A stretch of 64,000 nt of DNA from Inquilinaceae bacterium (GTDB lineage Bacteria > Pseudomonadota > Alphaproteobacteria > DSM-16000 > Inquilinaceae): positions 52,341 through 116,340 of the forward strand of contig CBDEGD010000006.1 in the NCBI GenBank assembly GCA_965237625.1. The letters run 5' to 3'. The number at the start of each line of letters is the position of its first letter. Position 1 is the first letter of the stretch. This document shows positions 1 to 64,000 of this stretch, one piece after another. The position numbers were made by a program, and so were the translations under genes. The notes beneath the pieces are model-generated. The model made no database searches and was not told the DNA's origin. It saw only the letters and a program-made list of their open reading frames with translations.

Positions 1-156
1 CTGGCAACGATGGTTGAGCGCAGGTCGGAGATGCGTCCGACTCGGACCAGGATGGATTCTCTTGCCAGGGTATATGGCTGGCCCGAGCAATCGCGAAAGT
101 TGCTGGCGCTATACGATCGCGTTGCATCGACCGCCGGCCTGCCCGGCAGGTTCTAA
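1..156 (+). CDS. 3' end of an unidentified CDS entering from upstream (possibly a glycosyltransferase C-terminus)
   Basis: Frame 1 is open from base 1 to TAA at 154-156 and translates ...DSLARVYGWPEQSRKLLALYDRVASTAGLPGRF*. It is not in the ORF track because it lacks a start. The function is a guess from the neighbouring sugar genes. Confidence 0.3.
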   Translation: MATMVERRSEMRPTRTRMDSLARVYGWPEQSRKLLALYDRVASTAGLPGRF

Positions 157-281
157 ATTCACCCTTTGGCTCCGTAGCGGTCTCGACGGGCGAGGCGATC
201 GAAAGGCTGCGAAGCGCAATCGATGTCCCTTGAACGTTAAGGATAGCTGCCGGACCGCCTGCGCATGAATAAGGTCTATGG

Positions 282-758
282 TCAGGCGTTGTCGGCCATC
301 CGTCGCAACAGCCTGGCGGGATTGCCAGCGTAGGTTCCGGGTTGGGTGATGTCCTTCGTGACGACTGCGCCGGCGCCGATGACGACATCGTCGCAGACGG
401 TCACCGGCAGGATGGTGGCATTGCTGCCGACGCTGACATGATTGCCAATCCGGGTTTCCCGCCATTTGCTCTTGTCGCCCCTGGCCGGCCCGCCATCCTG
501 GAACAGGTCGTTGACGAACATCACGCCGTGGCCGATGAAGCAATCATCGCCGATGGTGACCAGTTCGCAGATCAGGCTGTGCGACTGAATGCGGCACCGT
601 TTCCCGATCGTCACGGATTTCTGCACCTCGACGAATGGGCCGATGAAGCTGCCGTCGCCGATCTCGCAGCCATAGAGGTTGACCGGCGATACGATTGTCA
701 CGTCCCGGCCGAAGGTGACGCCGTGGATGCCGGCGGATCGGATCTCTGGTTCGCCCAT
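282..758 (-). CDS. Left-handed beta-helix (hexapeptide repeat) N-acetyltransferase, WbpD/WlbB-like
   Basis: ORF 282..905, trimmed to Met50 (MGEPEIRS) so that it starts after the upstream gene's stop at 829. Hexapeptide repeats are visible: IGDGSFIGPFVEV, IGKRCRIQSHSLI, IGDDCFIGHGVMF, IGNHVSVGSNATI, IGAGAVV. Confidence 0.8.
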   Translation of the reverse strand: MGEPEIRSAGIHGVTFGRDVTIVSPVNLYGCEIGDGSFIGPFVEVQKSVTIGKRCRIQSHSLICELVTIGDDCFIGHGVMFVNDLFQDGGPARGDKSKWRETRIGNHVSVGSNATILPVTVCDDVVIGAGAVVTKDITQPGTYAGNPARLLRRMADNA

Positions 759-828
759 GATGCCCGTTTCGGCTAGCGGCCTGACCGCACTGGCGGCGAT
801 GCCCAGCGGCTCGCGCCCGGAATCATCT

Positions 829-1899
829 TCATGATCGCCGACCCAGTCGTCCGTGCTTGGTCTCGAACCGCAGGCGGACCTCCTGGCCGGTTTCGATGGA
901 TTCATAGATCGCGCTGATCAGCTCCAGCGATTTGCGGCCCTCCAGCCCGTCGACCAGCGCCGGTTGGTTGCCCTCGATCGCCCCGATCACATGCCGTAGA
1001 TAGGCGAGATGGCCATAGCCATAGACGTTTGGCGGGTTCTCCCGAAACCGGCTGAGGACATCTTTTTCCTCGGCCTCTGTGGCATCGGTGAAACCCCAAT
1101 GGCGCATCTGGTTGACCGCGAACCCGCCGATCTCGACGGTGCCATTTTCGCCAAGGATCGACAGTGAGCCCTCCAGGTCCTTCGGCCGGGTCGCGGTTGT
1201 CGCCTCGACGATCCCGATCGCGCCACCCCGAAAGGTGATGACCGCGACCCCGGTGTCCTCGGTTTCGATGTCGACCAGGGCGGTTCGGGATTTGGCGAAT
1301 ACGGAAACCGGTTCGCCCAACATCCATTCCAGCAGGTCCACATGGTGGCTGGCCTGATTGGCGAATACACCGCCATCCATCGCCCAGGTGCCGCGCCAGG
1401 GATCCTGGTCGTAATAGGCTTGATCGCGGGACCAGCGGACCCGGACCGTTCCCATCACCAATCGGCCGAACCGCTTGGCGTCCAGCGCCTCGCGTAGCTT
1501 GAGGACCGGCAGGTTGTAGCGATTCTGTTTGACGACGAAGAGCCGGAGCCGGTTTTCGTCGCAGGCCCGGATCATCTCATCGGCGTCATCCAGGGTGAGG
1601 GCCATCGGCTTCTCGACCAGGATGTGTTTTCCATAGGGCGCCAGCGCCTTGCAATGGGCCGCGTGGAGCCCGCTCTCCGTCAGGATCGAGACCACGTCGA
1701 TGCGGTCGCCCAATGTGGACATCATCTCATGCATGTCGGTGAAGGCGGGCACATCGTACTTCTGCGCATAGGCCTCGGCGCGATCGGCCTTTACATCGCA
1801 GACCGCGGTCAGGCGCGCACCGTCCAGTTCGTCACCGGTCAGCAGTTCAGCGTGTTTACGCGCAATGCGGCCACACCCGACCATCGCGAAATTCAACAT
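829..1899 (-). CDS. Gfo/Idh/MocA-family NAD-dependent sugar oxidoreductase (WbpB-like)
   Basis: ORF 829..1944 with the likely start at MLNFAMVGCGRIARKHAELL, a Rossmann GxGxxA motif. The EKP motif (LVEKPMAL) is typical of the Gfo/Idh/MocA family. Confidence 0.8.
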   Translation of the reverse strand: MLNFAMVGCGRIARKHAELLTGDELDGARLTAVCDVKADRAEAYAQKYDVPAFTDMHEMMSTLGDRIDVVSILTESGLHAAHCKALAPYGKHILVEKPMALTLDDADEMIRACDENRLRLFVVKQNRYNLPVLKLREALDAKRFGRLVMGTVRVRWSRDQAYYDQDPWRGTWAMDGGVFANQASHHVDLLEWMLGEPVSVFAKSRTALVDIETEDTGVAVITFRGGAIGIVEATTATRPKDLEGSLSILGENGTVEIGGFAVNQMRHWGFTDATEAEEKDVLSRFRENPPNVYGYGHLAYLRHVIGAIEGNQPALVDGLEGRKSLELISAIYESIETGQEVRLRFETKHGRLGRRS

Positions 1900-1992
1900 G
1901 GCTTCGGTCTCTCTATATCGGCCCGGTATCGTAGCCCGTGCCAATCCCGATCGGGTCGTCCCGAATCGGTAGCCGCGAGGCGGCGCACGCGC

Positions 1993-3096
1993 TTACAGGG
2001 CATCGCGGATCGCGCCGGCGACCAGATCGATTTGCTGGTCCGTGATCTCCGCATAGATAGGCAGGCTGAGAACTTCAGTCGCGGCCCGTTCGGTCACCGG
2101 AAGGCTTCCCTCGGGGATGCCGAGATAAGTACAGGCGGGCTGCCGGTGCAGCGGCACTGGAAAGTGGATGCCGGTGGCGATTCCGTCGGCCTTGAGCGCA
2201 GCGGCCAGCCGGTCGCGATCGGGGGTGCGCACTACAAAGAGGTGCCAGACCGGTTCGGAATCCGGCTGGATGGCCGGCAGCCCGATATCCAACCCGTCCA
2301 GCAATTGCAGATAGCGGGCCGCGTGTTTGCGCCGGGCTTGGTTCCAGGCCTCCAAATGCTTCAGTTTGACGCTGAGAATAGCCGCCTGAAGGCCGTCCAG
2401 GCGGCTGTTGACCCCCTCAAAATCATGCAGGTATTTCTCACGCCGCCCATGATTGGCAAGCATGCGGATACGCTCGATCAGATCGGTGTCGTTGCTGACC
2501 ACGGCACCGGCGTCGCCATAGGCGCCCAAATTTTTGGACGGGAAAAAGCTGAAGCAGGCGATGTCGCCCATGCTGCCGGCACGGCGGCCGCGCCACTTTG
2601 CGCCATGGGCCTGCGCCGCGTCTTCGATTACATGGAGCCCATGCGCCTTGGCGACGGCGTTCACGGCGTCCATGTCGCAGGGATGGCCGTAAAGATGCAC
2701 CGGGACGATGGCCTTGGTTCTCTCCGTGATTGCGGCCTTCAGTTTTGTCGCATCCATCAGCAGGGTCGACGGATCCACGTCGACGAAGACCGGCCTCGCA
2801 CCGGTCAGTGAGATTGATTCTGCGGTTGCAAAGAAAGTGTGCGAGACCGTGACGACTTCATCTCCGGCACCGATACCAAGTCCCCGCAGGGCCAAATAGA
2901 GTGCGTCGGTTCCATTGGCCACGCCCACGCAGGCGGAAGCGTCGCAGAAGGCCGCGAACTCGGCCTCGAATCGGCGGAGTTGCTGGCCGCCGATGAAAGC
3001 CGTATTGGCGATAACGTCGGCAATCGCTGCGTCGATTTCAGCTTTGATGGTTGAGTATTGAGCCTTCAGATCGACGAGAGGGATATGGCTGGACAT
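1993..3096 (-). CDS. DegT/DnrJ/EryC1/StrS-family PLP-dependent sugar aminotransferase (WbpE-like)
   Basis: ORF 1993..3198 with the likely start at MSSHIPLVDLKAQY. Family motifs are present: FIGGQQLRRFEAEFA, NGTDALYLAL and FFPSKNLGAYGDAG (PLP-lysine region). Confidence 0.85.
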   Translation of the reverse strand: MSSHIPLVDLKAQYSTIKAEIDAAIADVIANTAFIGGQQLRRFEAEFAAFCDASACVGVANGTDALYLALRGLGIGAGDEVVTVSHTFFATAESISLTGARPVFVDVDPSTLLMDATKLKAAITERTKAIVPVHLYGHPCDMDAVNAVAKAHGLHVIEDAAQAHGAKWRGRRAGSMGDIACFSFFPSKNLGAYGDAGAVVSNDTDLIERIRMLANHGRREKYLHDFEGVNSRLDGLQAAILSVKLKHLEAWNQARRKHAARYLQLLDGLDIGLPAIQPDSEPVWHLFVVRTPDRDRLAAALKADGIATGIHFPVPLHRQPACTYLGIPEGSLPVTERAATEVLSLPIYAEITDQQIDLVAGAIRDAL

Positions 3097-3379
3097 CGTT
3101 TCGGCGCTCCGAGTGGCCGCCTTCGACAGCAGAAACCCGCCGGCCTTGCTCCGGCCACAGAGGTCTCGCTGTTGTCGGGTTCGACGAAGGAGTGACATGG
3201 TGATCGCTGTATATCGCCGTGATCTTGGTTATACAATTGTTATCCTTGGACCGCGATGCCGGCCGGCTGGGCCGGTTCGGACCCAATGCCGACGGCGACC
3301 GGCACCGCCTCGATACGGTCAGAGGATCCGTTCGTATCGATGTTGGTGTTGAGCCGCTCCAAAGCCGCCGGGTTTGGTT

Positions 3380-3512
3380 CTAGTGTCATGGTTTCGAAGT
3401 TCGGCACATTTCATGTGCCGGATTACGGAAGCTGAATGACACTAGAATCATACAGTTAGTGTCCCTTTGATACTGCAATTCGCTCATGCGAATTTCAGAA
3501 TCGGGACACTAG
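3380..3512. repeat. CTAG-bounded palindromic mosaic element, copy 1 (modules A+B)
   Basis: Module A at 3380-3445 is ctagtgtcatggtttcgaagttcggcacatttcatgtgccggattacggaagctgaatgacactag. Module B at 3457-3512 is tagtgtccctttgatactgcaattcgctcatgcgaatttcagaatcgggacactag. Both are imperfect hairpins. Near-identical copies occur at 29114-29246 and 38922-39056. Confidence 0.85.
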
Positions 3513-3700
3513 GGCCAGAATCCGGACGCCGCGCTCGCCCAGAGGCTGTTCAATTCGACATTGGCGCCGACATCGACGAAACGACCGCCGACCGGCAGCG
3601 TCGTGCGGATGAAATCATGCTCGGCACGGTCGAACAGCATCGGTGTGAAGAAATAGCGCCGTTCGCAGACATTGCCTTGCAGATGCACCCGCAGCCGCAT
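3509..3700 (-). pseudogene. Truncated N-terminal remnant of an FkbM-family methyltransferase
   Basis: The 63-aa ORF ends ...LPVGGRFVDVGANVELNSLWASAASGFWP*. The GxFVDVGAN motif is the SAM-binding start of FkbM-type methyltransferases, and the remainder of the domain is absent. The stop codon (cta at 3509-3511) is contributed by the terminal CTAG of the mosaic repeat. Confidence 0.4.
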
Positions 3701-4104
3701 GCCGTCGACAACATCGTCGACGATCTTGCGATGGGTCAGGATAAACAGCCGGCGCAGAAGATGTGCGAGGCATTTCCCGATGCCCCGGTTCGGCAGCCGG
3801 CGTATCCTTGCTGCGTCGTATTCTGCGTCGCTAACCTGGCTTTTTTGTCAATGCGATCAACCATTGCGGCCATCAGACTGGTCGGCGCCGCCAATCCCCG
3901 ACGATTGCCGAAGAGTCGGGAGCCGACTATAAGTCGATTCGCGGGACGTTCATGGCCTGCAACCGAAAGGTTGTGCGAGCGGCCCGGCGATCCTGGGGTC
4001 GCTGTGCCAGGGTTCGACCTTGCCGATGGGGCATGGCATCCGCCGCCCCGCCAAACGCCGATTCTGGCGGATTTCAGAGTGGAACCGGTATTCGGTGTGA
4101 CCCA

Positions 4105-5142
4105 ATGACCAAGCCTCTACGCATCGTTCTGGTCGCCAGCTTCAATTTCGGCGCCTATGGCCAGCGGTTCAACGCATCGGTCGATACAAAGGTGTTGAAC
4201 GGGCTGATCCGCTGTGGCCATTCCGTCTATCCGTTCAGCTATCGCGACGTAGCCCGGTTCGAGACTCCGTTTCGCACCAAGAGCCTTGGAAAAGGCCGGA
4301 TGAATCGGCGGCTGGTCGAGACCTGCGTGAATATCGAGCCCGACATCTTGTGGATGGGACACAGTGAGTTGGTGACGCCCGAGACCCTGGCGGAGCTCGG
4401 CGGACGTTTCCCCCATATGAAGCAGGTGCTGTGGTACCAGGATCCGTTGTGGGCGGAGGAAAAGCTTGCCCATGTCCACGCAAGGGTTCCCTATCTCGAC
4501 ACCGTATTCGTTTCGTCGGGCGACGCCCATATGCGGCCGTTCAAGACGCCGGACAATGTGGTCGCATTTTTTCCCGGGCCGACCGATCGCTCGATCGATC
4601 GGCATCGCAATTTCGAGGCGGTCGATCTCCCAATCGATCTGCTGTTCTGCGGGCGCGCAAACAAGGATGCCGCCGACCGGGCGGATTTCATGGGGGTGCT
4701 GCGCGATCGGCTGCACGACATCCGTTTCGACATCAACGGCATGTATGGCGCGCCGCTGGTGTTCGGCGCGGATTACGACAGGAAGCTGGGCGCCGCGCGC
4801 ATGGGCCTCAGCTACAGCCGGCGAAACGACTATTTCATGTGTTCCTCGGCCCGCCTTTGGCAGCTCGCCGGCAATGGGCTGCTGACATTCAGCCCTCGCG
4901 TCCCTGGTATGGAGCGCCTTTTCGGCGCCGACGAGGTGGTCTATTTCGACGGTGTCGACGAGTTGGTCGAGCAGGTGAGACGGTATCATGCCGACGATGC
5001 GGCGCGGCGACGCGTGGCCAAGGCGGGGTGGGAGCGAGCGCATTCCACATTCGCGGCCGAACGGGTTTGTCGTTACATGCTCGAGACGGTGATGCGGGAG
5101 CCCCATTCGGAGCCATATGAGTGGGGCGATCAGGTCATATGA
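4105..5142 (+). CDS. Glycosyltransferase-like protein (CgeB/DUF3880-like, GT1-type C-terminal half)
   Basis: ORF 3952..5142, trimmed to MTKPLRIVLVASFNFG. The C-terminal half (LLFCGRANKD...SARLWQLAGNGLLTFSP...VVYFDGVDELVEQVRRYHADDAARRRVAKAGWERAHSTF) resembles CgeB-type glycosyltransferases. The family call is from memory only. Confidence 0.5.
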   Translation: MTKPLRIVLVASFNFGAYGQRFNASVDTKVLNGLIRCGHSVYPFSYRDVARFETPFRTKSLGKGRMNRRLVETCVNIEPDILWMGHSELVTPETLAELGGRFPHMKQVLWYQDPLWAEEKLAHVHARVPYLDTVFVSSGDAHMRPFKTPDNVVAFFPGPTDRSIDRHRNFEAVDLPIDLLFCGRANKDAADRADFMGVLRDRLHDIRFDINGMYGAPLVFGADYDRKLGAARMGLSYSRRNDYFMCSSARLWQLAGNGLLTFSPRVPGMERLFGADEVVYFDGVDELVEQVRRYHADDAARRRVAKAGWERAHSTFAAERVCRYMLETVMREPHSEPYEWGDQVI

Positions 5143-5195
5143 CGGGGCCGCACCGCCTGACGGTCGAGATGCCGCACGAAGCGGGACACTGACAG

Positions 5196-6104
5196 ATGGC
5201 CCAGAAATCACCCGGACGCCGCCGGCTCGACCGTTGGGCATTCCACCCGCTGCAATCGGTGGCGATGCTCCTGTCCTATGGGCTCTTCCGGCTGCTGCCG
5301 ATCGATGCGGCGTCGGCGCTGGGCGGGTGGATCGGTCGCAGCGTGGGGCCGTGGCTGGCCGCGGCCAACCGGCGCGCCATGTACAATCTTTCGCTCGCCA
5401 TGCCGGAGCTGGAAGAGGAGCAACGCCGACGCATCGTCCGCGGCATGTGGGATAATATCGGCCGCACCTTCGGCGAATACCCGCATCTGATCACCATCCG
5501 TGACAGCGACCGGGTCGAGGTGGTCGGCGCCGAACATGTGCATGGCGCCGATGTATCCAAGCGCTCGCGGATCCTGATCGGCGGGCATGTCGGCAATTGG
5601 GAGGTCGCCGGCGCCTGGACGGCGAAGTATGTCGGCCGCATGACCTTCATCTACCGGGTGCCCAACAACCTGCTGGCGGATCGGTTGATCCAACGTATTC
5701 GGTCTGCCAGCGGCATTGTTCAGTACAGCAAGGGTTACGAGGGCACCAAGGGGGCCACCCGGGCGTTGGCCCGTGGCGACAATCTCGGCATGCTACTCGA
5801 CCAAAAACTGAACCAGGGCATCGCGGTGCCGTTCTTTGGCCGGGAGGCGATGACCACGCCGGCGCTGGCCTTGTTCGCCTTGCGGTTCGATTGCGCGGTG
5901 GTGCCTGCCAAGGTCGAGCGGGTTGGCGGGGCGCATTTCCGCATGATCATTTACCCGGCGCTCGAGATATCCCCGACAGGCGATCGCGATGCCGACGTCC
6001 TGGCGATCATGACCCGGGTCAACGAGATACTCGAGGGATGGATTCGGGAGCATCCGGAACAGTGGACCTGGATGCATCGGCGCTGGGTGGAGTCGATTCC
6101 CTGA
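5196..6104 (+). CDS. Lipid A biosynthesis lauroyl/acyl-transferase family protein (LpxL/HtrB family)
   Basis: 302 aa with an N-terminal membrane anchor (LLSYGLFRLLPIDAASALGGWIG), the catalytic-region motif GGHVGNWEV (HX4D/E-like) and a C-terminal EHPEQWTWMHRRW typical of this family. Confidence 0.75.
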   Translation: MAQKSPGRRRLDRWAFHPLQSVAMLLSYGLFRLLPIDAASALGGWIGRSVGPWLAAANRRAMYNLSLAMPELEEEQRRRIVRGMWDNIGRTFGEYPHLITIRDSDRVEVVGAEHVHGADVSKRSRILIGGHVGNWEVAGAWTAKYVGRMTFIYRVPNNLLADRLIQRIRSASGIVQYSKGYEGTKGATRALARGDNLGMLLDQKLNQGIAVPFFGREAMTTPALALFALRFDCAVVPAKVERVGGAHFRMIIYPALEISPTGDRDADVLAIMTRVNEILEGWIREHPEQWTWMHRRWVESIP

Positions 6105-6458
6105 TCGGCGACCCGATTCATTTTCGTTGCCGCCTGTGCAGCGGTGCCGGCTCAGGCGCCATGACCACCATGTGGCGAGTTGCCTCAAACGCTTCACCAC
6201 GAGTCGGACGTCAAGAGATCATGCGCGTCGATAAAAAGAACCGACCCGATATTCTAATTATGTCAAGTTTACGGCGAGCATTCGGCAGAATTAATGTTTT
6301 CTTTATCTTGCTGAGCTCAGTAACTATTTATTAATTAATCAAAAATGATTCAATTTTACGTTATCTTAACCAGCCTAGCCTTACTGTGATCCCAGCTAGT
6401 CGCTAGGGGTCCATCTGATGCCGAATGGGCATCGACTGCAAGGAAGGCGAGTTGACCG

Positions 6459-6695
6459 ATGAGCAATTTGGGATTTATCCGTGCCCTGCAACTTGACGCG
6501 GCCCAAAAGAATCAGAAGGAATCCGTCATCAAGGCAGGCCGTGAAGCCGAAGAACGGCTGGAGGAACTGCAGCTTCTGGGCGATCTGGAACAGGCTCATG
6601 TCGACGCCGACAAGGTCCTTTGCGACCTGTTGAGCGCGTTGGGTTTCAAGGAAGTGGTCGCGGAATTCGAAGCCATCGACAAGTATTACGGCTGA
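6459..6695 (+). CDS. Small hypothetical protein (78 aa, helical, acidic)
   Basis: A clean ORF preceded by the RBS-like aggaagg, with balanced non-repetitive composition. It lies in an AT-rich intergenic island and I recognise no family. Confidence 0.45.
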   Translation: MSNLGFIRALQLDAAQKNQKESVIKAGREAEERLEELQLLGDLEQAHVDADKVLCDLLSALGFKEVVAEFEAIDKYYG

Positions 6696-6742
6696 CATCT
6701 CGTCCCGCCGCGACCGGGCATACCATGCCGTCGCGTGCCCAG

Positions 6743-6780
6743 CCGTGACCGGCCATCCGTGACTGGCCATCCGTGACTGG
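6743..6780. repeat. 14-bp tandem repeat, about 2.7 copies (ccgtgacYggccat)
   Basis: Direct reading gives ccgtgaccggccat ccgtgactggccat ccgtgactgg. Confidence 0.7.
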
Positions 6781-6843
6781 ATCGCGCCTGCCAAAATATC
6801 TCTCCTGGAATTCTGAAGACCGAGGCCTATCCATTCCGGATGG

Positions 6844-6918
<75 letters not shown>

Positions 6919-7044
6919 ACATCCCAATGATCAACTCGCCTCGCAAGCGGTCGGGAAGCTACGCCCAGCCAAAGCGCCCGTCAATTCCCGTGTGTCTTTC
7001 CGCCCTATGCCACAAGACTTTCCAGGGGCGCATTATGCCCGATG

Positions 7045-8415
7045 TCACGGGCCGGCGGTGGTCGCCGGCGGCGCCAGCGCGGCGACCGGAGCACCGACTT
7101 TCGCCGCGGGAGTCGGAAGTTGGGCATCCGCCGGGCTGCGCCAAGCCAAGGTGTCGAAAGCATCGCATTGATGGCAGAGCGCGGCCCAGACCGTTTCCGC
7201 CGCCCCGCAGCGTTCGCAGACCCAGGCTGGATCGTTCGGCGCCTCTTCGGCTTTGGTCAGCCAGTTTCGGGCCGCCACGGCGTCGTCATGCTCGCCGGTT
7301 TCGAGCTCAGCCAGCAGGCGATAGATGCGTCGGCTGGGGGCGACCGACAGGGCCTTGGTCAAATGGCCACGCGCCGATCCCCATAGCTTGGCCGCCAAAG
7401 CGGCCTCGCCGAGCACCGGCAGCAATTCCGCCGCTTCCGGTTGGGCCTTGTATAGCCGGTCGAGGCGTTGCATCCGGTCCAGAGCCGACTCCCCGGCCGG
7501 CGCAATTTCCAGAAAGGCCTGCGCCAGGGCGGTGTGCGGCGCATGCGTCCAGGCCTTCTCCAGCAACCGGACCGCATTCTTGGTCTTGCCGGTGCCGGCC
7601 AGCAGACGGGCTTCGCGGATGGTTGCCGGCGCGAAATCCGGCATCAGCGAAGCGGCCTTGTGGGCATGGTCGAGCGCCGCCGTCGGATCGCCGGCCGATT
7701 CCGCCTCGCGGCTGCGCTCGATCAGGATGGCTGCCTTGTGCCGGCGTCCGGTGGTGCCGTCGATCGCCCTGGCCTTCACGGCGGTCGCCAGGGACCCCAG
7801 GGCGTTGGCCCATTTGCGCTGCCGGACCTCCAGATCGAAGGCGGCGACATGTACCCAGGCGGTGTTCGGCCGCATGGTCCGGGCCCGGTCGATCAGCGCC
7901 AGGGCCTTGACCCGGTCGTCCCGCTTCAGCGCCTGGTTGATCAGGCCGCGCAAGCCGAGGAATTCGGTCTCGCGGCGATCCAGCATGGCCTCGAAATATC
8001 GGGTAGCGGCCTGCTCATCGCCGGTGAGTTGGGCTGCCTGGGCCGACAGCAGCATGGTCAGGGGCGGCTCATCCAACAGCATGTCGGCCTTTTTGGCGAA
8101 GCGCCGGGCGGCTTCAGGATCGCCGGCAGCGACCGCCACCATGCCGTTGGTCAGCGCCCGATAGCCGCTTTCCCGGCGCGAGCCCGACCGGGCCCGCCAG
8201 ATCGCCCCGGGCGCCCGAACGATCCCGCGCCAGTAGCGGTAGATCAGCGCGGTGATCCCCATCAGCGCCAGAACGATCACCATCAGGGTCGCCACCGCGG
8301 TTTCGTAGACGGATCCCTGCCATTGGATTTGGACCTGCCCCGGCCGGTTCGCGAGCCATACCGCCAGGCCGACGGCCAGGGCGATCTTCACAATCACGAT
8401 TAGTGTGGGCCTCAT
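7045..8415 (-). CDS. hemY: HemY-like membrane protein (HemY_N domain plus TPR, C-terminal zinc-ribbon-like CxxC..CxxC)
   Basis: The N-terminus MRPTLIVIVKIALAVGLAVWLANRPGQVQIQWQG.. is followed by a second TM and TPR-like helices. The C-terminus carries WVCERCGAAETVWAALCHQCDAF. It is the last gene of the hemC-hemD-X-hemY cluster, and its start overlaps the upstream stop by 4 nt. Confidence 0.8.
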   Translation of the reverse strand: MRPTLIVIVKIALAVGLAVWLANRPGQVQIQWQGSVYETAVATLMVIVLALMGITALIYRYWRGIVRAPGAIWRARSGSRRESGYRALTNGMVAVAAGDPEAARRFAKKADMLLDEPPLTMLLSAQAAQLTGDEQAATRYFEAMLDRRETEFLGLRGLINQALKRDDRVKALALIDRARTMRPNTAWVHVAAFDLEVRQRKWANALGSLATAVKARAIDGTTGRRHKAAILIERSREAESAGDPTAALDHAHKAASLMPDFAPATIREARLLAGTGKTKNAVRLLEKAWTHAPHTALAQAFLEIAPAGESALDRMQRLDRLYKAQPEAAELLPVLGEAALAAKLWGSARGHLTKALSVAPSRRIYRLLAELETGEHDDAVAARNWLTKAEEAPNDPAWVCERCGAAETVWAALCHQCDAFDTLAWRSPADAQLPTPAAKVGAPVAALAPPATTAGP

Positions 8416-9959
8416 GGCGTGACAGCGTCCGATGCATTGTCGGCAAGCCGGGCGATGACGAAGCTGTTCAAATTGCCCAGCGCCTCCTCGGCTGCCAGGC
8501 GGGCCTCCGCAGAGCGCAGCCAGGCGGCGGCGGCGGCCGCCGCGTCGCCCTCGAGACTCTCCACCGCGACGACAGCGCCCGGAAGGTCGCCATTGATCAG
8601 GCGGCCTTCGGCGCGAGCCAGCACCGCGTCCAAATCGTCGCCATCGACCTCGCCGGGTACCGGTCGAACGGTCACCAAGCCTCTGACCCTGGCGACCGCC
8701 TGGGTCATCCAGTCGGCGTCGGCCGGCACAAGAACCGCCTCGCGAACCGCCTGCGCCATTGCGGGGAAGCCGGTCTTCAAGGCGTCGCGATCGGGAATGC
8801 CGGTGGCGGCGCGCGGCGCCAGGGCGGCGAGATCGTCAACCGTCTCGTCAATGCCGGCCGCCAGCGCCCGCAGGGCGGCCAATGGCTGGGCATAGGGCTG
8901 GCCCGTATCGACGGCGGTGCGCAGTTGGCCAATGGCCAGCACCAATGCCTGTGTCGCGCTGTCCGACGCGACCAGGCGGTCGATCCGGCGGCCATCGCGG
9001 CGCTGGGTGGCGGCGACGTCCGCAATCTGTGTCCCAACCGCTTCAGCCCGCTCTTCAAGCCCGGTCAAGGCCGCGCGGGCTTCGGTCAGCCCGATCCGCT
9101 GATTGCCCAGCGCGCCATCCAGCCGGGCGACATCGGCGGCAAGGGCATCGACCGCGCCGCCGATCGCTCCGACCCGGCTCGCCAGTTCCGGGGTGGCAAT
9201 CTGCTCGATCGCCGAAAGCCGCCGGTCCATGGCTCGAAGCTGCGCGATCAGCGCAGCGGTTCCGGCGGTCGAGTCGCTGTTCCCGGGCGCCGTTTCGGCG
9301 CGGCGTTCCAATGCGACCAACCGTTCCTCCAGCGAGTCCAGCCGCGCGGTGTCGATGCCGGCGGCCGTTCCTGCCGCCAGGGGCAGCCCGGCCATCCGGT
9401 ATAGCGGACCGGTCCAGAGCGGCGCCGTCGCCACCAGGGCCAGGGCCATCAATGCCAACACCAATGCCGCCCAGGCCAGGGCCGGTTGCCGCCGGGGCGA
9501 TGGTTTGATCGCCGGCTGAGGCGCCTTGCCCGCCGGTTCTCGTGGCGGCGGGGCCTTGGATGCCGATGGTGCCGTCGATGGGGGCGCCGACGGGGGCGCC
9601 GACGGGGGCGCCGATGGGGATGTTGATTGGGACGCCGACGGAGTTGCCGGCCGAATTGGCTTCGCCGGCTCGGACTGTCTCCTGCTCGGCGTATCCGGAA
9701 CGTCCGTCGGCGCCGAGGCGGCCAAAGTCGCGTCTTCGAGCGTAATACCATGCTCGCGGGCGGCGGCGCGGACCGCGTCATGGCGCTGGGTCGGGATGGC
9801 GCCGCGCTTCTTCCAGCCCTGAACCGTCGTCACGGGCATGCCGAGTTTGTGCGCCATGGGTCGGATGCCACCGAACGCGGCAACGACCCTGTCCGCCGCC
9901 GAGAGCTGATCGCCCACTGGCGCCGGGGTATCCTGTGGTGGCTCTTGATCGGAAGTCAT
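8412..9959 (-). CDS. alphaMIC60 / HemX-like (mitofilin-domain) membrane protein with an N-terminal Cro/YdaS-like HTH-like segment and a Pro-rich linker
   Basis: It occupies the position between hemD and hemY that the alphaproteobacterial Mic60 homologue usually holds. There is one TM (LAWAALVLALMALALVATAP), a long coiled-coil region and a C-terminal conserved domain. The N-terminal segment is FGGIRPMAHKLGMPVTTVQGWKKRGAIPTQRHDAV. Confidence 0.65.
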   Translation of the reverse strand: MTSDQEPPQDTPAPVGDQLSAADRVVAAFGGIRPMAHKLGMPVTTVQGWKKRGAIPTQRHDAVRAAAREHGITLEDATLAASAPTDVPDTPSRRQSEPAKPIRPATPSASQSTSPSAPPSAPPSAPPSTAPSASKAPPPREPAGKAPQPAIKPSPRRQPALAWAALVLALMALALVATAPLWTGPLYRMAGLPLAAGTAAGIDTARLDSLEERLVALERRAETAPGNSDSTAGTAALIAQLRAMDRRLSAIEQIATPELASRVGAIGGAVDALAADVARLDGALGNQRIGLTEARAALTGLEERAEAVGTQIADVAATQRRDGRRIDRLVASDSATQALVLAIGQLRTAVDTGQPYAQPLAALRALAAGIDETVDDLAALAPRAATGIPDRDALKTGFPAMAQAVREAVLVPADADWMTQAVARVRGLVTVRPVPGEVDGDDLDAVLARAEGRLINGDLPGAVVAVESLEGDAAAAAAAWLRSAEARLAAEEALGNLNSFVIARLADNASDAVTP

Positions 9960-10699
9960 GTCTGGGTGTGATGTCCTGCGGTCGGCGCGTCAACGGTGTC
10001 GAGGAGGGCGAGCAGTGCAGGCAATTCCGGCCGCGCCGCGATTCTCACCGCTCCCCAGACCCCATCGCCAAGCCGTTCCGCAACGGGTTTGCTGAGACAG
10101 AGCGCAGCCAGCCCGCGCAGCCTTGATTCTAGCCCGGCTCCGGCGACGAGCCTAGCAAACACGTCGGCGGTGCGGGGAGAGAAAAACAGCCCCCCCGCCA
10201 CTTTGCGCTCTTGCAAAGCGGCGATGGCGTTCTCCGGCAATCGGTCGACAGGGCGCGCCTCGTATAAGACCGCCCGCCGCACGGTGAAGCCGGCCTCCGC
10301 CAGCGAACCGCCCAAGCCGCCTGCGACATGGCTGCCCGCGATATGCATTAGCGGCCCATCATCCGGCGCGAGCCTGGAGCGCGCCAGTTCGGCAAGCGCG
10401 GCCGAATCGCCATCGGCACTCTCGACCCTGGCGAATCCGGCTGAAGCAGCAGCCTCCGCCGTCGAGCGGCCAACCGCGAAAGTGCGCAGATCGCGGCGCT
10501 CATGGGCGGCGGCAAAGGCGCGCACTCCGTTCTGGCTGGTAAACAGCACGGCCTGGACGCCATCGAGATCGAGCGATGGGGAGGTCTCAATAACCACGTC
10601 CATCACCGGCGCGATCACCGCCTCATGACCGCGTTCACGAAGCGCCATTTCCACCGCTTGCGAATCCTGCAGCGGGCGGGTGAGCAGCCAACGGCTCAT
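9956..10699 (-). CDS. hemD: Uroporphyrinogen-III synthase
   Basis: ORF 9956..11185, trimmed to MSRWLLTRPL (cat at 10697-10699). The HemD pattern is present (LLTRP...VLFTSQNGVRAF...FFSPRTA), the gene lies directly downstream of hemC, and its stop overlaps the next start (ATGA). Confidence 0.8.
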   Translation of the reverse strand: MSRWLLTRPLQDSQAVEMALRERGHEAVIAPVMDVVIETSPSLDLDGVQAVLFTSQNGVRAFAAAHERRDLRTFAVGRSTAEAAASAGFARVESADGDSAALAELARSRLAPDDGPLMHIAGSHVAGGLGGSLAEAGFTVRRAVLYEARPVDRLPENAIAALQERKVAGGLFFSPRTADVFARLVAGAGLESRLRGLAALCLSKPVAERLGDGVWGAVRIAARPELPALLALLDTVDAPTAGHHTQT

Positions 10700-10715
10700 C
10701 GGATGGCGGCTCCGC

Positions 10716-11645
10716 TCACCACGAGAGCATTTCCGCCCCGGCGCGGGATTTGAGCTCGGCGCCGGCATCCTGGCCAATGGCCTGTGCATCGGCGCGGACA
10801 CCGGTTCGTCTAGTCCGCAGAACCTCGGTTCCGTCGGGCCGAGCGACCAGGGCCTCGAAGCCGAGCGCGCCTTTGTCATCGAGTGTGGCCAGCGCGGCGA
10901 TCGGGGTGCGGCAGGAGCCGTCCAGCACGGCCAGGAGTGCCCGTTCGGCGGCAACGCGATCGCCGGTGTCGCTGCAATGGAGGGGCGCCAGGGCATCCAG
11001 CGCGGCTGCGTCCTGGGTTCGACAGGAGATGCCGATGGCCCCCTGGGCCACCGCCGGCAGCATCTGGTCGGCGGGCAGCAGGGCGGTGATGCGGTCAGCC
11101 ATGCCCAGGCGGCGCAGGCCGGCGGCGGCCAGGATGGTCGCGTCGACCTGGCCCTCGGCCAGCTTGCGCAGCCTTGTGTCCACATTGCCGCGCATGGGGA
11201 CGACCTTCAGATCGGGGCGTCGGGCCAGGATCTGTGCCTGGCGCCGCAGAGCGGCGGTGCCCAGAACCGCGCCATGCGGCAAATCGTCCAGGCTGGCGGC
11301 GCCATTGGCGAACAGGGCATCGCGCGGATCCTCTCTCGGCAACATGCACGGAAAGCAAATTCCCTCCGGCAGCCAGGTCGGCACATCCTTCATGGAGTGC
11401 ACCGCCAAATCGATGGCGCCGGACAGCAGCGCCTCGTCGATCTCCTTTGTGAACAGGCCCTTGCCGCCGATCTCCGACAGCGGGCGATCCTGGATCGCAT
11501 CGCCGGTCGTCCTGATAACGACGGTGTCGATGGCGCCCGGCTCGGCAAGATCTGCGTGGGCGGCGGCCAGGCGCTCCGCGAGTTCACGCGCCTGGGCCAG
11601 CGCCAGGGGGCTTCCGCGTGTTCCAATCTTCAATCGGGCTGTCAT
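10716..11645 (-). CDS. hemC: Porphobilinogen deaminase (hydroxymethylbilane synthase)
   Basis: ORF 10716..11825, trimmed to MTARLKIGTRGSPLALAQA. Hallmark motifs are IGTRGSxLAL, GGKGLFTKEID, HSMKDVP, RGNVDTRL and the dipyrromethane Cys in LDGSCRTPIAA. Confidence 0.92.
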   Translation of the reverse strand: MTARLKIGTRGSPLALAQARELAERLAAAHADLAEPGAIDTVVIRTTGDAIQDRPLSEIGGKGLFTKEIDEALLSGAIDLAVHSMKDVPTWLPEGICFPCMLPREDPRDALFANGAASLDDLPHGAVLGTAALRRQAQILARRPDLKVVPMRGNVDTRLRKLAEGQVDATILAAAGLRRLGMADRITALLPADQMLPAVAQGAIGISCRTQDAAALDALAPLHCSDTGDRVAAERALLAVLDGSCRTPIAALATLDDKGALGFEALVARPDGTEVLRTRRTGVRADAQAIGQDAGAELKSRAGAEMLSW

Positions 11646-11808
11646 GGGCGCTGGTGTAGCCCGTATTGCCCACCTTGGCCATGATCGGAAAGCGGGCAAA
11701 GATGAGAAAACGCTCCGTGCGCATCGGTCCGTTGCCCGGGCCGGTCGGCGACTGCTATGAAACGGGACCTCCCATGTTCTGGTTTGATCCCATGGACTGG
11801 TTTTACCG

Positions 11809-12867
11809 GTGATCGTGCTGGGCATCGAAACGTCCTGCGACGAAACCGCGGCGGCGGTGGTCGCCGATGACCGCCGTATTTTGTCGAACGTCGTGCTGTC
11901 GCAACTCGACGACCACCGGCCTTATGGCGGCGTGGTCCCGGAGATCGCTGCTCGCGCCCATCTTGCCCATCTCGGCGGCTTGGTCCGGCGGGCGCTTGAC
12001 GAGGCGGGGACGGATTTTCGATCGCTGGACGGGGTGGCGGCGACCGGCGGGCCGGGTCTGATCGGCGGTGTCATGGTCGGCGTGATGACGGCCAAGGCGA
12101 TTGCGGCCGTCCACGATCTGCCGTTCCTGGCGGTCAATCATTTGGAGGGGCACGCGCTCACCGCCAGGCTGACCGACGATTTGGCCTTTCCGTTCCTGCT
12201 TTTGCTGGTATCCGGTGGGCATTGCCAACTGCTCGTCGTGGAGGGCGTGGGCGACTATCGGCGGCTGGGGACGACCATCGACGATGCGGTCGGCGAGGCG
12301 TTCGACAAGGCCGCCAAACTGCTCGGGCTGGGTTACCCGGGCGGGCCGGAGATCGAGCGGGCGGCGCGGAACGGCGATGCGGGACGTTTTGCCCTGCCGC
12401 GCCCGATGGTCGGCCGGCCCGGTTGCGACTTCTCGTTCTCAGGGCTGAAGACGGCGCTCCGGCGGCAGGCCGATGCCTTGCCGCCCGGGGCGATCAGCCG
12501 CCGTGACGTGGACGACCTCGCCGCGGAATTTCAAGCCGCTGTTGGCGACTGCCTGATCGATCGCACGCGCAATGCGATCGCCCTGTTTCGGAAGGGTTGC
12601 CCGGATGGCGGCGCTCTGGTGGTGGCCGGCGGCGTTGCCGCCAACCGCACGCTGTGCGGCCAGCTGGCAAATTTGGCCGCCGATTCCGGGCTGCCCTTTG
12701 TGGCGCCGCCGGCGGCACTGTGTACCGATAACGCCGCGATGATCGCCTGGGCCGGGCTTGAGCGGCTCCGGCTTGGGCAGGTCGATGGTCTCGATTTTGC
12801 GCCGCGCCCGCGTTGGCCTTTGGACCGGAACGCGGCGCCGGCGATCGGTGCTGGGGTAAAGGCATGA
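11809..12867 (+). CDS. tsaD: tRNA N6-adenosine threonylcarbamoyltransferase
   Basis: GTG start. Kae1/Gcp motifs are present: [30 protein letters not shown] and GYPGGPEIE. Confidence 0.92.
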
Positions 12868-13856
12868 GTTCCTTTGAAAAATTCGCGGTGATCGGCGGCG
12901 GTGCCTGGGGCACGGCTCTGGCCCAGGCAGCGCGGCGGGCCGGCAGGGACACGGTGTTGTGGGCCCGCAATCCCGAAGTCGTCGGCGCGATCCGTGATCG
13001 CCGCGAGAACCCGCTCTATCTTCCCGGAATTGCTCTGGATTCGGAATTGGTCGCCACGGATGATCTGGATCTGGCCCGGGAGTCGGATGCGCTGTTGCTG
13101 GTGACGCCAGCCCAGCATATTCGGGAGATTTGCCGGCGTTTGGCGAATATCGACCGCCCGCTGGTGGTTTGTGCAAAGGGTTTCGAGACGACGACCGGCG
13201 CCTTGATGTCGGAAATCGTTGCCGCCGAGTGTCCAAAAGCCCCCATTGCCATCCTGTCCGGGCCCAGCTTTGCCGCGGAAGTCGCCCGCGGGCAACCGAC
13301 AGCGGTGACCCTTGCCTGTGCCGACGAAACGCTCGGAGAAAATTTGGTGCAGGCCCTCGGCAGCCAAACGTTCCGGCCCTATTGGAGCGGCGATGTGCTG
13401 GGGGCCCAGATTGGCGGCGCGGTGAAGAATGTGCTGGCAATCGCCGCCGGCATTGTTATGGGCCGGGCACTCGGGGAAAACGCCCGGGCGGCGCTGGTCA
13501 CACGTGGGCTGGCGGAGTTGATGCGGCTCGGTGCCGCCATGGGCGCTCGACCGGAAACGCTGATGGGTCTGTCCGGGCTTGGCGATTTGATGCTGACCTG
13601 CAACAGCCTGGAATCGCGGAACAGCTCGCTGGGGTTCGCGCTCGGGCAGGGTCAGAGCCTCGATGAGATTCTCGCCGGCCGGCGCAGCGTCAGCGAAGGG
13701 GTCCATACCGCGGCGGCGGTCGTCCGGCTGGCCGCCGATCACGGGGTCGAGGCGCCGATCGCCGTAGCGGTGGATGCGGTGCTCACCGGCGCCGCCGGCA
13801 TCGATGAGTCCGTCCTGGCGCTGCTGGCTCGGCCCTTCAAGGCGGAGCACGTATAG
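12864..13856 (+). CDS. gpsA: NAD(P)H-dependent glycerol-3-phosphate dehydrogenase
   Basis: ORF 12813..13856, trimmed to [20 protein letters not shown] (Rossmann fold) whose ATG overlaps the tsaD stop. Motifs include [17 protein letters not shown] and GLGDLMLTC. Confidence 0.92.
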
Positions 13857-13868
13857 CGGACACGAAAA

Positions 13869-13897
13869 AGGCCGCCGGGAACGGATCCAGGCGGCCT
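13869..13897. terminator. Possible bidirectional hairpin terminator between convergent gpsA and the SBP gene
   Basis: The stem aggccgcc pairs with ggcggcct across a 13-nt loop, flanked by aaaa upstream and ctt downstream. The T-tract is weak. Confidence 0.35.
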
Positions 13898-13919
13898 CTT
13901 CAGTTGCCCGTCGATGGGG

Positions 13920-15131
13920 TCAGTTGGTCGGAACCAGCGACTTCCCGTCGATCCGAACCGGGCGGCCCTCGTAGTCGTAGACCGTGCTGGCGCTTTCCAG
14001 GAAGCTGAACGGAACATTCAGGCCGATCGCCCGGGCCTTGCGGAAGTTGATGGCGATATCCGGCGGCGACACCACGCCGACTGCCAGATTTCCGACCTGG
14101 ACCCCGCCGCTCAACACATCGGCGCCATAAATCGCGGCGATATGCGCGTTGCTCTGGAAGCTCACGCCGATCGACAGCACAGCGCTGTCGTCCCCGGCCG
14201 CCACAACCTCAGGCACGACACTGACCACTGGGACCCGATCGGCGTTTGCGTTGATGGTCCGGATTTCTCGGAAGACGGCCGTGCTGCCGGTGACCCAGAA
14301 CACGCTGTTGTCCAAGGTCGGATCGTTGCGGCGCATGTCATCGACCGTGTCGCCGACCAACCCGGCCAATTCCTCTCGGGCGTTCTGCGGGTTGCGCACG
14401 GCGACGTCGAACACCTGGATGCCGCGACGTCGGGCATAGCGGGCGATCGGGTCGGCCTGGGTCTGCATGGCGCTGATGTTCTGGCTGTCGACCATGATCG
14501 CCAGATTCCGCAGGTTCGGCTTCAACTCCAGCAGATACTGCATCTGCACTTCGATCGGCGTATTGAGCGATGTGAACGCAAAATTGGTGCCGGTGCCCGA
14601 TTCGTAATCATCGGCCTGGCCGAGCAGAACCGGATCCTTTGAGCAGACCGAGATCACCGGAAGGGCGCCGTCGCGATAGTTTCCCCAGAGCCAAGCCGTC
14701 GATTCCGAACCCATGGAATAGATCAGATCGAAGTCGCCGCTCTCGGCCAGGCCAAGCGCTTCGAAGCCGCGATCGTCGGTCTTGGCGAAGTTGTACACCG
14801 TGATCTCGACATCGATATCCTTCTCGGCAAAGACGTCCAGCATCTTGGTAATGGCAACGTCATATGCGGAGGATGGGCGCGGATAGATCACCATGACCCT
14901 CTGCGGGCTGGCGCTTACCGGACTCTTACGCTGGATCCTGACAATCCAGGGTGTTTCCGGCGTTTCGATGAAGTTCCATTCAAGCATGGCTTCGTCGTCA
15001 TAGCCGAACCAATCCGCATAGTTCGGTAGCGAATCCGCCCAGGCTGATTCGGGCAGACTTCCAACGACCAAAGGCGCCGAGAGCAGCGCAAGGGTGCCCC
15101 TGCGTGTCAGATACGGTCCACGAAAGTCCAT
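13920..15131 (-). CDS. Periplasmic ABC-type substrate-binding protein (COG2984/ABC_sub_bind-like), orphan with no permease or ATPase nearby
   Basis: 403 aa with a signal-like N-terminus (RRGTLALLSAPLVVGSL). The core resembles ABC_sub_bind proteins (VMVIYPRPSSAYDVAI..., IYSMGSESTAWL, FAFTSLNTPIEVQMQ, FWVTGSTAV). It is the last gene of a 3-gene minus-strand operon. Confidence 0.65.
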   Translation of the reverse strand: MDFRGPYLTRRGTLALLSAPLVVGSLPESAWADSLPNYADWFGYDDEAMLEWNFIETPETPWIVRIQRKSPVSASPQRVMVIYPRPSSAYDVAITKMLDVFAEKDIDVEITVYNFAKTDDRGFEALGLAESGDFDLIYSMGSESTAWLWGNYRDGALPVISVCSKDPVLLGQADDYESGTGTNFAFTSLNTPIEVQMQYLLELKPNLRNLAIMVDSQNISAMQTQADPIARYARRRGIQVFDVAVRNPQNAREELAGLVGDTVDDMRRNDPTLDNSVFWVTGSTAVFREIRTINANADRVPVVSVVPEVVAAGDDSAVLSIGVSFQSNAHIAAIYGADVLSGGVQVGNLAVGVVSPPDIAINFRKARAIGLNVPFSFLESASTVYDYEGRPVRIDGKSLVPTN

Positions 15132-15144
15132 GGTATTTCCCTTT

Positions 15145-17580
15145 CTAGGCAGTGCGGGCCCATTGCTGGGTGGATCGCGAGAGGAACAGGATGCCCAACA
15201 GGGCGATCACCACGCCGATCCACATCAGGTTCAGGGCGCTTTGCCCCCAATACAGGAACATCTGGCCGACGATCATCGGGCCGGCGACGTGGCCGATGCG
15301 CTCCAGAAATCGATAGGTCGCGGTGACCGAGGACTGGCCGATCTTGGCAGCCATCTCGGAATCCGCCACATGGGTGACGACCGGCGCGTTGATGAACCCA
15401 TGGGCGATGCCGACGGTGGCAACGCCGATGATCAACACCACGGTGACCAACAGGCCGCCATCGGCGCCGCCGCGCAGCCCCTCCCAGTCGATCAGGCCGA
15501 TGGTCATCAAGCCGAGGCCGCTGATAACCGCGCCCCAGAACAGGATGGTGTCGGTCTTGCCGGTTCGGTCGACGAGACGGGATACCCAACTGCTGGCCAG
15601 GACGACGCCGGCGGCATAGACCATGATGATCTGGCCGATGTCTTCCTGGGCGTAATGCCGTTGCGCCAACAGCAGCGGCAGGGCGAATATGATGATGCCG
15701 GTCAGCACCGCCTTCGCCGGAATGCCGATGAAAAACATGGTCTGCAGGAATTGCGTGCTGCGCAGCACCTGTCCAACGTCGCGCCCAAGCCGCCGGACGG
15801 TACCGCCGATGCCCATCCCAGCCTTACGCTGAGGCATCGTCGACGGCAGGACGCTGATGGCATAGACGGCCATGCCGGTGGCGATCAACCCGCCAAGCGT
15901 GAACACGCCTTGTGCGCCCATATAGGTGACCAGAAGAGATCCGATGGCCATGCCCGAGATCATTCCGCCCTGGAATCCGAAGACGATGATTGCCGCGCCC
16001 CGCGTCTTGCCGCCCGGAGAGGCGATGGCGAGGATGTAGGACTGAACGCCGATGAACAGCATTCCCTGGCCGATGCCTGAGGTCGCCCGTGCGGCGGTGA
16101 CCACGTAAAAATCGGTGGGCAGCGCCATCGCGAATACGCCGACCGCGGCCAGCATCAGACCGCCATACATCAACGGCCGGGCGCTCCAATTCTGGGCGTA
16201 GTGACCGGCCGGAATCAGGGCCAGCGCGAAGCACAGGTAATATGCGGTGAAAGGCGCCGATGCGTATCCTGACGACAGTCCGGAATTGGCCACGACCTGA
16301 TGCATGAATTGCGGCAGGAACGCGTAGTTCAGATGCTCCAGGAAAACCGCGACGAAGAACACCGGCTTGACCAGATCCAACAGTGCAATATCCCGCGGTG
16401 AGCCGCCCGCCGGGCTTTCGCCGGACTCCTCCGGATCTTCGGATTCATCGCTTCGGGCATTTGCCGTCTGCGACTGCACCGAGCCGGCCAGTTGCAGGAA
16501 CAGACCAGCCAGAAAACCCGACGCGACAAAGAGCGCGGCGAAGTTCTTCACACTGCGCAAGACCCGGTTGGTGACGATATTGGCGGGCAGCGCCACCACC
16601 ACTTTGACATTGCGCCCCAGTTCGGGCCGCGAAAGGTCGACCTCATATTCATAGTTCGCCGAATCGCTGACCCATGACCGACCGACCGCGTCGCTATCGG
16701 TGTGGGCGTGGACCTTCCCATTGACGACCAGGCCGGCGGCGGCAATGTCTGTATACAGGCGGCGATAGTCGTCAAAGATGGCGTCCAGCCCATCGATCTG
16801 CTCGATGTTGACGTTGATCATCATGATGATCGACAGCCGTTGGCCCAGCGATTCAGCCAGGGCCTGAGCCCGGGTGGTCGCACCATCCTTATAGAGATTG
16901 ACCAAAGTCGCGATCACCAGGATGGCCATGCCCAGGAAGGTCAGCGCATAGACGATCTGAAGCCAGGGTGCCCGGCCGCGGCCTGCTGGCTGCTCGGCCA
17001 TGATGACGTACATCGCGAAGGCGGCTGAGAGGCCTGCTGCCACAAGCAGCAGCGGCTTAAAGGCGGATTCGACTGTCTCCGTCACGATCGAGGTAGGCAT
17101 CGTCACGGCAAGGCTGCCGACGATTTCGAACCTGTTTCGCAGCGGCAGCACGACTTGGTGATACTGCTTGGTCATACGCAGTTCGAAGGCGTTGCTTCCG
17201 GGCGCCTCGGCAATCGGAAGCAGCGGGATGCTGTCATCGCCGGCCGCGAAGACCGCCCGTTCGGAGCGGTCGAAGACCGTCATCGCGGCGATCGTGTTGT
17301 CAGAGGCGAGGATCGGTCCCGCCAATGTCGTGAAGCCGGGGAACTGGCGCAGAGGCAAGCCGTGGCGCAGGAACGATTCCACGGCGTTCTGGGCGATCTT
17401 GCCCTGCGCTTCAAGCTTCTCCAGCTGGAATTGCTGATAGGTGCGCTTCGCCTCGCTGAAGCCGACATAGATCAGCAGCAACAACGACAGCCCCAAAACC
17501 AGGAACATCATCGTCGCATCGATCAAGCGCCGTTTGCTCGATTTTGCCGATCGCATCGTGTTCGCGTTCCTTTCGACCAA
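15145..17580 (-). CDS. MFS transporter with a roughly 380-aa N-terminal extension (4 extra TM helices bounding two extracytoplasmic loops)
   Basis: 811 aa. The C-terminal roughly 430 aa form a 12-TM MFS core (GIGQGMLFIGVQSY, PGGKTRGAAIIVFGFQGG). The N-terminal part has TM helices at about aa 24-42, 175-195, 206-228 and 348-368. An acidic linker (SDESEDPEESGES) precedes the MFS core. Confidence 0.75.
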   Translation of the reverse strand: MVERNANTMRSAKSSKRRLIDATMMFLVLGLSLLLLIYVGFSEAKRTYQQFQLEKLEAQGKIAQNAVESFLRHGLPLRQFPGFTTLAGPILASDNTIAAMTVFDRSERAVFAAGDDSIPLLPIAEAPGSNAFELRMTKQYHQVVLPLRNRFEIVGSLAVTMPTSIVTETVESAFKPLLLVAAGLSAAFAMYVIMAEQPAGRGRAPWLQIVYALTFLGMAILVIATLVNLYKDGATTRAQALAESLGQRLSIIMMINVNIEQIDGLDAIFDDYRRLYTDIAAAGLVVNGKVHAHTDSDAVGRSWVSDSANYEYEVDLSRPELGRNVKVVVALPANIVTNRVLRSVKNFAALFVASGFLAGLFLQLAGSVQSQTANARSDESEDPEESGESPAGGSPRDIALLDLVKPVFFVAVFLEHLNYAFLPQFMHQVVANSGLSSGYASAPFTAYYLCFALALIPAGHYAQNWSARPLMYGGLMLAAVGVFAMALPTDFYVVTAARATSGIGQGMLFIGVQSYILAIASPGGKTRGAAIIVFGFQGGMISGMAIGSLLVTYMGAQGVFTLGGLIATGMAVYAISVLPSTMPQRKAGMGIGGTVRRLGRDVGQVLRSTQFLQTMFFIGIPAKAVLTGIIIFALPLLLAQRHYAQEDIGQIIMVYAAGVVLASSWVSRLVDRTGKTDTILFWGAVISGLGLMTIGLIDWEGLRGGADGGLLVTVVLIIGVATVGIAHGFINAPVVTHVADSEMAAKIGQSSVTATYRFLERIGHVAGPMIVGQMFLYWGQSALNLMWIGVVIALLGILFLSRSTQQWARTA

Positions 17581-17589
17581 CGTTCTGCG

Positions 17590-18810
17590 TCAGCCGGTTA
17601 GCTCTAACCACCGCTGCGTGGCGCCGCTCTGGCGGCGCAGCAGCAGATCAAGGCGATCGGCAAGCAAGGACAAGATCAGGTCCTCATAGTCCATGCCGTG
17701 GGCCGCAAGCTTGGTGCAGACCAGGCTGGTCAGGCTGCCGTCCGGGCGTTTGAGATCCGGTTTCGGGTTCGTCTCCAAGATGCACATCCGGCCACCGGCA
17801 TCGGCGCGTACATCGATCCGCACCAGCGTCTTCAGACCGAAATCGACGAAGACTTCGCGAGCCAGCCCGTGCAGCCGTTTGATTTCCTCGGCGTCCTTGA
17901 CCGGATCAAGGGTGCGTATCCGATCGTTGGTGATCGGTTTTTTGTCCATCGAGGTAAAAATCTTCTCGCTGGAGTCCAGAACCCGTTCGACCGCCGATAG
18001 GACGAACGGCCCATCGATGCGGGAGAGGTTCCGACCGCTCGCGACCACCGGCCCACATACCGAAACGCAAAATTCACGCCCTTCCAGATAGGGCTCGATC
18101 ATGACGTCGTTCTCGGTCGCCTCGTAGACCTCCGCGACCTTCGAGGTCAGCTCTGACACTTCGTTGACCACATGGACATGCAAGGATGCCCGGCCGGAGA
18201 CCGGCTTGACCACGAACGGCCCACGAAAATGCCCGAACGTGCCGAAGAACCGGCTGTTCAATTCGGGTACGAACGGCCCGCGCTCCAGATTCCAGGTGAC
18301 AAACGGCGTTGTCGGAATTCCCAGCGCAATCAGATGTCGCTTGAACGCGTCCTTGTTGTCCAACATGGCCGCGGTGAGCGGATCGTGGCCAACATAGGGA
18401 ATTCCCATCATCTCCAGCATCGACGCGGCGTGCGAGACGGAGTGATAGCCCTGGACGCCGCCGGTGTTGAGCCAGGCAAGGTCGATGGCGTGCCGCTCGA
18501 GATGGGCGCCCAGGCGCATATCGTCAGGAACCAACTCAACCACACCGACGCCAAGATTTCTCAGGGCGTCCGCGATGTTTTGGGCGACGGCCTGATAGCT
18601 TTTCCAGGGCCGGCGATTAACCGTTTGATGAAGGACGGCCCCTTCGGCGGATTTGTCGCCGCCATAGACAACCGCCATCCGAAGCTTCGGCAGCAGGCGT
18701 CCCATGCGGGCCTGGAGGTCATCCAACCCGACACGCCGCCCCTCAGTTTCAACGGGCGGATCAGCGCGCCGAACGGGCGGCGCGCTGCCAGCGAGTCTCA
18801 AAGCGTCCAT
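17590..18810 (-). CDS. ATP-grasp ligase of the D-alanine--D-alanine ligase family
   Basis: 406 aa. Ddl-like N-domain (MAVVYGGDKSAEGAVL), central DNKDAFKRHLIALGIPT and an ATP-grasp core (FVVKPVSGRASLHVHVV, MIEPYLEGREF, ILETNPKPDL). The true start may be the internal Met36 (coordinate 18705). Confidence 0.75.
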   Translation of the reverse strand: MDALRLAGSAPPVRRADPPVETEGRRVGLDDLQARMGRLLPKLRMAVVYGGDKSAEGAVLHQTVNRRPWKSYQAVAQNIADALRNLGVGVVELVPDDMRLGAHLERHAIDLAWLNTGGVQGYHSVSHAASMLEMMGIPYVGHDPLTAAMLDNKDAFKRHLIALGIPTTPFVTWNLERGPFVPELNSRFFGTFGHFRGPFVVKPVSGRASLHVHVVNEVSELTSKVAEVYEATENDVMIEPYLEGREFCVSVCGPVVASGRNLSRIDGPFVLSAVERVLDSSEKIFTSMDKKPITNDRIRTLDPVKDAEEIKRLHGLAREVFVDFGLKTLVRIDVRADAGGRMCILETNPKPDLKRPDGSLTSLVCTKLAAHGMDYEDLILSLLADRLDLLLRRQSGATQRWLELTG

Positions 18811-19392
18811 GTCGCCCCCGGAACCTGGATCAGATACAAATTATAATTGAAGTAAATTGTCTATTTTGGAAGTTAACAAACAGTAAATATTGTCGGTTAA
18901 TAAACTGTAAACTACGAAATTTAACCATCATTATTGAAACCAGTTCTGCCAAATCGCGGTTTCTTCATATAAAACTCTGACATAATCATGTTAATTGATC
19001 GTTGATTTGCCAATACACTGCGGTGGTGGGCCCTTAACCCTGAGGCAGGGACTCGTGATGTTGTCATGCCAGGTTCGCTGGCAGTGGACAGCCCGCCGGC
19101 GGAACGGCGTATTGGCTCATGGATTCTTAAGGAATGCCGAGCATGTTCGTTAATGATCGAAGGATTCGACGATGGGCGGCCACTTCTCAGCCGGCGCCCT
19201 ACCGCATGGGCCCCTTTGGACCCAGCAACCGCGGGAAAGGGCGAACCATGCCAGCCGAAATAACGCAGCGCCTGACGCCGTCCGAATACAGGGGCGGCAG
19301 CCGATTCGCATCGGCGGCGTGATGGAGTCCGGTCGGTCGTGGAATCGTTAGGCGAAAAGCGAACCGGCAAAAGGCGTCCGTCATCCGCCGAT

Positions 19393-21489
19393 ATGGCGGA
19401 TCGTCAACTTGACATGTTCGAACTAATTTCCAAAGGCGCCAGCCTTGAGGTCGTGCTCGACCGCATCGTAGAGCTTGCCAAGGACGAATTTGGCTCGATT
19501 CCGGTGTCGGTCGACGTGATAAGCTCCCAGGATAGCCGGTTGTGCACAATGGCCTCGTCGTCGAACCTCCCGGCAGACTATGCGGCCAGGTTGCCGTTGA
19601 TCGCCCGCTCCGACCTTGATTGTGCCGCGCAGGGATCAAAGAACGCGACGGATCGCGACGCAGGCGCCGTCGATGCGGATTACGTCGCAGCAGAGGTCCG
19701 GCAGGCCAGTCTGGACGTCGGCATGCAGCACTGTCTGCCAAGCGCGATCTGGACGGCCAAGGGTCAGTTCGTCGGATTTCTCACAGTTCATGGAAAACCA
19801 AGTCGCCGTGGCAACGCGCGGTCGCGGCTCGACTCATTGGTGCGGCTTACCCGGATTGCCATCGAGTGGGCACAGGAGGCGCAGTTCGCCGATCGTCAGT
19901 TCGCAACGCTCGCGGCAACCATTCCCGGGGTGGTCTACCAGCGTCTGCTCACCACTGATGGTGATATTCGCTACACCTATATCAGCGAAGGCTGCCGTGA
20001 TCTGTTCGGTCTGGACTCCGCCGAAATCCTGGCCGATCCGAACAAATTGTTCGACTGCTTCGGGGCCGAATACCGGGCGACGTTCAAGGACCGGCTGCTG
20101 GCCGCCTCCAAATCGCTGACCCTCTGGGATGTGGAGGTGCAGATCGTCACGCCCGACGGCGAAGAAAAGTGGACGCACGCGATTGCAAGGCCACACCGTC
20201 AACTCGACGGCAGTGTGTTGTGGACCGGCGTCATTCTGGATCTGACGCGGATCAAGAATGCCGAGCTGGAGTTGCGCCGGACCGAGGAAGAGGCCGAGCG
20301 CGCCAGCCACACCCAGGCGGAGCTGGTGGCCAAACTGCGCACCGCCGACGCACGGTTCGCGTCGCTTGCGCGTACGATTCCGGGCGTCGTGTACCAGCGG
20401 CTGGTAACGCCCGACGGCGACATTCGTTACACCTATATCAGCGATGGTGCCCGCGACCTATTTGGAGTCGAACCGGCGGAAATTATTGCCGATCCCCAGG
20501 TTCTGTTCGGACGCCATGGGCCGGAGTACCGCGAGACGTTCCGCGAGCGTCTGCTGGCCGCCTCGCGGTCGCTGACCATGTGGGACGTCGAAGCGCAGAT
20601 CGTCACCCCGGACGGCGAAGAAAAATGGACCCATGCCATCGCCCGGCCGCACCGGCAGCCCGATGGCTCCGTGCTGTGGGACGGCGTGATCCTGGATGCG
20701 ACACGTATCAAGGCGGCGGAACTTGGATTGCGTCGAGCTAAGGACGCGGCGGAAAAGGCCAGCAATGCCAAGACGCAATTCCTGGCCAGCATGAGCCATG
20801 AGCTGCGCACGCCTCTCAACGCCGTCATCGGGTTTTCCGAGATCCTCAAGAGTGAAGTCTATGGGCCGCTCGGCAATACCGACTATGTCCAGTACGCGGA
20901 TTACGTATTCAAGAGCGCGCACGGCCTGCTTGAGACGATCAACAGCATTCTGGAGTTCACCAGATTCGAGACATTCGACGTCGAGATCAACGAGCGTTCG
21001 GTGAACATCGGCGAAATCATCCAAGCGGCGGTTTCCCACGCGCGTCGCCTTGCACATGACGCCAATATCGAAATCGTCGGCCCGCCCGTCGACCAATTGC
21101 CGACCCTGATCTGCGACGAGGAAATGGTGCGGCGAATGCTGGTGCACCTGCTGTCCAACGGGGTGAAATTCACACCAGAGGACGGCCAGGTCGAGATTGG
21201 AGTCGATTACCTGCCGACCGGCGAGCTTGCGGTGACCATCAAGGACGATGGAATCGGCATTTCCGAGGAAGACATGCCGAAAATCTTCGAAGCGTTTGGC
21301 CAAATCGATGGCACGCTGAGTAGGCATTATGGGGGCAGCGGGTTGGGCGTCCCGCTTGCCATGTCGATGGCAAGACTGCACCGCGCCGAGCTGAAATTCG
21401 AAAGCAAGGTCGGAAATGGCACGGTGGCCACTGTTGTATTTCCGAGTGACCGAGTCATTGTCCGGGCGCGTCGGCAGGCGGCGCGCTAG
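19393..21489 (+). CDS. Sensor histidine kinase: GAF-like N-domain, 2 PAS modules, canonical HisKA and HATPase_c
   Basis: ORF 19339(GTG)..21489; the ATG at 19393 (MADRQLDMFELI) is preferred. The H-box is FLASMSHELRTPLNAVIGFSE, the N-box LLSNGVKFT, G1 DDGIGI and G2 GGSGLGV. Two copies of the PAS module start at SLAxTIPGVVYQRL. Confidence 0.85.
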   Translation: MADRQLDMFELISKGASLEVVLDRIVELAKDEFGSIPVSVDVISSQDSRLCTMASSSNLPADYAARLPLIARSDLDCAAQGSKNATDRDAGAVDADYVAAEVRQASLDVGMQHCLPSAIWTAKGQFVGFLTVHGKPSRRGNARSRLDSLVRLTRIAIEWAQEAQFADRQFATLAATIPGVVYQRLLTTDGDIRYTYISEGCRDLFGLDSAEILADPNKLFDCFGAEYRATFKDRLLAASKSLTLWDVEVQIVTPDGEEKWTHAIARPHRQLDGSVLWTGVILDLTRIKNAELELRRTEEEAERASHTQAELVAKLRTADARFASLARTIPGVVYQRLVTPDGDIRYTYISDGARDLFGVEPAEIIADPQVLFGRHGPEYRETFRERLLAASRSLTMWDVEAQIVTPDGEEKWTHAIARPHRQPDGSVLWDGVILDATRIKAAELGLRRAKDAAEKASNAKTQFLASMSHELRTPLNAVIGFSEILKSEVYGPLGNTDYVQYADYVFKSAHGLLETINSILEFTRFETFDVEINERSVNIGEIIQAAVSHARRLAHDANIEIVGPPVDQLPTLICDEEMVRRMLVHLLSNGVKFTPEDGQVEIGVDYLPTGELAVTIKDDGIGISEEDMPKIFEAFGQIDGTLSRHYGGSGLGVPLAMSMARLHRAELKFESKVGNGTVATVVFPSDRVIVRARRQAAR

Positions 21490-21789
21490 TCATCCTCGGC
21501 CATCAATCACCGTATTTATTGAAGAAGAAAAAAATCAAGTTTTAGTTGAGGGCCGCTGATTACAGTGACCACTCGCATTGTCCGCGAGCGCTAAGCGGAA
21601 TAGCGGGTATGGCCAACGATCCGAAACTTTGGCGCGCTGCACCGGACTAATCGATTTTTAATCTATCCGGCCAATTCTGATGCGAGTCCGTTCGCCGGCA
21701 AACAGGTACCTGGAGTGGTCGTTTGCATACTGCGCAACGGCCGCATCACTCGATTCGGTCTGCGCGATCGACCGACAAGCTGAAAGTTC

Positions 21790-24700
21790 ATGGTGCCACC
21801 CAAACAGACAAGCCGACGTGCGAAGGTCAAGACGCAGCCAGCGAAGCCGGCGCGCATGCGTCGGCCGCCGACCAAGGACCGTGAGTCCGCTTCGCCGCGG
21901 CCATCCGATTGCAAGACGACGAATACCGGGCTGGAGAAATTTGCCAACGGTCAGCACGAAGTCATGTCGCTGGTTGCAGCGCATGCGGATCTGACCGACG
22001 TTGTTGATGCCTTGGACGGCTTGTTCCGCGATTTGCTTGGTGCGGCACGTTGCACCTTTGTCATTGCCGGATGCCAGGAGGGTCGAGACTGGCTTTCATT
22101 CGTGCCGAATGGCAAGGGGAACGCCGGCAAATCATCCGCCAAATACCGAACTTTGGTCCCGCAGGTTGCCCAGGCTGTCAAGGGCTGGAGCAAACCGCTT
22201 CAGGTTGGGCCGGACACCGATGATCCAAATCTTGCCGTCGTAAAGAGCCTGCTGGGCCGGGGCCGCTGGGCGGCCGGTTGGGCGTTGCCAATCCGCGGGC
22301 AGGAGTCGGAGCCACAGGGGTTCGCTCTGCTGCGGTTCGATACCGCCCCGAAGCTTGACGCCACGATCCGCCGGTATCTTGAACTGTTGGAACCGCTGAC
22401 GCGCGTAGCCGTCGATTCAACCCGCCGCGACGTGGCGGTACAGGTTGCCGATGAGCGCTTTACATCGCTGGCTGCGACGATCCCTGGCGTGGTCTACCAA
22501 AGGGCGGTCATGCCCGATGGCAACATCAATTACACCTATATCAGCGAAGGCGCGCGCGACCTGTTCGGGGTCGATCCCGAAAAGGTGCTGGACGAGCCTC
22601 AGGTCTTGTTCGAGAGATATGCACCGGAATACCGCGAGACTTTCCACGACCGTTTGCTCGCCGCCTCGAAGGCACTGACCCTGTGGGATGTAGAGGCGCA
22701 GATCGTCACCCCGGAAGGCGCCGAGAAATGGACCCATGCCATCGCCTGCCCCCGTCGCCTGCCGGACGGGACGGTGATGTGGAACGGGATCATCCTGGAC
22801 GCGACAAGGATCAAGCAGGCCGAGTTCGACCTGCGGAGTGCGAAGGAGTCCGCGGAAGAGGCCAGCCGCATGCAGGCCGAGCTGCTGGAAAAGCTGCAAA
22901 GCGCCGACGAACAGCTTTCATCGCTGGCGGCGACGATTCCCGGTGTCGTCTATCAACGTCTTGTCACACCGGATGGAGACATTCGATACACCTATATCAG
23001 TGAGGGTGCGCGCGATCTGTTCGGTGTAGAGCCGGAAGCCATTCTGAACGATCCGCAGGCGCTGTTCGATCATCACGGCCCGAAATACCGAAAGACGTTT
23101 CGCGACCGTCTGCTGGCGGCATCGAAATCCCTGACGCTATGGGATGTCGAGGCGCAGATCGTCACCGCCGACGGGCAGGAGAAGTGGACCCACGCCATCG
23201 CCCGGCCCAATCGCCTGGAGGACGGGTCGGTGCTGTGGAACGGCGTCATTCTCGATGCCACCCGAATCAAGGAGGCCGAGTTCGCCGCCGCTGCCGCTGA
23301 GGAGCGAACCCGGGCGGCGATTGTCGAGAGCATCTCGCAGGGCATCGCGATCTTCGATCCCGACGATCGGCTAATCACCTGGAACAGTCAGCTTGTCGAT
23401 CTTTTCCCCGGGCTGAATGGAAAGATCAAGGTCGGTTCCGACTACCGCGCGATCCTGCAGGTGGAAGCGGATGGCTGTGTCGAGTCTGACGGTTCGGCGC
23501 CCGGCGAGCAGATGCTGCGCGACCGGATCATGCGGCATGATCACCAAGAGAGCAGCGTCGAACGCCGCTTGGTGGATGGCCGCTGGATATTGATCAACGA
23601 ACGGCGGAGCGACGCCGGCACGATTGTCCTGTACACCGATGTGACCGACCTGAAACGACGGGAAGAGCAGCTTCAACTCGCCAAGAACCGGTCCGAACTC
23701 GCCAATGTGGAGCTTGAGAAAACAGTCCGGCGGCTGGATATCGCGCTGGGGAACATGACCCAGGGCCTGTGCCTGTTCGATTCGCAGCTCCGTTCGATTC
23801 TGTGCAATCGCCGCTACGCGAAAATATTTCGATTGCCGCCGGGACTGACCGGTCCGGGCGTGTCTCTGCACGATCAGATCAGCCATGTGGCCGGCGCGGG
23901 CAAGGCCGATGAAGCCGATACCATGGCGCTGGTCGACGATCGCCTGAGCTATGCCGCGAACCGGGCGAGATGCACATACCGGCTGAACTTGCCGGACAAG
24001 CGTGTCATCGAAGTGATCCACCAGCCATTGCCGGATGGCGGCGCCGTCGAGACGTTCACCGAGGTCGAGGCCGACGCGCCCCAGGCTCTCTTGTCTAAAG
24101 CTGAGCAGGCACGCGGCGGTTCGAATGGCACCGGTGGCGACCGATTGGAAGCCGCCGCCTCGATTGCTCAGGCACGCATTGAGGCTCGTTCAGCCGAGCG
24201 CGAAAAGGCAGAATTGCTCCGAGCATTCGGTCAGGCATTGAAGGCGTCCCTTGAGACGATCGTTGACACATCGGAGGCGATGACCGGCGCCGTCTATGGC
24301 CCGCTCGGCGACCAGCGCTATCAGCAATTTGCGAAATCGATCCGCGATGGCGGGACGGCGCTGGTGAGCATGATCGACGATATCGAAGAGATTTCGACGC
24401 TATCGGCCGGTGAGGTGGAATTGCTGGAGGAGCCTCTCGATCTCGGGGCATTGCTGGCACGATGCGTGCGTGTCGCCCGTTACAGCGTGGAGGGAAAAGC
24501 CCCTGAGATTTCGATCGTAGCGCCCAGCGAGGGCTACAAGGTAAGGGCGGATGAGACCAAGCTGAGGCAGGCGTTCCTAAACCTCCTGAGCAATGCGGTC
24601 CGTTTCACGCCCTCCGACGGCCGGGTCGAAATCTCGATCGGTGCTGCTGAGGATGGTGGCGTCGATGTCGCCATTGCCGACACCGGATCCGGCATGGCGC

Positions 24701-24924
24701 CGAAGACCGTCTCCGGCATCCTGCGTCAGGCCATGCCCGGCAACGGTTCCGCGCCGAATGGAGGCAATGGCAAGAATCTTGGTCTGCCGGTGGTCAGATC
24801 GTTGATCGAGCGTCATGGTGGCAGCCTGGCTCTTGCCAGTGCCAAAGGCCGCGGCACCACTGCCATCGTCCATCTCCCAGATTCCCGCGTTCTGGCGCGG
24901 CCAGGTGCGGCGTCGTCTCGATAA
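21790..24924 (+). CDS. Histidine-kinase-like protein (GAF-like, 2 PAS of the shared type, 2 further PAS, degenerate DHp lacking His, HATPase_c)
   Basis: 1044 aa, paralogous to the upstream kinase. The position equivalent to SHELRTPLN reads GQALKASLE, with no His. The ATPase motifs are kept (NLLSNAVRFT, DTGSGM, GKNLGLPVV). The start is uncertain; an alternative Met is at 21856. Confidence 0.8.
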   Translation: MVPPKQTSRRAKVKTQPAKPARMRRPPTKDRESASPRPSDCKTTNTGLEKFANGQHEVMSLVAAHADLTDVVDALDGLFRDLLGAARCTFVIAGCQEGRDWLSFVPNGKGNAGKSSAKYRTLVPQVAQAVKGWSKPLQVGPDTDDPNLAVVKSLLGRGRWAAGWALPIRGQESEPQGFALLRFDTAPKLDATIRRYLELLEPLTRVAVDSTRRDVAVQVADERFTSLAATIPGVVYQRAVMPDGNINYTYISEGARDLFGVDPEKVLDEPQVLFERYAPEYRETFHDRLLAASKALTLWDVEAQIVTPEGAEKWTHAIACPRRLPDGTVMWNGIILDATRIKQAEFDLRSAKESAEEASRMQAELLEKLQSADEQLSSLAATIPGVVYQRLVTPDGDIRYTYISEGARDLFGVEPEAILNDPQALFDHHGPKYRKTFRDRLLAASKSLTLWDVEAQIVTADGQEKWTHAIARPNRLEDGSVLWNGVILDATRIKEAEFAAAAAEERTRAAIVESISQGIAIFDPDDRLITWNSQLVDLFPGLNGKIKVGSDYRAILQVEADGCVESDGSAPGEQMLRDRIMRHDHQESSVERRLVDGRWILINERRSDAGTIVLYTDVTDLKRREEQLQLAKNRSELANVELEKTVRRLDIALGNMTQGLCLFDSQLRSILCNRRYAKIFRLPPGLTGPGVSLHDQISHVAGAGKADEADTMALVDDRLSYAANRARCTYRLNLPDKRVIEVIHQPLPDGGAVETFTEVEADAPQALLSKAEQARGGSNGTGGDRLEAAASIAQARIEARSAEREKAELLRAFGQALKASLETIVDTSEAMTGAVYGPLGDQRYQQFAKSIRDGGTALVSMIDDIEEISTLSAGEVELLEEPLDLGALLARCVRVARYSVEGKAPEISIVAPSEGYKVRADETKLRQAFLNLLSNAVRFTPSDGRVEISIGAAEDGGVDVAIADTGSGMAPKTVSGILRQAMPGNGSAPNGGNGKNLGLPVVRSLIERHGGSLALASAKGRGTTAIVHLPDSRVLARPGAASSR

Positions 24925-25122
24925 GGCCGCAACGCCGCCCGCGACTTTCCGCGAGACGGCCCAGTGCCGCGCATCCCATTCGCAGAAACCCAATCGTCTT
25001 TCGTTGCGACAATGCAGCTTGCGGGTCTGGCCTAGCCGGGCCGGTTGGCACTATGATTCTCCGAATCAGCAAAGGCGGGTGCGCCCGTACTCTGCCGAAG
25101 GTTGCATTTTTCCGGGGATCGA

Positions 25123-25542
25123 ATGATGGCGTATTGGCTGATCAAATCAGAACCGAGTAGTTGGTCCTGGGAACAGCAGGTGGCGGTCGATGCCGAGGAA
25201 TGGGACGGCATTCGCAACCATCAGGCCAAGAATAATCTGCTGGCCATGCGCCAGGGCGACCGCATCTTCTTCTACCATTCGGTCACCGGTACCGAAATCG
25301 TCGGGATCGTGGAGGTAGCTGCCGAGGCCCACCCGGATTCGACTGATCCAACCGGCAAATGGTTCACCGTCGATGTGAGGGCCGTCAGGCCGTTTGTGAA
25401 GCCGGTATCGCTCCAACAGATCAAAGCGAATGCCAGCCTTGCCGACATGGTACTGGTCAAGAACAGCCGGTTGTCGGTTCAGCCGGTCACGGCCGCCGAG
25501 TGGCAGCTTGTCTGTCGCATGGGTGACACCGACCCCAGCTGA
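25123..25542 (+). CDS. EVE (PUA-like, DUF55) domain protein
   Basis: MMAYWLIKSEPSSWSWEQQ...WDGIRNHQAKNNLLAMRQGDRIFFYHS...IVGIVEV matches the EVE-domain signature. Confidence 0.8.
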   Translation: MMAYWLIKSEPSSWSWEQQVAVDAEEWDGIRNHQAKNNLLAMRQGDRIFFYHSVTGTEIVGIVEVAAEAHPDSTDPTGKWFTVDVRAVRPFVKPVSLQQIKANASLADMVLVKNSRLSVQPVTAAEWQLVCRMGDTDPS

Positions 25543-25844
25543 AAGCGATCTCTTCGCGCCGCACTGTCGTTGAACACCGTAGCCTGTGTCCTGCCAGCAC
25601 TGGAGTCGATCCAGCCTAGTCTACTTGCCCCGGTCCGTCGAGTTCGGCACGGAATTCCAAGATATTGGTAAATAAAATACTAAAATTCTCGTAGAGATTC
25701 AGCGAATTTCTAAATGATTTGTAAATATAAATCAGTCAGACTGGATTGTGGGAGTACTTCAACCTGAATTTCCCGCGCCCCGACAAACGGGGTGCCAGAA
25801 ACTGTGCTGGTTTTTCCCCGGAGCGGCACTGAGGACGTGAAGCA

Positions 25845-26681
25845 ATGAGCACCTCCGTTAATGGGTCCCGTCGGCATCGGCGTGCGCCCTTTTGGCAAAG
25901 GACCCGCCGAATTGCACAGGTGGTCGCTATTAGCCTGTGTCTTGCCGTTATTCCCGCCAATCTTCGTGTCACCCCTGATTTCGTGAGCATCAGCCTTGCC
26001 GATGCCATGGCCCAAGATCGCGGCAACGGTAACAATGACGACAAAGGCAACGGCAACGGTGGCAGTGAACGAAGCGCGCCTTCGGACCGCGATCCCGGCG
26101 GCGGCAGTGAACGAAGCGCTTCCTCGGATCCCGATCCGGGCAGGAGCGATGGCCGTGACGACCGGGGTCTTAGTGACCGCGGAGATCCCGGGAGGGCTGC
26201 GCTCGGATATGGCAGAACCCCAGCGACACGCGGCTTGGGGGCCGCCATATCTCGCCCGTCGGCGACGCCCGGGCGGGCGCTGGAAGAGCGGGATGGGACG
26301 CCGGGTCACGCGCCGACCGAGGCCGGAACGGCGCGCACCCGAGCAATGGTTGAGATCGCAAAAGAACTTGGCGCGATCGCTCCGAACCCTACTGAGCATT
26401 CGCCGATTTCCGGACCTGTCACCCAGGAAATGCTCGATGCCGCGGAAAATGCCTATGTGGATGCGGTGCAGGAGGCCTGGGAAGCCCATGGGTTTCCGTG
26501 GGCCGACCCGGATGTCCTCAGTTCGCTGGGTGATTTGGAGGCGCTGGTCTCCAGCCTGGAGACGATCATGGCGTCCACCGCCCCCGACCCCATTAGTCGC
26601 GCTGGCGTCACGGTCGCACCCGACATCAACAATGACGGGTTCGTCGATATCAACGATTTATGGGATGCTCACCAGAGATGA
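25845..26681 (+). CDS. Hypothetical membrane-anchored or secreted protein with an acidic Gly/Ser/Asp/Arg low-complexity repeat and a C-terminal dockerin/EF-hand-like Ca loop
   Basis: It has an N-terminal hydrophobic helix (IAQVVAISLCLAVIPA). The tandem repeat is GGSERSA(P/S)SD(R/P)DPG x2. The C-terminal DINNDGFVDIND fits the 12-residue D-x-N-x-D-G-x-V-D-x-x-D loop. An antisense ORF also exists, so strand and frame are only moderately supported. Confidence 0.5.
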   Translation: MSTSVNGSRRHRRAPFWQRTRRIAQVVAISLCLAVIPANLRVTPDFVSISLADAMAQDRGNGNNDDKGNGNGGSERSAPSDRDPGGGSERSASSDPDPGRSDGRDDRGLSDRGDPGRAALGYGRTPATRGLGAAISRPSATPGRALEERDGTPGHAPTEAGTARTRAMVEIAKELGAIAPNPTEHSPISGPVTQEMLDAAENAYVDAVQEAWEAHGFPWADPDVLSSLGDLEALVSSLETIMASTAPDPISRAGVTVAPDINNDGFVDINDLWDAHQR

Positions 26682-26721
26682 GCTTGGTGAGAGCGGCCTC
26701 ACCGTCAATATTTGAGCGCGC

Positions 26722-26949
26722 CTATTTGGGCGGCAGCTTTTCCTGAAGGTCGCTGGCGCTGGCCTGAATACGGTTGGCCAGGGCTTTGGCCGCCGCCGCG
26801 GCGCCGGAAAATCCCTGATCGTGCGACGGTACCGCCCGCAGCAGGGCGTCCAGGGTCATCTGGTTGGTGCGGTTGCTGATCTCGCTCAGCCGGCCCATCA
26901 AGGCGTTGATCTCGGCCGCCTCAAGGTCCATCGGATCATTGCCCGGCAT
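26722..26949 (-). CDS. Small hypothetical protein (75 aa)
   Basis: Only the ORF itself supports this call. The composition is plausible and no family is recognised. Confidence 0.3.
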   Translation of the reverse strand: MPGNDPMDLEAAEINALMGRLSEISNRTNQMTLDALLRAVPSHDQGFSGAAAAAKALANRIQASASDLQEKLPPK

Positions 26950-27152
26950 CGCTCAACTCCCGGAATTATTGGATTTGCACATCATCCCCAATATGCGGTC
27001 GGCGACGTTAATTCGGTGTAAATGTGCAGGTTGCCGCCGCTGCGGTTGAGCCGCTCCCCCCTTCCATGGATAATCGGGCGGCCGTACCGCGCCGGATCAT
27101 TCCAGGGAAGACTGGCGTCAATCGATAGAACAGTCCGGGGGGACGTTAGTCC

Positions 27153-29093
<1,941 letters not shown>

Positions 29094-29113
29094 GCCGGTT
29101 TGGCCGACGGGCT

Positions 29114-29246
29114 CTAGTGTGATGGTTCTGAAGTTCGGCACATTTCATGTGCCGGACTTCAGAAGCTGAATCACACTAGAATCAAATAGATAGTGTCCCT
29201 TTGACTCTGTAATTCGCTATGGCGAATTTCAGAATCGGTGCACTAG
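29114..29246. repeat. CTAG-bounded palindromic mosaic element, copy 2 (modules A+B)
   Basis: Module A is at 29114-29179 and module B at 29191-29246. It has the same order and near-identical sequence to copy 1, and starts 20 nt after the acs stop. Confidence 0.85.
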
Positions 29247-29533
29247 GCGGGGCGCGGTTTCATCGGGCCGGAAGATGGCGGCCGGTCAGCCGCGCCTTCC
29301 TCCGCTTTGCGACCAGCGTTGTCCAATAGCGCCTGGATTCGGTCGAGATCGCCCTGGCAGCGCCGCCGTTGAACCGGCGCATCGGCCTGCCCGAAGATCG
29401 CCAGCGCCGTTTTCAGATCGTCGACGGCGCGGCGCAGTGCCGCGGCGTCCGGCTTGCGTTCGGCCAGCGCGGCCAGAGTGTTGGCCCGGGTGACCGAGGC
29501 AACGGCCCAATCGAACGGATTAAGTCTCGCGGG
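29243..29533 (-). pseudogene. Out-of-frame 3' continuation of the TPR-like gene (frameshift or relic)
   Basis: The neighbouring reading frame stays open for 96 codons beyond the TPR ORF stop. It translates to PFDWAVASVTRANTLAALAERKPDAAALRRAVDDLKTALAIFGQADAPV..., which continues the repeat pattern of the upstream ORF (..AYDWAVSQDELARALHTLSLRRAKPD.., LEEAVEALRAAAEHW). There is no usable start codon, and the stop (cta at 29243-29245) lies in the mosaic repeat. Confidence 0.4.
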
Positions 29534-30692
29534 TCAGGACGCCCAGCGCGGCATCGCTGGCGGCGAGAGAGTCCGACGGGAGATCAGGTTTGGCGCGCCG
29601 CAGCGAGAGTGTATGAAGGGCGCGGGCCAACTCGTCCTGGCTCACCGCCCAGTCATAGGCGTTCTTGTCCATTCTTAGCGGCGTTGTAGATCGCAGCGCC
29701 TCCACGGCCTGCTGCAGTAATTCCGCGTCATTGCGGCGCTCGCCAAGGCAGCGTAGCGCGAGCCCCAGGCTGCCCAGCAGCAAGGCCTGCCACTCGATCG
29801 ACTCGTCCTTGTCGAGCAGGTCCCCCTTGTCCTCGGCAATGACCGGCAGCGCGTCGCGGACCAAGGCCACTGCCTCTTCCAGGCTGTTGGTGCCTGGCTC
29901 CCGTTCTCCAAGACAGGCGAGCGCCCAGGCCAGGTTGATCTCCAAACGGGCGCCCGCCAGCGGCACCTCCTCGTTGTCCTCCGCGGCCAGCGCCGCCCGG
30001 CCGGCGGCGACGGCTTCCGCAAGCCGCTCGGTACCCTCCTTCCGCAGCCCAAGCTCAGCCAGCACGCCGCACAATTGCCATTGCACGTTGGACCAATCGG
30101 CCTTGTTGTCCGCCTTTTCCCAGTGTTCGGCGGCGGCGCGCAGGGCCTCCACGGCCTCCTCCAGGGATTTCGTCCCGAGTTCCTGATGGCTCAGGTGCAA
30201 CAGCGTCACCGCCAGATTGCTCTGGGTCAGCGCCCACTTCGAACCCTTGCCCGCCGCCTGGAGCGCCGGCAGGGCGTCGCGGAATGCCTCCGCCGACTGG
30301 CGCAGGGCGTCGATATCCGTTTCCCGGGTTCCCAATTCGCCGAAAGCCAGGCCGAGCAGGAATTGTGTGCGGCCACGGGCCAGTGGCCCGCTATTGCCGG
30401 ATTGCGCCAGTTTGTGACGACGGGCCGAGATGAAAGCCCTGAGGCTTTGAGTGCTGCCCCAGCCACCAAGCGGAACGCCGAAGGCCAGCGCGACACGCTT
30501 CACGACCGAGGCGAGAAGGAACAGACCTCCAGCGATGCAGCAGAGAGCAAAGAGCGCGGAAAGAACGGCGGTGAGGAGTATAGGGATGCTGAATTCGCCG
30601 GCGCGCCACAGAGACAGGCCAATCACTGCAAGTAAGACTGCGAGAGGCGCCAGAGCGTCCTTGGCCGAGAAGTTTTGGAAATATTTTTTCAT
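29520..30692 (-). CDS. Membrane-anchored TPR-like repeat protein
   Basis: 390 aa with two N-terminal TM helices. These are followed by about 7 degenerate 40-aa helical repeats, each containing a LxEAVxALRxA motif. Confidence 0.6.
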   Translation of the reverse strand: MKKYFQNFSAKDALAPLAVLLAVIGLSLWRAGEFSIPILLTAVLSALFALCCIAGGLFLLASVVKRVALAFGVPLGGWGSTQSLRAFISARRHKLAQSGNSGPLARGRTQFLLGLAFGELGTRETDIDALRQSAEAFRDALPALQAAGKGSKWALTQSNLAVTLLHLSHQELGTKSLEEAVEALRAAAEHWEKADNKADWSNVQWQLCGVLAELGLRKEGTERLAEAVAAGRAALAAEDNEEVPLAGARLEINLAWALACLGEREPGTNSLEEAVALVRDALPVIAEDKGDLLDKDESIEWQALLLGSLGLALRCLGERRNDAELLQQAVEALRSTTPLRMDKNAYDWAVSQDELARALHTLSLRRAKPDLPSDSLAASDAALGVLTRET

Positions 30693-30886
30693 GCTCGTCT
30701 CAAGGTCCAGGCGTTTCCGCTACGGAACTGCAAAAGCCGGACTCTCCTCTAAGGCGCAAACATATGGCAGGTATTTGATCTGCCAATCGTGAATATTTGG
30801 TTCCGTTCTAAGGGTGGCCGGTGGGCAAGGCGCATACGGTGTATGTCGGAAATGCGGGCGGACAAAACGCGCCGATCCGTATAGTC

Positions 30887-31789
30887 ATGGCCGCCATGAC
30901 TGGGCCCCCCTCAGACCGAACTCCTCGTGCCCTCTTGATGCCGGCGGTGTTCGTCTTTCTATGGAGCACCGGGTTCATCGGCGCGAAGCTGGGACTGCCC
31001 TCGGCGGAGCCCATGACCTTCCTGACCATCCGATTTGGGCTGGTCAGCGTCTTGCTGCTGGGCCTGGTCCTCATCATGAAGGCTCACTGGCCTGAGACGT
31101 TGGCTGAATTCGGCCACATCGCGGTGGCCGGTTTTCTGTTGCAGGGTATGTATCTCGGCGGGGTCTTCGCCTCGATCGAACAAGGGGTCGACGCGGGGGT
31201 GGCGGCCCTGATCGTCTCATCCCAACCATTGCTGACGGCCGTTCTTGCCAGGCCGGTTCTGGGCGAGCGGGTCAGCGGGCGGCAATGGACCGGCTTCCTG
31301 TTGGGCTTCTGCGGCGTCACGCTGGTGGTCTGGCAGAAGCTGGGGCAGGGGATCGGCACGCCCTTCGGCATGGGACTTTCAGTCCTCGGCCTCCTATCCA
31401 TCACCGCCGGCACCCTCTATCAGAAACGCTTCTGCGCCGACATGCCGCTGCGCAGCGGTTACGTGATCCAATTCGCGGTCAGCACCCTGGCGGTCGGCGT
31501 CATGGCCATGGCGTTCGAGACGCGGGTGGTCGCCTGGACTGCCGAATTCGTTTTTGCGCTAGGCTGGCTGGTGATCGTGCTCTCCTTCGGCGCAGTTACA
31601 TTGTTCTACATCTTGATCCGCCGGGGTGCGGCGTCCCGTGTTGCCAGTCTCTTCTATCTGGTGCCGCCCTCGACCGCCCTTTTGGCATGGCTGCTGTTCG
31701 ACGAGACATTCGGGCCTTGGGCGCTCGCGGGCATGGGATTGGTCGTGCTTGGGGTCGCGCTGGTCAATCTGACGCCCCGCCAGACATAG
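30887..31789 (+). CDS. DMT-superfamily (EamA-like) transporter
   Basis: ORF 30821..31789; the start at MAAMTGPP (30887) is preferred. It has ten hydrophobic helices and duplicated EamA-type halves (FLWSTGFIGAK...; FYLVPPSTALLAWLLF). Confidence 0.75.
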   Translation: MAAMTGPPSDRTPRALLMPAVFVFLWSTGFIGAKLGLPSAEPMTFLTIRFGLVSVLLLGLVLIMKAHWPETLAEFGHIAVAGFLLQGMYLGGVFASIEQGVDAGVAALIVSSQPLLTAVLARPVLGERVSGRQWTGFLLGFCGVTLVVWQKLGQGIGTPFGMGLSVLGLLSITAGTLYQKRFCADMPLRSGYVIQFAVSTLAVGVMAMAFETRVVAWTAEFVFALGWLVIVLSFGAVTLFYILIRRGAASRVASLFYLVPPSTALLAWLLFDETFGPWALAGMGLVVLGVALVNLTPRQT

Positions 31790-31807
31790 CCTGCCCGGGC
31801 CGGATCT

Positions 31808-31996
31808 TCAGAAGTCGGTGCAGCGTCCGTCGACTTCCCAGTCGCCATAGCGAGTCGGCTCCGGACCTTTTGGTCCGCCGACTTCTCCCGATTTCTGCTT
31901 TGGGCCGGTCGTGTCCGCGGGCTGATCGGCTTTGCCGGGCTCCGACGAATGCGGCCGGTTCTTCGCCGGGTCCGGATTGGATTTGCTCATGGCCAT
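31808..31996 (-). CDS. DUF1674 / SDHAF4-like small protein
   Basis: MAMSKSNPDPAKN...GGPKGPEPTRYGDWEVDGRCTDF*. The C-terminal EPTRYGDWExxGRxxDF is the DUF1674 signature. This gene is the 3' part of the spurious 350-aa ORF 31808..32860. Confidence 0.7.
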   Translation of the reverse strand: MAMSKSNPDPAKNRPHSSEPGKADQPADTTGPKQKSGEVGGPKGPEPTRYGDWEVDGRCTDF

Positions 31997-32044
31997 AATA
32001 TAGGCCGCGCGCGCCGGAAATTCACCGTCCGGGTTTGGACCCCC

Positions 32045-33391
32045 ATGGCCCGGGCGCCGTCTCGACAGCCCGGCGGCAACGCGGTACACCCCGCGGCCAT
32101 GGAAATGTCCGGACTGGCCGCCCGTCGCGCCGCCCTCGACCTCATTCGCGCCGTGCTCGGCCAGCATCGGCCGCTGGACGATGCGCTGGAGGCGCCGGCC
32201 CTGGCCGCGCTTGAGCCGCGCGACCGTGCCTTCGCCCGGCTGCTGGCGGCGACGGTGCTGCGCCGGCTGGGACAGATCGATCCGCTGATCGCCGAGGCCG
32301 TGCAGCGGCCGCTGCCGCGCAACGCCGTCGCCGTGCGCGATGTGCTGCGGCTGGGACTGGTACAATTGCTGTTCCTGGGAACCCCGGCCCATGCGGCCGT
32401 CGCCACCTCCGTGGAACTGGTCGACGATGCCGGGCTCGATCGGTTCAAGGGGCTGGTCAACGCCGTGCTGCGCCGCTTCGGTCGCGAGGGCGAGGCAATG
32501 CTGGCTGTGCAGGACGCGGCCCGGCTCAACACGCCGGACTGGCTGTGGGCGGCGTGGCAGGAGGCCTATGGCGAGGTGACCGCGCGGGCGATCGCTGAAG
32601 CGCATCTGACCGAGGCGCCGCTCGACATCACCGTCAAGTCGGACCCGGAACAGTGGTCGGAAGCGCTGGAGGCGCAGATCCTGCCGACCGGAAGCCTGCG
32701 CCGGCCGGCTGGCGGCTCTGTGACCGAATTGCCCGGATTCGCGGATGGGGGCTGGTGGGTACAGGATGCCGGCGCGGCGCTTTCGGCGCGGCTGTTCGGG
32801 GATATTGCCGGGTTGCGGATCGCTGATCTGTGCGCCGCGCCGGGTGGCAAGACGGCGCAACTCGCCGCGGCCGGCGCGCAGGTGACGGCCATCGACCGGT
32901 CCGAACGCCGACTTGGCGTCCTGCGCCGAAACCTTTCCCGGCTCGGCCTGGAGGCGGAAATCGTGGTGGCCGATGCGGTGGCATGGCGACCGGGAGAGTT
33001 ATTGGACGCGGTGTTGCTCGATGCGCCGTGCAGCGCCACGGGAACCATCCGCCGTCATCCCGACATCCAGCGCCTGAAAGGCCCCGAGGATGTGACCAAG
33101 CTGGCCGATCTGCAGGCGCGGCTGCTGGCCCATGCCGTGACGCTGGTGCGCCCCGGCGGGCAGATTATCTGGTGTACCTGTTCGCTACAGCCGGAAGAGG
33201 GCGAACGGCAGATCGCCCAACTATTGGCCTCCGGAGCGCCGGTTCGCCGCGTGCCGATCGGGGCCGAGGAGGTCGGTGGGCTTGCCGAGATCGTCACCGT
33301 CGAGGGCGAACTCCGCACTCTGCCATGCCACGGCCAGGACTGGGGCGGCCTCGACGGATTCCATATCGCGCGGCTGCACCGGGATGGCTGA
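32045..33391 (+). CDS. rsmB: 16S rRNA (cytosine967-C5)-methyltransferase
   Basis: ORF 31949..33391, trimmed to MARAPS. It has a NusB-like N-domain and a Sun/NOL1 catalytic core (DLCAAPGGKT, VLLDAPCSATGTIRRHPD, IWCTCSLQPEEGE). Confidence 0.85.
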   Translation: MARAPSRQPGGNAVHPAAMEMSGLAARRAALDLIRAVLGQHRPLDDALEAPALAALEPRDRAFARLLAATVLRRLGQIDPLIAEAVQRPLPRNAVAVRDVLRLGLVQLLFLGTPAHAAVATSVELVDDAGLDRFKGLVNAVLRRFGREGEAMLAVQDAARLNTPDWLWAAWQEAYGEVTARAIAEAHLTEAPLDITVKSDPEQWSEALEAQILPTGSLRRPAGGSVTELPGFADGGWWVQDAGAALSARLFGDIAGLRIADLCAAPGGKTAQLAAAGAQVTAIDRSERRLGVLRRNLSRLGLEAEIVVADAVAWRPGELLDAVLLDAPCSATGTIRRHPDIQRLKGPEDVTKLADLQARLLAHAVTLVRPGGQIIWCTCSLQPEEGERQIAQLLASGAPVRRVPIGAEEVGGLAEIVTVEGELRTLPCHGQDWGGLDGFHIARLHRDG

Positions 33392-33452
33392 TCGGCCCGC
33401 GCAGACCGTGGCCAGTACCTCAAATGCAGGCTAAAGTTCCCCGAATCGAGTG

Positions 33453-33715
33453 ATACCAAGGATCGCTGATAATGACCCATTTGATGGCGTGCGGCGCCCC
33501 GCCGGGCAGGCGCGGTTTGCAGCGCGATGCAAATGCATCGGGCAAGGGCCGCAACGTACCCGGCGGGGCGCCGCACGCCACCGAAGGCCGGGTTGCCTTG
33601 TCCGCCCGCTGCGTTGCGATCCGCTCGCGGTGCCACGGCACCGCCACGCGAACCGCGCCTGACGGGCGGACAAGGCAACCCGGTCAAATGGGTCATTATC
33701 AGCGATCCTTGGTAT
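33453..33715. repeat. 263-bp structured inverted-repeat element (MITE-like or structured RNA)
   Basis: The 32-bp terminal inverted repeats are perfect: ATACCAAGGATCGCTGATAATGACCCATTTGA at 33453-33484, with its exact reverse complement at 33684-33715. Inside are two 21-bp perfect hairpin stems. Stem 1 is ggcgtgcggcgccccgccggg (33487-33507) paired with cccggcggggcgccgcacgcc (33560-33580). Stem 2 is ccgggttgccttgtccgcccg (33589-33609) paired with cgggcggacaaggcaacccgg (33663-33683). Confidence 0.8.
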
Positions 33716-33724
33716 GAGAGCGCC

Positions 33725-34387
33725 ATGCAACAGCCAACCCGTATCGCCCCCTCCATCCTGTCCGCCGATTTCGCCCGGCTTGGCGAGGAAGTTCAGGCCA
33801 TGGAGGAGGCCGGCGCCGACGCGCTGCATGTCGACATCATGGATGGGCATTTCGTACCCAATCTGACGATCGGGGCGGGCGTGGTCAAAGCGCTGCGGCC
33901 GCTGGTGAAAATTCCGTTCGACGTGCATCTGATGATCGCGCCGGCGGAGCCCTTCGTGGAGGCTTTCGCCGATGCCGGGGCGGATACGATCACCTTCCAC
34001 CCGGAGGCCGATTGGCATCCGCATCGCACGATCCAGCAGATCAAGGCGCGGGGCAAGCGGGCAGGTCTTGCGCTCAATCCCGGAACTCCCGTATCGGCGG
34101 TCGAAACCCTTCTGGGGGACGTCGATCTGGTGTTGGCGATGACCGTCAATCCGGGCTTCGGTGGGCAGAAATTCATCGACTCGGTGCTCGACAAAGTCGC
34201 GGTTCTGCGGCGCATGATCGACGCGAGCGGTCGGACGATTGATCTAGAGGTGGATGGCGGCGTCAATTTGGAGACCGCACCGCGCGTGGTTGCCGCCGGC
34301 GCGGATCTTCTGGTCGCCGGCACCGCCGGATTTGCCGGCGGTCCATCGGGTTACGCGGCGAACATCACCGCGCTTAAAGGACGATGA
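33725..34387 (+). CDS. rpe: Ribulose-phosphate 3-epimerase
   Basis: ORF 33527..34387, trimmed to MQQPTRIAPSILSADF (ATG at 33725). Motifs include HVDIMDGHFVPN, DVHLM, MTVNPGFGGQKF and EVDGG. Confidence 0.92.
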   Translation: MQQPTRIAPSILSADFARLGEEVQAMEEAGADALHVDIMDGHFVPNLTIGAGVVKALRPLVKIPFDVHLMIAPAEPFVEAFADAGADTITFHPEADWHPHRTIQQIKARGKRAGLALNPGTPVSAVETLLGDVDLVLAMTVNPGFGGQKFIDSVLDKVAVLRRMIDASGRTIDLEVDGGVNLETAPRVVAAGADLLVAGTAGFAGGPSGYAANITALKGR

Positions 34388-34486
34388 GATGAGGTCAATT
34401 GACCTCATCCCTGAATCGTCCTCTAGAACATTGGAGTGGATCGGGATGATTTGAAGTCGATTCGACTTCATATCATCCCGATCTAG
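34378..34486. repeat. CTAG-bounded palindromic mosaic element, copy 4 (modules C'+D')
   Basis: Module C' is aggacgatgagatgaggtcaattgacctcatccctgaatcgtcctctag and module D' is ggagtggatcgggatgatttgaagtcgattcgacttcatatcatcccgatctag. They are related to modules C and D at 38811-38924, and the element overlaps the rpe stop codon. Confidence 0.75.
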
Positions 34487-34503
34487 GGGATAACAGACGG
34501 CAC

Positions 34504-36168
34504 ATGGTCGACGGTCGGATTTCGGTCGGCGGTTTTACCGAAGGGCTGCGCACGCTGGCCTTCGGCAATCCCCTTTATTCTCTCACTCTGGGCCGGGGTG
34601 GTCCGACCCGTCTTGAGGCGGTGCCGCCGGATCCATGGCCGGGCGACGCCGATCGCGGCGCGGCGCTATGCGCCGGCGAGTACCGCTTCGCCGGACGCAC
34701 CTTGGTTTCCGAGATACCCCTATGGCAGCCGGTCGGCGTCGGTGACGCCTTTTTGGCGGAGTTGCACCGCTTCGACTGGCTGCGCGATCTGCGCGCGGTG
34801 GGTGGCGACTCGGCCAGGCGGCAGGCCCGGAACCTGGTCGGGTCGTGGATCGACCGCCATGATTCCTGGCATCCGCTGACCTGGCGTCCGGATGTGCTCG
34901 GGCTCCGCATCGCGAACTGGCTCGGCACCCATGATTTCTACTGCGCCAGTGCCGATGACCGGTTTCGGGCGCGGATTTTCGCCAGCCTGTTCCGCCAAAC
35001 CCGACATCTGGCGCGGGCCCTGCCGGGCGGGCTGAAGGCCGTGCCGCTGTTGGTCGCCCTGAAAGGCTTGTTCTACGGCATGTTGTGTCTGCCCGGCGCG
35101 GAATCGCGGCTGGAGCCGGCGCTGAAATTGCTGGCCCAGGCGCTGAAGGACCAGATCTTGCCGGATGGCGGACATGTCCAGCGCAGCCCGGCGATCCATC
35201 TCGACCTGCTGCGCCATCTGATCGACCTGCGCGCCGTCATGCGGGCGGCCAAGGCCGAGGTTCCCGAAGCGCTGCAGCATGCCATCGACCGCATGGCGCC
35301 GGCCGTCCGGTTCTTCCTGCATGGGGATGGCGGGCTCGCTCTGTTCAACGGCACCCGCGAGGGCGAGGCGGTGCTGGTCGACGCGGCTTTGGCCCAGGCC
35401 GATGCGCCGGGACGGCCGTTGAAGAGTGCGCGGCATTGCGGTTTCGAGCGCATTCAGGCCGGTCGAACCCTGATGCTCATGGATGTCGGGCAGCCCCCCC
35501 TGGCCGGCCTCGATGCCGGAACCCATGCCGGGACACTGTGCTTCGAGCTGTCGGTGGGCCGCGAGCGCATGATCGTGAATTGCGGCTCCATGGCCGGCCT
35601 CGACCCGGCGCCCAATGGCGCCCAGGCGGCGGCTTGGGCATTGGCGCTGCGCGGTACGGCGGCCCATTCGACACTGACCGTCGATGACACGAACTCCAGC
35701 GAGGCGGTCGCCGATGGCGGCTTGGCGCGGCGGCCGTCCAAAGTCACCGTGGAGCGCCAGGAGGAAGACGGTGCGGTGCTGATCGAGGCCAGCCATGACG
35801 GCTATCGCCGGCCCTTCGGCATGACCCATCACCGGCGGGTCTTCGTCAATGCCACCGGCGACGACATTCGCGGCGAGGATCGTTTGGAGGGCGGCCGCAC
35901 CCGGCCCTTTGCCCTGCGGTTCCATTTGCACCCTTCGGTCCAGGTTTCCGCCGTGCAGGGCGGCACGGCCGCGCTGATCAGGCTCGGTGGCGGGGCCGGC
36001 TGGCGCCTGCGTGCCGATGGCGGCGATCTCTCCATCGAGGAGAGCATCTATTGCGGCGTGGAGTCCGACATTCGCCGAACCAGCCAGATCGTCATCTCCG
36101 GCCACACCGAGGCCGGCAAGACGCCCACCCTCGTCAAGTGGGGCCTGCGCCGCGAGCGCAAGGACTGA
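34504..36168 (+). CDS. Heparinase II/III-family protein
   Basis: 554 aa. The N-terminus (PDPWPGDADRGAALCAGEYRFAGRT...LHRFDWLRDLRA) and C-terminal half (AGTLCFELSVGRERMIVNCG...AHSTLTV) match the conserved alphaproteobacterial heparinase II/III-like family. That family is often found between rpe and purH. Confidence 0.7.
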   Translation: MVDGRISVGGFTEGLRTLAFGNPLYSLTLGRGGPTRLEAVPPDPWPGDADRGAALCAGEYRFAGRTLVSEIPLWQPVGVGDAFLAELHRFDWLRDLRAVGGDSARRQARNLVGSWIDRHDSWHPLTWRPDVLGLRIANWLGTHDFYCASADDRFRARIFASLFRQTRHLARALPGGLKAVPLLVALKGLFYGMLCLPGAESRLEPALKLLAQALKDQILPDGGHVQRSPAIHLDLLRHLIDLRAVMRAAKAEVPEALQHAIDRMAPAVRFFLHGDGGLALFNGTREGEAVLVDAALAQADAPGRPLKSARHCGFERIQAGRTLMLMDVGQPPLAGLDAGTHAGTLCFELSVGRERMIVNCGSMAGLDPAPNGAQAAAWALALRGTAAHSTLTVDDTNSSEAVADGGLARRPSKVTVERQEEDGAVLIEASHDGYRRPFGMTHHRRVFVNATGDDIRGEDRLEGGRTRPFALRFHLHPSVQVSAVQGGTAALIRLGGGAGWRLRADGGDLSIEESIYCGVESDIRRTSQIVISGHTEAGKTPTLVKWGLRRERKD

Positions 36169-36272
36169 TCCGGGCGTTCGGCCCGCAGCTCGGAATCGGC
36201 GACTCAGGATCGGCAATCCAATGCCGCGCCCGGCGCGTATAAGAAAGGTCGCCAACAAAGAACTGGGTTCCG

Positions 36273-37130
36273 ATGGTCACAGCCTTTGCGCATCGTGTTG
36301 TCCTCGCCGCTTTGCTGCCGTTTCTCCTGGGCGCCTGTTCCGCCGCCGATCTGCTGAACGCGACCGTGCCCAAGGAGGGGTACACGCTCAGCGAAGGCAT
36401 CGCCTTTGGAGACGATCCGCGCCACCGGCTGGATGTCTACGTCCCGGACGATCTGGCCGGGCCGGTGCCGGTCGTTGTCTTCTTTTATGGCGGAAGCTGG
36501 CGCAATGGCGACCGGCAGGATTACCTGTTCGTGGGAGAGGCCCTGGCGTCACGCGGCTTCGTCGCCGTGATCCCCGACTACCGGCTGTACCCCGATGTCG
36601 CTTTCCCGGATTTTCTGGCCGACAGCGCCAACGCGGTCCGCTGGGTCCGCGAGTCGATCGCGGGGCATGATGGCGATCCGGATCGGATCTTCCTGATGGG
36701 GCATTCGGCGGGTGCCTACAATGCCGCAATGCTGGCAGTCGACGCCCGCTATCTGGCGGAGGCCGGGCTCGACCGGACGGTCATAGACGGCGTGATCGGC
36801 CTTGCCGGTCCCTACGATTTTCTGCCCCTGGACACGCGCGTAACCCGCCGTGTGTTCGGCGCGGCGCCGGACCTCCTGCAGACCCAGCCGGTGACCTTCG
36901 TCGACGGAGATACGCCGCCGCTGCTGCTCGTCACCGGTACCGACGACACCATCGTGCGTCCACGCAACAGCGAGTCCCTCGCGGGCTTGGCGAATAGGTC
37001 CGGCGGCTCGGCCAGCCTTCGTTTCTACCCGGGAATCGGCCATTTCCGCTTGGTTCTGTCCCTCGCGGACGGCTATCGGGGCGACGCGCCGGTGCTCGAC
37101 GATGTGGAGGCGTTCATCCGCGGTCGATAG
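36273..37130 (+). CDS. Alpha/beta hydrolase (esterase/lipase type) with a signal peptide
   Basis: Oxyanion region VVVFFYGGSWRNGD and nucleophile elbow LMGHSAGAY (GxSxG). Confidence 0.75.
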   Translation: MVTAFAHRVVLAALLPFLLGACSAADLLNATVPKEGYTLSEGIAFGDDPRHRLDVYVPDDLAGPVPVVVFFYGGSWRNGDRQDYLFVGEALASRGFVAVIPDYRLYPDVAFPDFLADSANAVRWVRESIAGHDGDPDRIFLMGHSAGAYNAAMLAVDARYLAEAGLDRTVIDGVIGLAGPYDFLPLDTRVTRRVFGAAPDLLQTQPVTFVDGDTPPLLLVTGTDDTIVRPRNSESLAGLANRSGGSASLRFYPGIGHFRLVLSLADGYRGDAPVLDDVEAFIRGR

Positions 37131-37215
37131 CCGCTCGCGTTAGGGTTCGCGGTAAGGCTCGCAGTCGGGGGGCAAACGCTCTAAAAGAGCGCCGTTACCG
37201 CCCCACCGACCATCA

Positions 37216-38814
37216 TTGCGAGCCATGCCCGATACACCTCTCGTCGTGAACCGCGCCCTGATCTCCGTGTTCGACAAGCGCGGGATCGTCGATCTCGCCC
37301 GTTTCCTGGCCGGCCAGGGTGTCGAAATCCTGTCGACCGGAGGGTCCGCCAAGGCGCTCCAGGATGCCGGAATCCCGATCACCCAGGTGTCGGACCACAC
37401 TGGTTTTCCGGAAATCATGGATGGACGGGTCAAGACCCTGCATCCGAAGATCCATGGCGGGCTGCTGGCGCGGCGGGATGTGGCGGAGCACCAACAGGCG
37501 ATGGCCGATCAGGGCATCGTGCCGATCGATCTGCTGGTCTCCAATCTGTACCCGTTCGAGGAGACGGTGGCCGCCGGCTCGGATTTCGAGGCCTGCATCG
37601 AGAACATCGATATCGGCGGACCGGCAATGATCCGCGCCGCGGCGAAGAATCATGATTTCGTGGCCGTCGTTACCGATCCCGGGGATTATGGGACGGTGAT
37701 CTCGGAGATCGAGGGCGAGGGCGGCGTCACCGGTGCGCTGCGCCGGCATCTGGCGGCGGCGGCATTCGCCCGCACGGCGGCCTATGATGCAGCAGTGTCG
37801 GGATGGTTCGCCGGCGTGCTCGATACACCGTTTCCGTCGCGCCTCACGGTGTCGGGGCAGTTGATGGAAAGCCTGCGGTACGGCGAGAACCCGCACCAGC
37901 GCGCGGCACTCTATCGCGCCGATCCGGCACGGCCGGGAATCGTTTCCGGCCGCCAGGTCCAGGGCAAGGCGCTCAGCTTCAACAACATCAACGATGCCGA
38001 CGCCGCCTTCGAACTGGTCGCCGAGTTCGAGGGTCCGGCGATCGCCATCATCAAGCACGCCAACCCGTGCGGGGTCGCCACCGCCGACAGCTTGGCGACC
38101 GCCTATTTCAAGGCCCTGGCCTGCGATCCGGTCAGCGCCTTTGGTGGCATAATCGCCGCCAACCGCACACTGGACGTGGCCACCGCCACCGCCGTAGCGG
38201 AGCTGTTCGCCGAGGTGGTGATCGCGCCGGATGCCGATGAGACCGCACTTGAGGTGTTGTCCGCCAAGAAGAATCTGCGTGTCGTCCTGACCGGCGCCAT
38301 GCCCGACCCGGCGGTCGGCGGGCTGACCATGCGGACCGTCGCAGGCGGGTTGCTGGTTCAGGATCGCGATATTGGCAACGTCGCCGCCGAGCAGTTGGAC
38401 GTGGTCACCAAACGGTCGCCGACCGATGCCGAACTGGCCGATATGCTATTCGCGTTCCGGGTGGCAAAGCATGTGAAATCGAACGCCATTGTTTATGTCC
38501 GGGGCGGCACGACCGTCGGCATTGGCGCCGGCCAGATGAGCCGGGTCGACAGCGCTCGCACGGCGGTTGCCAAGGCCGCCGAGATCGCGGCGATGGAAGG
38601 CAGTGGCGGTGGCGGTGGGTCGCCTATCGTCGGGTCGGTCGTCGCATCCGAAGCGTTCTTTCCCTTCGCCGACGGGCTGTTGACCGCGATAAAAGCCGGC
38701 GCGACAGCCGTGATCCAGCCTGGCGGATCCATGCGCGACCAGGAGGTGATCGCCGCCGCCGACCAGGCTGGCATCGCTATGGTCTTCACCGGGATGCGAC
38801 ATTTCCGGCACTAG
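37216..38814 (+). CDS. purH: Bifunctional AICAR transformylase / IMP cyclohydrolase
   Basis: 532 aa. Motifs include [51 protein letters not shown] and the C-terminal GMRHFRH. Confidence 0.95.
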
Positions 38815-39056
38815 AGCACGATGAGATTAGGTCGATTGACCTAATCTCATCGTGCTCTAGAATCTTAGGAATAGAGTGGGATTCAGATTTGAAGTCGACT
38901 CGACTTCAAATCATCCTGCTCTAGTGTCCCTTTGATCCTGAAATTCGCTATGGCAAATTTCAGGATCAAAGGGACACTAACTATATGATTCTAGTGTGAT
39001 TCAGCTTCCAAATCTCGGCACACGAAATGTGCCGAACTTCAGAACCATCACACTAG
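38811..39056. repeat. CTAG-bounded palindromic mosaic element, copy 3 (modules C+D+B+inverted A)
   Basis: Module C is at 38811-38860, D at 38873-38924, B at 38922-38979 and A (opposite orientation) at 38991-39056. Every module is a hairpin ending in CTAG. The purH TAG stop (38812-38814) lies inside the first CTAG. Confidence 0.85.
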
Positions 39057-39138
39057 ACCGTTGTCTGCTCACCGAAGAGCGGGCCGGCGCTCTATGCCCG
39101 ATCGGCGGTGAATTCGGCGGCGTCCAGGTGAAACTTCA

Positions 39139-40467
39139 TCAGGCCTGCGCTTCCGACGACCCGGGCTCTTTTACCGCCAGCAGCAAGAGTCCGCCGGCGA
39201 TCCAGAAAATGACGATCGTCGACATACCGAGCCGGACGCTGCCGGAGATTGCGGTGACGGTGCTGAAAATGACCGGACCGAAGAAGGCGGCTGATTTTCC
39301 GGTCATCGCGTAGAGGCCGAACATCTCGGTCTCCATGTCCTTGGGCGAGAGCCGGGCCATCAGCGACCGGCTCGCGGCCTGTGCCGGGCCGACGAAGATC
39401 CCAAGTCCCAGGGCGAGATAGATGAATGTCTGGGCATCGGTCACCAGCAGGAGGGGTATGGCGAAAAGCACCAGGCCGACCAGGGCGACCAGCACGGTCG
39501 GTTTGGACCCCCTGCCGTCGTCCAGCCAAGCGAATCCGGCCGCCCCCAGTCCGGCGGTTACGTTGAGACCGATCGCAAACTTCAGGATCTCGGAAAGTTC
39601 CATGCCGAACGCAACCGATGCATAGACGCCTCCCATCGCGAACAGGGTGGTCAGCCCGTCTCTGTACAGCGCGCTGGCGATCAGAAATCTGACAATCTGG
39701 CCATAGTCGCGCGCCCTCTTCAGGGTTGCGATCAGAGTCGATATGCCGCGGCGGATCGAGGTCCGGATGGACAGCCCGGAATCTGGCTCATCGCGGGTCA
39801 GAAAAAACAACGGCAGTGAAAACACGGCGAACCAGATCGCCACAAGCGGCGCTGTGGCGCGAACGTTTTCGCTATTTTCCTCAGGGAGGCCGAGAAAGCC
39901 CGCGCTATCGCCGTCGAGCCCGGTGAATCCGAAAAGGGCGATGGCCAGGCATGTCAGCCCGCCCGCATAGCCCAGCCCCCACGCCCAACCGGACACGCGG
40001 CCCAGATAGGGTCTCGGGGCTATGTCGGGCAGCATCGCGTTGTAGAACACGCCCGCGAGTTCGAATGCGACGTTGGCAAGACCGACGGTCATCAGCGTGA
40101 AAAGCACGAAGGATCGATCAGGCTCGGCGTACCATAGGAGCGCTGTCGGCAGTATAGTGAGCGTGACGAAGACGCCAATCCAGGGCTTCCGTCGGCCGGC
40201 ATGGTCGGCGATCGCGCCCAGGAACGGACTCAGGATTGCAACAACCAGACCGGAAATGCCGATCGCATAGCCCCAGGCCGATGCGCCGGCCGTTGCGTCG
40301 CCATAAATGCTGCGGGCGAAATATACGCTAATCACGAAGGTGCCGATGACCGTGCTGAAGGCGGAATTGGCCCAGTCGTAAAGGCACCAGGAGAATATAC
40401 CGAGGCGGTCTGCCGCCGGTGCGGCTTTCACCGGGGGTGGGCCTGCATGCTGCGCAAGCTGGGTCAT
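39139..40467 (-). CDS. MFS transporter, UMF1/Atg22-like family
   Basis: 442 aa. The N-terminal FSWCLYDWANSAFSTVIGTFV is characteristic of UMF1-family MFS proteins, and there are 12 predicted helices. Confidence 0.75.
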   Translation of the reverse strand: MTQLAQHAGPPPVKAAPAADRLGIFSWCLYDWANSAFSTVIGTFVISVYFARSIYGDATAGASAWGYAIGISGLVVAILSPFLGAIADHAGRRKPWIGVFVTLTILPTALLWYAEPDRSFVLFTLMTVGLANVAFELAGVFYNAMLPDIAPRPYLGRVSGWAWGLGYAGGLTCLAIALFGFTGLDGDSAGFLGLPEENSENVRATAPLVAIWFAVFSLPLFFLTRDEPDSGLSIRTSIRRGISTLIATLKRARDYGQIVRFLIASALYRDGLTTLFAMGGVYASVAFGMELSEILKFAIGLNVTAGLGAAGFAWLDDGRGSKPTVLVALVGLVLFAIPLLLVTDAQTFIYLALGLGIFVGPAQAASRSLMARLSPKDMETEMFGLYAMTGKSAAFFGPVIFSTVTAISGSVRLGMSTIVIFWIAGGLLLLAVKEPGSSEAQA

Positions 40468-40872
40468 GCCGGTCCTTCGAATCGGTGAATGACGGATGCA
40501 TTGCTAGCGCGTGGGCACGCGCCTGTCACGATGTGCTCCTGGCCTACGGCGATTCGCCGGCCTGCGGTGCCAATTCCGGATCGGCCGCCGAATTCTGGAA
40601 CCAACGGGGCGTTTTCGGGGGTGCCAGAATCGTCACCCGCTGTCCGGGCAACGGTGGAACACCGAACATGCGGTTCGCCGTCGAGCGGCCCCCATTGCCT
40701 TGAGAAATAAGCTGATTTCGGGCGCCGGCCAATTGATCATCGGCATTGGAACCAATCCGGCTGGAAATACGGTGTCCTAATCAGGTCGGGGGCGGCGGCG
40801 CGCAATGCACCTGTACAATCGAAATGTTATTTGTTCAACTGCCGAAATATCGTGACAAAAAGGGGCGCAGTA

Positions 40873-41307
40873 ATGCTTGGAAATTTCGTCGTGGCGGTCG
40901 ATGGCAGTTCCGGAGGCGAGCGCGCATTACAGGCCGCGATTGACCTGGCCAAACTGACCAAAGTCGGACTGACGCTGGTCTACGTCATCGAATGGTCCCC
41001 CTTCTCCTTTCACACCCCGGAAGAGTTGGCGGAGCGACACAAGCGCCGGGAGGAGGAAATCGACCGGGCCCGCACGGCGGTCCTCACACCGTCCGAAGCG
41101 ATCGTGAAGGCAGCGGGTTTGTCCTGTGATCTGGTGGTCAAGCATGGCCATCCGGCGGAGACCGTCGCCGGCATCGCCGAGAGCGGCAAGGCCTCGCACA
41201 TATTTATTGGGCGCAAGGGCGAGTCGCGTGTCGGAGCGTTGCTGTTCGGCAGCACCGCCGCCTCTCTGATCCAGATTTCCACCGTCCCCGTGACGTTTGT
41301 CCCCTGA
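40873..41307 (+). CDS. Universal stress protein (UspA family)
   Basis: ORF 40831..41307, trimmed to MLGNFVVAVDGSSGGERAL. The C-terminal ATP-binding motif is IGRKGESRVGALLFGSTA. Confidence 0.8.
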   Translation: MLGNFVVAVDGSSGGERALQAAIDLAKLTKVGLTLVYVIEWSPFSFHTPEELAERHKRREEEIDRARTAVLTPSEAIVKAAGLSCDLVVKHGHPAETVAGIAESGKASHIFIGRKGESRVGALLFGSTAASLIQISTVPVTFVP

Positions 41308-41373
41308 CGTTCGTGCCCTGAGGTAAGGGACTCCAAAAAACACTTCCCCCAACCCGACCCGGGAGAATTTCGG

Positions 41374-42879
41374 ATGAGCAGGCTCCTTCTGGCGATCGCC
41401 GCACTTCTTGCATCAACCCAATTGGCATCGGCGGCCAGCATCGACGAGACCATCAACGCGGCCACCGCCCCGATCGCATCGGCGGTCGGCGCGTTCGTAT
41501 TCTTCAAGATACCGGTCTTCGGCGCGAATTTGCCCCTGGTGGTTCTTTGGCTGGTGGTCGGGGCGGTGTTCTTCACCATTTACATGCGCTTCGTGAATAT
41601 CTGGGGCTTCAAGCACGCGATCGAACTGGTCCGTGGCGACTATGCCAACCCGGACGATGCGGGCGAGGTCTCCCATTTCCAGGCGCTGGCGACAGCGGTA
41701 TCCGGCACGGTGGGCATCGGCAATATCGGCGGCGTCGCCGTCGCGGTGACCGTGGGCGGGCCGGGCGCCACCTTCTGGCTGATCATGGCCGGGTTCCTGG
41801 GCATGTCGACCAAATTCGTCGAATGCACACTGGGCGTGAAATACCGCAATGAGAACCCGGACGGATCGGTGTCCGGCGGCCCGATGTACTACATGCGCCG
41901 GGGCTTTTCGGAGCGTGGCATGGAGGGTCTGGGCAAGTTCATGGGCACCTTCTACGCCATCGGCATCTTCATCGGCGCCCTGGGCATCGGCAACATGTTC
42001 CAGTCGAACCAGGCCTATGTGCAACTCAACAATGTGACCAACGGGCTGTTCGACGGTCTCGGCTGGCTGGTCGGGCTCGCCATGGCGGCGGTGGTGTTCG
42101 TGGTGATCGTCGGCGGCATCAAGTCGATCGCCCGGGTGACCGAGAAGATCGTGCCGTTCATGGCCATCTTCTACTGCGTCTTCGCCATCATCGTGATCCT
42201 GATGAACGGCTCGGCCATCCCCGAGGCGATCGGCAACATCTTCACCGGCGCCTTCACCGGCGAGGGCGTTGCCGGCGGCGCGCTGGGCGCCCTGATCATC
42301 GGCTTCCAACGGGCGGTGTTCTCCAATGAGGCCGGTATCGGCTCGGCGTCCATCGCCCATTCGGCGGTGCGCACCAACGAGCCGATCACCGAAGGCATGG
42401 TGTCCCTGCTCGAGCCGTTCATCGACACCATCATCATCTGCACCATCACCGCCCTGGTGATCGGCACATCGGCGGTCGCCAATCCGGGATTCGCGGAGGG
42501 CGCCACCGGGATCGCGATGACGTCCCAGGCGTTCAAGACCCAGATCGGCTGGTTCCCGATCCCGCTGGCCATCGCCGGCATGCTGTTCGCCTTCTCGACC
42601 ATGATCTCATGGTCCTATTACGGGCTGAAGGGCTGGACCTATCTGTTCGGCGAGGACATGCGTGGGCAGACCGCCTACAAGATCATCTTCTGCGTCTTCG
42701 TGGTGATCGGTTGCGTCGTGCAGCTCGATCCGATCCTGGAGATCTCAGACGCCCTGGTATTCCTGATCTGCGTGCCGAACATCCTGGTGCTCTATGTCCT
42801 GGCGCCGCTGGTGAAGGGTGAGCTGAACAGCTACATGACGCGGCTGCGCAGCGGCGAAATCCGGAAGTTCAAGAACTGA
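41374..42879 (+). CDS. Alanine/glycine:cation symporter (AGCS family)
   Basis: 501 aa. AGCS hallmarks are SHFQALATAVSGTVGIGNIGGVA, GGPGATFWLI, GGPMYY and FSNEAGIGSASIAHS. Confidence 0.9.
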   Translation: MSRLLLAIAALLASTQLASAASIDETINAATAPIASAVGAFVFFKIPVFGANLPLVVLWLVVGAVFFTIYMRFVNIWGFKHAIELVRGDYANPDDAGEVSHFQALATAVSGTVGIGNIGGVAVAVTVGGPGATFWLIMAGFLGMSTKFVECTLGVKYRNENPDGSVSGGPMYYMRRGFSERGMEGLGKFMGTFYAIGIFIGALGIGNMFQSNQAYVQLNNVTNGLFDGLGWLVGLAMAAVVFVVIVGGIKSIARVTEKIVPFMAIFYCVFAIIVILMNGSAIPEAIGNIFTGAFTGEGVAGGALGALIIGFQRAVFSNEAGIGSASIAHSAVRTNEPITEGMVSLLEPFIDTIIICTITALVIGTSAVANPGFAEGATGIAMTSQAFKTQIGWFPIPLAIAGMLFAFSTMISWSYYGLKGWTYLFGEDMRGQTAYKIIFCVFVVIGCVVQLDPILEISDALVFLICVPNILVLYVLAPLVKGELNSYMTRLRSGEIRKFKN

Positions 42880-42968
42880 CGGGTGGTATGGCGGGTGCCC
42901 TACGGCGCCTGCCGTCCCGTTGCTGGGATCGTCGAGGGGGCCTGCCGGCCATATGCCGTGGCTCCTCG

Positions 42969-43082
42969 CCTTCGTCGTCCTCGGGCTTGACCCGAGGACC
43001 CATTGCACCGTCAGCAATGGCGCTCGACGAACGGGGTAGGCGAATGGATGGGTCCTCGGGTCAAGCCCGAGGACGACGAAGG
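42969..43082. repeat. REP-type double inverted repeat (gtcctcgggcttgacccgaggac family)
   Basis: The arm ccttcgtcgtcctcgggcttgacccgaggacccat (42969-43003) has its reverse complement at 43048-43082. Each arm is itself a hairpin. Confidence 0.8.
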
Positions 43083-43132
43083 GTAGGAGGGCAGCGTGTG
43101 ATTTCCCGTCGATCACGGGCCGCCCGTTGCCT

Positions 43133-46100
43133 CTACCCCGCCATCAGCGCCCGCAGGCGCCGGTTGGCGACCGCCAGCATCGACAGATCCAGCGTGTCTA
43201 TGGCTTTCAGTTCGGAGATCAGCTGGTCGATGCGTTCGATCGGCTGCTGCCGTCTTTCGACCCAGGTCTCGAACAGATGCTTGGCGACCCCGTCGCCGCT
43301 GCCCCTGGCGGCATCCAGCACCTTGATGGTCAGGTCCGATTGCAGCCCGTAGAGGTCGTCGACGATCGCCGCCACCGCCTGTTTCTGCCAATGGTTCGTC
43401 ACCGGCATGTTGATGGCGCTGTCGCGCAGCCAGGCGATGCCGAACCGGCGGCCGAGGTCGAAATACATCGGACCCACATCGGCCAGCGGAATCTGGCAGG
43501 TGTCGGAGATGTGGATGAGGTCGCAGCCCGCCGCCACCAGGTTCAGCGAGGAGACCCGCCGCGCCAGATCCTCCGGCACGCCCTTGGTCACCATGCTGGC
43601 GGTGCGCTCGACGATCACCTCCCGGGCCTCTTCGTAGATCACCTCATCCAGACCGACATAAAGGGATTCGATCGCCGGCTTCATATGGGCGATGTGCTCG
43701 CCGATATTGGTGACGTCGCCTGTATTGCGCAGCACCCAGCTTGCGGTGCGTTCCACCAGCCTGCGTGTCAGCAACTGAAGATGGGTCTGGGTGTGGGCGT
43801 CGACCTTGTTGTCCAAAGCTTCGATCTGAAGCCAGATATCGCGCAGGCCGAAACTGTCGCGGATGATGATGTAGGCGCGGGCGATGTCGGCCGGCTCCAT
43901 GCCGGTTTTGTCGACCATTTCCGCCACGAAGGTCGGGCCGGTGCGGTTGACGATGGAGTTGGTGATGAAAGTGGCGATGATCTCACGCCGCAGCTGGTGG
44001 CGCAGGATGTCGTCCTTGTAACTGCCCTGCAGCGGCTTGGGGAAATAGATCATCAAATCGTTGGTCATCGCCTCGTCGTCAGGCAGGTCGCTCTGCAGCA
44101 GATCGTCGTACAGGGTGATCTTCGCATAGGACAACAGGACCGCTGTTTCCGGCCGCGACAGGCCTTCTTTCTTGCCGAGCAGATCGGTCAGCTCTTCGTC
44201 ATCCGGCAGCATTTCGATGGCGCGGTTCAACAGGCCGGCCTTCTCCAGCGACCGCATGAACCGGGCCTGCTGGTCCAGCAGCTCCGGCCCCTCCGCCAAG
44301 GTCATGGTCAGGGTCTGGGTCTGCAGGTAATTGTCCCGCAGGCACAGGGCGGCAACCTCGTCGGTCATCTTCTCCAGCAGCGTGTTGCGCTGCTTGACCG
44401 TCATGTCGCCGGAACCAACCACGCTGTTCAGCAGGATCTTGATGTTGACCTCGTGATCGGAGCAATCGACGCCGGCGGAATTGTCGATGAAATCGGTGTT
44501 CGGCCGGCCGCCCTTGCGGGCAAACTCGATCCGGCCGCGCTGGGTCACCGCCAGGTTGGCGCCTTCGCCGATGACCTTGGCGCGCACTTCGCGACCGTTG
44601 ATCCTGAGCGCGTCATTGGCCTTGTCGCCGGCCTCCGCGTTGCTCTCCGAGGTCGATTTGATGTAGGTGCCGATGCCGCCGAACCACAGCAGATCGATTT
44701 CCGCCAGCAGAATGGCCTTCAGGAGCGCATTCGGCGTCAGCGAGGACTCCTCGGTATCGATGCCGAAGCATTCGCGCATCTGCGGCGTCAGCGTGATGGA
44801 TTTGGCGCTGCGCTCGAAGATGCCGCCGCCCTTGGAGATCAGCTTGGATTCGTACTGATCCCAGGAGCCGCGGCCGATCTCGAACAGCCGCTTGCGCTCC
44901 TCGAAGCTCTTCGCTGGGTCCGGGTCCGGGTCGATGAAGATGTGCAGATGGTTGAAGGCCGCCTGCAGCCGGATGTGCTCGGACAGCAGCATGCCGTTGC
45001 CGAACACGTCGCCGGACATGTCGCCGACGCCGACCACGGTGAAGTCTTCCTCCTGGGTGTTGATGCCCATCTCGCGGAAATGGCGCTTGACCGATTCCCA
45101 GGCGCCCCGAGCGGTGATGCCCATTTTCTTGTGGTCATAGCCGTCCGACCCGCCGGACGCATAGGCATCGCCCAGCCAATGGCCGTAATCGATGGAGATG
45201 CCGTTGGCGATGTCGGAGAAGGTGGCGGTGCCCTTGTCGGCCGCCACCACCAGATAGGGGTCGTCGCCATCGTGGCGGACCACGTCGCGCGGCGGGATGA
45301 CCTCGCCGCCGGACAGATTGTCGGTGATGTCCAGCATGCCGCGCATCATGGTCTGGTAGCAGGCGATGCCCTCGGCCTGGAACGCCTCCCTTCCGCCTTC
45401 GCGCGGCGGCCGCTTGACCACGAACCCGCCCTTCGAGCCGACCGGCACGATAACGCCGTTCTTGACCATCTGCGCCTTCATCAGGCCCAGCACCTCGGTG
45501 CGGAAATCCTGCCGGCGGTCGGACCACCGGATGCCGCCACGGGCGACCGGGCCGCCGCGCAAATGCACCGCCTCGACCCGCGGCGAGTAGACGAAGATCT
45601 CCCGCCACGGCCGTGGCAGCGGCAGATCGTCGACCCGCTCGCTGTCCAGCTTCATGGAGACATAGGGTTTGGGCGCGCCGTCCTCGCCGGGTTGGAAGAA
45701 ATTGGTGCGCAGGGTCGAGCGGACCAGGTTGATGTACCGGCGGAGGATCATGTCCTCGTCCAGATTGGAAACCTCGTCGATGGATTTCCGAAGGTCCTTC
45801 TCAACGGACTTGATGCGCTTGTCGCGATCGCCCTCCAGGGACGGATCAGCCTGGGCCACGAACAGATCCAGGACCAGCCGGGTGATATGCGGATAGTTGG
45901 CCAGGGTGTCTTCCAGGGCGTCCTGGCCGAATGGGAAGCGGGCCTGGCGCAAATATTTGCCATAGGCGCGCAGCACCGTGACCTCGCGCCATTGCAATCC
46001 GGCCTTGAGCACAAGGCGGTTGAAGCCGTCATCCTCCATTTCGCCTTCCCAAACCTGGAAGAAGGCTTGTTGGAAGGCCTTCTTGACCGAGCCGAGATCG

Positions 46101-47992
46101 ACCGGCACGCCATCGTCGCTCTCGGCCTCGAAATCATGGACCCAGACTGGCTGGTCGCGATCGGCCAGCCGAACCTCCGACGAATGCTCGGAGATCACAT
46201 GCAGGCCCATATTCTCCATCATCGGCAGCACGTCGGACAGCCGAAGCGGAGTACCGTCGTGATAGAGCTTGAAGTTGAGCTCGTTCTCGGCGGCCTCGAT
46301 CGGGCGATACAGATTGAGCCCAATACGGCCTTCCGCGATCACCGCATCGACCCGGTCGATATCGTGGATCGCCGCCTGGGGAAGGGTCTGTTCGCGATAG
46401 CTGGTTGGGAAGGCCTCGCCAAAGCGGCGGAACAGCGTCAGCCCGGCCTCTTCGCCCTTGGCCTCGATCAGCGCATCCTGCAGCAGGTCGGGCCAGGTGC
46501 GGCCGGCCTGCACCAGCTCCGCCTCGACCTCCGCCACGTTGACACTGGGCACGCTGCCGGGATCGGTCTTGACGATGTAGTGGACCCGGGCGTGAACGCC
46601 TTCGCCGAACTGGGTGTAAAAGGCGGTGATGGTGCCGCCGAACGCCTTCTCCAGGGTCTTGCCGAAGCGCTTGCGCAGATCCGTGTTGTAGCGCTCGCGC
46701 GGCGTGTAGACGAGGCATGATGCGAAGCGCTGATACGGGTCCATGCGCACGAACAGCGCGGTGCGCTGGCGTTCCTGTAGATGCAGCACGCCCTGGGCCG
46801 TGGTCAGCAACTCGTCGTCCGAACTCTGGAACAGCTCGTCGCGGGGATAGGTGTCCAGGATGTGTGTCAGCGCCTTACCGTCATGGCTGCGCGGCTCGAA
46901 GCCGGCACGCTCCAGAAGCTGGCTGACCTTGCGGCGCAGGAACGGGATGTCGCTGGCGCTGCGGTTATAGGCAACCGAGGTGAACAGCCCGACGAACATG
47001 CGCTCGCCGCTGACATTGCCCTTGTCGTCGAACACCTTCAGCACGACGACGTCCAGATGCACCGGGCGATGCACCGAGGAGCGGCGATTGCCCTTGGTCA
47101 CCATCAGCAGGCGCGGCTGGCGAACGAATTGCTGGATATCCGGGGGCAGGGCGGAGAATTTGCGCAGCATGCCCTCGAACACCGACACGGATTCCTCGCG
47201 CAGAATGCCCCGTCCGGTGCCCGGCACCGCGACCATATTCAGATCGCCGCCCTTCTTCTTTTCGAAAGCGTATTCGCGATAACCCAGATAGGTGAAGTGG
47301 TCGTTGTCCATCCAGCGCAGGAACTCGACCGCTTCCTGGTTCTCCTCCGGCGACACGATCGGCGGGCAGGAGGCCATCTGCTCGGTGATCTCGGCCATGC
47401 GCTCGCGCATCGGCCGCCAATCCTCGACCGCATATCGCGTGTCGCGCAGCACGTCGGCCAGGCGGTTGGTGATCCGCTCCAGCGCTTCATCGGAGGTCTG
47501 CTCGTCGACCTCGATATGCATGAAGCTCTCGGTGATGGCGCCGTTCGGCGCGACCGCCGGATCGTGCAGCGTTGTCACTTGACCGGAGGCGTCGCGCACG
47601 ATTTTCGCCAGAGGATGAATGACCAGATGGACCGTCAGGCCGAGTTCGTTCAGCGCCGCGGTGATCGAATCAACCAGGAACGGCATGTCGTCATTGACGA
47701 TCTCGACGACTGTATGGTGGGCGTGCCAGCCATGTTCGTCATATTGCGGATTGTAGACCCGGATCTTCGGTTCTCCGGCCTTGCGGGTGCCACTGAACTG
47801 CCAGAGCCCCAACGCGGCGCCATAGAGGTTGTCTTCCTCTTCGCGCAGCATGTCGTCCGGAGGGACGTTCTTGTAGTAGAGCCTGATGAATGTCTCGGCG
47901 GTTTCCGCGCGCGCCTTGGGAAGTTTCTTCTGGACGACGGAGACGACGGACTCGATCAGGGAGTCTTTTTGTTGAAGGGCTTTGGGCGGCAT
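43133..47992 (-). CDS. gdhB: NAD-specific glutamate dehydrogenase, large (about 180 kDa) Bac_GDH type
   Basis: 1619 aa, a size unique to this family. The catalytic region has RGGIRWSDR, KGGFV, VVAADKGTATFSD and GITARGAWESVKRHF. Confidence 0.92.
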   Translation of the reverse strand: MPPKALQQKDSLIESVVSVVQKKLPKARAETAETFIRLYYKNVPPDDMLREEEDNLYGAALGLWQFSGTRKAGEPKIRVYNPQYDEHGWHAHHTVVEIVNDDMPFLVDSITAALNELGLTVHLVIHPLAKIVRDASGQVTTLHDPAVAPNGAITESFMHIEVDEQTSDEALERITNRLADVLRDTRYAVEDWRPMRERMAEITEQMASCPPIVSPEENQEAVEFLRWMDNDHFTYLGYREYAFEKKKGGDLNMVAVPGTGRGILREESVSVFEGMLRKFSALPPDIQQFVRQPRLLMVTKGNRRSSVHRPVHLDVVVLKVFDDKGNVSGERMFVGLFTSVAYNRSASDIPFLRRKVSQLLERAGFEPRSHDGKALTHILDTYPRDELFQSSDDELLTTAQGVLHLQERQRTALFVRMDPYQRFASCLVYTPRERYNTDLRKRFGKTLEKAFGGTITAFYTQFGEGVHARVHYIVKTDPGSVPSVNVAEVEAELVQAGRTWPDLLQDALIEAKGEEAGLTLFRRFGEAFPTSYREQTLPQAAIHDIDRVDAVIAEGRIGLNLYRPIEAAENELNFKLYHDGTPLRLSDVLPMMENMGLHVISEHSSEVRLADRDQPVWVHDFEAESDDGVPVDLGSVKKAFQQAFFQVWEGEMEDDGFNRLVLKAGLQWREVTVLRAYGKYLRQARFPFGQDALEDTLANYPHITRLVLDLFVAQADPSLEGDRDKRIKSVEKDLRKSIDEVSNLDEDMILRRYINLVRSTLRTNFFQPGEDGAPKPYVSMKLDSERVDDLPLPRPWREIFVYSPRVEAVHLRGGPVARGGIRWSDRRQDFRTEVLGLMKAQMVKNGVIVPVGSKGGFVVKRPPREGGREAFQAEGIACYQTMMRGMLDITDNLSGGEVIPPRDVVRHDGDDPYLVVAADKGTATFSDIANGISIDYGHWLGDAYASGGSDGYDHKKMGITARGAWESVKRHFREMGINTQEEDFTVVGVGDMSGDVFGNGMLLSEHIRLQAAFNHLHIFIDPDPDPAKSFEERKRLFEIGRGSWDQYESKLISKGGGIFERSAKSITLTPQMRECFGIDTEESSLTPNALLKAILLAEIDLLWFGGIGTYIKSTSESNAEAGDKANDALRINGREVRAKVIGEGANLAVTQRGRIEFARKGGRPNTDFIDNSAGVDCSDHEVNIKILLNSVVGSGDMTVKQRNTLLEKMTDEVAALCLRDNYLQTQTLTMTLAEGPELLDQQARFMRSLEKAGLLNRAIEMLPDDEELTDLLGKKEGLSRPETAVLLSYAKITLYDDLLQSDLPDDEAMTNDLMIYFPKPLQGSYKDDILRHQLRREIIATFITNSIVNRTGPTFVAEMVDKTGMEPADIARAYIIIRDSFGLRDIWLQIEALDNKVDAHTQTHLQLLTRRLVERTASWVLRNTGDVTNIGEHIAHMKPAIESLYVGLDEVIYEEAREVIVERTASMVTKGVPEDLARRVSSLNLVAAGCDLIHISDTCQIPLADVGPMYFDLGRRFGIAWLRDSAINMPVTNHWQKQAVAAIVDDLYGLQSDLTIKVLDAARGSGDGVAKHLFETWVERRQQPIERIDQLISELKAIDTLDLSMLAVANRRLRALMAG

Positions 47993-48297
47993 TCCGCATC
48001 CTCCGGGATTTGCCGATCTGGGCCGGCCTGAAAAGCGGCTGATTTATCAACCGCAGGCTACCCTATTGTTTGGCCCGGCCATAGTCGGAACGGCCCAGAT
48101 CGCGGGGAATTCAACCGATAGATCAACCCGACGGGCTTTCCGGAGGCTTAATTGAGCATTCCTACCGATTTTCGCGCAGTCCTTCGGCCGATATTCAACC
48201 TTGATTTCTGAGTGCCTCTGTCGTTTGGTGCACCATACAAAGGGTCACGAAATAGGCCCGACGATATAAATTGCGGACTCAGGATGAGGATGACGCA

Positions 48298-48495
48298 ATG
48301 GCAGGCGGGGGCGGCTGCCAGGACCAGAATGCGGGCGGCGAGATTGTGCCGGTCGAACTGGATGCCGGTGTGCTCGAGATTATTGATGCGTATTGCCGAC
48401 GGTTCGGTATGGCCGACCGCAGCGAGGCGATCAACGAGTTGCTGATGATCGGATTGAGTTGGTCGATGACCGATTCGGAGCGATCGGATCGCTGA
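48298..48495 (+). CDS. Possible ribbon-helix-helix (CopG/Arc-like) small protein
   Basis: ORF 48271..48495; the ATG at 48298 has a gagga RBS 8 nt upstream. IVPVELDAGVLEIIDAYCRRFGMADRSEAINELLMIGL fits a beta-strand/helix/helix pattern. Confidence 0.35.
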   Translation: MAGGGGCQDQNAGGEIVPVELDAGVLEIIDAYCRRFGMADRSEAINELLMIGLSWSMTDSERSDR

Positions 48496-48692
48496 CGCGC
48501 GTCGGATGCGCTTCCTTTACAGCTTATTCATGCAGCACGGCCCACAAATCGGCACATATGGTCGTTAGTGATGCATGCGCGCGCTGGCCAGCAGGGCCGG
48601 CACTGTGCGCATGATCACATCGGCGCCCGGTGCGCCATGTCACAGTGACTCCGGCGACGGCTTGGCCGTCGCGCAACAGCTTGGCTGGAGTA

Positions 48693-49178
48693 ATGGCGAT
48701 GAGAATGGCGCTGGCAGCGTTCTCGGCCGCAGTCCTGACGGCAACGGTGGTTTCTGCGGCCGAAGTATCCGATGCCGACTACCTCGCTGACGTCATGAAC
48801 CAACGGCTGGAGTTCCAGAGGACAGGTGGGGAGGTGCAATGGCTAAACCCATCAACAGGCAATGGCGGTATTGTCATCCTACTCAGCACGGATGAGAGTG
48901 ATCCTGAACGACCCTGCCGCTCATATCGCTACACGATTGAACAACCGGGCGAGGCGACGATTGTCGTAGAGGGCGATGCATGCCGAATTGCTGCGTCCCT
49001 CTGGCAACGATCCGAGACTCCGGTTTCCTTGACACTTGGCACTGACCCGATGCCCATCACACCACCGGTCGCGCGCGCCGATCCGGAGCCAGCCGAACCG
49101 CCGCCGCATCTGCCGCCCGCGCATAAGCCGGATCCGGATGTTTTCTACGCCAGCATGCCGACGCCGTCGGTCTATTGA
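48693..49178 (+). CDS. Secreted surface-antigen-like protein (COG4520-like core) with a Pro-rich tail
   Basis: ORF 48630..49178, trimmed to MAMRMALAAFSAAVLTATVVSA (signal peptide). The core motif VQWLNPSTGNGGIV....PCRSYRY resembles 17-kDa surface antigen-type domains. The gene ends 24 nt before the kinase gene. Confidence 0.45.
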   Translation: MAMRMALAAFSAAVLTATVVSAAEVSDADYLADVMNQRLEFQRTGGEVQWLNPSTGNGGIVILLSTDESDPERPCRSYRYTIEQPGEATIVVEGDACRIAASLWQRSETPVSLTLGTDPMPITPPVARADPEPAEPPPHLPPAHKPDPDVFYASMPTPSVY

Positions 49179-49202
49179 TCTCCTGATGGTTGGACACGCC
49201 GC

Positions 49203-51482
49203 ATGAACCAGATTCAAGCGCCCCGGCCTGGCGGTGGAGGCGGGCGGCCGAAACGCACCGTCTTTCCGCGAGGGTACCAGCTGGGCGCCTTCACCATTGA
49301 CGGCGTGTTCGGGCGCGGCGCCTTTGGGGTCACCTATCTGGCCCATGATGCGGAGGGCGTCGCCGTCGCGCTCAAATCTCTCGATGCCGGGATTTCGGCC
49401 GAGATTGCGACGGCATTCCGGCGCGAGGCGGAAATCCTCGGCGTGCTGCGCCATCCGAACATCGTCGGATTGATCCATGCCGCGCCCGACGGCGATTCGC
49501 CTTATTTCGTCCTGGAACAGCTCGGCGGGCGGTCGCTTGCCGATGTGCTCGCCGCCGGGAATGGCGTTCCGGATCTCAAGCCGCTGCTATTCGGCCTGCT
49601 TGACGCCCTCGATCACGTTCACGGCGCCGGCTTCCTGCATCGCGACATCAAGCCCGACAATATCGTTCTGACCCAGGCCGGCAAGGCAGTCCTTGTCGAT
49701 TTCGGCGCCGCCGGGACGATCGATACTCCGGCGCGAACAGGCAAGACCCAGGCGACGCCGGGTTTCGGGGCGCTGGAGCAATTCATCGAAGACGGAACCG
49801 AAGGGCCCTGGACCGATCTCTACGGGCTGGCGGCCACCGCCTACCGGATGGTGACCGGTACGGCGCCCCCACCGGCGTTGGAGCGGGCAGAGGGTGCCGA
49901 GGTGAGCCCGGCGGCGGCGACGGGGAGCGCCCATCCAAAGGCGGTTCTCGAGGCCATAGACTGGGCGCTCGAACTGCCGGTCCATCGCCGCCCGCAATCG
50001 GTCGTTGAGTGGCGCTCGGCTCTCAACGATGCCTGGTCATCGGCCGGGGCGAAGACTTCCAGGTCGAAATCTTCCGGGTCGAAATCCGCCGAAACACCGT
50101 CACCTGCGACCGCATCTGCCGCGCCGCCCGACGACTACCCGCCGACTGAGGAGATCACCCGGGTCACCCCGCCGGCGCGGCGGGCGAAGCGACGCGTCCC
50201 CATGGATATCCCGGTGGCGCCGGGACCGTCCGCGTACCAGACCGCCGCATCGGAGCGCAGCGGCGGCTCCCGCTGGATCTGGGCGGCGGTCGGCGTGGCG
50301 CTCTTGGTCGCTCTTGGTGCCGGCGGGTACTTCGTCGGATGGCCCTACTATTTGCGGAACATCAAATCCGAGTGGCTGGTCGATCTGGCCGGCGGGGGCG
50401 ATGTGCGCACCATCTCCGAGGCGTTGGAGACCGCCAAGGAGGGAGCGCTGATCGAAGTGCGCCCGGGCACTTATGCGGAATCTCTGACGATTGTTCGGCC
50501 GGTGACCTTGACCGGGATGGACGTCGGGCCCGATGGCCCGACAGTGATCGTCGCGTCCGAGACTGGCGCCTGCCTGACCGCCGGCGGCACATCGGTCGCT
50601 GTCAGCGGTCTATTCTTCCAAGGTGCGGCGCTGTCGGAGGGCGCCAAGACGGCTTGTGTCGATCTGCAGGGTGCCGTGGCATTCCAGGGCAATCAGGTCG
50701 AAGCCGCCGGTCGCCCGGCGATGCATGTCGGCGGCGGCGCCGACCCGGTCGTGACCGGAAACCGATTGTCGGCGACCGCAGCGGCCGGATTGCTGATCGA
50801 TACCGGCGGCAGAGGCACGTTTCGGGACAATGCGGTCGGCAGCGCCGATGGGCCGGGCATCGTCATCGCCGGCGCCTCGCCGTCGATCGAGGCCAATTCG
50901 GTCGAAGGCGCCGGGCTTGCCGGTATTGTCTATGACGGCGCTGCGGCGGGCCGGCTGGCCGACAATGTCATCCGGCAATCCGGCGCGTCGGGCATTGAAA
51001 TTCGCGGCCAATCGAACCCGGAAATCACCGGCAACATCATAGAGGCGTCAGGTCAGGCGGGTATCTTCGTGTTTGAAGACGGCCGTGGCCGGATCGAGGG
51101 CAACACGATCACCGGCAGCGCCTTCTCAGGTGTCGTGATCGGTACCGGCGGCAAGCCAACCCTGACCACCAACACCATCACCGAGAATGCCGAGCATGGC
51201 GTACTTGTGCTGTCCGGCGCCGGTGGCGTGCTTCGGGCAAACACCATCGAACGTAATGGCAGCTTCGGCATCGCCATGGAGAAGGATGTCTCGGTGTCGA
51301 TGGATGAAAATATACTCTCCGGCAACCTCGATCCGCAGATCAGGGTTGACGGCATTGCCCGGCCATTTCCGCCGGATCCGGATGAAGAGGCCGGGGCCGA
51401 AATGGAGGCCGCGTCTGAAGCGGATGCAAGGACCGAAATGGAGACCGGGGCCGGTGCGGCCGCGGGTGGCGTATCCGAATGA
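49203..51482 (+). CDS. Hanks-type Ser/Thr protein kinase, one TM, extracytoplasmic right-handed parallel beta-helix (PbH1/NosD-like) repeats
   Basis: Kinase motifs are GRGAFGVTY, VALK, HRDIKPDNIVL, DFGAA and PGFGALEQ. The TM is WIWAAVGVALLVALGAGGYFVGW. At least 10 repeats of about 23 aa follow, of the form GNxIxxxxxxGIxI (for example ITGNIIEASGQAGIFV, IEGNTITGSAFSGVVI). Confidence 0.85.
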   Translation: MNQIQAPRPGGGGGRPKRTVFPRGYQLGAFTIDGVFGRGAFGVTYLAHDAEGVAVALKSLDAGISAEIATAFRREAEILGVLRHPNIVGLIHAAPDGDSPYFVLEQLGGRSLADVLAAGNGVPDLKPLLFGLLDALDHVHGAGFLHRDIKPDNIVLTQAGKAVLVDFGAAGTIDTPARTGKTQATPGFGALEQFIEDGTEGPWTDLYGLAATAYRMVTGTAPPPALERAEGAEVSPAAATGSAHPKAVLEAIDWALELPVHRRPQSVVEWRSALNDAWSSAGAKTSRSKSSGSKSAETPSPATASAAPPDDYPPTEEITRVTPPARRAKRRVPMDIPVAPGPSAYQTAASERSGGSRWIWAAVGVALLVALGAGGYFVGWPYYLRNIKSEWLVDLAGGGDVRTISEALETAKEGALIEVRPGTYAESLTIVRPVTLTGMDVGPDGPTVIVASETGACLTAGGTSVAVSGLFFQGAALSEGAKTACVDLQGAVAFQGNQVEAAGRPAMHVGGGADPVVTGNRLSATAAAGLLIDTGGRGTFRDNAVGSADGPGIVIAGASPSIEANSVEGAGLAGIVYDGAAAGRLADNVIRQSGASGIEIRGQSNPEITGNIIEASGQAGIFVFEDGRGRIEGNTITGSAFSGVVIGTGGKPTLTTNTITENAEHGVLVLSGAGGVLRANTIERNGSFGIAMEKDVSVSMDENILSGNLDPQIRVDGIARPFPPDPDEEAGAEMEAASEADARTEMETGAGAAAGGVSE

Positions 51483-51513
51483 CTGGGTTAGCAACTTATC
51501 GATTGGCCGCGAG

Positions 51514-51915
51514 ATGATGCGCAGGAGCTTTGTGATCGGCCGGAGCCCTTATGCGGATGTGGTCCTGGCGGATACCAGCGTGGCGCGCCGCCATGCCGAA
51601 GTGGTGACGACCGGCGACGGCCGGTTTCATCTGACCGATTGCGCCGCCCCGACCGGCACTTGGCGTCGCGCGAATGGTGGCGAGGACGGCAAGTGGGAGC
51701 AGATCCGACAGGCCTTCGTTGCGGTCGACGAGCCGCTTCGGCTCGGCGACCATGCCTGCACCATACAATCGCTACTCGGCGACCGGCTCGATACCGAAGA
51801 GGGCGCCGGCAAGGGTCGCTGGCGTCATGAAGGCATGCCGGAGGCGGCCGACCCGCCGCGCGGCCGGGTCGAGCGTGATCCGGAGACCGGTGAGATCGTG
51901 TCGAAGAGGCTCTAG
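51514..51915 (+). CDS. FHA-domain protein, divergent pThr pocket
   Basis: This is the 3' part of ORF 51187..51915, with the start at MMRRSFVIGRSP (ATG at 51514). GR and SxxH are present (VARRHAEV). The usual S-x-N-G-T is replaced by A-P-T-G-T (DCAAPTGTW). Confidence 0.7.
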   Translation: MMRRSFVIGRSPYADVVLADTSVARRHAEVVTTGDGRFHLTDCAAPTGTWRRANGGEDGKWEQIRQAFVAVDEPLRLGDHACTIQSLLGDRLDTEEGAGKGRWRHEGMPEAADPPRGRVERDPETGEIVSKRL

Positions 51916-51921
51916 ACGGAC

Positions 51922-52737
51922 ATGGCCGATACAACAGCGAAGCCGGGCATTCTCGGCGCGGACGAAAAGCCCGCCCGGCGGCGCCTGATTTCCCACCCGG
52001 TGGTGATCCTGGTCAGCCTGGTGCTGTCGGTGGTGACCATCGTGGTGCTGCACTTCGCGCTGCCTCATGACGTGGCGGTGATCCTGCTGGACAGCGAGCG
52101 GGAGACCTATCCGCTGACCGTGCAGAATGTCATGTGGATCGTCTTCGGGGTCGGTCTGGGCGAGCTGTATGTCCGGGGCCGGGCGGCGCGGGCGGAACAG
52201 GCGCAGCTGCGCCAGGGCTATCTGCCGGTGGACGAGACGACGATCCTGCAGGCGCCGGAGCTGCGCGGAATCTATGCCCAGGCGCGCGCCAGCTTCGAGG
52301 CTGGCGGCCGGGAAGGCGGCTTCCTGCCGCGGCTGATCCAGCGGGTGATCCTGCAATTCCGCACCAGCCGCTCGATCGAGCAGGCCAACGCCCTGCTGAA
52401 CTCCAGCCTGGAGCTCTATCTGCACGAGATCGACCTGCGCTACAGCATGGTGCGCTATGTGGTCTGGGCGATCCCGACCCTTGGCTTCATCGGCACGGTG
52501 ATCGGCATCTCCCTGGCGCTGGCCTTCGCCGGACAGGTCGATGTGCAGGACCCGACCTTGCTGGCGGAGCTGACCAAGCGGCTCGCGGTTGCCTTCAATA
52601 CCACCCTGCTGGCCCTGGTGATGGCGGCGATCCTGGTGCTGATCCAGCACATCGTCCAGGCCAAGGAGGAAGGCGCGCTGAACGAGGTCGGCCAATACTG
52701 CCTCGATAACCTGATCAACCGGCTCTACGAGGAATAG
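51922..52737 (+). CDS. MotA/TolQ/ExbB-family proton-channel-like protein (3 TM)
   Basis: 271 aa. TM1 is HPVVILVSLVLSVVTIVVLHFAL. The family signature in TM2/TM3 is WAIPTLGFIGTVIGISLALAF ... LAVAFNTTLLALVMAAILVLI (compare PxLGLLGTVxGM ... AxxTTxxGLxxAIP). It starts 6 nt after the FHA gene. Confidence 0.7.
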   Translation: MADTTAKPGILGADEKPARRRLISHPVVILVSLVLSVVTIVVLHFALPHDVAVILLDSERETYPLTVQNVMWIVFGVGLGELYVRGRAARAEQAQLRQGYLPVDETTILQAPELRGIYAQARASFEAGGREGGFLPRLIQRVILQFRTSRSIEQANALLNSSLELYLHEIDLRYSMVRYVVWAIPTLGFIGTVIGISLALAFAGQVDVQDPTLLAELTKRLAVAFNTTLLALVMAAILVLIQHIVQAKEEGALNEVGQYCLDNLINRLYEE

Positions 52738-52750
52738 GGGGCGCTCCTAG

Positions 52751-53731
52751 ATGCTCGTCCGGCGCAGCCGCACCCTGGATCTGCTCAGCATCTCGGCGCT
52801 CGACCTGTTCGCCTCGGCGCTCGGCGTGTTCGTGCTGATGGCGGTGTTGCTGTTCCCGTTCTACCTGAAACAGCCCTCGATCGAGGCCGAGTTGCAGGGC
52901 GCGGAGGCGCAGATGGCCGCCGCCGGCATGGCCCTGACCGAGGCGCGTCGGGTCGCCAGCGAGGAGGCCGAGGCGCTCGGGGCGACCGACTCCTTGCACG
53001 CGCGTGCCATCGACGAGGTGCAGCAGGCCGAGGCCTCCAAGGCGGAGGCCGAACAGGCGCTGGCCGAGGCGGCGGCGCGATCCCAGGAAGTCGGTGATCT
53101 GACCGCCTCGCTCAACGAGGAGCTGGCCAACATCGCGATCGCCGATCTGGATCTGGTCTTCGTCATGGACACCACCGGCAGCATGCGCCAGGAGATCGCC
53201 GACGTGCAGGCCAACCTGATGGGCATCGTGCGCGTCCTTCATCGGCTGGCCCCGTCGCTGAATGTCGGATTTGTCGCCTTCCGGGATCGCGGCGAGGAAT
53301 ATGTGACGCGGGCCTTTCCGCTGAGCCCGATGGCCGGCAACAATCTCGCGCGGATTCAGGAATTTGTCCGCAGCCTCAATGCAAAGGGCGGCGACGACTA
53401 TCCTGAATCCGTCGGTGTCGCGTTGGACGAGGCGATGGCGATGGCATGGCGGGCCGATGCGCAGGGACGCATCATCGTCATCGGCGACGCGCCCGACCGG
53501 GCGGGCGAGGTCCCGCGCATATTTTCAATGGCCCAGCAGTTCCAGGCGAGCGCCACGTCCGAGGGCCTGCCGCGCGCGGTCTCGACAATTTTCACTCAGA
53601 GCCGGTACCCGGCGGGGCGCCTGTTCTATGAGGATTTGGCCGAGGCCGGCGGCGGCGATTTTGTCGACCATCAGGGCCGGATGATGGAAAGCGTGCTGCT
53701 GTCCGTGCTGGACCCGGCAGCGTCCCGTTAG
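52751..53731 (+). CDS. ExbD/TolR-like N-terminal TM anchor + coiled coil + vWA domain protein (paralog 1)
   Basis: The N-terminus RRSRTLDLLSISALDLFASALGVFVLMAVLLF has an Asp at the cytoplasmic end of the TM, as in ExbD/TolR. An Ala/Glu-rich coiled coil of about 90 aa follows. The vWA domain has the MIDAS-type VFVMDTTGSM, GGDDYPES and VIGDAPD. Confidence 0.75.
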   Translation: MLVRRSRTLDLLSISALDLFASALGVFVLMAVLLFPFYLKQPSIEAELQGAEAQMAAAGMALTEARRVASEEAEALGATDSLHARAIDEVQQAEASKAEAEQALAEAAARSQEVGDLTASLNEELANIAIADLDLVFVMDTTGSMRQEIADVQANLMGIVRVLHRLAPSLNVGFVAFRDRGEEYVTRAFPLSPMAGNNLARIQEFVRSLNAKGGDDYPESVGVALDEAMAMAWRADAQGRIIVIGDAPDRAGEVPRIFSMAQQFQASATSEGLPRAVSTIFTQSRYPAGRLFYEDLAEAGGGDFVDHQGRMMESVLLSVLDPAASR

Positions 53732-53749
53732 GCCGGGCAAGGGAGAGGA

Positions 53750-54118
53750 ATGATGGGTTCGGATCAGGATTTGGAGGGCGGCTGGCGCCTGGAAGGCGCC
53801 GATGGGGCCGGGCGTCCGGTGCGGCTGCTGATCGGCCGGACGCAGCTCGCCATGGTCTATCTTGGCGTGACCATCGGCCGGCATCCGGCGCTGTGCGACC
53901 TGGCGGTGGACGATCCTTCCATATCCCGGCGCCATGTCCGGATCGGGCGCGGCGCCGGCGGATTGTTCGTCGAGGATGTGCATTCCCTGAACGGCACCTT
54001 CGTCGAGGACCGGCTTTTGGAGCCGTTCGAGCCATGCCCGCTTCAGGAAGGCGACACGCTGACCCTCGGCCGGGTCACGCTGACCGTCTCGCGGCTCGGC
54101 GACGAGTTGCCGATCTGA
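53750..54118 (+). CDS. FHA-domain protein, canonical
   Basis: 122 aa. TIGRHP...DDPSISRRHVRI...VEDVHSLNGTFVEDR...GDTLTLG carries all five conserved FHA positions (G-R, S-xx-H, S, N). Confidence 0.8.
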   Translation: MMGSDQDLEGGWRLEGADGAGRPVRLLIGRTQLAMVYLGVTIGRHPALCDLAVDDPSISRRHVRIGRGAGGLFVEDVHSLNGTFVEDRLLEPFEPCPLQEGDTLTLGRVTLTVSRLGDELPI

Positions 54119-54190
54119 CGGGTTTGGGGGCAGGCGGCAAATGAATTCATGTTCGGCATCGAAGAGGAGATCAGCGGTCCCATTCCAATC

Positions 54191-54259
54191 GTCATTCCCG
54201 CGATGGCGGGAATCCAGCATGCGGGGAGTCCGACTGGAATCCCGCCTTCGCGGGAATGA
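54191..54259. repeat. REP pair of the 'cattcccgcgaaggcgggaatc' family in inverted orientation
   Basis: The units are gtcattcccgcgatggcgggaatcc (54191-54215) and ggaatcccgccttcgcgggaatgac (54235-54259). Each is a hairpin, and together they form a larger inverted repeat. Confidence 0.8.
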
Positions 54260-54340
54260 CGACAGGAGATTAGAAAAACCCCATAATTTATTGATTTTAG
54301 GTGATTTTCATAAGGCCGACGCCAATGATCGGCCACCAGC

Positions 54341-55315
54341 ATGAAACGCCGCAGCCGCGAGGTCTCGATCTTCAGCATGTCGGCGCTCGATGTGCTGGCC
54401 ATGGCGACCGGCACCTTCGTGCTGCTGATGGTGATCCTGATGCCGTATTACCGGATGACCGTGGACGCCAACGCGGCAATGAACGACATGCTGGCCTCGA
54501 CCGAGGCCCAGACGGCGGAAGCCGAGGCGCTGGCGGCCGCGGCGGCGGCGGCCCGGGCGGCCAGGGAAGAAAAGATCGCCGAGGCCGAGGAGATCCTGCG
54601 CGCGGCGGCGGAGCTGCGCGCCGCGGCGGTCAGCCTGCGCCAGGAAGCCGACGCCGCCGATGGGCGTTCCGGCAGCGACGAGCGGCGCATCGCGGAGCTG
54701 CGCGCCCGGATCGAACAGCGGATCATCAACGAGCTCGATCTGGTTTTCGTGATCGATACCACCGCCAGTATGAACGAAGTGCTGCGCGAACTGGCCGGAT
54801 CGATGGCCGGCATCGTGCGTATTCTGGAACGGCTGGTGCCGTCGCTCCGGGTCGGCGTGGTGACCTATCGGGACCGCGAATTACCGGGCCGGGTCGTGCA
54901 ATCGTTTCCGCTGACCCCGACCGACACGTCACTGGACCAGATCCAGCGTTTCGTCGGTGGGCTGCGTGTTTCAAGGGTCGGTGGCAGCACGGTGCATGAG
55001 GATCTGGACCAGGGACTGGCTGAGGCGCTCGACATGCGTTTCCGGCCGGACGCCAAGCAGACCATCATCGTGATCGGCGACGCCGCGGCGCACCGGCCCG
55101 AGCAAGGATATACCCTGCGGATCGCCAACCGCTTCACCGATAGTGGCGTCAGGCGTTCAATCTCGACCCTGTTCGTGCCGACCCGGTCCTACAGGCTGGG
55201 CGGGCGGGGCGACCGGGAATTCTTTCAGGATCTGGCTCGGGCCGGCGGCGGCACCTTCAACGAACACAGCGGCCAGCTCATCGAAGGCGTGCTGCTGTCG
55301 GTACTGGAAGACTGA
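54341..55315 (+). CDS. ExbD/TolR-like N-terminal TM anchor + coiled coil + vWA domain protein (paralog 2)
   Basis: The N-terminus is RRSREVSIFSMSALDVLAMATGTFVLLMVILM. A coiled coil follows. The vWA domain has VFVIDTTASM, VGGSTVHED and VIGDAAAH. The C-terminal ...GGGTFNEHSGQLIEGVLLSVLED parallels paralog 1 (...GGGDFVDHQGRMMESVLLSVLD). Confidence 0.75.
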   Translation: MKRRSREVSIFSMSALDVLAMATGTFVLLMVILMPYYRMTVDANAAMNDMLASTEAQTAEAEALAAAAAAARAAREEKIAEAEEILRAAAELRAAAVSLRQEADAADGRSGSDERRIAELRARIEQRIINELDLVFVIDTTASMNEVLRELAGSMAGIVRILERLVPSLRVGVVTYRDRELPGRVVQSFPLTPTDTSLDQIQRFVGGLRVSRVGGSTVHEDLDQGLAEALDMRFRPDAKQTIIVIGDAAAHRPEQGYTLRIANRFTDSGVRRSISTLFVPTRSYRLGGRGDREFFQDLARAGGGTFNEHSGQLIEGVLLSVLED

Positions 55316-55366
55316 GGCGTTCGTAACAATGCGGCCCTGGCCCGCTCTCGGGCTGACGGAATTTGC

Positions 55367-56206
55367 CTACGACGCGGCCATCAAGGCGCGATAGAGCGCA
55401 GCCGCCTCGGCGGTTGGCAGTTCCATGATCGCCAGATGCAGGTACAGCGCCGTCCAGCAGACCCGCAGCTTCGCGTCCTCGTCCCGGACTGCCGCAAGAT
55501 CGGCATAGGCATCGAAGTCGAGCTGACGATCCCCGGCCAGGGCAAATGCCCGATTGACGACCTGGTCCAGCAAAGTCGACGTCGTGATGTCGTCGAGGGA
55601 GCGCTTGGGCTTCCCGATGACGCCCTCGGTCAGGATTCGCAAGACGACGTCGTTGGCGGTCTGCTGGGCTTCGGCTGAGAAAATCGGAGCCTGCGACCCG
55701 TCGGTGTTGCCCATCATGTAGGACAGGCAGGTCGACCCGCCCTGATCGGACGCCGTCTGCATATTGGCCGCGAAGACATTGACAAATGCGACCACCGCGT
55801 CGTCCGAGGCGGTGCCGATCAGGCGCGGCAGCAGGGTGGTGCCGATATCGAACCCGATCGAGCGGACTTCCCGTTGGACGGCCCCATTGCCCCGGTTGGC
55901 GGCGTGTTCAAGCCGATTGCGGATCGCCGGCTCCTGCTCCGGAAAGGCCTCCAGAATGGTTGGCAGCAACGGATCCCCGGCGATGATGTCGTCGACGTCG
56001 GGCGCGGTCAGGCGCATCACCCCGATCTGCAGGCCGACGCCAACGCCGATGGCGACCACCACCATCGCCGCCACGATCGGCCATTTCCGTTTCAGCCCCT
56101 CCATCGGGTTTTCACGTCCGATCACCCGGATCACGATGAACACCGTGACCACCACGATGATGGGCAGGATGAAATCCAGCATGTATGGCTTGATGGCGTC
56201 CAGCAT
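55367..56206 (-). CDS. Hypothetical membrane protein (2 N-terminal TM plus a soluble domain)
   Basis: ORF 55367..56275, trimmed to MLDAIKPYMLDFILPIIVVVTVFIVI. No family is recognised. Confidence 0.45.
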   Translation of the reverse strand: MLDAIKPYMLDFILPIIVVVTVFIVIRVIGRENPMEGLKRKWPIVAAMVVVAIGVGVGLQIGVMRLTAPDVDDIIAGDPLLPTILEAFPEQEPAIRNRLEHAANRGNGAVQREVRSIGFDIGTTLLPRLIGTASDDAVVAFVNVFAANMQTASDQGGSTCLSYMMGNTDGSQAPIFSAEAQQTANDVVLRILTEGVIGKPKRSLDDITTSTLLDQVVNRAFALAGDRQLDFDAYADLAAVRDEDAKLRVCWTALYLHLAIMELPTAEAAALYRALMAAS

Positions 56207-56444
56207 GATCGCAACGTCCCGTAAGCGGCGAGTGGTCGAAGATGCGCACACCGTATGGGCGCGACTCCTTCGCAATCATTAAGCGCCGTCGTCGTGGGGC
56301 GGTCGTTCGCCGAACGGGCATGGCGCCGAAAAATTAGCGCTGGACGCCGTTCCCCTCCGCCTGAAATGATGGATACAAGGCCGACCCTGTCCGGCTGCCC
56401 GGCTCTGATGGTCGGCGGAGTGCAGGCTAAAGGCCAGCATCGAC

Positions 56445-56451
56445 AAGGAGG
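56445..56451 (+). promoter_or_regulatory. Shine-Dalgarno sequence for the ABC substrate-binding gene
   Basis: AAGGAGG lies 5 nt upstream of the GTG start at 56457. Confidence 0.6.
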
Positions 56452-56456
56452 TTATT

Positions 56457-58049
56457 GTGAGTTTCAAATTTGCAACGCGCATCGCGTTGGCGGGGCTGTT
56501 CGCCCTGTCCAGCGCCACCGCGGTCGCCGAGACCCCGGACGACACGCTGGTGATGGCGCTGAAGATCGACGACATCATCACATTGGACCCGGCCGAGGTG
56601 TTCGAATTCTCCGGCGCGGAATACGCGGCCCAGGTCTATGACCGGCTGATCGGCTACGACGTCGACGACGTCAGCAAGATCTTGCCGGGCGTCGCGGAAT
56701 CCTGGACGATTTCCGATGACGGCCGCACCTTCACCTTCAAGATCCGTGAGGGCATCACCTTCCATTCCGGCAACAAGCTGACGGCGGCCGACGCGGCGTT
56801 CTCGCTGCAGCGGGTGGTCAAGCTCGACCAATCCCCGGCCTTCATCCTGACCCAGCTCGGCTGGAACGCCGACAATGCCGATCAGATGATCCGCGCGTTG
56901 GACGACACCACGTTGCAGTTCACCACCGATCAGGCCTACGCGCCGACCTTCGTGCTGTACCTGCTGACCGCCGGCGTCGGCTCGGTGATCGATATGGAAC
57001 TGGCGATGGAGCATGAGGTCGATGGCGATCTGGGACATGACTGGCTGAAGACCAATTCCGCCGGCTCCGGACCGTTCGTCCTCAACACCTGGAAGCCTAA
57101 CGAATCCCTGGTGCTCGACCGGTTCGACGACTATTGGCAGGGCGAGGCCGGCTTCCGCCGGGTCTTCGTCCGTCACATTCCGGAAACCGCGACCCAGGCG
57201 CTGTTGTTGCAGAACGGCGATATCGACGTCGCCCGCAACCTGACGCCGGAGCAGGTCATCGGCGTGAGCGACGATGCGAATATCCGCATCGAGCCATCGC
57301 CCAAGGGCGCGATCTGGTATCTCGGCCTCAACGTCAGGCGCGAGCCGTTCCAGAGCGAAGAAGTCCGCAACGCGCTGAAATACCTGATCGACTATGACAC
57401 CATCCGGGACACCATCCTGGGCGGCACGATGATCGTCCATCAGGCCTTCCTGCCGCGCGGCTTCCTCGGTGCACTGGAGGAGACGCCGTACAGCTATGAC
57501 CCGGCCAAAGCCCGCGATCTTCTGGCGGCCGCCGGTTATGCCGATGGCTTCGAGATCACTATGGACACGCGGAACAACTTTCCGGTCATGGACATGGCCC
57601 AAGCGATCCAGGCGAGCTTCGGCGAGGCCGGGATCCAGTTGGAGATCATTCCGGGCGACGGCAGCCAGACGCTGACCAAATACCGGGCCCGCAACCACGA
57701 CATCTATATCGGGCGCTGGGGTCCGGACTATCAGGACCCGCATACCAACGCCGATACCTTCGCCAACAACCCGGACAATTCCGACGACGCCGCGTCCAAG
57801 CCGCTGGCTTGGCGCAATGCGTGGGCGATCCCGGAGCTGTCGGAGCGGACCCAGGCCGCCCTGCTGGAGAACGATCCGGAAGTCCGGGCGGGGATGTACC
57901 AGGATCTGCAGCGCGAGCATCAACAGGTCTCGCCCTTCGTGATCATGTTCCAGGAGACCGAGGTGATCGCCTCCCGGGCCAATCTCCAGGGCATGATCTG
58001 GGGGCCGAGCTTTGACGACAACCGCTATTGGCAGGCGTCGAAGAACTAA
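56457..58049 (+). CDS. ABC transporter substrate-binding protein, family 5 (peptide/nickel, DppA/OppA-like)
   Basis: 530 aa with a signal peptide (IALAGLFALSSATAVA). The SBP_bac_5 pattern is present (DTLVMALKIDDIITLDPA, FHSGNKLTAADAAFS, GSGPFVL). Confidence 0.88.
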   Translation: MSFKFATRIALAGLFALSSATAVAETPDDTLVMALKIDDIITLDPAEVFEFSGAEYAAQVYDRLIGYDVDDVSKILPGVAESWTISDDGRTFTFKIREGITFHSGNKLTAADAAFSLQRVVKLDQSPAFILTQLGWNADNADQMIRALDDTTLQFTTDQAYAPTFVLYLLTAGVGSVIDMELAMEHEVDGDLGHDWLKTNSAGSGPFVLNTWKPNESLVLDRFDDYWQGEAGFRRVFVRHIPETATQALLLQNGDIDVARNLTPEQVIGVSDDANIRIEPSPKGAIWYLGLNVRREPFQSEEVRNALKYLIDYDTIRDTILGGTMIVHQAFLPRGFLGALEETPYSYDPAKARDLLAAAGYADGFEITMDTRNNFPVMDMAQAIQASFGEAGIQLEIIPGDGSQTLTKYRARNHDIYIGRWGPDYQDPHTNADTFANNPDNSDDAASKPLAWRNAWAIPELSERTQAALLENDPEVRAGMYQDLQREHQQVSPFVIMFQETEVIASRANLQGMIWGPSFDDNRYWQASKN

Positions 58050-58067
58050 CCCCTGGGGACCTAACCC

Positions 58068-59132
58068 TTGGCCGACATAAGTAAGCCGAACGCGGCAGGG
58101 AACTGGTTTGGCCTATCCCTGCCGCGACCGCTTTCGGCTGTCGTTCGGATCATCACCCAGGTCGGGCTGACCCTACTCGGCCTGCTCTGCGTGACCTTCC
58201 TGATCGGGCGGGTGGTGCCGGTGGATCCGGTGCTTGCGGCGGTCGGCGATCGCGCGCCCCAAGCGGTCTACGAGCGAGTGCGCATCGAACTCGGCCTCGA
58301 CCTGCCGTTGCATGAGCAATTCGTCCGCTATGTTAGCAAGGTGCTGACCGGCGATTTTGGCGAGTCGGTGCTGACCGCCCGTCCGGTACTGGAGGACATA
58401 GCCCGGGTTTTCCCGGCAACCCTGGAACTGGCCACCGTCGGCGTGCTGATCGGAATCCTGATCGGTGTGCCGGCCGGCGTGATCGCGGCGGTCAATCAGG
58501 GGCGCTGGCCGGATCATGTGATCCGGGTCGCCGGGCTGGTCGGCTATTCGGTGCCGATCTTCTGGCTCGGCCTTATCGGGCTGCTGCTGTTCTACGCCCA
58601 ATGGGGGCTGGTGGCCGGACCCGGCCGGCTCGACATCTTCTATGACGGTCTGGTCGATCCGGTGACCGGGCTGATCCTGGTCGACAGCCTGATCGCCGGC
58701 GAGATCGATATCTTCTGGAACGCGGTCAGCCATCTGCTGCTGCCGGCGGGATTGCTGGGCTATTTCAGCCTGGCCTATGTCAGCCGCATGACCCGCAGCT
58801 TCATGATCGACCAGCTGCGCCAGGAATACATCACCACGGCCCGGGTCAAGGGCGTGGCGGAGTGGCGGGTGGTCTGGGTGCACGCGCTGGGCAATGTCCA
58901 GGTGCCGCTGATCACGGTGATCGCGCTCAGCTACGCCAACCTGCTCGAGGGATCGGTGCTGACCGAGACGGTTTTCGCCTGGCCCGGACTCGGCCAATAC
59001 ATCACCAACTCCCTGCGCAAGGCCGACATGAATGCGGTGCTGGGCGGGACCGTCGTGATCGGCAGCTGTTTCATCGCCCTCAACATGCTGTCGGATCTGC
59101 TGTACCGGCTCTTGGACCCCAGAGCCAAATGA
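58068..59132 (+). CDS. ABC transporter permease (DppB/OppB-like)
   Basis: TTG start. Binding-protein-dependent transport motifs include GDFGESV and the EAA-like region YITTARVKGVAEWRVVWVHALGN. Confidence 0.88.
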   Translation: MADISKPNAAGNWFGLSLPRPLSAVVRIITQVGLTLLGLLCVTFLIGRVVPVDPVLAAVGDRAPQAVYERVRIELGLDLPLHEQFVRYVSKVLTGDFGESVLTARPVLEDIARVFPATLELATVGVLIGILIGVPAGVIAAVNQGRWPDHVIRVAGLVGYSVPIFWLGLIGLLLFYAQWGLVAGPGRLDIFYDGLVDPVTGLILVDSLIAGEIDIFWNAVSHLLLPAGLLGYFSLAYVSRMTRSFMIDQLRQEYITTARVKGVAEWRVVWVHALGNVQVPLITVIALSYANLLEGSVLTETVFAWPGLGQYITNSLRKADMNAVLGGTVVIGSCFIALNMLSDLLYRLLDPRAK

Positions 59133-59139
59133 TCGCCAA

Positions 59140-60069
59140 ATGAGTGAAATCTCCGAACACCGAAGCAGCCTCGCCGGGTTGCGCCAATGGCTGATGACCG
59201 ACACGCCGCAATCGCGGTTCCAGGCGCGTGCCGGGCGGACCTATCTGGGCTGGATCGGACTGTTGGGCAATCCGCTGGCCATGGTCGGCGTGGCGATCGT
59301 CCTGGCGCTCTTGGTCGCCGCCGCCATCGCGCCGCTACTGACCGAATACTCGCCCTTCGCCCAGGAATTGCGCGAACGGCTGCGGCCGCCCGACGCCACC
59401 CATTGGATGGGCACCGACGAGCTGGGCCGCGACATCTACAGCCGGGTTCTGCATGGCGCCCGGCTGACCCTGTACATTGTGGCCCTGGTGGCGGTGATCG
59501 CCGCACCGGTCGGGCTGCTGATCGGCACCGTGGCCGGCTATGTGGGCGGCTGGGTCGACGCCGTGCTGATGCGGATCACCGACATCTTCCTCGCCTTTCC
59601 CAGGCTGATCCTGGCCCTGGCCTTCGTCGCCGCTTTGGGCCCGGGCATCGAGAACGCCGTGCTGGCCATCGCCATCACCGCCTGGCCGCCCTATGCCCGG
59701 ATCGCCCGGGCGGAGACGCTGACCATACGCCATTCCGACTTCATCGCCGCGGTTCGGCTGCAAGGCGCGTCCCAGGCGCGGATCATCGCCCGCCATATCG
59801 TGCCGCTCTGCGTCTCCTCGGTGATCATCCGGGTGACTCTGGACATGGCCGGGATCATCCTGACCGCCGCCGGGCTCGGCTTTCTCGGGCTTGGCGCCCA
59901 GCCACCGCTGCCGGAATGGGGGGCGATGGTGTCCAGCGGCCGGCAGTTCCTGCTCGACCAATGGTGGGTCTCGACCATGCCGGGGATCGCCATCCTGGTC
60001 GTCTGCCTCGGCTTCAATCTGCTGGGTGACGGGCTGCGTGATGTGCTCGACCCGAAGCAGGGCGGATGA
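59140..60069 (+). CDS. ABC transporter permease (DppC/OppC-like)
   Basis: HWMGTDELGRDIYSRVLHGARL is the typical OppC N-terminal motif, and the EAA region is DFIAAVRLQGASQARIIARHIVP. Confidence 0.88.
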   Translation: MSEISEHRSSLAGLRQWLMTDTPQSRFQARAGRTYLGWIGLLGNPLAMVGVAIVLALLVAAAIAPLLTEYSPFAQELRERLRPPDATHWMGTDELGRDIYSRVLHGARLTLYIVALVAVIAAPVGLLIGTVAGYVGGWVDAVLMRITDIFLAFPRLILALAFVAALGPGIENAVLAIAITAWPPYARIARAETLTIRHSDFIAAVRLQGASQARIIARHIVPLCVSSVIIRVTLDMAGIILTAAGLGFLGLGAQPPLPEWGAMVSSGRQFLLDQWWVSTMPGIAILVVCLGFNLLGDGLRDVLDPKQGG

Positions 60070-60917
60070 GCGCGCCCCTGCTTACCGTCGACGATCTGCA
60101 CGTCGATTTCGACACGCGCCGCGGCGTTGTCCAGGCGGTGCGCGGCATCTCGTTTTCGCTGGGCCGCGAGAAGCTCGGCATCGTCGGCGAGTCCGGCTCC
60201 GGAAAGTCGATGACCGGCCGGGCCGTTCTGGGCCTGGTGCCGCCTCCGGGCCGTGTCACCGCCCGGTCGATCGATTTCGACGGCACCGAGCTGACCACCC
60301 TGTCGGCGAAGGGCATGCGGGCCATACGAGGCCAGCGCATCTCCATGGTCATGCAGGATCCGAAATTCTCGCTCAACCCGGTGATGCGGATCGGCGACCA
60401 GATCACCGAGGCCTACCGGGTGCATACCGACGCCTCGGCGGCGGAGTGCCGGAAGCGGGCGTTGGAGATGCTGGACGCGGTGCAGATCCGCGATCCGGAA
60501 CGGGTCTACCGGCTGTATCCCCACGAGGTCTCCGGCGGTATGGGCCAGCGCATCATGATCGCCATGATGCTGATTCCCGATCCCGATCTCCTGATCGCCG
60601 ATGAGCCGACCTCGGCGCTGGATGTGACGGTCCAGATGCAGGTCCTGGCCATCGTCGACGATCTGGTCACAAGGCGCGGCATGGGGCTGCTGTTCATCAG
60701 CCATGATCTCAACCTGGTGGCCAGCTTCTGCGACCGGGTGCTGATCATGTATGCCGGCCAGATCGTCGAGGATTGCAAGGCCAACGAGTTGCACCAGGCG
60801 ACACATCCCTATACCCGCGGCCTGCTGGAAAGCCTGCCCAGGGTCGATGACGACCGGCCGGAACTGCCGACCCTGACCCGTGATCCGGCCTGGCTCGAAA
60901 CGGTGACCGCACGATGA
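60066..60917 (+). CDS. ABC transporter ATP-binding protein (DppD/OppD-like)
   Basis: Walker A GESGSGKS, signature VSGGMGQR, Walker B LLIADEPTSALD. Its start overlaps the previous stop. Confidence 0.9.
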   Translation: MSAPLLTVDDLHVDFDTRRGVVQAVRGISFSLGREKLGIVGESGSGKSMTGRAVLGLVPPPGRVTARSIDFDGTELTTLSAKGMRAIRGQRISMVMQDPKFSLNPVMRIGDQITEAYRVHTDASAAECRKRALEMLDAVQIRDPERVYRLYPHEVSGGMGQRIMIAMMLIPDPDLLIADEPTSALDVTVQMQVLAIVDDLVTRRGMGLLFISHDLNLVASFCDRVLIMYAGQIVEDCKANELHQATHPYTRGLLESLPRVDDDRPELPTLTRDPAWLETVTAR

Positions 60918-61687
60918 TCCGGGTGCGCGACCTGCGAGTGGTTTTCGGCGAGCGCGAGCAGGTGATCCATGCGGTCGGTGGCGTCGATTTCGATGTGGCC
61001 GAGGGTGAAAGCTTCGGTCTGGTCGGCGAGTCCGGATCGGGCAAATCGACGGTGTTGCGCGCCCTGGTCGGCTTCAATCCGGATTGGACCGGCGAGATCG
61101 TCATTGCCGGCCAGGCCCAGGCCGGCAAACGCGACAAGGCGTTCTTCCGCAACTGCCAGATGGTGTTCCAAGACCCTTATGGCTCACTGCACCCGCGCTA
61201 CACCGTCGACCGTATCCTGTCGGAGCCGATCGAAATCCACCGGCTCGGCGATGCCGACCGCCGGATCGGCGCGGTATTGCGCGATGTTGGCTTGGGGCCG
61301 GAATTCCGCTTCCGTTTCCCCCATCAACTGTCGGGCGGCCAGCGCCAAAGGGTGGCGGTGGCCCGGGCGCTGATCTTGGAGCCGAAGATTCTGCTGCTGG
61401 ACGAGCCGACCTCCGCGCTCGACGTGTCGGTGCAGGCGGAGATCCTGAACCTGCTGCGCCGCCTGCGCCGGGAGCGTGGCCTGACCTATGTGCTGGTCAC
61501 CCATAATCTGGCCGTGGTCGCCTATATGTGCGAGCGCATCGCGGTGATGAACCATGGCCTCTTCGTTGAGGAAATGACCGTCGACCGCCTGCGCGCCGGC
61601 CAACCCGAGCACGACTACACACGCCAGCTTCTCTCCGCCAGCCAGGGCTATGACCGGCAGGCGGTGGAGAGCTACCGGACCTTCTGA
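60914..61687 (+). CDS. ABC transporter ATP-binding protein (DppF/OppF-like)
   Basis: Walker A GESGSGKS, signature LSGGQRQR, Walker B LLLDEPTSALD. Its start overlaps the previous stop. Confidence 0.9.
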   Translation: MIRVRDLRVVFGEREQVIHAVGGVDFDVAEGESFGLVGESGSGKSTVLRALVGFNPDWTGEIVIAGQAQAGKRDKAFFRNCQMVFQDPYGSLHPRYTVDRILSEPIEIHRLGDADRRIGAVLRDVGLGPEFRFRFPHQLSGGQRQRVAVARALILEPKILLLDEPTSALDVSVQAEILNLLRRLRRERGLTYVLVTHNLAVVAYMCERIAVMNHGLFVEEMTVDRLRAGQPEHDYTRQLLSASQGYDRQAVESYRTF

Positions 61688-61817
61688 GAGGGTCCGGCCC
61701 AGCCCGGAGCGGCGGCGGCAGGCAGCCCGGCAGCCACATACTGAACGATTGTTAACCTCTGGTTCCTATCCTGTAGCCGGCCGATCTCTCTTAGCGGTCG
61801 TGATTGCGGTCATAGGC

Positions 61818-62486
61818 ATGCGGATACTTCACGTAGAAAACGACCAGACGGCTGCCGCGCTCGTGCAGAAGATGCTCGAGGGCGTCGTCCAGGAATGCGC
61901 CTGGACCGAGCTCGGCGAAGCCGCTTTGAATATGGCGCAGGGTGGAGATTACGACCTGATCCTGCTCGACGTGATGCTGCCGGACATCGATGGCTATGAA
62001 GTCTTGAGCCGGCTGCGTGCGGCGAAGGTCGACACCCCGTGCCTCATTCTTTCCGGGCTGGTCGATCGCGATAGCGAATTCAGCACGCTGGCCTTCGGCA
62101 TCAGCGATTATCTCGTCAAGCCATTCTCACGAACCGAGCTGATCAATCGCATTCAGTCCATAGTCGCCCGCGGCCAGGGGCTTGGCCACCACAGTACGCA
62201 GAGTATACCGGCCTATCATTCCGCAACGCGCACCAACGGCAAAGAGTCCCGGAAGTACCGTCGCTTCACGACCATCAAATCTGCGAAGATCGACTATGGC
62301 GCCGGGGTCCGTTGCCGTGTCCTGAACATGTCGCATTTCGGCGCCGGTCTGCGCCTGATGGGCGAGGCCGAGAAACTTCCCCGCAGCTTCATGCTCGTTT
62401 TCGACAGCGGCGAAACCCTGCTCTGCCGGATGTCCTGGCGCGATGGCGAGCGGATGGGCGTCAAGTTCATCGACAGCCAGCACTGA
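61818..62486 (+). CDS. Response-regulator receiver (REC) + PilZ domain protein
   Basis: This is the 3' part of ORF 61650..62486, starting at MRILHVENDQ (ATG at 61818). REC features are LILLDVMLPDIDG (acceptor Asp), LILSG and YLVKPF. The PilZ motifs are RKYRR (RxxxR) and NMSHFGAG (D/NxSxxG). Confidence 0.75.
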   Translation: MRILHVENDQTAAALVQKMLEGVVQECAWTELGEAALNMAQGGDYDLILLDVMLPDIDGYEVLSRLRAAKVDTPCLILSGLVDRDSEFSTLAFGISDYLVKPFSRTELINRIQSIVARGQGLGHHSTQSIPAYHSATRTNGKESRKYRRFTTIKSAKIDYGAGVRCRVLNMSHFGAGLRLMGEAEKLPRSFMLVFDSGETLLCRMSWRDGERMGVKFIDSQH

Positions 62487-62729
62487 CGTGCCGTGGGTCT
62501 AAAAACATTCTGATGCGCCTCATCGGCGACACCAACTATTCGATTGACTGGAAAACCGGTTCTTCGATCTTCTGAAGACGCCGGAATTCGAGATTGGCGG
62601 ATTGATGTCGGCTTATGTGAGGGCGCATCCAGGCGAATTCTTTCGCGAGTGATCGCCGATATGGCGGCCAGCGGCATGCCGATCGCAATGCCACGCATGA
62701 CTGCCTTCGGGATCGCGTTGAGGCGCCGC

Positions 62730-63269
62730 TCAGCTAGCCGCCTTCAGTAGTTCCCGAAACTGCGCCCGCGCCTTGGCGACCTTGGGCGCCACGATGGCCG
62801 CGCAATAGGGCTGGGCTGGATTGTTGGTGAAATAATCCTGGTGATAGTCCTCGCCCGGCCAGAAGGTTTCCACCGCCGTCACCTCGGTGACGATCCGGCC
62901 GCCCCACAGCGCGCCGGCGCGGTCGATCGCGGCCTTGGCCGCCACCTCCTGCTCCGGTGAATGGAAGAAGATCGCCGAGCGGTATTGGGTGCCGATATCG
63001 TTGCCTTGGCGGTTGAGCTGGGTCGGATCGTGGACCGTGAAGAACACGTCCAGCAATTGGTCGAAGGTGATGGCTTCCGGGTCGAAAGCGATCTGGATCA
63101 CCTCCGCATGGCCGGTATCGCCGCCGCAGATCTGCCGGTAAGTCGGGTTGTCCACATGGCCGCCCATATAGCCGGAGACCACGGAGTCGATGCCGATCAG
63201 GTCTTTGTAGACCGCCTCAACGCACCAGAAACACCCGCCGGCCAGGGTGGCGATTTCGCGCGCCGTCAT
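62730..63269 (-). CDS. msrA: Peptide-methionine (S)-S-oxide reductase
   Basis: The active site is ATLAGGCFWCVEAVY (GCFWC), with GYMGG, GHAEVIQI and YHQDYF also present. Confidence 0.93.
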   Translation of the reverse strand: MTAREIATLAGGCFWCVEAVYKDLIGIDSVVSGYMGGHVDNPTYRQICGGDTGHAEVIQIAFDPEAITFDQLLDVFFTVHDPTQLNRQGNDIGTQYRSAIFFHSPEQEVAAKAAIDRAGALWGGRIVTEVTAVETFWPGEDYHQDYFTNNPAQPYCAAIVAPKVAKARAQFRELLKAAS

Positions 63270-63467
63270 GGTGGTCCACTCCGAGAGTGATTTCCGTAGA
63301 GTATAGCGCTGGAGGCGATCCCCCCAATAGCCTGTTGGCGGTGGCGGGTTTCCGCGCTCGTCGATATCGCCCTCGTCTCCGACCGGGGCGAAGCTTGTGC
63401 GGCGCTGTGATTCTCCAGTGAGAAGCGCATGGTCGAGTGAGGCTCCACGGCAAAGGATACATCAACG

Positions 63468-64000
63468 ATGCCGCCACCCTACTGGGGCGTTGACAGCTTC
63501 AATCCGGTCACCGTCACGCGAAGATGGGATGGTGGCAGGGCAATGTCGCTGTTCGAATTCGTACGGTCCAAGATGGACGGCCTGCCGACATTCTGGGGCC
63601 GGTATCTGAACAATGCCAATCCATCGCGGATCACCCGGGGAGAGTGTGAGGAGTTGGCCCGGTTCTGCAGGTCCGAAGGCGCCCGGGTGCGGTTGTTGCT
63701 GGTCTATAACGACATTACGCCGGCCGATTGCCAGTTGGCTGGCCAGGCCGGCTATCAACGCGGCGGCACGGCGGCGGCCAGCGCGTGCCGGTTGGCCCGC
63801 GGATTGGGGGTCACGGGCGGCGTCCGCCTCTATGCCGACCTGGAAGGATGGCCGGCTTCACCGGAATGGATGCGCGGCTGGTGGGACACTATGCAGCGAT
63901 CGGAATTTGCCGGCATCGGCGGCTTCTATGGCCGTGGAGTCGAACGGCTTAGCCGGCCCGGGGCGGGGCGGCTGAGAATCCGCGATGTCACGGCGGAAGA
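63468..64000 (+). CDS. 5' part of a DUF1906-like (glycoside-hydrolase-fold) protein, running off the window
   Basis: It is not in the ORF track because it has no stop. My hand translation from the ATG at 63468 is open to base 64000: MPPPYWGVDSFNPVT...FWGRYLNN...VRLLLVYN...VRLYADLEGW. The family assignment is tentative. Confidence 0.45.
   Translation, partial: MPPPYWGVDSFNPVTVTRRWDGGRAMSLFEFVRSKMDGLPTFWGRYLNNANPSRITRGECEELARFCRSEGARVRLLLVYNDITPADCQLAGQAGYQRGGTAAASACRLARGLGVTGGVRLYADLEGWPASPEWMRGWWDTMQRSEFAGIGGFYGRGVERLSRPGAGRLRIRDVTAE

Follow-up and report, generated by a model that had tools for sequence, protein, structure and literature searches.

Gene order and flanks

Within the window, a 64,000-nucleotide stretch of an Inquilinaceae contig (CBDEGD010000006.1), lies a cluster of seven genes on the plus strand, separated in gene order by gaps of 24, 31, 6, 13, 18 and 222 nt (Table 1). 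The first-pass annotation had described this same-strand run with short spacers; its ORF coordinates and gaps were all confirmed, and each of its domain calls is borne out by Pfam profiles. Its observations stand, and its interpretation stands in part: the family of the channel protein and the phospho-threonine wiring were supported, homology of the vWA proteins to ExbD was not.

Table 1. Genes and other features in and next to the cluster (positions in the window)
Feature	Position	Strand	Evidence
Small ORF, possible ribbon-helix-helix	48298..48495	+	Weak NikR N-terminal matches
Ag17, secreted 17-kDa-surface-antigen-like protein	48693..49178	+	PF16998
Receptor Ser/Thr kinase with beta-helix	49203..51482	+	Pkinase, Beta_helix, NosD
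FHA1, small cytoplasmic FHA protein	51514..51915	+	FHA profile
FHA1 tail motif R-D-P-E-T-G-E-I (residues 121-128)	51874..51897	+	Conservation, 58 orthologues
MotA/TolQ/ExbB-family A subunit, 271 aa	51922..52737	+	PF01618, Foldseek
MotA-like loop motif Y-L-P-V-D-E-T-T-I-L (residues 100-109)	52219..52248	+	Conservation, low pLDDT
TPH-vWA paralogue 1 (vWA1), B-type subunit	52751..53731	+	VWA_4, VWA_2, AF2 model
FHA2, small cytoplasmic FHA protein	53750..54118	+	FHA profile
REP-like inverted hairpin pair	54184..54267	not assigned	Spacer FHA2/vWA2
TPH-vWA paralogue 2 (vWA2), second B-type subunit	54341..55315	+	VWA, VWA_2

The REP pair reported in the 222-nt spacer is real, with 34-nt arms (54184-54217 and 54234-54267) that are 88% complementary and a core hairpin matched three times against 0.24 expected by chance. 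In most alpha-type relatives the FHA2-vWA2 spacer measures 11-30 nt, one exception being L015 with a gap of ~1.3 kb. The REP-like pair is an insertion and lies outside the system. Out to about 15 kb, the surroundings of the cluster contain no Ton, Tol, Pal, flagellar, T6SS or PP2C gene, and the earlier remark that TonB, Pal, flagellar, T6SS, ZorC/D and PP2C genes are absent nearby holds over these flanks. The locus is flanked by housekeeping genes with synteny preserved in relatives and shows no GC anomaly. With a motor protein that stays 66-73% identical between alphaproteobacterial orders, the flanks and synteny suggest that the cluster keeps a vertically inherited cellular function.

The small upstream ORF had been proposed as a ribbon-helix-helix regulator, a call that is weak: the NikR N-terminal match reaches 20.2 bits against a cutoff of 175, no Pfam match was found, and the ORF is kept only in the three closest relatives (L001-L003). 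It adjoins the conserved system and is probably not part of it, and a role for it was not supported. Directly after its stop codon is a terminator-like hairpin (48497-48511), of a kind whose matches occur at chance level. Ag17 matches 17kDa_Anti_2 at 29.2 bits (cutoff 26.6) and has a signal peptide (hydrophobic segment, residues 2-23) and two cysteines in the domain; a lipobox cysteine is absent. In each of the 16 alpha-type loci whose flank is long enough, its gene lies upstream of the kinase gene. One relative (L014:2079-3359) joins an Ag17 domain and a vWA1-like domain in a single protein that starts with a signal peptide, a type of fusion for which no published description was found. In the periplasm, Ag17 is a candidate for the partner or ligand that the vWA heads bind.

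Subunits and signalling proteins

Membership of the MotA-like protein in the MotA/ExbB family, as first annotated, is supported by profile (PF01618 MotA_ExbB, 46.7 bits, cutoff 22.9) and by fold, the best 49 PDB matches in Foldseek all being A subunits (ExbB, TolQ, ZorA, MotA and PomA). Sequence matches to the PDB are marginal (E about 0.1). Among the invariant residues (P185-LGF-G191-T192-V-G195 and F225-x-T227-T228), Thr192 and Thr228 align with the pore threonines of TolQ (GTV and A-T motifs), and it is this alignment, with the Pfam score and the exclusively motor fold neighbours, that identifies the A subunit. Three TM helices had been counted; the protein probably has four, and the model puts its N-terminus inside. 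The loop after TM2 is cytoplasmic and disordered (pLDDT <50 at residues 102-115) and carries a conserved motif (consensus Y-L-P-E-D-E-x-T), in which L101 and D104 are invariant and P102 is nearly invariant across phyla. Thr107 is at least 80% conserved in 63 aligned sequences, with visible exceptions in L025/26, L048 and L052-L055. Judged by conservation, the motif with Thr107 is tentatively a candidate docking or phospho-site; no published description of it in the motor's cytoplasmic loop was found.

Both vWA proteins start with a basic N-terminus and a single TM helix that bears an invariant Asp (Asp18 of vWA1, nt 52802-52804; Asp17 of vWA2, nt 54389-54391), continue as a helical stalk of ~85 residues and end in a MIDAS vWA head. 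The Pfam profiles VWA, VWA_2 and VWA_4 match both paralogues (VWA_4 7.9e-12 and VWA_2 6.8e-8 for vWA1; VWA 5.1e-8 and VWA_2 2e-7 for vWA2), which are 39% identical and form separate orthologous groups in all alpha-type loci. The MIDAS residues (D-x-T-x-S...D) are invariant, with D140-x-T142-x-S144 of vWA1 at nt 53168-53182. An AF2 model of vWA1 (pLDDT 77.8) has a helix at 13-125 and a vWA domain at 133-325, and the head fold matches the vWA domains of ANTXR2/CMG2, integrin beta-I and Rpn10 at about 2e-8 (Foldseek). All 90 partner N-termini share R-R-x-R...F-x-x-S-A-(L/I)-D-(L/V)-F-A...P-Y-Y, in which the Asp is invariant and sits in the TM helix, close to its cytoplasmic end. This helix is kept even in partners with a swapped head domain (Rhizobium, Hansschlegelia); in some relatives just one partner is encoded, or the head of a partner is not a vWA domain.

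Neither vWA protein matches the Pfam ExbD family, and a profile of their N-termini retrieved no ExbD, TolR or MotB from the PDB, so that the label 'ExbD-like' of the first-pass annotation refers to architecture, one N-in TM helix bearing an Asp, and not to homology. Its proposal that proteins with a TM Asp, a coiled coil and a vWA domain replace the B-type partner is supported: no exbD, tolR or motB gene lies near the locus, and no B-type gene stands alongside this MotA-like family in any locus examined. The positive-inside N-terminus, the signal-peptide Ag17 fusion of L014 and a vWA-Ig-TM-FHA protein of Verrucomicrobia all point to periplasmic vWA heads.

The kinase ORF (Pfam Pkinase 1.8e-30, Beta_helix 3.1e-30, NosD 2e-20) comprises, in order, a cytoplasmic Hanks domain with VALK, HRDIKPDN and DFG visible in the translation, an S/T/P-rich juxtamembrane linker, one TM helix (residues 361-379, the one segment predicted) and a periplasmic right-handed beta-helix (NosD/CASH-like). 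The ectodomain differs by subtype: the gamma type has FGE-sulfatase, Rhizobium PDZ. FHA1 matches only the N-terminal half of the FHA profile (1.7e-8), and its gene ends 6 nt before the motor gene; in 51 of 61 loci (29 of 34 with full flanks) the gene immediately before that of the MotA-like protein encodes an FHA protein. Alpha-type FHA1 proteins keep GR and S..H and have lost the Asn of the S-x-N-G-T loop, a canonical peptide-binding residue. In the tail motif R-x-P-x-T-G-x-I, for which no published description was found, none of R, T, G and I falls below 90% conservation among 58 orthologues of all subtypes; it reads ERDPETGLI in R. leguminosarum, and the Thr is absent in Verrucomicrobia. 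Conservation makes Thr125 a tentative candidate for a phospho-acceptor and FHA ligand (T-x-x-I). FHA2 (FHA 1.6e-19) carries the canonical pThr-binding residues (GR, SRRH, SLNGT), and in other subtypes its counterparts form the C-terminal FHA part of bitopic proteins whose periplasmic domains are trypsin-like. The phospho-site assignments are tentative since Thr107 is missing in several distant members, the FHA1 Asn is lost and the Verrucomicrobial tail has no Thr. No PP2C gene was found in or near the window, and reversal of the phospho-signal thus lacks an explanation.

Recurrence of the gene set and related systems

Homologues of the MotA-like protein number 2,410 (141 clusters at 50% identity, E<=1e-30). 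The same gene set recurs far beyond chance, in 63 loci of five phyla (62 genome loci and one plasmid locus), and co-conservation of the motor genes with those of the Hanks kinase and both FHA proteins is supported. Co-occurrence was counted in the 34 loci with full flanks: the kinase gene is present in 29, an Asp-TM partner gene is linked to the motor gene in 31, and two or more partner genes are found in 26, the partner counts including L054 and L058 from the N-terminal alignment. Kinase/FHA wiring is common to Alpha- and Gammaproteobacteria, Verrucomicrobia and Acidobacteria, with PP2C in some only; Gemmatimonadetes loci have no FHA or kinase gene within 7 kb of the motor gene.

The machine had been called undescribed. 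PMC12204202 (Mol Biol Evol, June 2025, 42:msaf138; section 8, Fig. 4c-d) had, however, already predicted its motor core as TolQ-like pentamers with heterologous 'TPH-vWA' pairs. The TM-tethered vWA proteins described there have a TolR/ExbD-like trans-pore helix with a conserved Asp and no SHLS/His motif, occur mostly as heterologous pairs and are tightly linked to tolQ-like genes without tolR/exbD; AF3 models place the vWA dimer inside the pentamer with both Asp within the Thr ring. That family was seeded on Idiomarina loihiensis, occurs in Proteobacteria and Verrucomicrobia and was assigned no function there. The window locus shows every feature of this published description, on which the likeness is based; no Idiomarina protein is among the homologue lists. 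The main text of PMC12204202 contains 'kinase' and 'phospho' zero times and, as its sole word beginning with 'FHA', FhaC; in the available part of its supplements 'kinase' is mentioned twice, both times in unrelated contexts. The kinase/FHA/PP2C genes, the Ag17-like gene and the motifs found here are not mentioned in these texts. The motor core is thus known as a prediction and the phospho-threonine wiring, which the first-pass annotation had proposed, is new; no published description of a conserved kinase/FHA(/PP2C) wiring of the motor was found, and no homologue is experimentally characterised.

The closest A-subunit fold and the pore Thr motifs are those of the 5:2 force-transducing motors ExbB-ExbD-TonB and TolQ-TolR-TolA, which share a partner whose only TM helix, N-in, contains an Asp and, presumably, delivery of PMF-derived force across the periplasm. 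Unlike these, the cluster has no separate TonB/TolA transducer, its B subunit itself bearing stalk and binding head; its A subunit begins with an additional TM helix, an ExbD-type periplasmic domain is lacking, and control by Ser/Thr kinase and FHA proteins is proposed. We know of no report of such control of Ton or Tol. The words 'kinase', 'FHA' and 'vWA' are absent from a 2026 review (PMC12905483). ZorA-ZorB is likewise a non-flagellar 5:2 motor coupled to signalling, with weak profile and fold matches, but the cluster lacks the long cytoplasmic tail of ZorA and the ZorC/D effectors, and its long extension is periplasmic and on the B subunit. In GldL-GldM of Bacteroidetes gliding/T9SS, also a 5:2 motor, the inner GldM dimer forms a long periplasmic shaft to outer-membrane components; the likeness is one of analogy, the families being unrelated in sequence, the GldM shaft Ig-like rather than coiled coil plus vWA, and a kinase/FHA module missing. 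The flagellar stators MotA-MotB and PomA-PomB share the four-TM A-subunit topology and a TM2-TM3 cytoplasmic loop as partner-contact surface (R90/E98 of this MotA loop contact FliG), here the Y-L-P-E-D-E-x-T loop. Their fold matches rank below ExbB and TolQ, and the cluster has neither an OmpA-like peptidoglycan-binding domain nor flagellar genes nearby.

Hanks kinase, FHA and vWA proteins with a pThr-dependent assembly logic are shared with PpkA-Fha1-PppA (T6SS), the TerY-P triad and archaeal ArnA (FHA)-ArnB (vWA). Those modules have no MotA-like motor, their vWA domain is cytoplasmic (TerY, ArnB) or the kinase's own ectodomain (PpkA), and PP2C is missing from the window. GarA/OdhI, the actinobacterial FHA phospho-switch, is likewise small and carries its Thr motif at a terminus; it offers a model for a self- or trans-binding switch. 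The phospho-motif of GarA is, however, N-terminal and its targets are metabolic enzymes; there is no homology beyond the FHA domain, the weak NCBIfam OdhI matches of FHA1 and FHA2 all lying far below cutoff.

A candidate motor and its alternatives

On balance, the cluster may well encode an ion-driven motor of the MotA/TolQ/ExbB 5:2 type with vWA-tipped stalks and phospho-threonine control. By analogy with known motors and with the published AF3 models of a relative, five MotA-like copies would surround a dimer of single-pass partners, most likely a vWA1/vWA2 heterodimer, whose trans-pore helices would carry the ion-binding Asp; the driving ion is probably protons. The partner helix, about 13 nm if straight, would probably form a two-stranded coiled coil, and adhesive MIDAS-type heads in the periplasm would replace the peptidoglycan-binding or ExbD-type domain. 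Ion flow would turn the dimer relative to the pentamer, so that the stalk could pull or rotate whatever the heads hold, Ag17 being the best candidate ligand or co-factor in this lineage. The receptor kinase would sense a periplasmic cue via its beta-helix (glycan-binding-type) ectodomain, with FHA1 as motor-associated adaptor and its tail Thr as likely phospho-acceptor. The phosphorylated tail could be bound by FHA2 or by FHA1 itself, GarA/OdhI-like, which would shift the seat of FHA1 on the motor's loop and invariant C-terminal helix and thereby license or block the motor.

Counting for the motor are the A subunit observed by Pfam and fold, the invariant partner Asp, the stalk-head model, gene linkage and motif conservation. 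Against it count the trans-pore helix without detectable sequence homology to ExbD, TolR or MotB, the marginal PDB sequence matches, the single or non-vWA partners, the Gemmatimonadetes loci and the missing PP2C. The same lack of homology would suit a different reading, in which the TM-vWA proteins are not motor subunits and belong to a TerY-P/ArnA-ArnB-like phospho-module beside, or regulated by, a TolQ-like channel that works alone or with partners encoded elsewhere. Such vWA-FHA-kinase(-PP2C) modules without motors are reported from Sulfolobus (ArnA/ArnB, PMC6509490) and Deinococcus (DRA0331-0334 operon, bioRxiv 10.64898/2026.01.23.701218). This reading is improbable, as an invariant TM Asp and extreme conservation of the TM helix across phyla, even where the head is swapped, are hard to explain for a simple anchor, the MotA-like family lacks a B-type gene in every locus examined, and the predicted periplasmic heads would be out of reach of the FHA and kinase domains on the cytoplasmic side.

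A Zorya-like conflict or anti-phage system is a somewhat less remote alternative, though still unlikely: the motor would sense envelope integrity, and the kinase/FHA proteins, with CHAT or trypsin-like proteases in other subtypes, would trigger a defensive or suicidal output. All 17 gamma-type loci carry a divergently encoded, secreted TPR-CHAT protease and PP2C-type loci carry trypsin-FHA fusions; in the same direction point weak ZorA2 PADLOC matches (1.7e-6), a patchy distribution over phyla and a group II intron RT adjoining the Acidobacterial locus, and FGE-sulfatase and TPR sensor domains are reportedly common in conflict systems. The alpha type, however, has no nuclease, protease or other effector, its A subunit lacks ZorA's long tail, no PADLOC family was matched beyond generic kinase and TM-region matches, and both the housekeeping setting, with its kept synteny and even GC, and a sequence conservation high for a defence gene argue against defence. 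The kinase/FHA/vWA combination is also known from the PpkA pathway, and in Hansschlegelia beijingensis, VgrG and TagH genes follow shortly downstream of the FHA-MotA-partner genes. A type VI secretion accessory, a PpkA/Fha1-like threonine-phosphorylation variant with the motor-vWA unit replacing TagQRST as envelope sensor, is nevertheless very improbable: the TagH match of FHA2 is far below cutoff (39.9 bits against 120), and no T6SS gene was found in the window flanks, the R. leguminosarum locus or the loci scanned with Pfam (gamma, Verrucomicrobial, Acidobacterial and Caulobacterales).

As a phospho-controlled motor, the cluster would transduce force to the outer envelope or keep it under surveillance.

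Gene run and surroundings of the cluster

The cluster is comprised of seven genes on one strand, in the order Ag17 (a secreted 17-kDa-surface-antigen-like protein), kinase, FHA1, MotA-like A subunit, vWA1, FHA2 and vWA2. The spacers recorded in the first-pass annotation (24, 31, 6, 13, 18 and 222 nt) were reproduced exactly from the ORF list, and every domain call made there is upheld by Pfam. A REP pair had been placed in the FHA2-vWA2 spacer, and paired 34-nt inverted hairpin elements are indeed found within its 222 nt. Three matches to the REP-like core hairpin were observed where 0.24 would be expected by chance, and the pair occurs only here within the 64-kb window. It lengthens a spacer of ~11-30 nt in most relatives to 222 nt in the window, and is directly followed by a weak sigma-70-like match. 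Counts from the promoter and terminator scan are at chance level and uninformative on co-transcription.

Coordinates of the cluster genes, neighbouring features and features of related loci (window positions, unless a locus number, L, of a relative's genome is given)
Feature	Location	Strand	Basis or remarks
Heparinase II/III-like protein	34504-36168		2.8e-66
Upstream ORF	48298-48495		NikR N-terminal match, 20 bits
Ag17	48693-49178	+	Six-frame ORF list; Pfam 17kDa_Anti_2, 29.2 bits
Kinase	49203-51482	+	Pfam Pkinase 1.8e-30; Beta_helix/NosD 3.1e-30 and 2e-20
FHA1	51514-51915	+	Pfam FHA 1.7e-8
MotA-like A subunit	51922-52737	+	Pfam MotA_ExbB (PF01618) 46.7 bits, gathering score 22.9; residues 146-251
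vWA1	52751-53731	+	Pfam VWA families
FHA2	53750-54118	+	Pfam FHA 1.6e-19
REP-like inverted hairpin pair	54184-54267		Core CATTCCCGCG-N3-GCGGGAATC
Sigma-70-like match	54259-54287		9/12
vWA2	54341-55315	+	Pfam VWA families
302-aa protein	55367-56275	-	2-3 N-terminal TM segments, no family match
Third vWA paralogue, Kiloniellales	L014:2079-3359		Signal peptide, 17-kDa-antigen-like domain, acidic linker, vWA1-like domain
TPR-CHAT protein, gamma-type locus	L036:2117-5239	-	~1,040 aa, secreted; CHAT caspase-like
Fragmented alpha-type cluster, MAG	L049:5498-11038		Five genes each in several frames
VgrG and TagH (T6SS) genes, Hansschlegelia beijingensis	L053:11336-15219		~2.6 kb downstream of FHA-MotA-partner genes
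Group II intron reverse transcriptase/maturase	L057:5101-6492		Adjoins Acidobacterial locus
1,610-aa secreted protein, R. leguminosarum BT01 pRlBT01d	L063:11051-15883		Rich in Gly, Ala, Ser, Asp

The ~15 kb on either side of the cluster carry unremarkable genes for metabolism and transport (rpe, purH, an MFS transporter, Usp, an alanine symporter, NAD-glutamate dehydrogenase, an ABC peptide transporter and MsrA). Genes for Ton, Tol, Pal, flagella, T6SS and PP2C are absent over this distance, in keeping with the earlier claim; a phmmer search of all window ORFs likewise gave no PP2C match. The glutamate dehydrogenase upstream and the ABC transporter downstream are common to the window and its closest relatives, and GC content shows no anomaly at the cluster, which looks like a stable chromosomal locus. 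The small upstream ORF, previously taken for a possible RHH regulator, has only a weak NikR match, is kept in the three nearest relatives only, and is left out of the system. A convergent gene right after vWA2 encodes a 302-aa protein that, among the loci examined, is kept only in an Inquilinus MAG (L006). A heparinase-like gene lies amid the housekeeping genes rpe and purH, ~13 kb upstream of the cluster.

The MotA-like subunit and its probable membrane-tethered vWA partners

The MotA-like protein is a member of a large, well-conserved family. Its assignment to MotA/ExbB holds well above the Pfam cutoff, and all homologues among the matches listed carry PF01618. A word-indexed search returned 2,410 homologues, of which the best 120 are all ~270 aa and 66-92% identical to the query. 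When 1.84 billion cluster representatives were searched exhaustively, 141 clusters matched at E<=1e-30 and 985 at E<=1e-10. Sequence matches in the PDB are marginal (TolQ, E ~0.1). Using Foldseek, the best 49 PDB matches are all A subunits of 5:2 motors, ExbB and TolQ first, then ZorA, MotA and PomA (best E-value 1.4e-3; TM-scores ~0.3-0.6, mostly 0.4-0.6). The AlphaFold model (pLDDT 74, pTM 0.67) has helices at residues 20-46, 67-97, 175-205 and 211-270, and hydropathy gives three strong TM segments plus a weaker, highly conserved one at 65-84 after a basic N-terminus. The three-TM topology first proposed thus gives way to four helices, and the protein probably has the N-in arrangement of MotA.

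Pore-lining threonines conserved in the last two TM helices, a feature of such motors, are present. In the marginal PDB sequence matches both hallmark motifs nevertheless line up: the stretch 'PTLGFIGTVIG' aligns with TolQ 'PYIGLFGTVWG' and 'AFNTTLLAL' with TolQ 'ALIATAIGL'; T192 and T228 are invariant across phyla and T227 nearly so, aligning to the TolQ 'GTV' and 'A-T-A'. The only low-confidence stretch inside the model, residues 102-115 (pLDDT <50), carries Y-L-P-E-D-E-x-T-(I/V/L)-L. L101 and D104 of this loop are invariant and P102 is nearly so; Thr107 is conserved in at least 80% of 63 aligned sequences. The position of the loop is that of the FliG-contacting loop of MotA. 'EE-x-ALN-x-x-GQYCLDNLINRLY', in the C-terminal helix, shows almost no variation between phyla.

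Each vWA protein is predicted to cross the membrane once, N-terminus inside, with an Asp close to the cytoplasmic end of that TM helix (Asp18 in vWA1, Asp17 in vWA2), at the start of the helix behind a basic N-terminus. The comparison residues are ExbD D25, TolR D23 and MotB D32. Across 90 partner N-termini from 62 related loci the sequence R-R-x-R...(I/V)F-x-x-S-A-(L/I)-D-(L/V)-F-A-x-A-x-G-x-F...P-Y-Y is shared, the trans-pore helix Asp is invariant (90/90), and the helix is without His. Ser and Thr, as candidate phospho-sites, are frequent in the cytoplasmic N-tails but show no positional conservation. The label 'ExbD-like' used earlier stands for the architecture and falls for homology: neither vWA protein matches PF02472 at E<=0.1, and a profile of eleven partner N-termini retrieved no ExbD, TolR or MotB chain from the PDB. 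Homology of the Asp helix to these proteins was dropped as a claim, and the resemblance is treated as architectural only.

In the vWA1 model (pLDDT 77.8) an unbroken helix, residues 13-125, is followed by a vWA domain at 133-325; the part beyond the membrane would be ~85 residues, or ~13 nm if straight. Pfam finds vWA families only and no OmpA-type peptidoglycan-binding domain, and structure search confirms the vWA fold. Among solved structures its closest relatives are adhesion domains of the MIDAS type (ANTXR2/CMG2, integrin beta-I and Rpn10; E ~2e-8). The MIDAS site itself, D140-x-T142-x-S144 with D246, is invariant, vWA2 included. The two proteins are 39% identical and form separate orthologous groups. 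Given the basic N-terminus, an N-in orientation with periplasmic vWA heads is predicted. Two independent fusions support this placement: a vWA1-like domain behind a signal peptide and joined to an Ag17 domain in a Kiloniellales locus, and a vWA-Ig-TM-FHA protein of Verrucomicrobia. The Kiloniellales protein, a third vWA paralogue encoded just upstream of its cluster, is without the Asp-TM helix, and as a Rosetta-stone fusion it hints that Ag17 and vWA domains may act jointly in the periplasm.

Recurrence across genomes and conservation of the FHA proteins

Scanning a genome collection with the MotA-like protein gave 62 loci. All their six-frame ORFs were then searched, the queries being the proteins of the window plus representative proteins of the variant layouts. 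The gene set recurs, as the neighbourhood mining suggested in the first-pass annotation was meant to establish, in three layouts. Loci come from Alphaproteobacteria (Inquilinaceae, Rhodospirillales, Kiloniellales, Caulobacterales, Hansschlegelia), Gammaproteobacteria (Lysobacterales, Chromatiales, Oceanospirillum, Thiomargarita, Parabeggiatoa), Verrucomicrobia, Acidobacteria and Gemmatimonadetes. The alpha type, 25 loci and the window, keeps the order Ag17, kinase with beta-helix ectodomain, FHA1, MotA-like, vWA1, FHA2, vWA2 throughout, with Ag17 in all 16 loci having enough upstream sequence. The gamma type has, in order, a divergent gene for a secreted TPR-CHAT protein (17 loci), two Asp-TM-vWA genes, FHA1, MotA-like, a gene for a bitopic protein in which a TM segment joins a periplasmic domain to an FHA domain, a kinase bearing an FGE-sulfatase ectodomain, and a secreted 297-aa protein. 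The PP2C type, found in Verrucomicrobia, Acidobacteria, Parabeggiatoa and some Rhodospirillaceae, includes FHA1, MotA-like, a second FHA, PP2C, an Asp-TM partner, a trypsin-TM-FHA protein and one or two kinases.

In the 34 loci that have 5 kb or more on each side, an FHA gene lies directly upstream of the motor gene in 29, two or more FHA genes are present in 31 and a kinase gene in 29. At least one Asp-TM partner is encoded in 31 (29 found by regular expression, L054 and L058 by inspection) and two are encoded in 26.

Individual loci carry further features. The TPR-CHAT gene is always divergent from its cluster, and the 297-aa protein encoded downstream in gamma-type clusters is conserved and without known family. 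Within the R. leguminosarum BT01 cluster on plasmid pRlBT01d, a 1,610-aa secreted protein without Pfam match is encoded after a secreted 180-aa protein, and the head of the Asp-TM partner is beta-rich and non-vWA. An intron-type maturase gene adjoins one Acidobacterial locus. In one alpha-type MAG the kinase, MotA-like, vWA1, FHA2 and vWA2 genes are broken; the copy is either decaying or poorly assembled.

FHA1 is orthologous across all layouts: its FHA domain is followed, after a linker that varies, by a C-terminal R-x-P-x-T-G-x-I ('RDPETGEI', residues 121-128, in the window). The R, T, G and I of this tail are each at least 90% conserved in 58 sequences, and the motif is found in R. leguminosarum too. 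T-x-x-I fits the preference of many FHA domains for Ile or Leu at pT+3. FHA2 retains all canonical pThr-binding residues (GR, S-R-x-H and the Asn of S-x-N-G-T). Alpha-type FHA1 keeps GR and S..H, but its S-x-N-G-T loop no longer has the Asn; gamma-type FHA1 is canonical. The Y-L-P-E-D-E-x-T loop, the C-terminal helix of the MotA-like protein and the FHA1 tail point to a putative conserved interface for a cytoplasmic partner. The obvious candidate for this partner is FHA1, since 51 of the 61 loci that have 500 nt or more of sequence upstream carry the FHA gene immediately before the motor gene.

Relation to known systems and possible phospho-threonine control

The TM-tethered vWA family described in 2025 (PMC12204202, Mol Biol Evol) is 'predominantly found in heterologous pairs' and carries a TolR/ExbD-like trans-pore helix (TPH) with a conserved Asp; AF3 5:2 models place the TPH-vWA pair inside the Thr ring of the pentamer, and the class is without known function or reported phenotype. 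Judged by this description, the window locus agrees with every feature: its vWA proteins are TM-tethered with an Asp helix lacking an SHLS/His motif, a partner gene lies 13 nt from the tolQ-like gene (such linkage holds in 31/34 loci), and the vWA pair is heterologous (pairs in 26/34). Pfam matched ExbD neither in the cluster proteins nor in the flanking genes scanned, where only housekeeping families were found. No entry from Idiomarina, source of the Idiomarina loihiensis seed, occurs among the 120 best homologues of an alpha-type or of a gamma-type partner. The main text of PMC12204202 lacks 'kinase', 'phospho' and 'forkhead', its sole word beginning with 'FHA' being FhaC. The class is not mentioned in a phylogenetic survey of MotAB homologues (PMC12505986) or a 2026 review of Ton/Tol motors (PMC12905483), and no paper in the literature searched joins a kinase/FHA module to a TolQ-like and vWA unit. 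Motor-less vWA-FHA-kinase modules are described for Sulfolobus ArnA/ArnB (PMC6509490) and for a Deinococcus vWA-STPK-FHA-PP2C operon (bioRxiv 10.64898/2026.01.23.701218). The cluster is real and the structural reading of the first-pass annotation was essentially right, but the motor and vWA pair had already been predicted computationally in PMC12204202.

New here are the conserved phospho-threonine wiring, the motifs of the FHA1 tail and of the motor loop, the link to Ag17 and the three subtype architectures. R. leguminosarum BT01 (pRlBT01d) and H. beijingensis DSM 25481 are newly identified as cultured hosts. To our knowledge, the characterised 5:2 motors (MotAB, ExbBD, TolQR, GldLM, ZorAB, AglRQS) are activated when a plug is released or a partner engaged. 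We know of none under Ser/Thr phosphorylation control, and none was found in the literature searched.

In the mechanism judged most likely, five MotA-like subunits around a vWA1/vWA2 dimer would form a PMF-driven 5:2 motor whose periplasmic coiled-coil stalk presents two MIDAS heads, and a phospho-switch from the kinase through the FHA1 tail Thr to FHA2 would license or block it. The nearest functional analogy may be GldLM, where the inner dimer itself is the periplasm-spanning shaft. Bitopic FHA proteins with periplasmic protease-like or adhesive domains would be drawn to the motor by the same pThr code in other lineages. Domains, folds, invariant residues, gene linkage and the conservation of the motifs are observed, whereas stoichiometry, heterodimerisation, the phospho-sites, the direction of signalling, the ligand and the physiological role belong to the proposal. 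Tentatively, and with considerable doubt, the cluster may represent a class of 5:2 motors gated by phospho-threonine that is widespread and had gone unrecognised, and that would be the bacterial counterpart of two-way signalling in the style of integrins. Its receptor Ser/Thr kinase, reading the periplasm, would license a proton-driven motor via an FHA adaptor with a T-x-x-I switch, B subunits spanning the periplasm would pull ligands with MIDAS vWA heads, and elsewhere the same code would recruit bitopic FHA proteins with periplasmic proteases.

Proteases (CHAT and trypsin) and sensor domains (FGE/TPR) in the other subtypes lend some support to a Zorya-like conflict system; the alpha type is nevertheless without an effector, its context in the window is housekeeping, and PADLOC reported nothing specific. 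Known defence systems were set aside on generic kinase matches and weak ZorA matches only (ZorA2, 1.7e-6, 25 bits, TM region only). Unlike Zorya, the window cluster gives no PADLOC match to ZorB, ZorC, ZorD or ZorE, and its 271-aa MotA-like protein is without the long cytoplasmic tail of ZorA. That the vWA and FHA proteins signal independently of the motor is disfavoured by the invariance of the Asp helix, which some partners keep even while swapping the head domain. Nor do the partners resemble MotB/OmpA-like stator anchors, having no C-terminal OmpA-type peptidoglycan-binding domain.

A T6SS accessory role would be suggested by the VgrG and TagH genes near the Hansschlegelia cluster. This single adjacency was not reproduced in R. 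leguminosarum, the window flanks or the other Pfam-scanned loci, and the link was rejected. TagH model scores of window proteins are 19-40 bits against a cutoff of 120, and unlike the T6SS threonine-phosphorylation pathway (PpkA, Fha1/TagH, PppA) the window has no PP2C and no T6SS genes in the flanks. The TerY-P triad differs in its PP2C and its cytoplasmic vWA, those of the window being predicted periplasmic.

Should it prove ordinary, the cluster still stands as a clean and well-conserved example of a motor class that was predicted only recently and is without a phenotype so far. If the kinase/FHA(/PP2C) wiring truly gates the motor, this would be a new regulatory principle for the 5:2 motor family and would give a direct handle, through kinase-dead, Thr-to-Ala and Asp-to-Asn alleles, on an orphan machine occurring in hundreds of protein clusters and at least five phyla. 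It would also supply the first functional context for the TPH-vWA motors predicted in 2025, with an Ag17-like protein as candidate ligand, a glycan-type ectodomain as candidate input, and R. leguminosarum BT01 and H. beijingensis DSM 25481 as tractable hosts.

Follow-up and report, generated by a model that had tools for sequence, protein, structure and literature searches.

A conserved alphaproteobacterial seven-gene cassette with a putative TolQ-type motor, two predicted vWA-bearing axle subunits and Ser/Thr phospho-signalling genes

Two paralogous vWA proteins (vWA1 and vWA2) are encoded next to a TolQ-like gene in a 64,000-nucleotide stretch of Inquilinaceae DNA, referred to here as the window. 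We consider it probable that the TolQ-like protein forms a pentameric ring and that vWA1 and vWA2 contribute their N-terminal helices to the axle of a 5:2 ion-driven inner-membrane motor with periplasmic heads, the whole being set within a Ser/Thr phospho-signalling module. Direct observations are the gene order and its conservation, the architecture and predicted topology of the proteins, the fold of each part and the lack of a conventional B subunit nearby; the assembly with its stoichiometry, the ion-relay role of the Asp, the heterodimer, the ligand and the phospho-regulation are inferred. The cassette consists, in order, of genes for a 17kDa_Anti_2-domain protein, a Ser/Thr kinase, an FHA protein, the TolQ-like protein, vWA1, a second FHA protein and vWA2 (Table 1).

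Table 1. Genes and other features of the cassette, in coordinates of the window
Feature	Coordinates	Strand	Remarks
17kDa_Anti_2-domain protein, secreted	48630..49178	+	182 aa as listed; PF16998 E 7.5e-7, above cut-off
Ser/Thr protein kinase	49203..51482	+	759 aa; Pkinase E 1.8e-30
FHAa, small FHA-domain protein	51514..51915	+	133 aa; PF00498 E 5e-7; start codon corrected
TolQ/ExbB/MotA-like A subunit	51922..52737	+	271 aa; PF01618
vWA1	52751..53731	+	326 aa; TM helix, stalk, vWA domain
FHAb, small FHA-domain protein	53750..54118	+	122 aa; PF00498 E 1.6e-19
vWA2	54341..55315	+	324 aa; architecture as vWA1
Two inverted 23-nt palindromic units	54192..54259	.	pattern search: 2 matches vs 0.03 expected

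This order is strictly colinear in 28 complete loci and in 16 loci truncated by contig ends, from at least six alphaproteobacterial families. The 17kDa_Anti_2 gene is colinear in 27 loci and the kinase gene is likewise colinear among loci; in 38 loci FHAa directly precedes the TolQ-like gene, and FHAb lies between vWA1 and vWA2 in 38. Adjacency of the TolQ-like gene to a vWA gene is nearly universal. In the window, vWA1 starts 13 nt downstream of the TolQ-like gene, and in one variant (L048) the two overlap. The spacer between FHAb and vWA2 is unusually long in the window (54119-54340, 222 nt) compared with about 10-30 nt in loci L001 and L003-L006, and it contains the palindromic units, which are probably a small REP/MITE-like insertion outside the machine. 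The real start of the 17kDa_Anti_2 gene is probably downstream of the listed one, at the signal peptide; topology prediction places a hydrophobic segment at residues 18-36. Housekeeping genes flank the cassette, and neither a PP2C phosphatase nor additional paralogues were found within the window.

The gene adjoining vWA1 had been called MotA-like, and it does encode a protein of the MotA_ExbB family (PF01618, with a score of 46.7 bits where 22.9 is the cut-off). Among PDB sequences TolQ (8vlw/9avi) matches it best, and the GTV and TT motifs coincide in that alignment. When an AF2 model (pLDDT 72) was compared by Foldseek, the best matches were TolQ and ExbB (probability 1.0, TM-score 0.4-0.55), with MotA, PomA and ZorA ranking below them. 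Invariant Thr residues in the last two TM helices (G191-T192-V193 and T227-T228) occupy the two pore-lining positions of TolQ and ExbB. The protein shares with these A subunits both the fold and the two Thr positions and differs from them in having an additional N-terminal TM helix; its four predicted TM helices are a feature in common with the A subunits of MotA-MotB, PomA-PomB and ZorA-ZorB. We propose that it would form the pentameric outer ring of the 5:2 motor. NCBIfam contains no family covering the TolQ-like or the vWA proteins.

The two plus-strand vWA reading frames of the original prediction were borne out, as was their paralogy: vWA1 and vWA2 are 35% identical over their full length (BLASTP, E 5e-50), and each passes the Pfam threshold for a vWA domain (vWA1, VWA_4, E 8e-12; vWA2, VWA, E 5e-8). 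The motifs that had been listed for the pair are all present and conserved in orthologues, namely the basic N-terminus, (I/M)-S-A-L-D-(L/V), DxT(G/A)S, the GGDDYPE/GGSTVHE and IGDA(P/A) segments, and the C-terminal GGG-F-x-x-H-x-G-x-M-x-E-S-VLLSVL. From its basic N-terminus, vWA1 continues through a TM 'trans-pore' helix and a helical stalk reaching residue 126 into a vWA domain (residues 133-320). Its AF2 model (pLDDT 78) has one continuous helix over residues 16-126 followed by a Rossmann-like domain over 133-320; Foldseek relates the model to generic vWA domains (ITIH1, CMG2/ANTXR, Rpn10 and integrin I-domains, E about 1e-9). Each protein has a stalk of about 90 residues, earlier described as an Ala/Glu-rich coiled coil; in the vWA1 model it is part of this continuous helix. 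As for the metal site, DxTxS and the beta4 Asp occur in both proteins (vWA1: D140-x-T142-x-S144, GG-D-D216-x-P-E219 and D246; vWA2: D139-x-T141-x-S143, G-G-S-T217-x-x-E220 and the IGDA Asp). At the GGxT position, vWA2 retains the canonical MIDAS Thr (T217, at least 90% conserved) whereas vWA1 has Asp216, and an invariant Glu follows three residues later in both.

The feature that likens these proteins to B-type subunits is an Asp within the TM helix (vWA1 Asp18, codon 52802-52804; vWA2 Asp17, codon 54389-54391). It is invariant in alignment A1 and is found in all readable vWA1-type and vWA2-type N-termini across 49 loci. Of the 150 best representatives of 50% clusters, 126 have it as well; the remaining 24 are fragments or other architectures, and no helix-bearing exception occurs among the 150. 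In vWA1 and vWA2, three to four Lys/Arg residues precede the TM helix and one follows it, predicting an N-in/C-out topology, and the 126 representatives have on average 3.2 Lys/Arg ahead of the Asp. [quoted passage not shown]

Likeness to ExbD and TolR had been claimed for this helix. What stood is the position of the Asp and the helix; what did not is similarity of sequence, for which HMMER and hhalign gave results no better than shuffled controls. A profile of residues 1-50 found no match at E<=10 among PDB sequences, although ExbD, TolR and MotB chains were included. The ExbD family (PF02472) matched neither full protein at E<=0.1 and none of 27 N-terminal fragments at E<=10. Scores of 10-11 from hhalign against the N-termini of TolR, ExbD and MotB lay within those of shuffled controls (6-15 of 60 shuffles scored as high), and the alignment of D18 with MotB D32 was without significance. 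As the profile, Pfam and hhalign results were all negative, sequence homology of the helix to ExbD, TolR or MotB was rejected as a claim and we withhold it. This lack of detectable similarity counts against the model, since the axle helix is not proven to be homologous and its Asp may have a different function. The vWA proteins would thus work like ExbD and TolR but do not count as members of that family.

Even so, the proposal that the vWA proteins serve the neighbouring MotA/TolQ-like protein as B-type subunits and relay ions through the Asp gained support from several indirect tests. These are the invariance of the Asp, the N-in topology, the 13-nt gap, the invariance of the pore Thr residues, and the finding that no ExbD, TolR or MotB homologue is encoded in the window or in 49 loci with their 8-kb flanks when verified query sequences are used (for E. 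coli MotB, phmmer found nothing in the window). In the proposed motor, the helices of vWA1 and vWA2 would make up a central two-helix axle, with D18 and D17 facing the invariant Thr residues of the ring close to where the pore opens to the cytoplasm, where they may relay ions; ExbB-ExbD, TolQ-TolR and MotA-MotB are arranged in this way. The stalk (roughly 13 nm) would carry the vWA head into the periplasm in place of an ExbD-type or OmpA-type domain, and ion flow would turn or pull two metal-dependent binding heads. In independently published AlphaFold3 models of homologues, the two Asp residues lie within the ring of Thr residues (PMC12204202).

We also considered whether the vWA proteins might instead be TolA/TonB-like force transducers standing outside the ring, with the gene for the true B subunit of the pore lying at another place in the genome. 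PMC12204202 describes a further vWA family that is exactly of this TolA/TonB-like type and is reported beside tolQ plus tolR pairs, and the lack of detectable ExbD/TolR similarity in the helix is compatible with such a role. However, His is absent from residues 1-40 of vWA1 and vWA2, as is an SHLS-type motif, and the helix holds an invariant intramembrane acidic residue that a peripheral anchor would not need. Unlike the reported tolQ plus tolR neighbours, the 49 loci have no nearby ExbD, TolR or MotB gene. We therefore regard this alternative as very unlikely.

A different logic could be suggested by the FHA genes, since FHA-vWA pairs act together in the cytoplasm (ArnA-ArnB). The vWA domains would then be cytoplasmic members of phospho-dependent FHA-vWA complexes resembling ArnA-ArnB or the TerY-kinase-phosphatase triads, with the helix serving as an anchor and the TolQ-like protein as an unrelated channel. 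Each vWA gene has an accompanying FHA gene and a kinase is present; FHA-vWA-kinase modules are moreover established elsewhere (PMC6509490 and a Deinococcus preprint, 10.64898/2026.01.23.701218). Yet the positive-inside rule puts the C-terminus outside, the TolQ-like gene is an almost constant neighbour, and a simple anchor would not retain an invariant S-A-L-D across hundreds of clusters. In addition, the closest vWA_4 paralogues bear signal peptides, and a domain of periplasmic or surface-antigen type is fused to them; from the signal peptides we conclude that this vWA clade works in the periplasm. A cytoplasmic location of the heads is thus highly improbable. The fused domain is 17kDa_Anti_2 (P0162, P0168, P0170, P0173 and P0176, and L055 2689-3948), and because the same domain is joined to a close vWA paralogue elsewhere, the secreted 17kDa_Anti_2 protein of the cassette would be the best candidate ligand of the vWA heads.

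Granted an axle of vWA helices, it may consist of one vWA1 and one vWA2 or of two copies of either. We somewhat favour a single heterodimeric axle. Wherever a contig is long enough to show the pair, vWA1 and vWA2 co-occur in fixed order. The spacing from Asp to MIDAS is 122 residues in both paralogues of the window and in 12 of 22 measurable loci. The published AlphaFold3 models used heterologous pairs (PMC12204202). The converse possibility, that each paralogue builds its own homodimeric axle and that one TolQ-like ring thereby serves two alternative motors with different heads, appears rather unlikely, though several observations speak for it. Homodimers must work somewhere in the family, as only one vWA gene with the helix lies beside MotA_ExbB in distant variants (L050-L052 and L058), and the metal sites of the two heads are not the same (Asp216 vs Thr217). 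In several lineages the stalks are unequal by 6-8 residues, and their lengths show no significant covariation across loci, and stalk-length covariation was accordingly dropped as evidence for the heterodimer. A difference of seven residues equals one heptad, however, and would fit a heterodimeric coiled coil.

Beyond the colinear cassette, the helix occurs in other contexts. The helix-plus-stalk module is found with other C-terminal domains beside MotA_ExbB genes (L046 and L048), in favour of the motor model. Against it, one locus has a vWA1-type gene without detectable partners (L018), and another has an orphan helix-bearing protein (L049). A related subfamily extends to Gammaproteobacteria (Halioxenophilus) by homology search. 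Near the distant single-vWA variants, FHA, PP2C and kinase genes recur, with no FHA gene seen in L058. An apparent MotA-vWA fusion (P0181), which might have served as a Rosetta-stone link, was rejected as a frameshift artefact because broken gene calls fill its contig (L057).

The surroundings of the distant variants bear on another explanation, in which the cassette is a Zorya-type anti-phage or other conflict system, that is, an envelope-sensing 5:2 motor signalling via the kinase and FHA proteins. Those variants lie amid transposases, with trypsin-FHA fusions, PP2C genes and kinases bearing FGE-sulfatase or Sel1 domains. The TolQ-like protein weakly matches ZorA (E 1.7e-6) and the kinase matches defence-kinase models, both matches being generic. 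Against these stand the strict colinearity of the alphaproteobacterial cassette and its vertical conservation across families, and its housekeeping neighbours in the window, unlike those of typical defence islands. The PADLOC libraries gave nothing specific, with the full gene set of neither Zorya nor any other catalogued system matched, and the cassette lacks nuclease and other effector genes. We judge a conflict system to be improbable.

The signalling genes suggest how the proposed motor might be controlled. The kinase has a cytoplasmic kinase domain, in which HRDIKPDN and DFG motifs are readable, followed by a Ser/Thr/Pro-rich linker, a TM helix (361-379), a periplasmic right-handed beta-helix at about 400-710 (Beta_helix E 3e-30, NosD E 2e-20) and an acidic tail. 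FHAb matches the TagH and GltG models only via its generic FHA domain. The TolQ-like subunit carries an invariant L101-P-x-D-E-x-T107-x-L-Q motif in a disordered cytoplasmic loop (pLDDT < 50), and the Thr/Ser of this LPEDExT motif is present in loci with FHA genes and absent in those without, among 12 loci only. The kinase may phosphorylate a cytoplasmic site, for which Thr107 in the invariant LPxDExT loop is the preferred candidate, and the FHA proteins may dock there, gating or localising the motor. Put together, a tentative and rather doubtful scheme is a phospho-regulated 5:2 motor of an undescribed kind. The periplasmic beta-helix would sense, the kinase would mark Thr107, the two FHA proteins would read the mark and switch on or position the motor, and an asymmetric axle of vWA1 and vWA2 would pull on a partner in the periplasm, for instance the 17kDa_Anti_2 protein. 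If true, no earlier example would exist of an ion-driven rotary motor gated directly by eukaryote-like Ser/Thr signalling, and this would be the first 5:2 motor whose heterodimeric axle is its own force transducer. A literature search returned no paper linking the TolQ-like/vWA motor family with FHA or kinase genes.

Envelope machines that combine these domain types are found in two other settings. In the T6SS threonine-phosphorylation pathway (PpkA-Fha1-PppA-TagR), the transmembrane Ser/Thr kinase PpkA has a vWA domain on its periplasmic side, and its phosphorylation is recognised by Fha1. Myxococcus Agl-Glt gliding uses a TolQR-like motor together with the FHA-bearing TonB-like GltG and the vWA adhesin CglB. 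Their likeness to the cassette is thematic only; no T6SS or Glt genes lie near it, and the domains are distributed differently among the proteins.

Set against the established 5:2 motors, the cassette differs mainly in its axle subunits. Whereas ExbD and TolR have a periplasmic domain, the vWA proteins lack it; their axle stalk and vWA head would deliver force directly, without a third protein such as TonB or TolA, and the two axle subunits are non-identical. The OmpA-like peptidoglycan-binding domain of MotB, PomB and ZorB has no Pfam match in the vWA proteins, and the cassette contains no MotB homologue. With Zorya the proposed 5:2 motor would share a long coiled-coil extension. In ZorAB, however, the long tail is on ZorA and cytoplasmic, in contrast to a predicted periplasmic stalk on the B-type subunit, and ZorC/D-like effectors are absent from the cassette.

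The closest counterpart is a published in-silico prediction of TPH-vWA proteins beside tolQ-like genes, mostly as heterologous pairs, with Idiomarina loihiensis as reference organism (Mol Biol Evol 2025;42:msaf138, PMC12204202). The interpretation of vWA proteins as axles, including heterologous pairs, has thus already been published as a prediction. Because it fits that description, the locus is taken as a new example of the predicted TPH-vWA kind. By the published account, the two share a TM-tethered vWA protein adjoining a tolQ-like gene without a tolR or exbD gene, a conserved Asp in the TM helix, a missing SHLS/His motif, a heterologous pair and a proteobacterial host. They differ in the kinase, FHA and 17kDa_Anti_2 genes and the LPEDExT loop, which the text of PMC12204202 does not mention; nor does it mention a strictly colinear seven-gene cassette. 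The conserved set of seven genes with a kinase and two phosphothreonine-reader (FHA) proteins may therefore be new.

The locus represents a compact, strictly conserved seven-gene set across many alphaproteobacterial families. Flagella, TonB-dependent uptake, Tol-Pal envelope maintenance, gliding and Zorya defence all run on ion-driven 5:2 motors, and a predicted branch in which the axle subunit bears its own binding head would extend the range of tasks known for such motors. The leads that go beyond the published description are the dedicated kinase with two FHA readers and a candidate phospho-site on the motor ring, together with a domain that the vWA heads may bind as their periplasmic ligand. 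Should vWA1 and vWA2 share one axle, asymmetry would be built into the motor, which bears on how rotation may arise from alternating protonation of two Asp residues.

Seven closely spaced genes on the plus strand, between 48.6 and 55.3 kb of the window, make up the cassette in which the two vWA genes, vWA1 and vWA2, are found. HRDIKPDN and DFG, both catalytic motifs, can be read in the sequence of the kinase encoded there. The gene ending 13 nt before the vWA1 start codon encodes a TolQ-like protein that passed the Pfam MotA_ExbB model (46.7 bits versus a cut-off of 22.9); no NCBIfam model names it. Its best sequence match in the PDB is TolQ, whose pore helices align with its segments P-x-L-G-F-I-G-T-V-x-G-I and A-F-N-T-T-L-L-A-L. 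Neither Thr192 nor Thr227/228 varies among 30-32 orthologues or among the distant variants. An AlphaFold2 model (pLDDT 72) matched TolQ and ExbB chains best (probability 1.0, TM-score 0.4-0.55), with MotA, PomA and ZorA ranking below them. Compared with TolQ, the protein possesses one extra N-terminal TM helix.

Positions of the cassette genes and other features in the window and in related loci from other genomes (L handles)
Locus	Feature	Position	Strand
Window	tRNA-Thr(CGT)	6844-6918	-
Window	Segment of raised G+C	8001-14000	
Window	1619-residue ORF	43133-47992	-
Window	17kDa_Anti_2-domain protein, secreted	48630-49178	+
Window	Ser/Thr kinase, one TM helix, periplasmic right-handed beta-helix	49203-51482	+
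Window	FHAa, small FHA protein	51514-51915	+
Window	MotA/TolQ/ExbB-family (TolQ-like) protein	51922-52737	+
Window	L-P-x-D-E-x-T-x-L-Q motif, residues 101-110 of TolQ-like protein	52222-52251	
Window	vWA1	52751-53731	+
Window	FHAb, second small FHA protein	53750-54118	+
Window	FHAb-vWA2 spacer	54119-54340	
Window	Palindromic units	54192-54214, 54237-54259	
Window	vWA2	54341-55315	+
L018	vWA1-type gene	843-1844	
L041	FHA/trypsin-like protease fusion	6701-8005	
L046	Helix plus coiled coil without vWA, 251 residues	7995-8750	
L048	Helix plus coiled coil without vWA, 579 residues	5086-6825	
L049	Helix plus coiled coil without vWA, 321 residues	8001-8966	
L038	17kDa_Anti_2/vWA_4 fusion	2067-3344	
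L055	17kDa_Anti_2/vWA_4 fusion	2689-3948	
L011	Lipoprotein of about 210 residues	1901-2608	
L012	Lipoprotein of about 210 residues	3082-3747	
L013	Lipoprotein of about 210 residues	3197-3844	

Several features of the surrounding DNA were recorded alongside. In close relatives, about 10-30 nt separate FHAb from vWA2, but the spacer of the window measures 222 nt. Within it lie two inverted palindromic units of 23 nt (TCATTCCCGCG...GCGGGAATC), whose pattern matched twice against 0.03 matches expected and has its sole copy in the window here; this looks like a small REP/MITE-like insertion. The ORF directly upstream of the cassette resembles a large NAD-specific glutamate dehydrogenase and is overlapped by long antisense ORFs, as expected for GC-rich DNA. 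G+C is 0.67-0.70 in the segment of raised G+C versus about 0.60-0.66 in the remainder, and the tRNA gene is a single one.

The original prediction described vWA1 and vWA2 as paralogues sharing a series of motifs. As paralogues they match over their full length (35% identity, E 5e-50), and all the quoted motifs were found in them; no Pfam or NCBIfam model gives a name beyond 'vWA domain'. Hydropathy places one TM segment in each, preceded by 3-4 Lys/Arg and followed by one, which predicts an N-in, C-out orientation. An AlphaFold2 model of vWA1 built with 25 homologues (pLDDT 78) consists of a single unbroken helix (residues 16-126), comprising the TM segment and a stalk of about 90 residues (roughly 13 nm), followed by an alpha/beta domain (133-320). 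Foldseek matched this domain to ordinary vWA domains, including those of ITIH1, anthrax-toxin receptors, Rpn10 and integrin I-domains (E about 1e-9). At the metal site (MIDAS), both sequences retain DxTxS and the beta4 Asp, as well as an invariant Glu three residues past the canonical GGxT position, where the Thr is kept in vWA2 and replaced by Asp in vWA1.

The claim of a conserved Asp in the membrane helix held at every depth of sampling. S15, L17, D18, A21, G25, F27, P36 and Y38 are invariant in a 25-sequence alignment, and S-[AS]-[LI]-D occurs in every readable vWA1-type and vWA2-type N-terminus of 49 genomic loci. When 1.84 billion cluster representatives were searched with a profile, 266 proteins reached E<=1e-30; among the best 150 of these, 126 carry the motif at about position 17 (most often SALDLF, 77; SALDVL, 15; SMLDVI, 7), and the remaining 24, being fragmentary or of another architecture, lack such a helix. 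In the representatives with the motif, the tail N-terminal of the Asp averages 3.2 Lys/Arg and 0.9 Asp/Glu. The observation is a real one, well above chance.

Whether the helix is 'ExbD/TolR-like', as had been proposed, depends on the meaning of the term. The likeness stands in position and context but fails in sequence. A profile of residues 1-50 gave zero matches at E<=10 to a PDB sequence set including full-length TolR, ExbD and MotB chains, and none of the 27 fragments searched matched Pfam ExbD. The suggested profile-profile comparison was likewise negative: hhalign scores of 10-11 against TolR, ExbD and MotB N-termini lay within the controls, being equalled by 6-15 of 60 shuffled sequences. 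The sole suggestive detail was the alignment of D18 with MotB D32. Sequence likeness to ExbD/TolR is therefore not demonstrable, and we treat the vWA proteins as working like B-type subunits (the equivalents of ExbD, TolR or MotB) rather than as members of those families. By phmmer, queries with E. coli TolR (100% identical to PDB 9ddm_Y), ExbD and a verified MotB found no homologue in six-frame ORFs of the window or of the 49 loci with 8-kb flanks. A role of the vWA proteins as B-type subunits of the TolQ-like motor is well supported by indirect evidence. From the Asp to the MIDAS, both paralogues span 122 residues in the window, as they do in 12 of 22 measured loci; in the remaining ones their spacings differ by about one heptad. 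Such spacing is compatible with, and no proof of, a heterodimeric vWA1/vWA2 stalk.

The 49 loci come from a scan that took a single genome for each species; 47 are alphaproteobacterial (Inquilinaceae, at 82-83% identity to the window, Kiloniellales, Rhodospirillales, Geminicoccaceae, Paracoccaceae, Rhodovibrionaceae and Arenibaculum) and two from Bdellovibrionales. All seven genes are complete and in unchanged order in 28 loci, and 16 more are colinear up to the contig ends that cut them; the kinase, the two FHA genes and the 17kDa_Anti_2 gene hold their positions just as strictly as the motor genes do. Exceptions or variants number five (L018, L041, L046, L048 and L049). L041 (Planktomarina) combines helix-vWA, FHA and TolQ-like genes with a PP2C and with a kinase gene that is transcribed divergently; in L046 (Roseovarius), a TolQ-like gene is accompanied by an FHA...PG_binding protein and by a helix-plus-coiled-coil protein without vWA; and in L048 a longer gene of this last type overlaps the TolQ-like gene. 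The vWA-less proteins share an S-A-[LI]-D helix and adjoin a MotA_ExbB gene in L046 and L048. These variants indicate that the helix-stalk module is portable and stays with a TolQ-like gene. At L049 the vWA-less protein seems to be an orphan, lacking an adjoining TolQ-like gene. Only L018 departs clearly from the colinear cassette: it has a vWA1-type gene (54% identity), and TolQ-like, FHA and vWA2 genes were undetected in 0.8 kb upstream and 5.8 kb downstream.

Distant single-vWA subfamilies, one of which extends to Gammaproteobacteria (Halioxenophilus), also adjoin MotA_ExbB and several signalling genes. Among their neighbours are trypsin-FHA fusions, additional FHA proteins, PP2C phosphatases and kinases that bear Sel1, FGE-sulfatase, PEGA or PG_binding domains. 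One or two FHA/trypsin-like protease fusions flank the motor variant in L050, L051, L052, L060 and L041. Such phospho-signalling neighbourhoods are larger and more variable, and lie at times beside transposases. At L058, another distant single-vWA locus, no FHA gene was found. An apparent fusion of a TolQ-like C-terminus to vWA1 (protein P0181, L057) was judged a frameshift artefact, since the genes around it on its long-read contig are split into many short calls.

The TolQ-like protein contains an invariant L-P-x-D-E-x-T-x-L-Q motif within a domain that is cytoplasmic in TolQ. Residues 99-115, which span it, fall below pLDDT 50 in the AlphaFold2 model, indicating disorder. Among 12 loci compared, all those with FHA genes retain the Thr/Ser (as Thr in 8 loci, as Ser in L052 and in a shifted position in L041), and the motif is missing in both FHA-less loci, L048 and L058. 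A disordered cytoplasmic motif whose Thr/Ser tracks FHA genes, albeit across few loci, marks Thr107 as a candidate for phosphorylation and for FHA docking.

A candidate ligand may be encoded by the first gene of the cassette. In several proteins (P0162, P0168, P0170, P0173 and P0176), a vWA_4 domain close to vWA1 is joined to a 17kDa_Anti_2 domain and a signal peptide; the fusion gene of L055 lies immediately upstream of a seven-gene cassette, and L038 has another. Their signal peptides place this vWA clade in the periplasm. The fusions suggest that the 17kDa_Anti_2 protein is a candidate binding partner of the vWA heads, cooperating with them there. Separately, a lipoprotein gene adjoins the cassette in 19 loci and is upstream and divergent in 15. 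Its product has a lipobox Cys and a zipper-like stretch rich in Gly. Neither the window nor its closest relatives (L001, L002 and L005) carry this gene.

In the mechanism we propose, a (TolQ-like)5 ring would enclose a two-helix axle built from the vWA1 and vWA2 N-termini, with Asp18/Asp17 and the Thr ring as the route of ion passage. Rotation or tension arising from this passage would pass along the 13-nm stalk to the two vWA heads, which differ from each other and would bind a periplasmic or outer-membrane partner, and the kinase and two FHA readers would control motor activity or placement from the cytoplasm. We consider it probable that the TolQ-like ring and the vWA helices act as motor and axle and, given such a motor, a heterodimeric axle is again the likelier arrangement. 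Phospho-control through the ring loop is put forward only tentatively. As to the role of the cassette, envelope force transduction or signalling seems more likely than defence: no defence system matched, and the cassette is vertically conserved in alphaproteobacteria.

A TM-tethered vWA family of this kind has been predicted (Mol Biol Evol 2025;42:msaf138; PMC12204202). It was described as lacking the SHLS motif (the His-containing motor-binding motif of TolA/TonB-like proteins), having a TolR/ExbD-like trans-pore helix with a conserved proton-binding Asp, being 'predominantly found in heterologous pairs' and occurring in Proteobacteria and Verrucomicrobia; AlphaFold3 models put the Asp pair inside a ring of conserved Thr. 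That account is a prediction reporting no phenotype or experiment. The window locus agrees with all its descriptors, the comparison being with the published description of a family whose reference organism is Idiomarina loihiensis. As the published prediction came earlier, the original prediction for this DNA amounts to an independent rediscovery. The text of that paper does not mention FHA domains or a kinase in this context, although its gene-neighbourhood figure may show them uncommented, and we found no paper linking this vWA motor to FHA/kinase genes. What is added to the published prediction is the conserved kinase-FHA-17kDa cassette, together with a candidate phospho-site.
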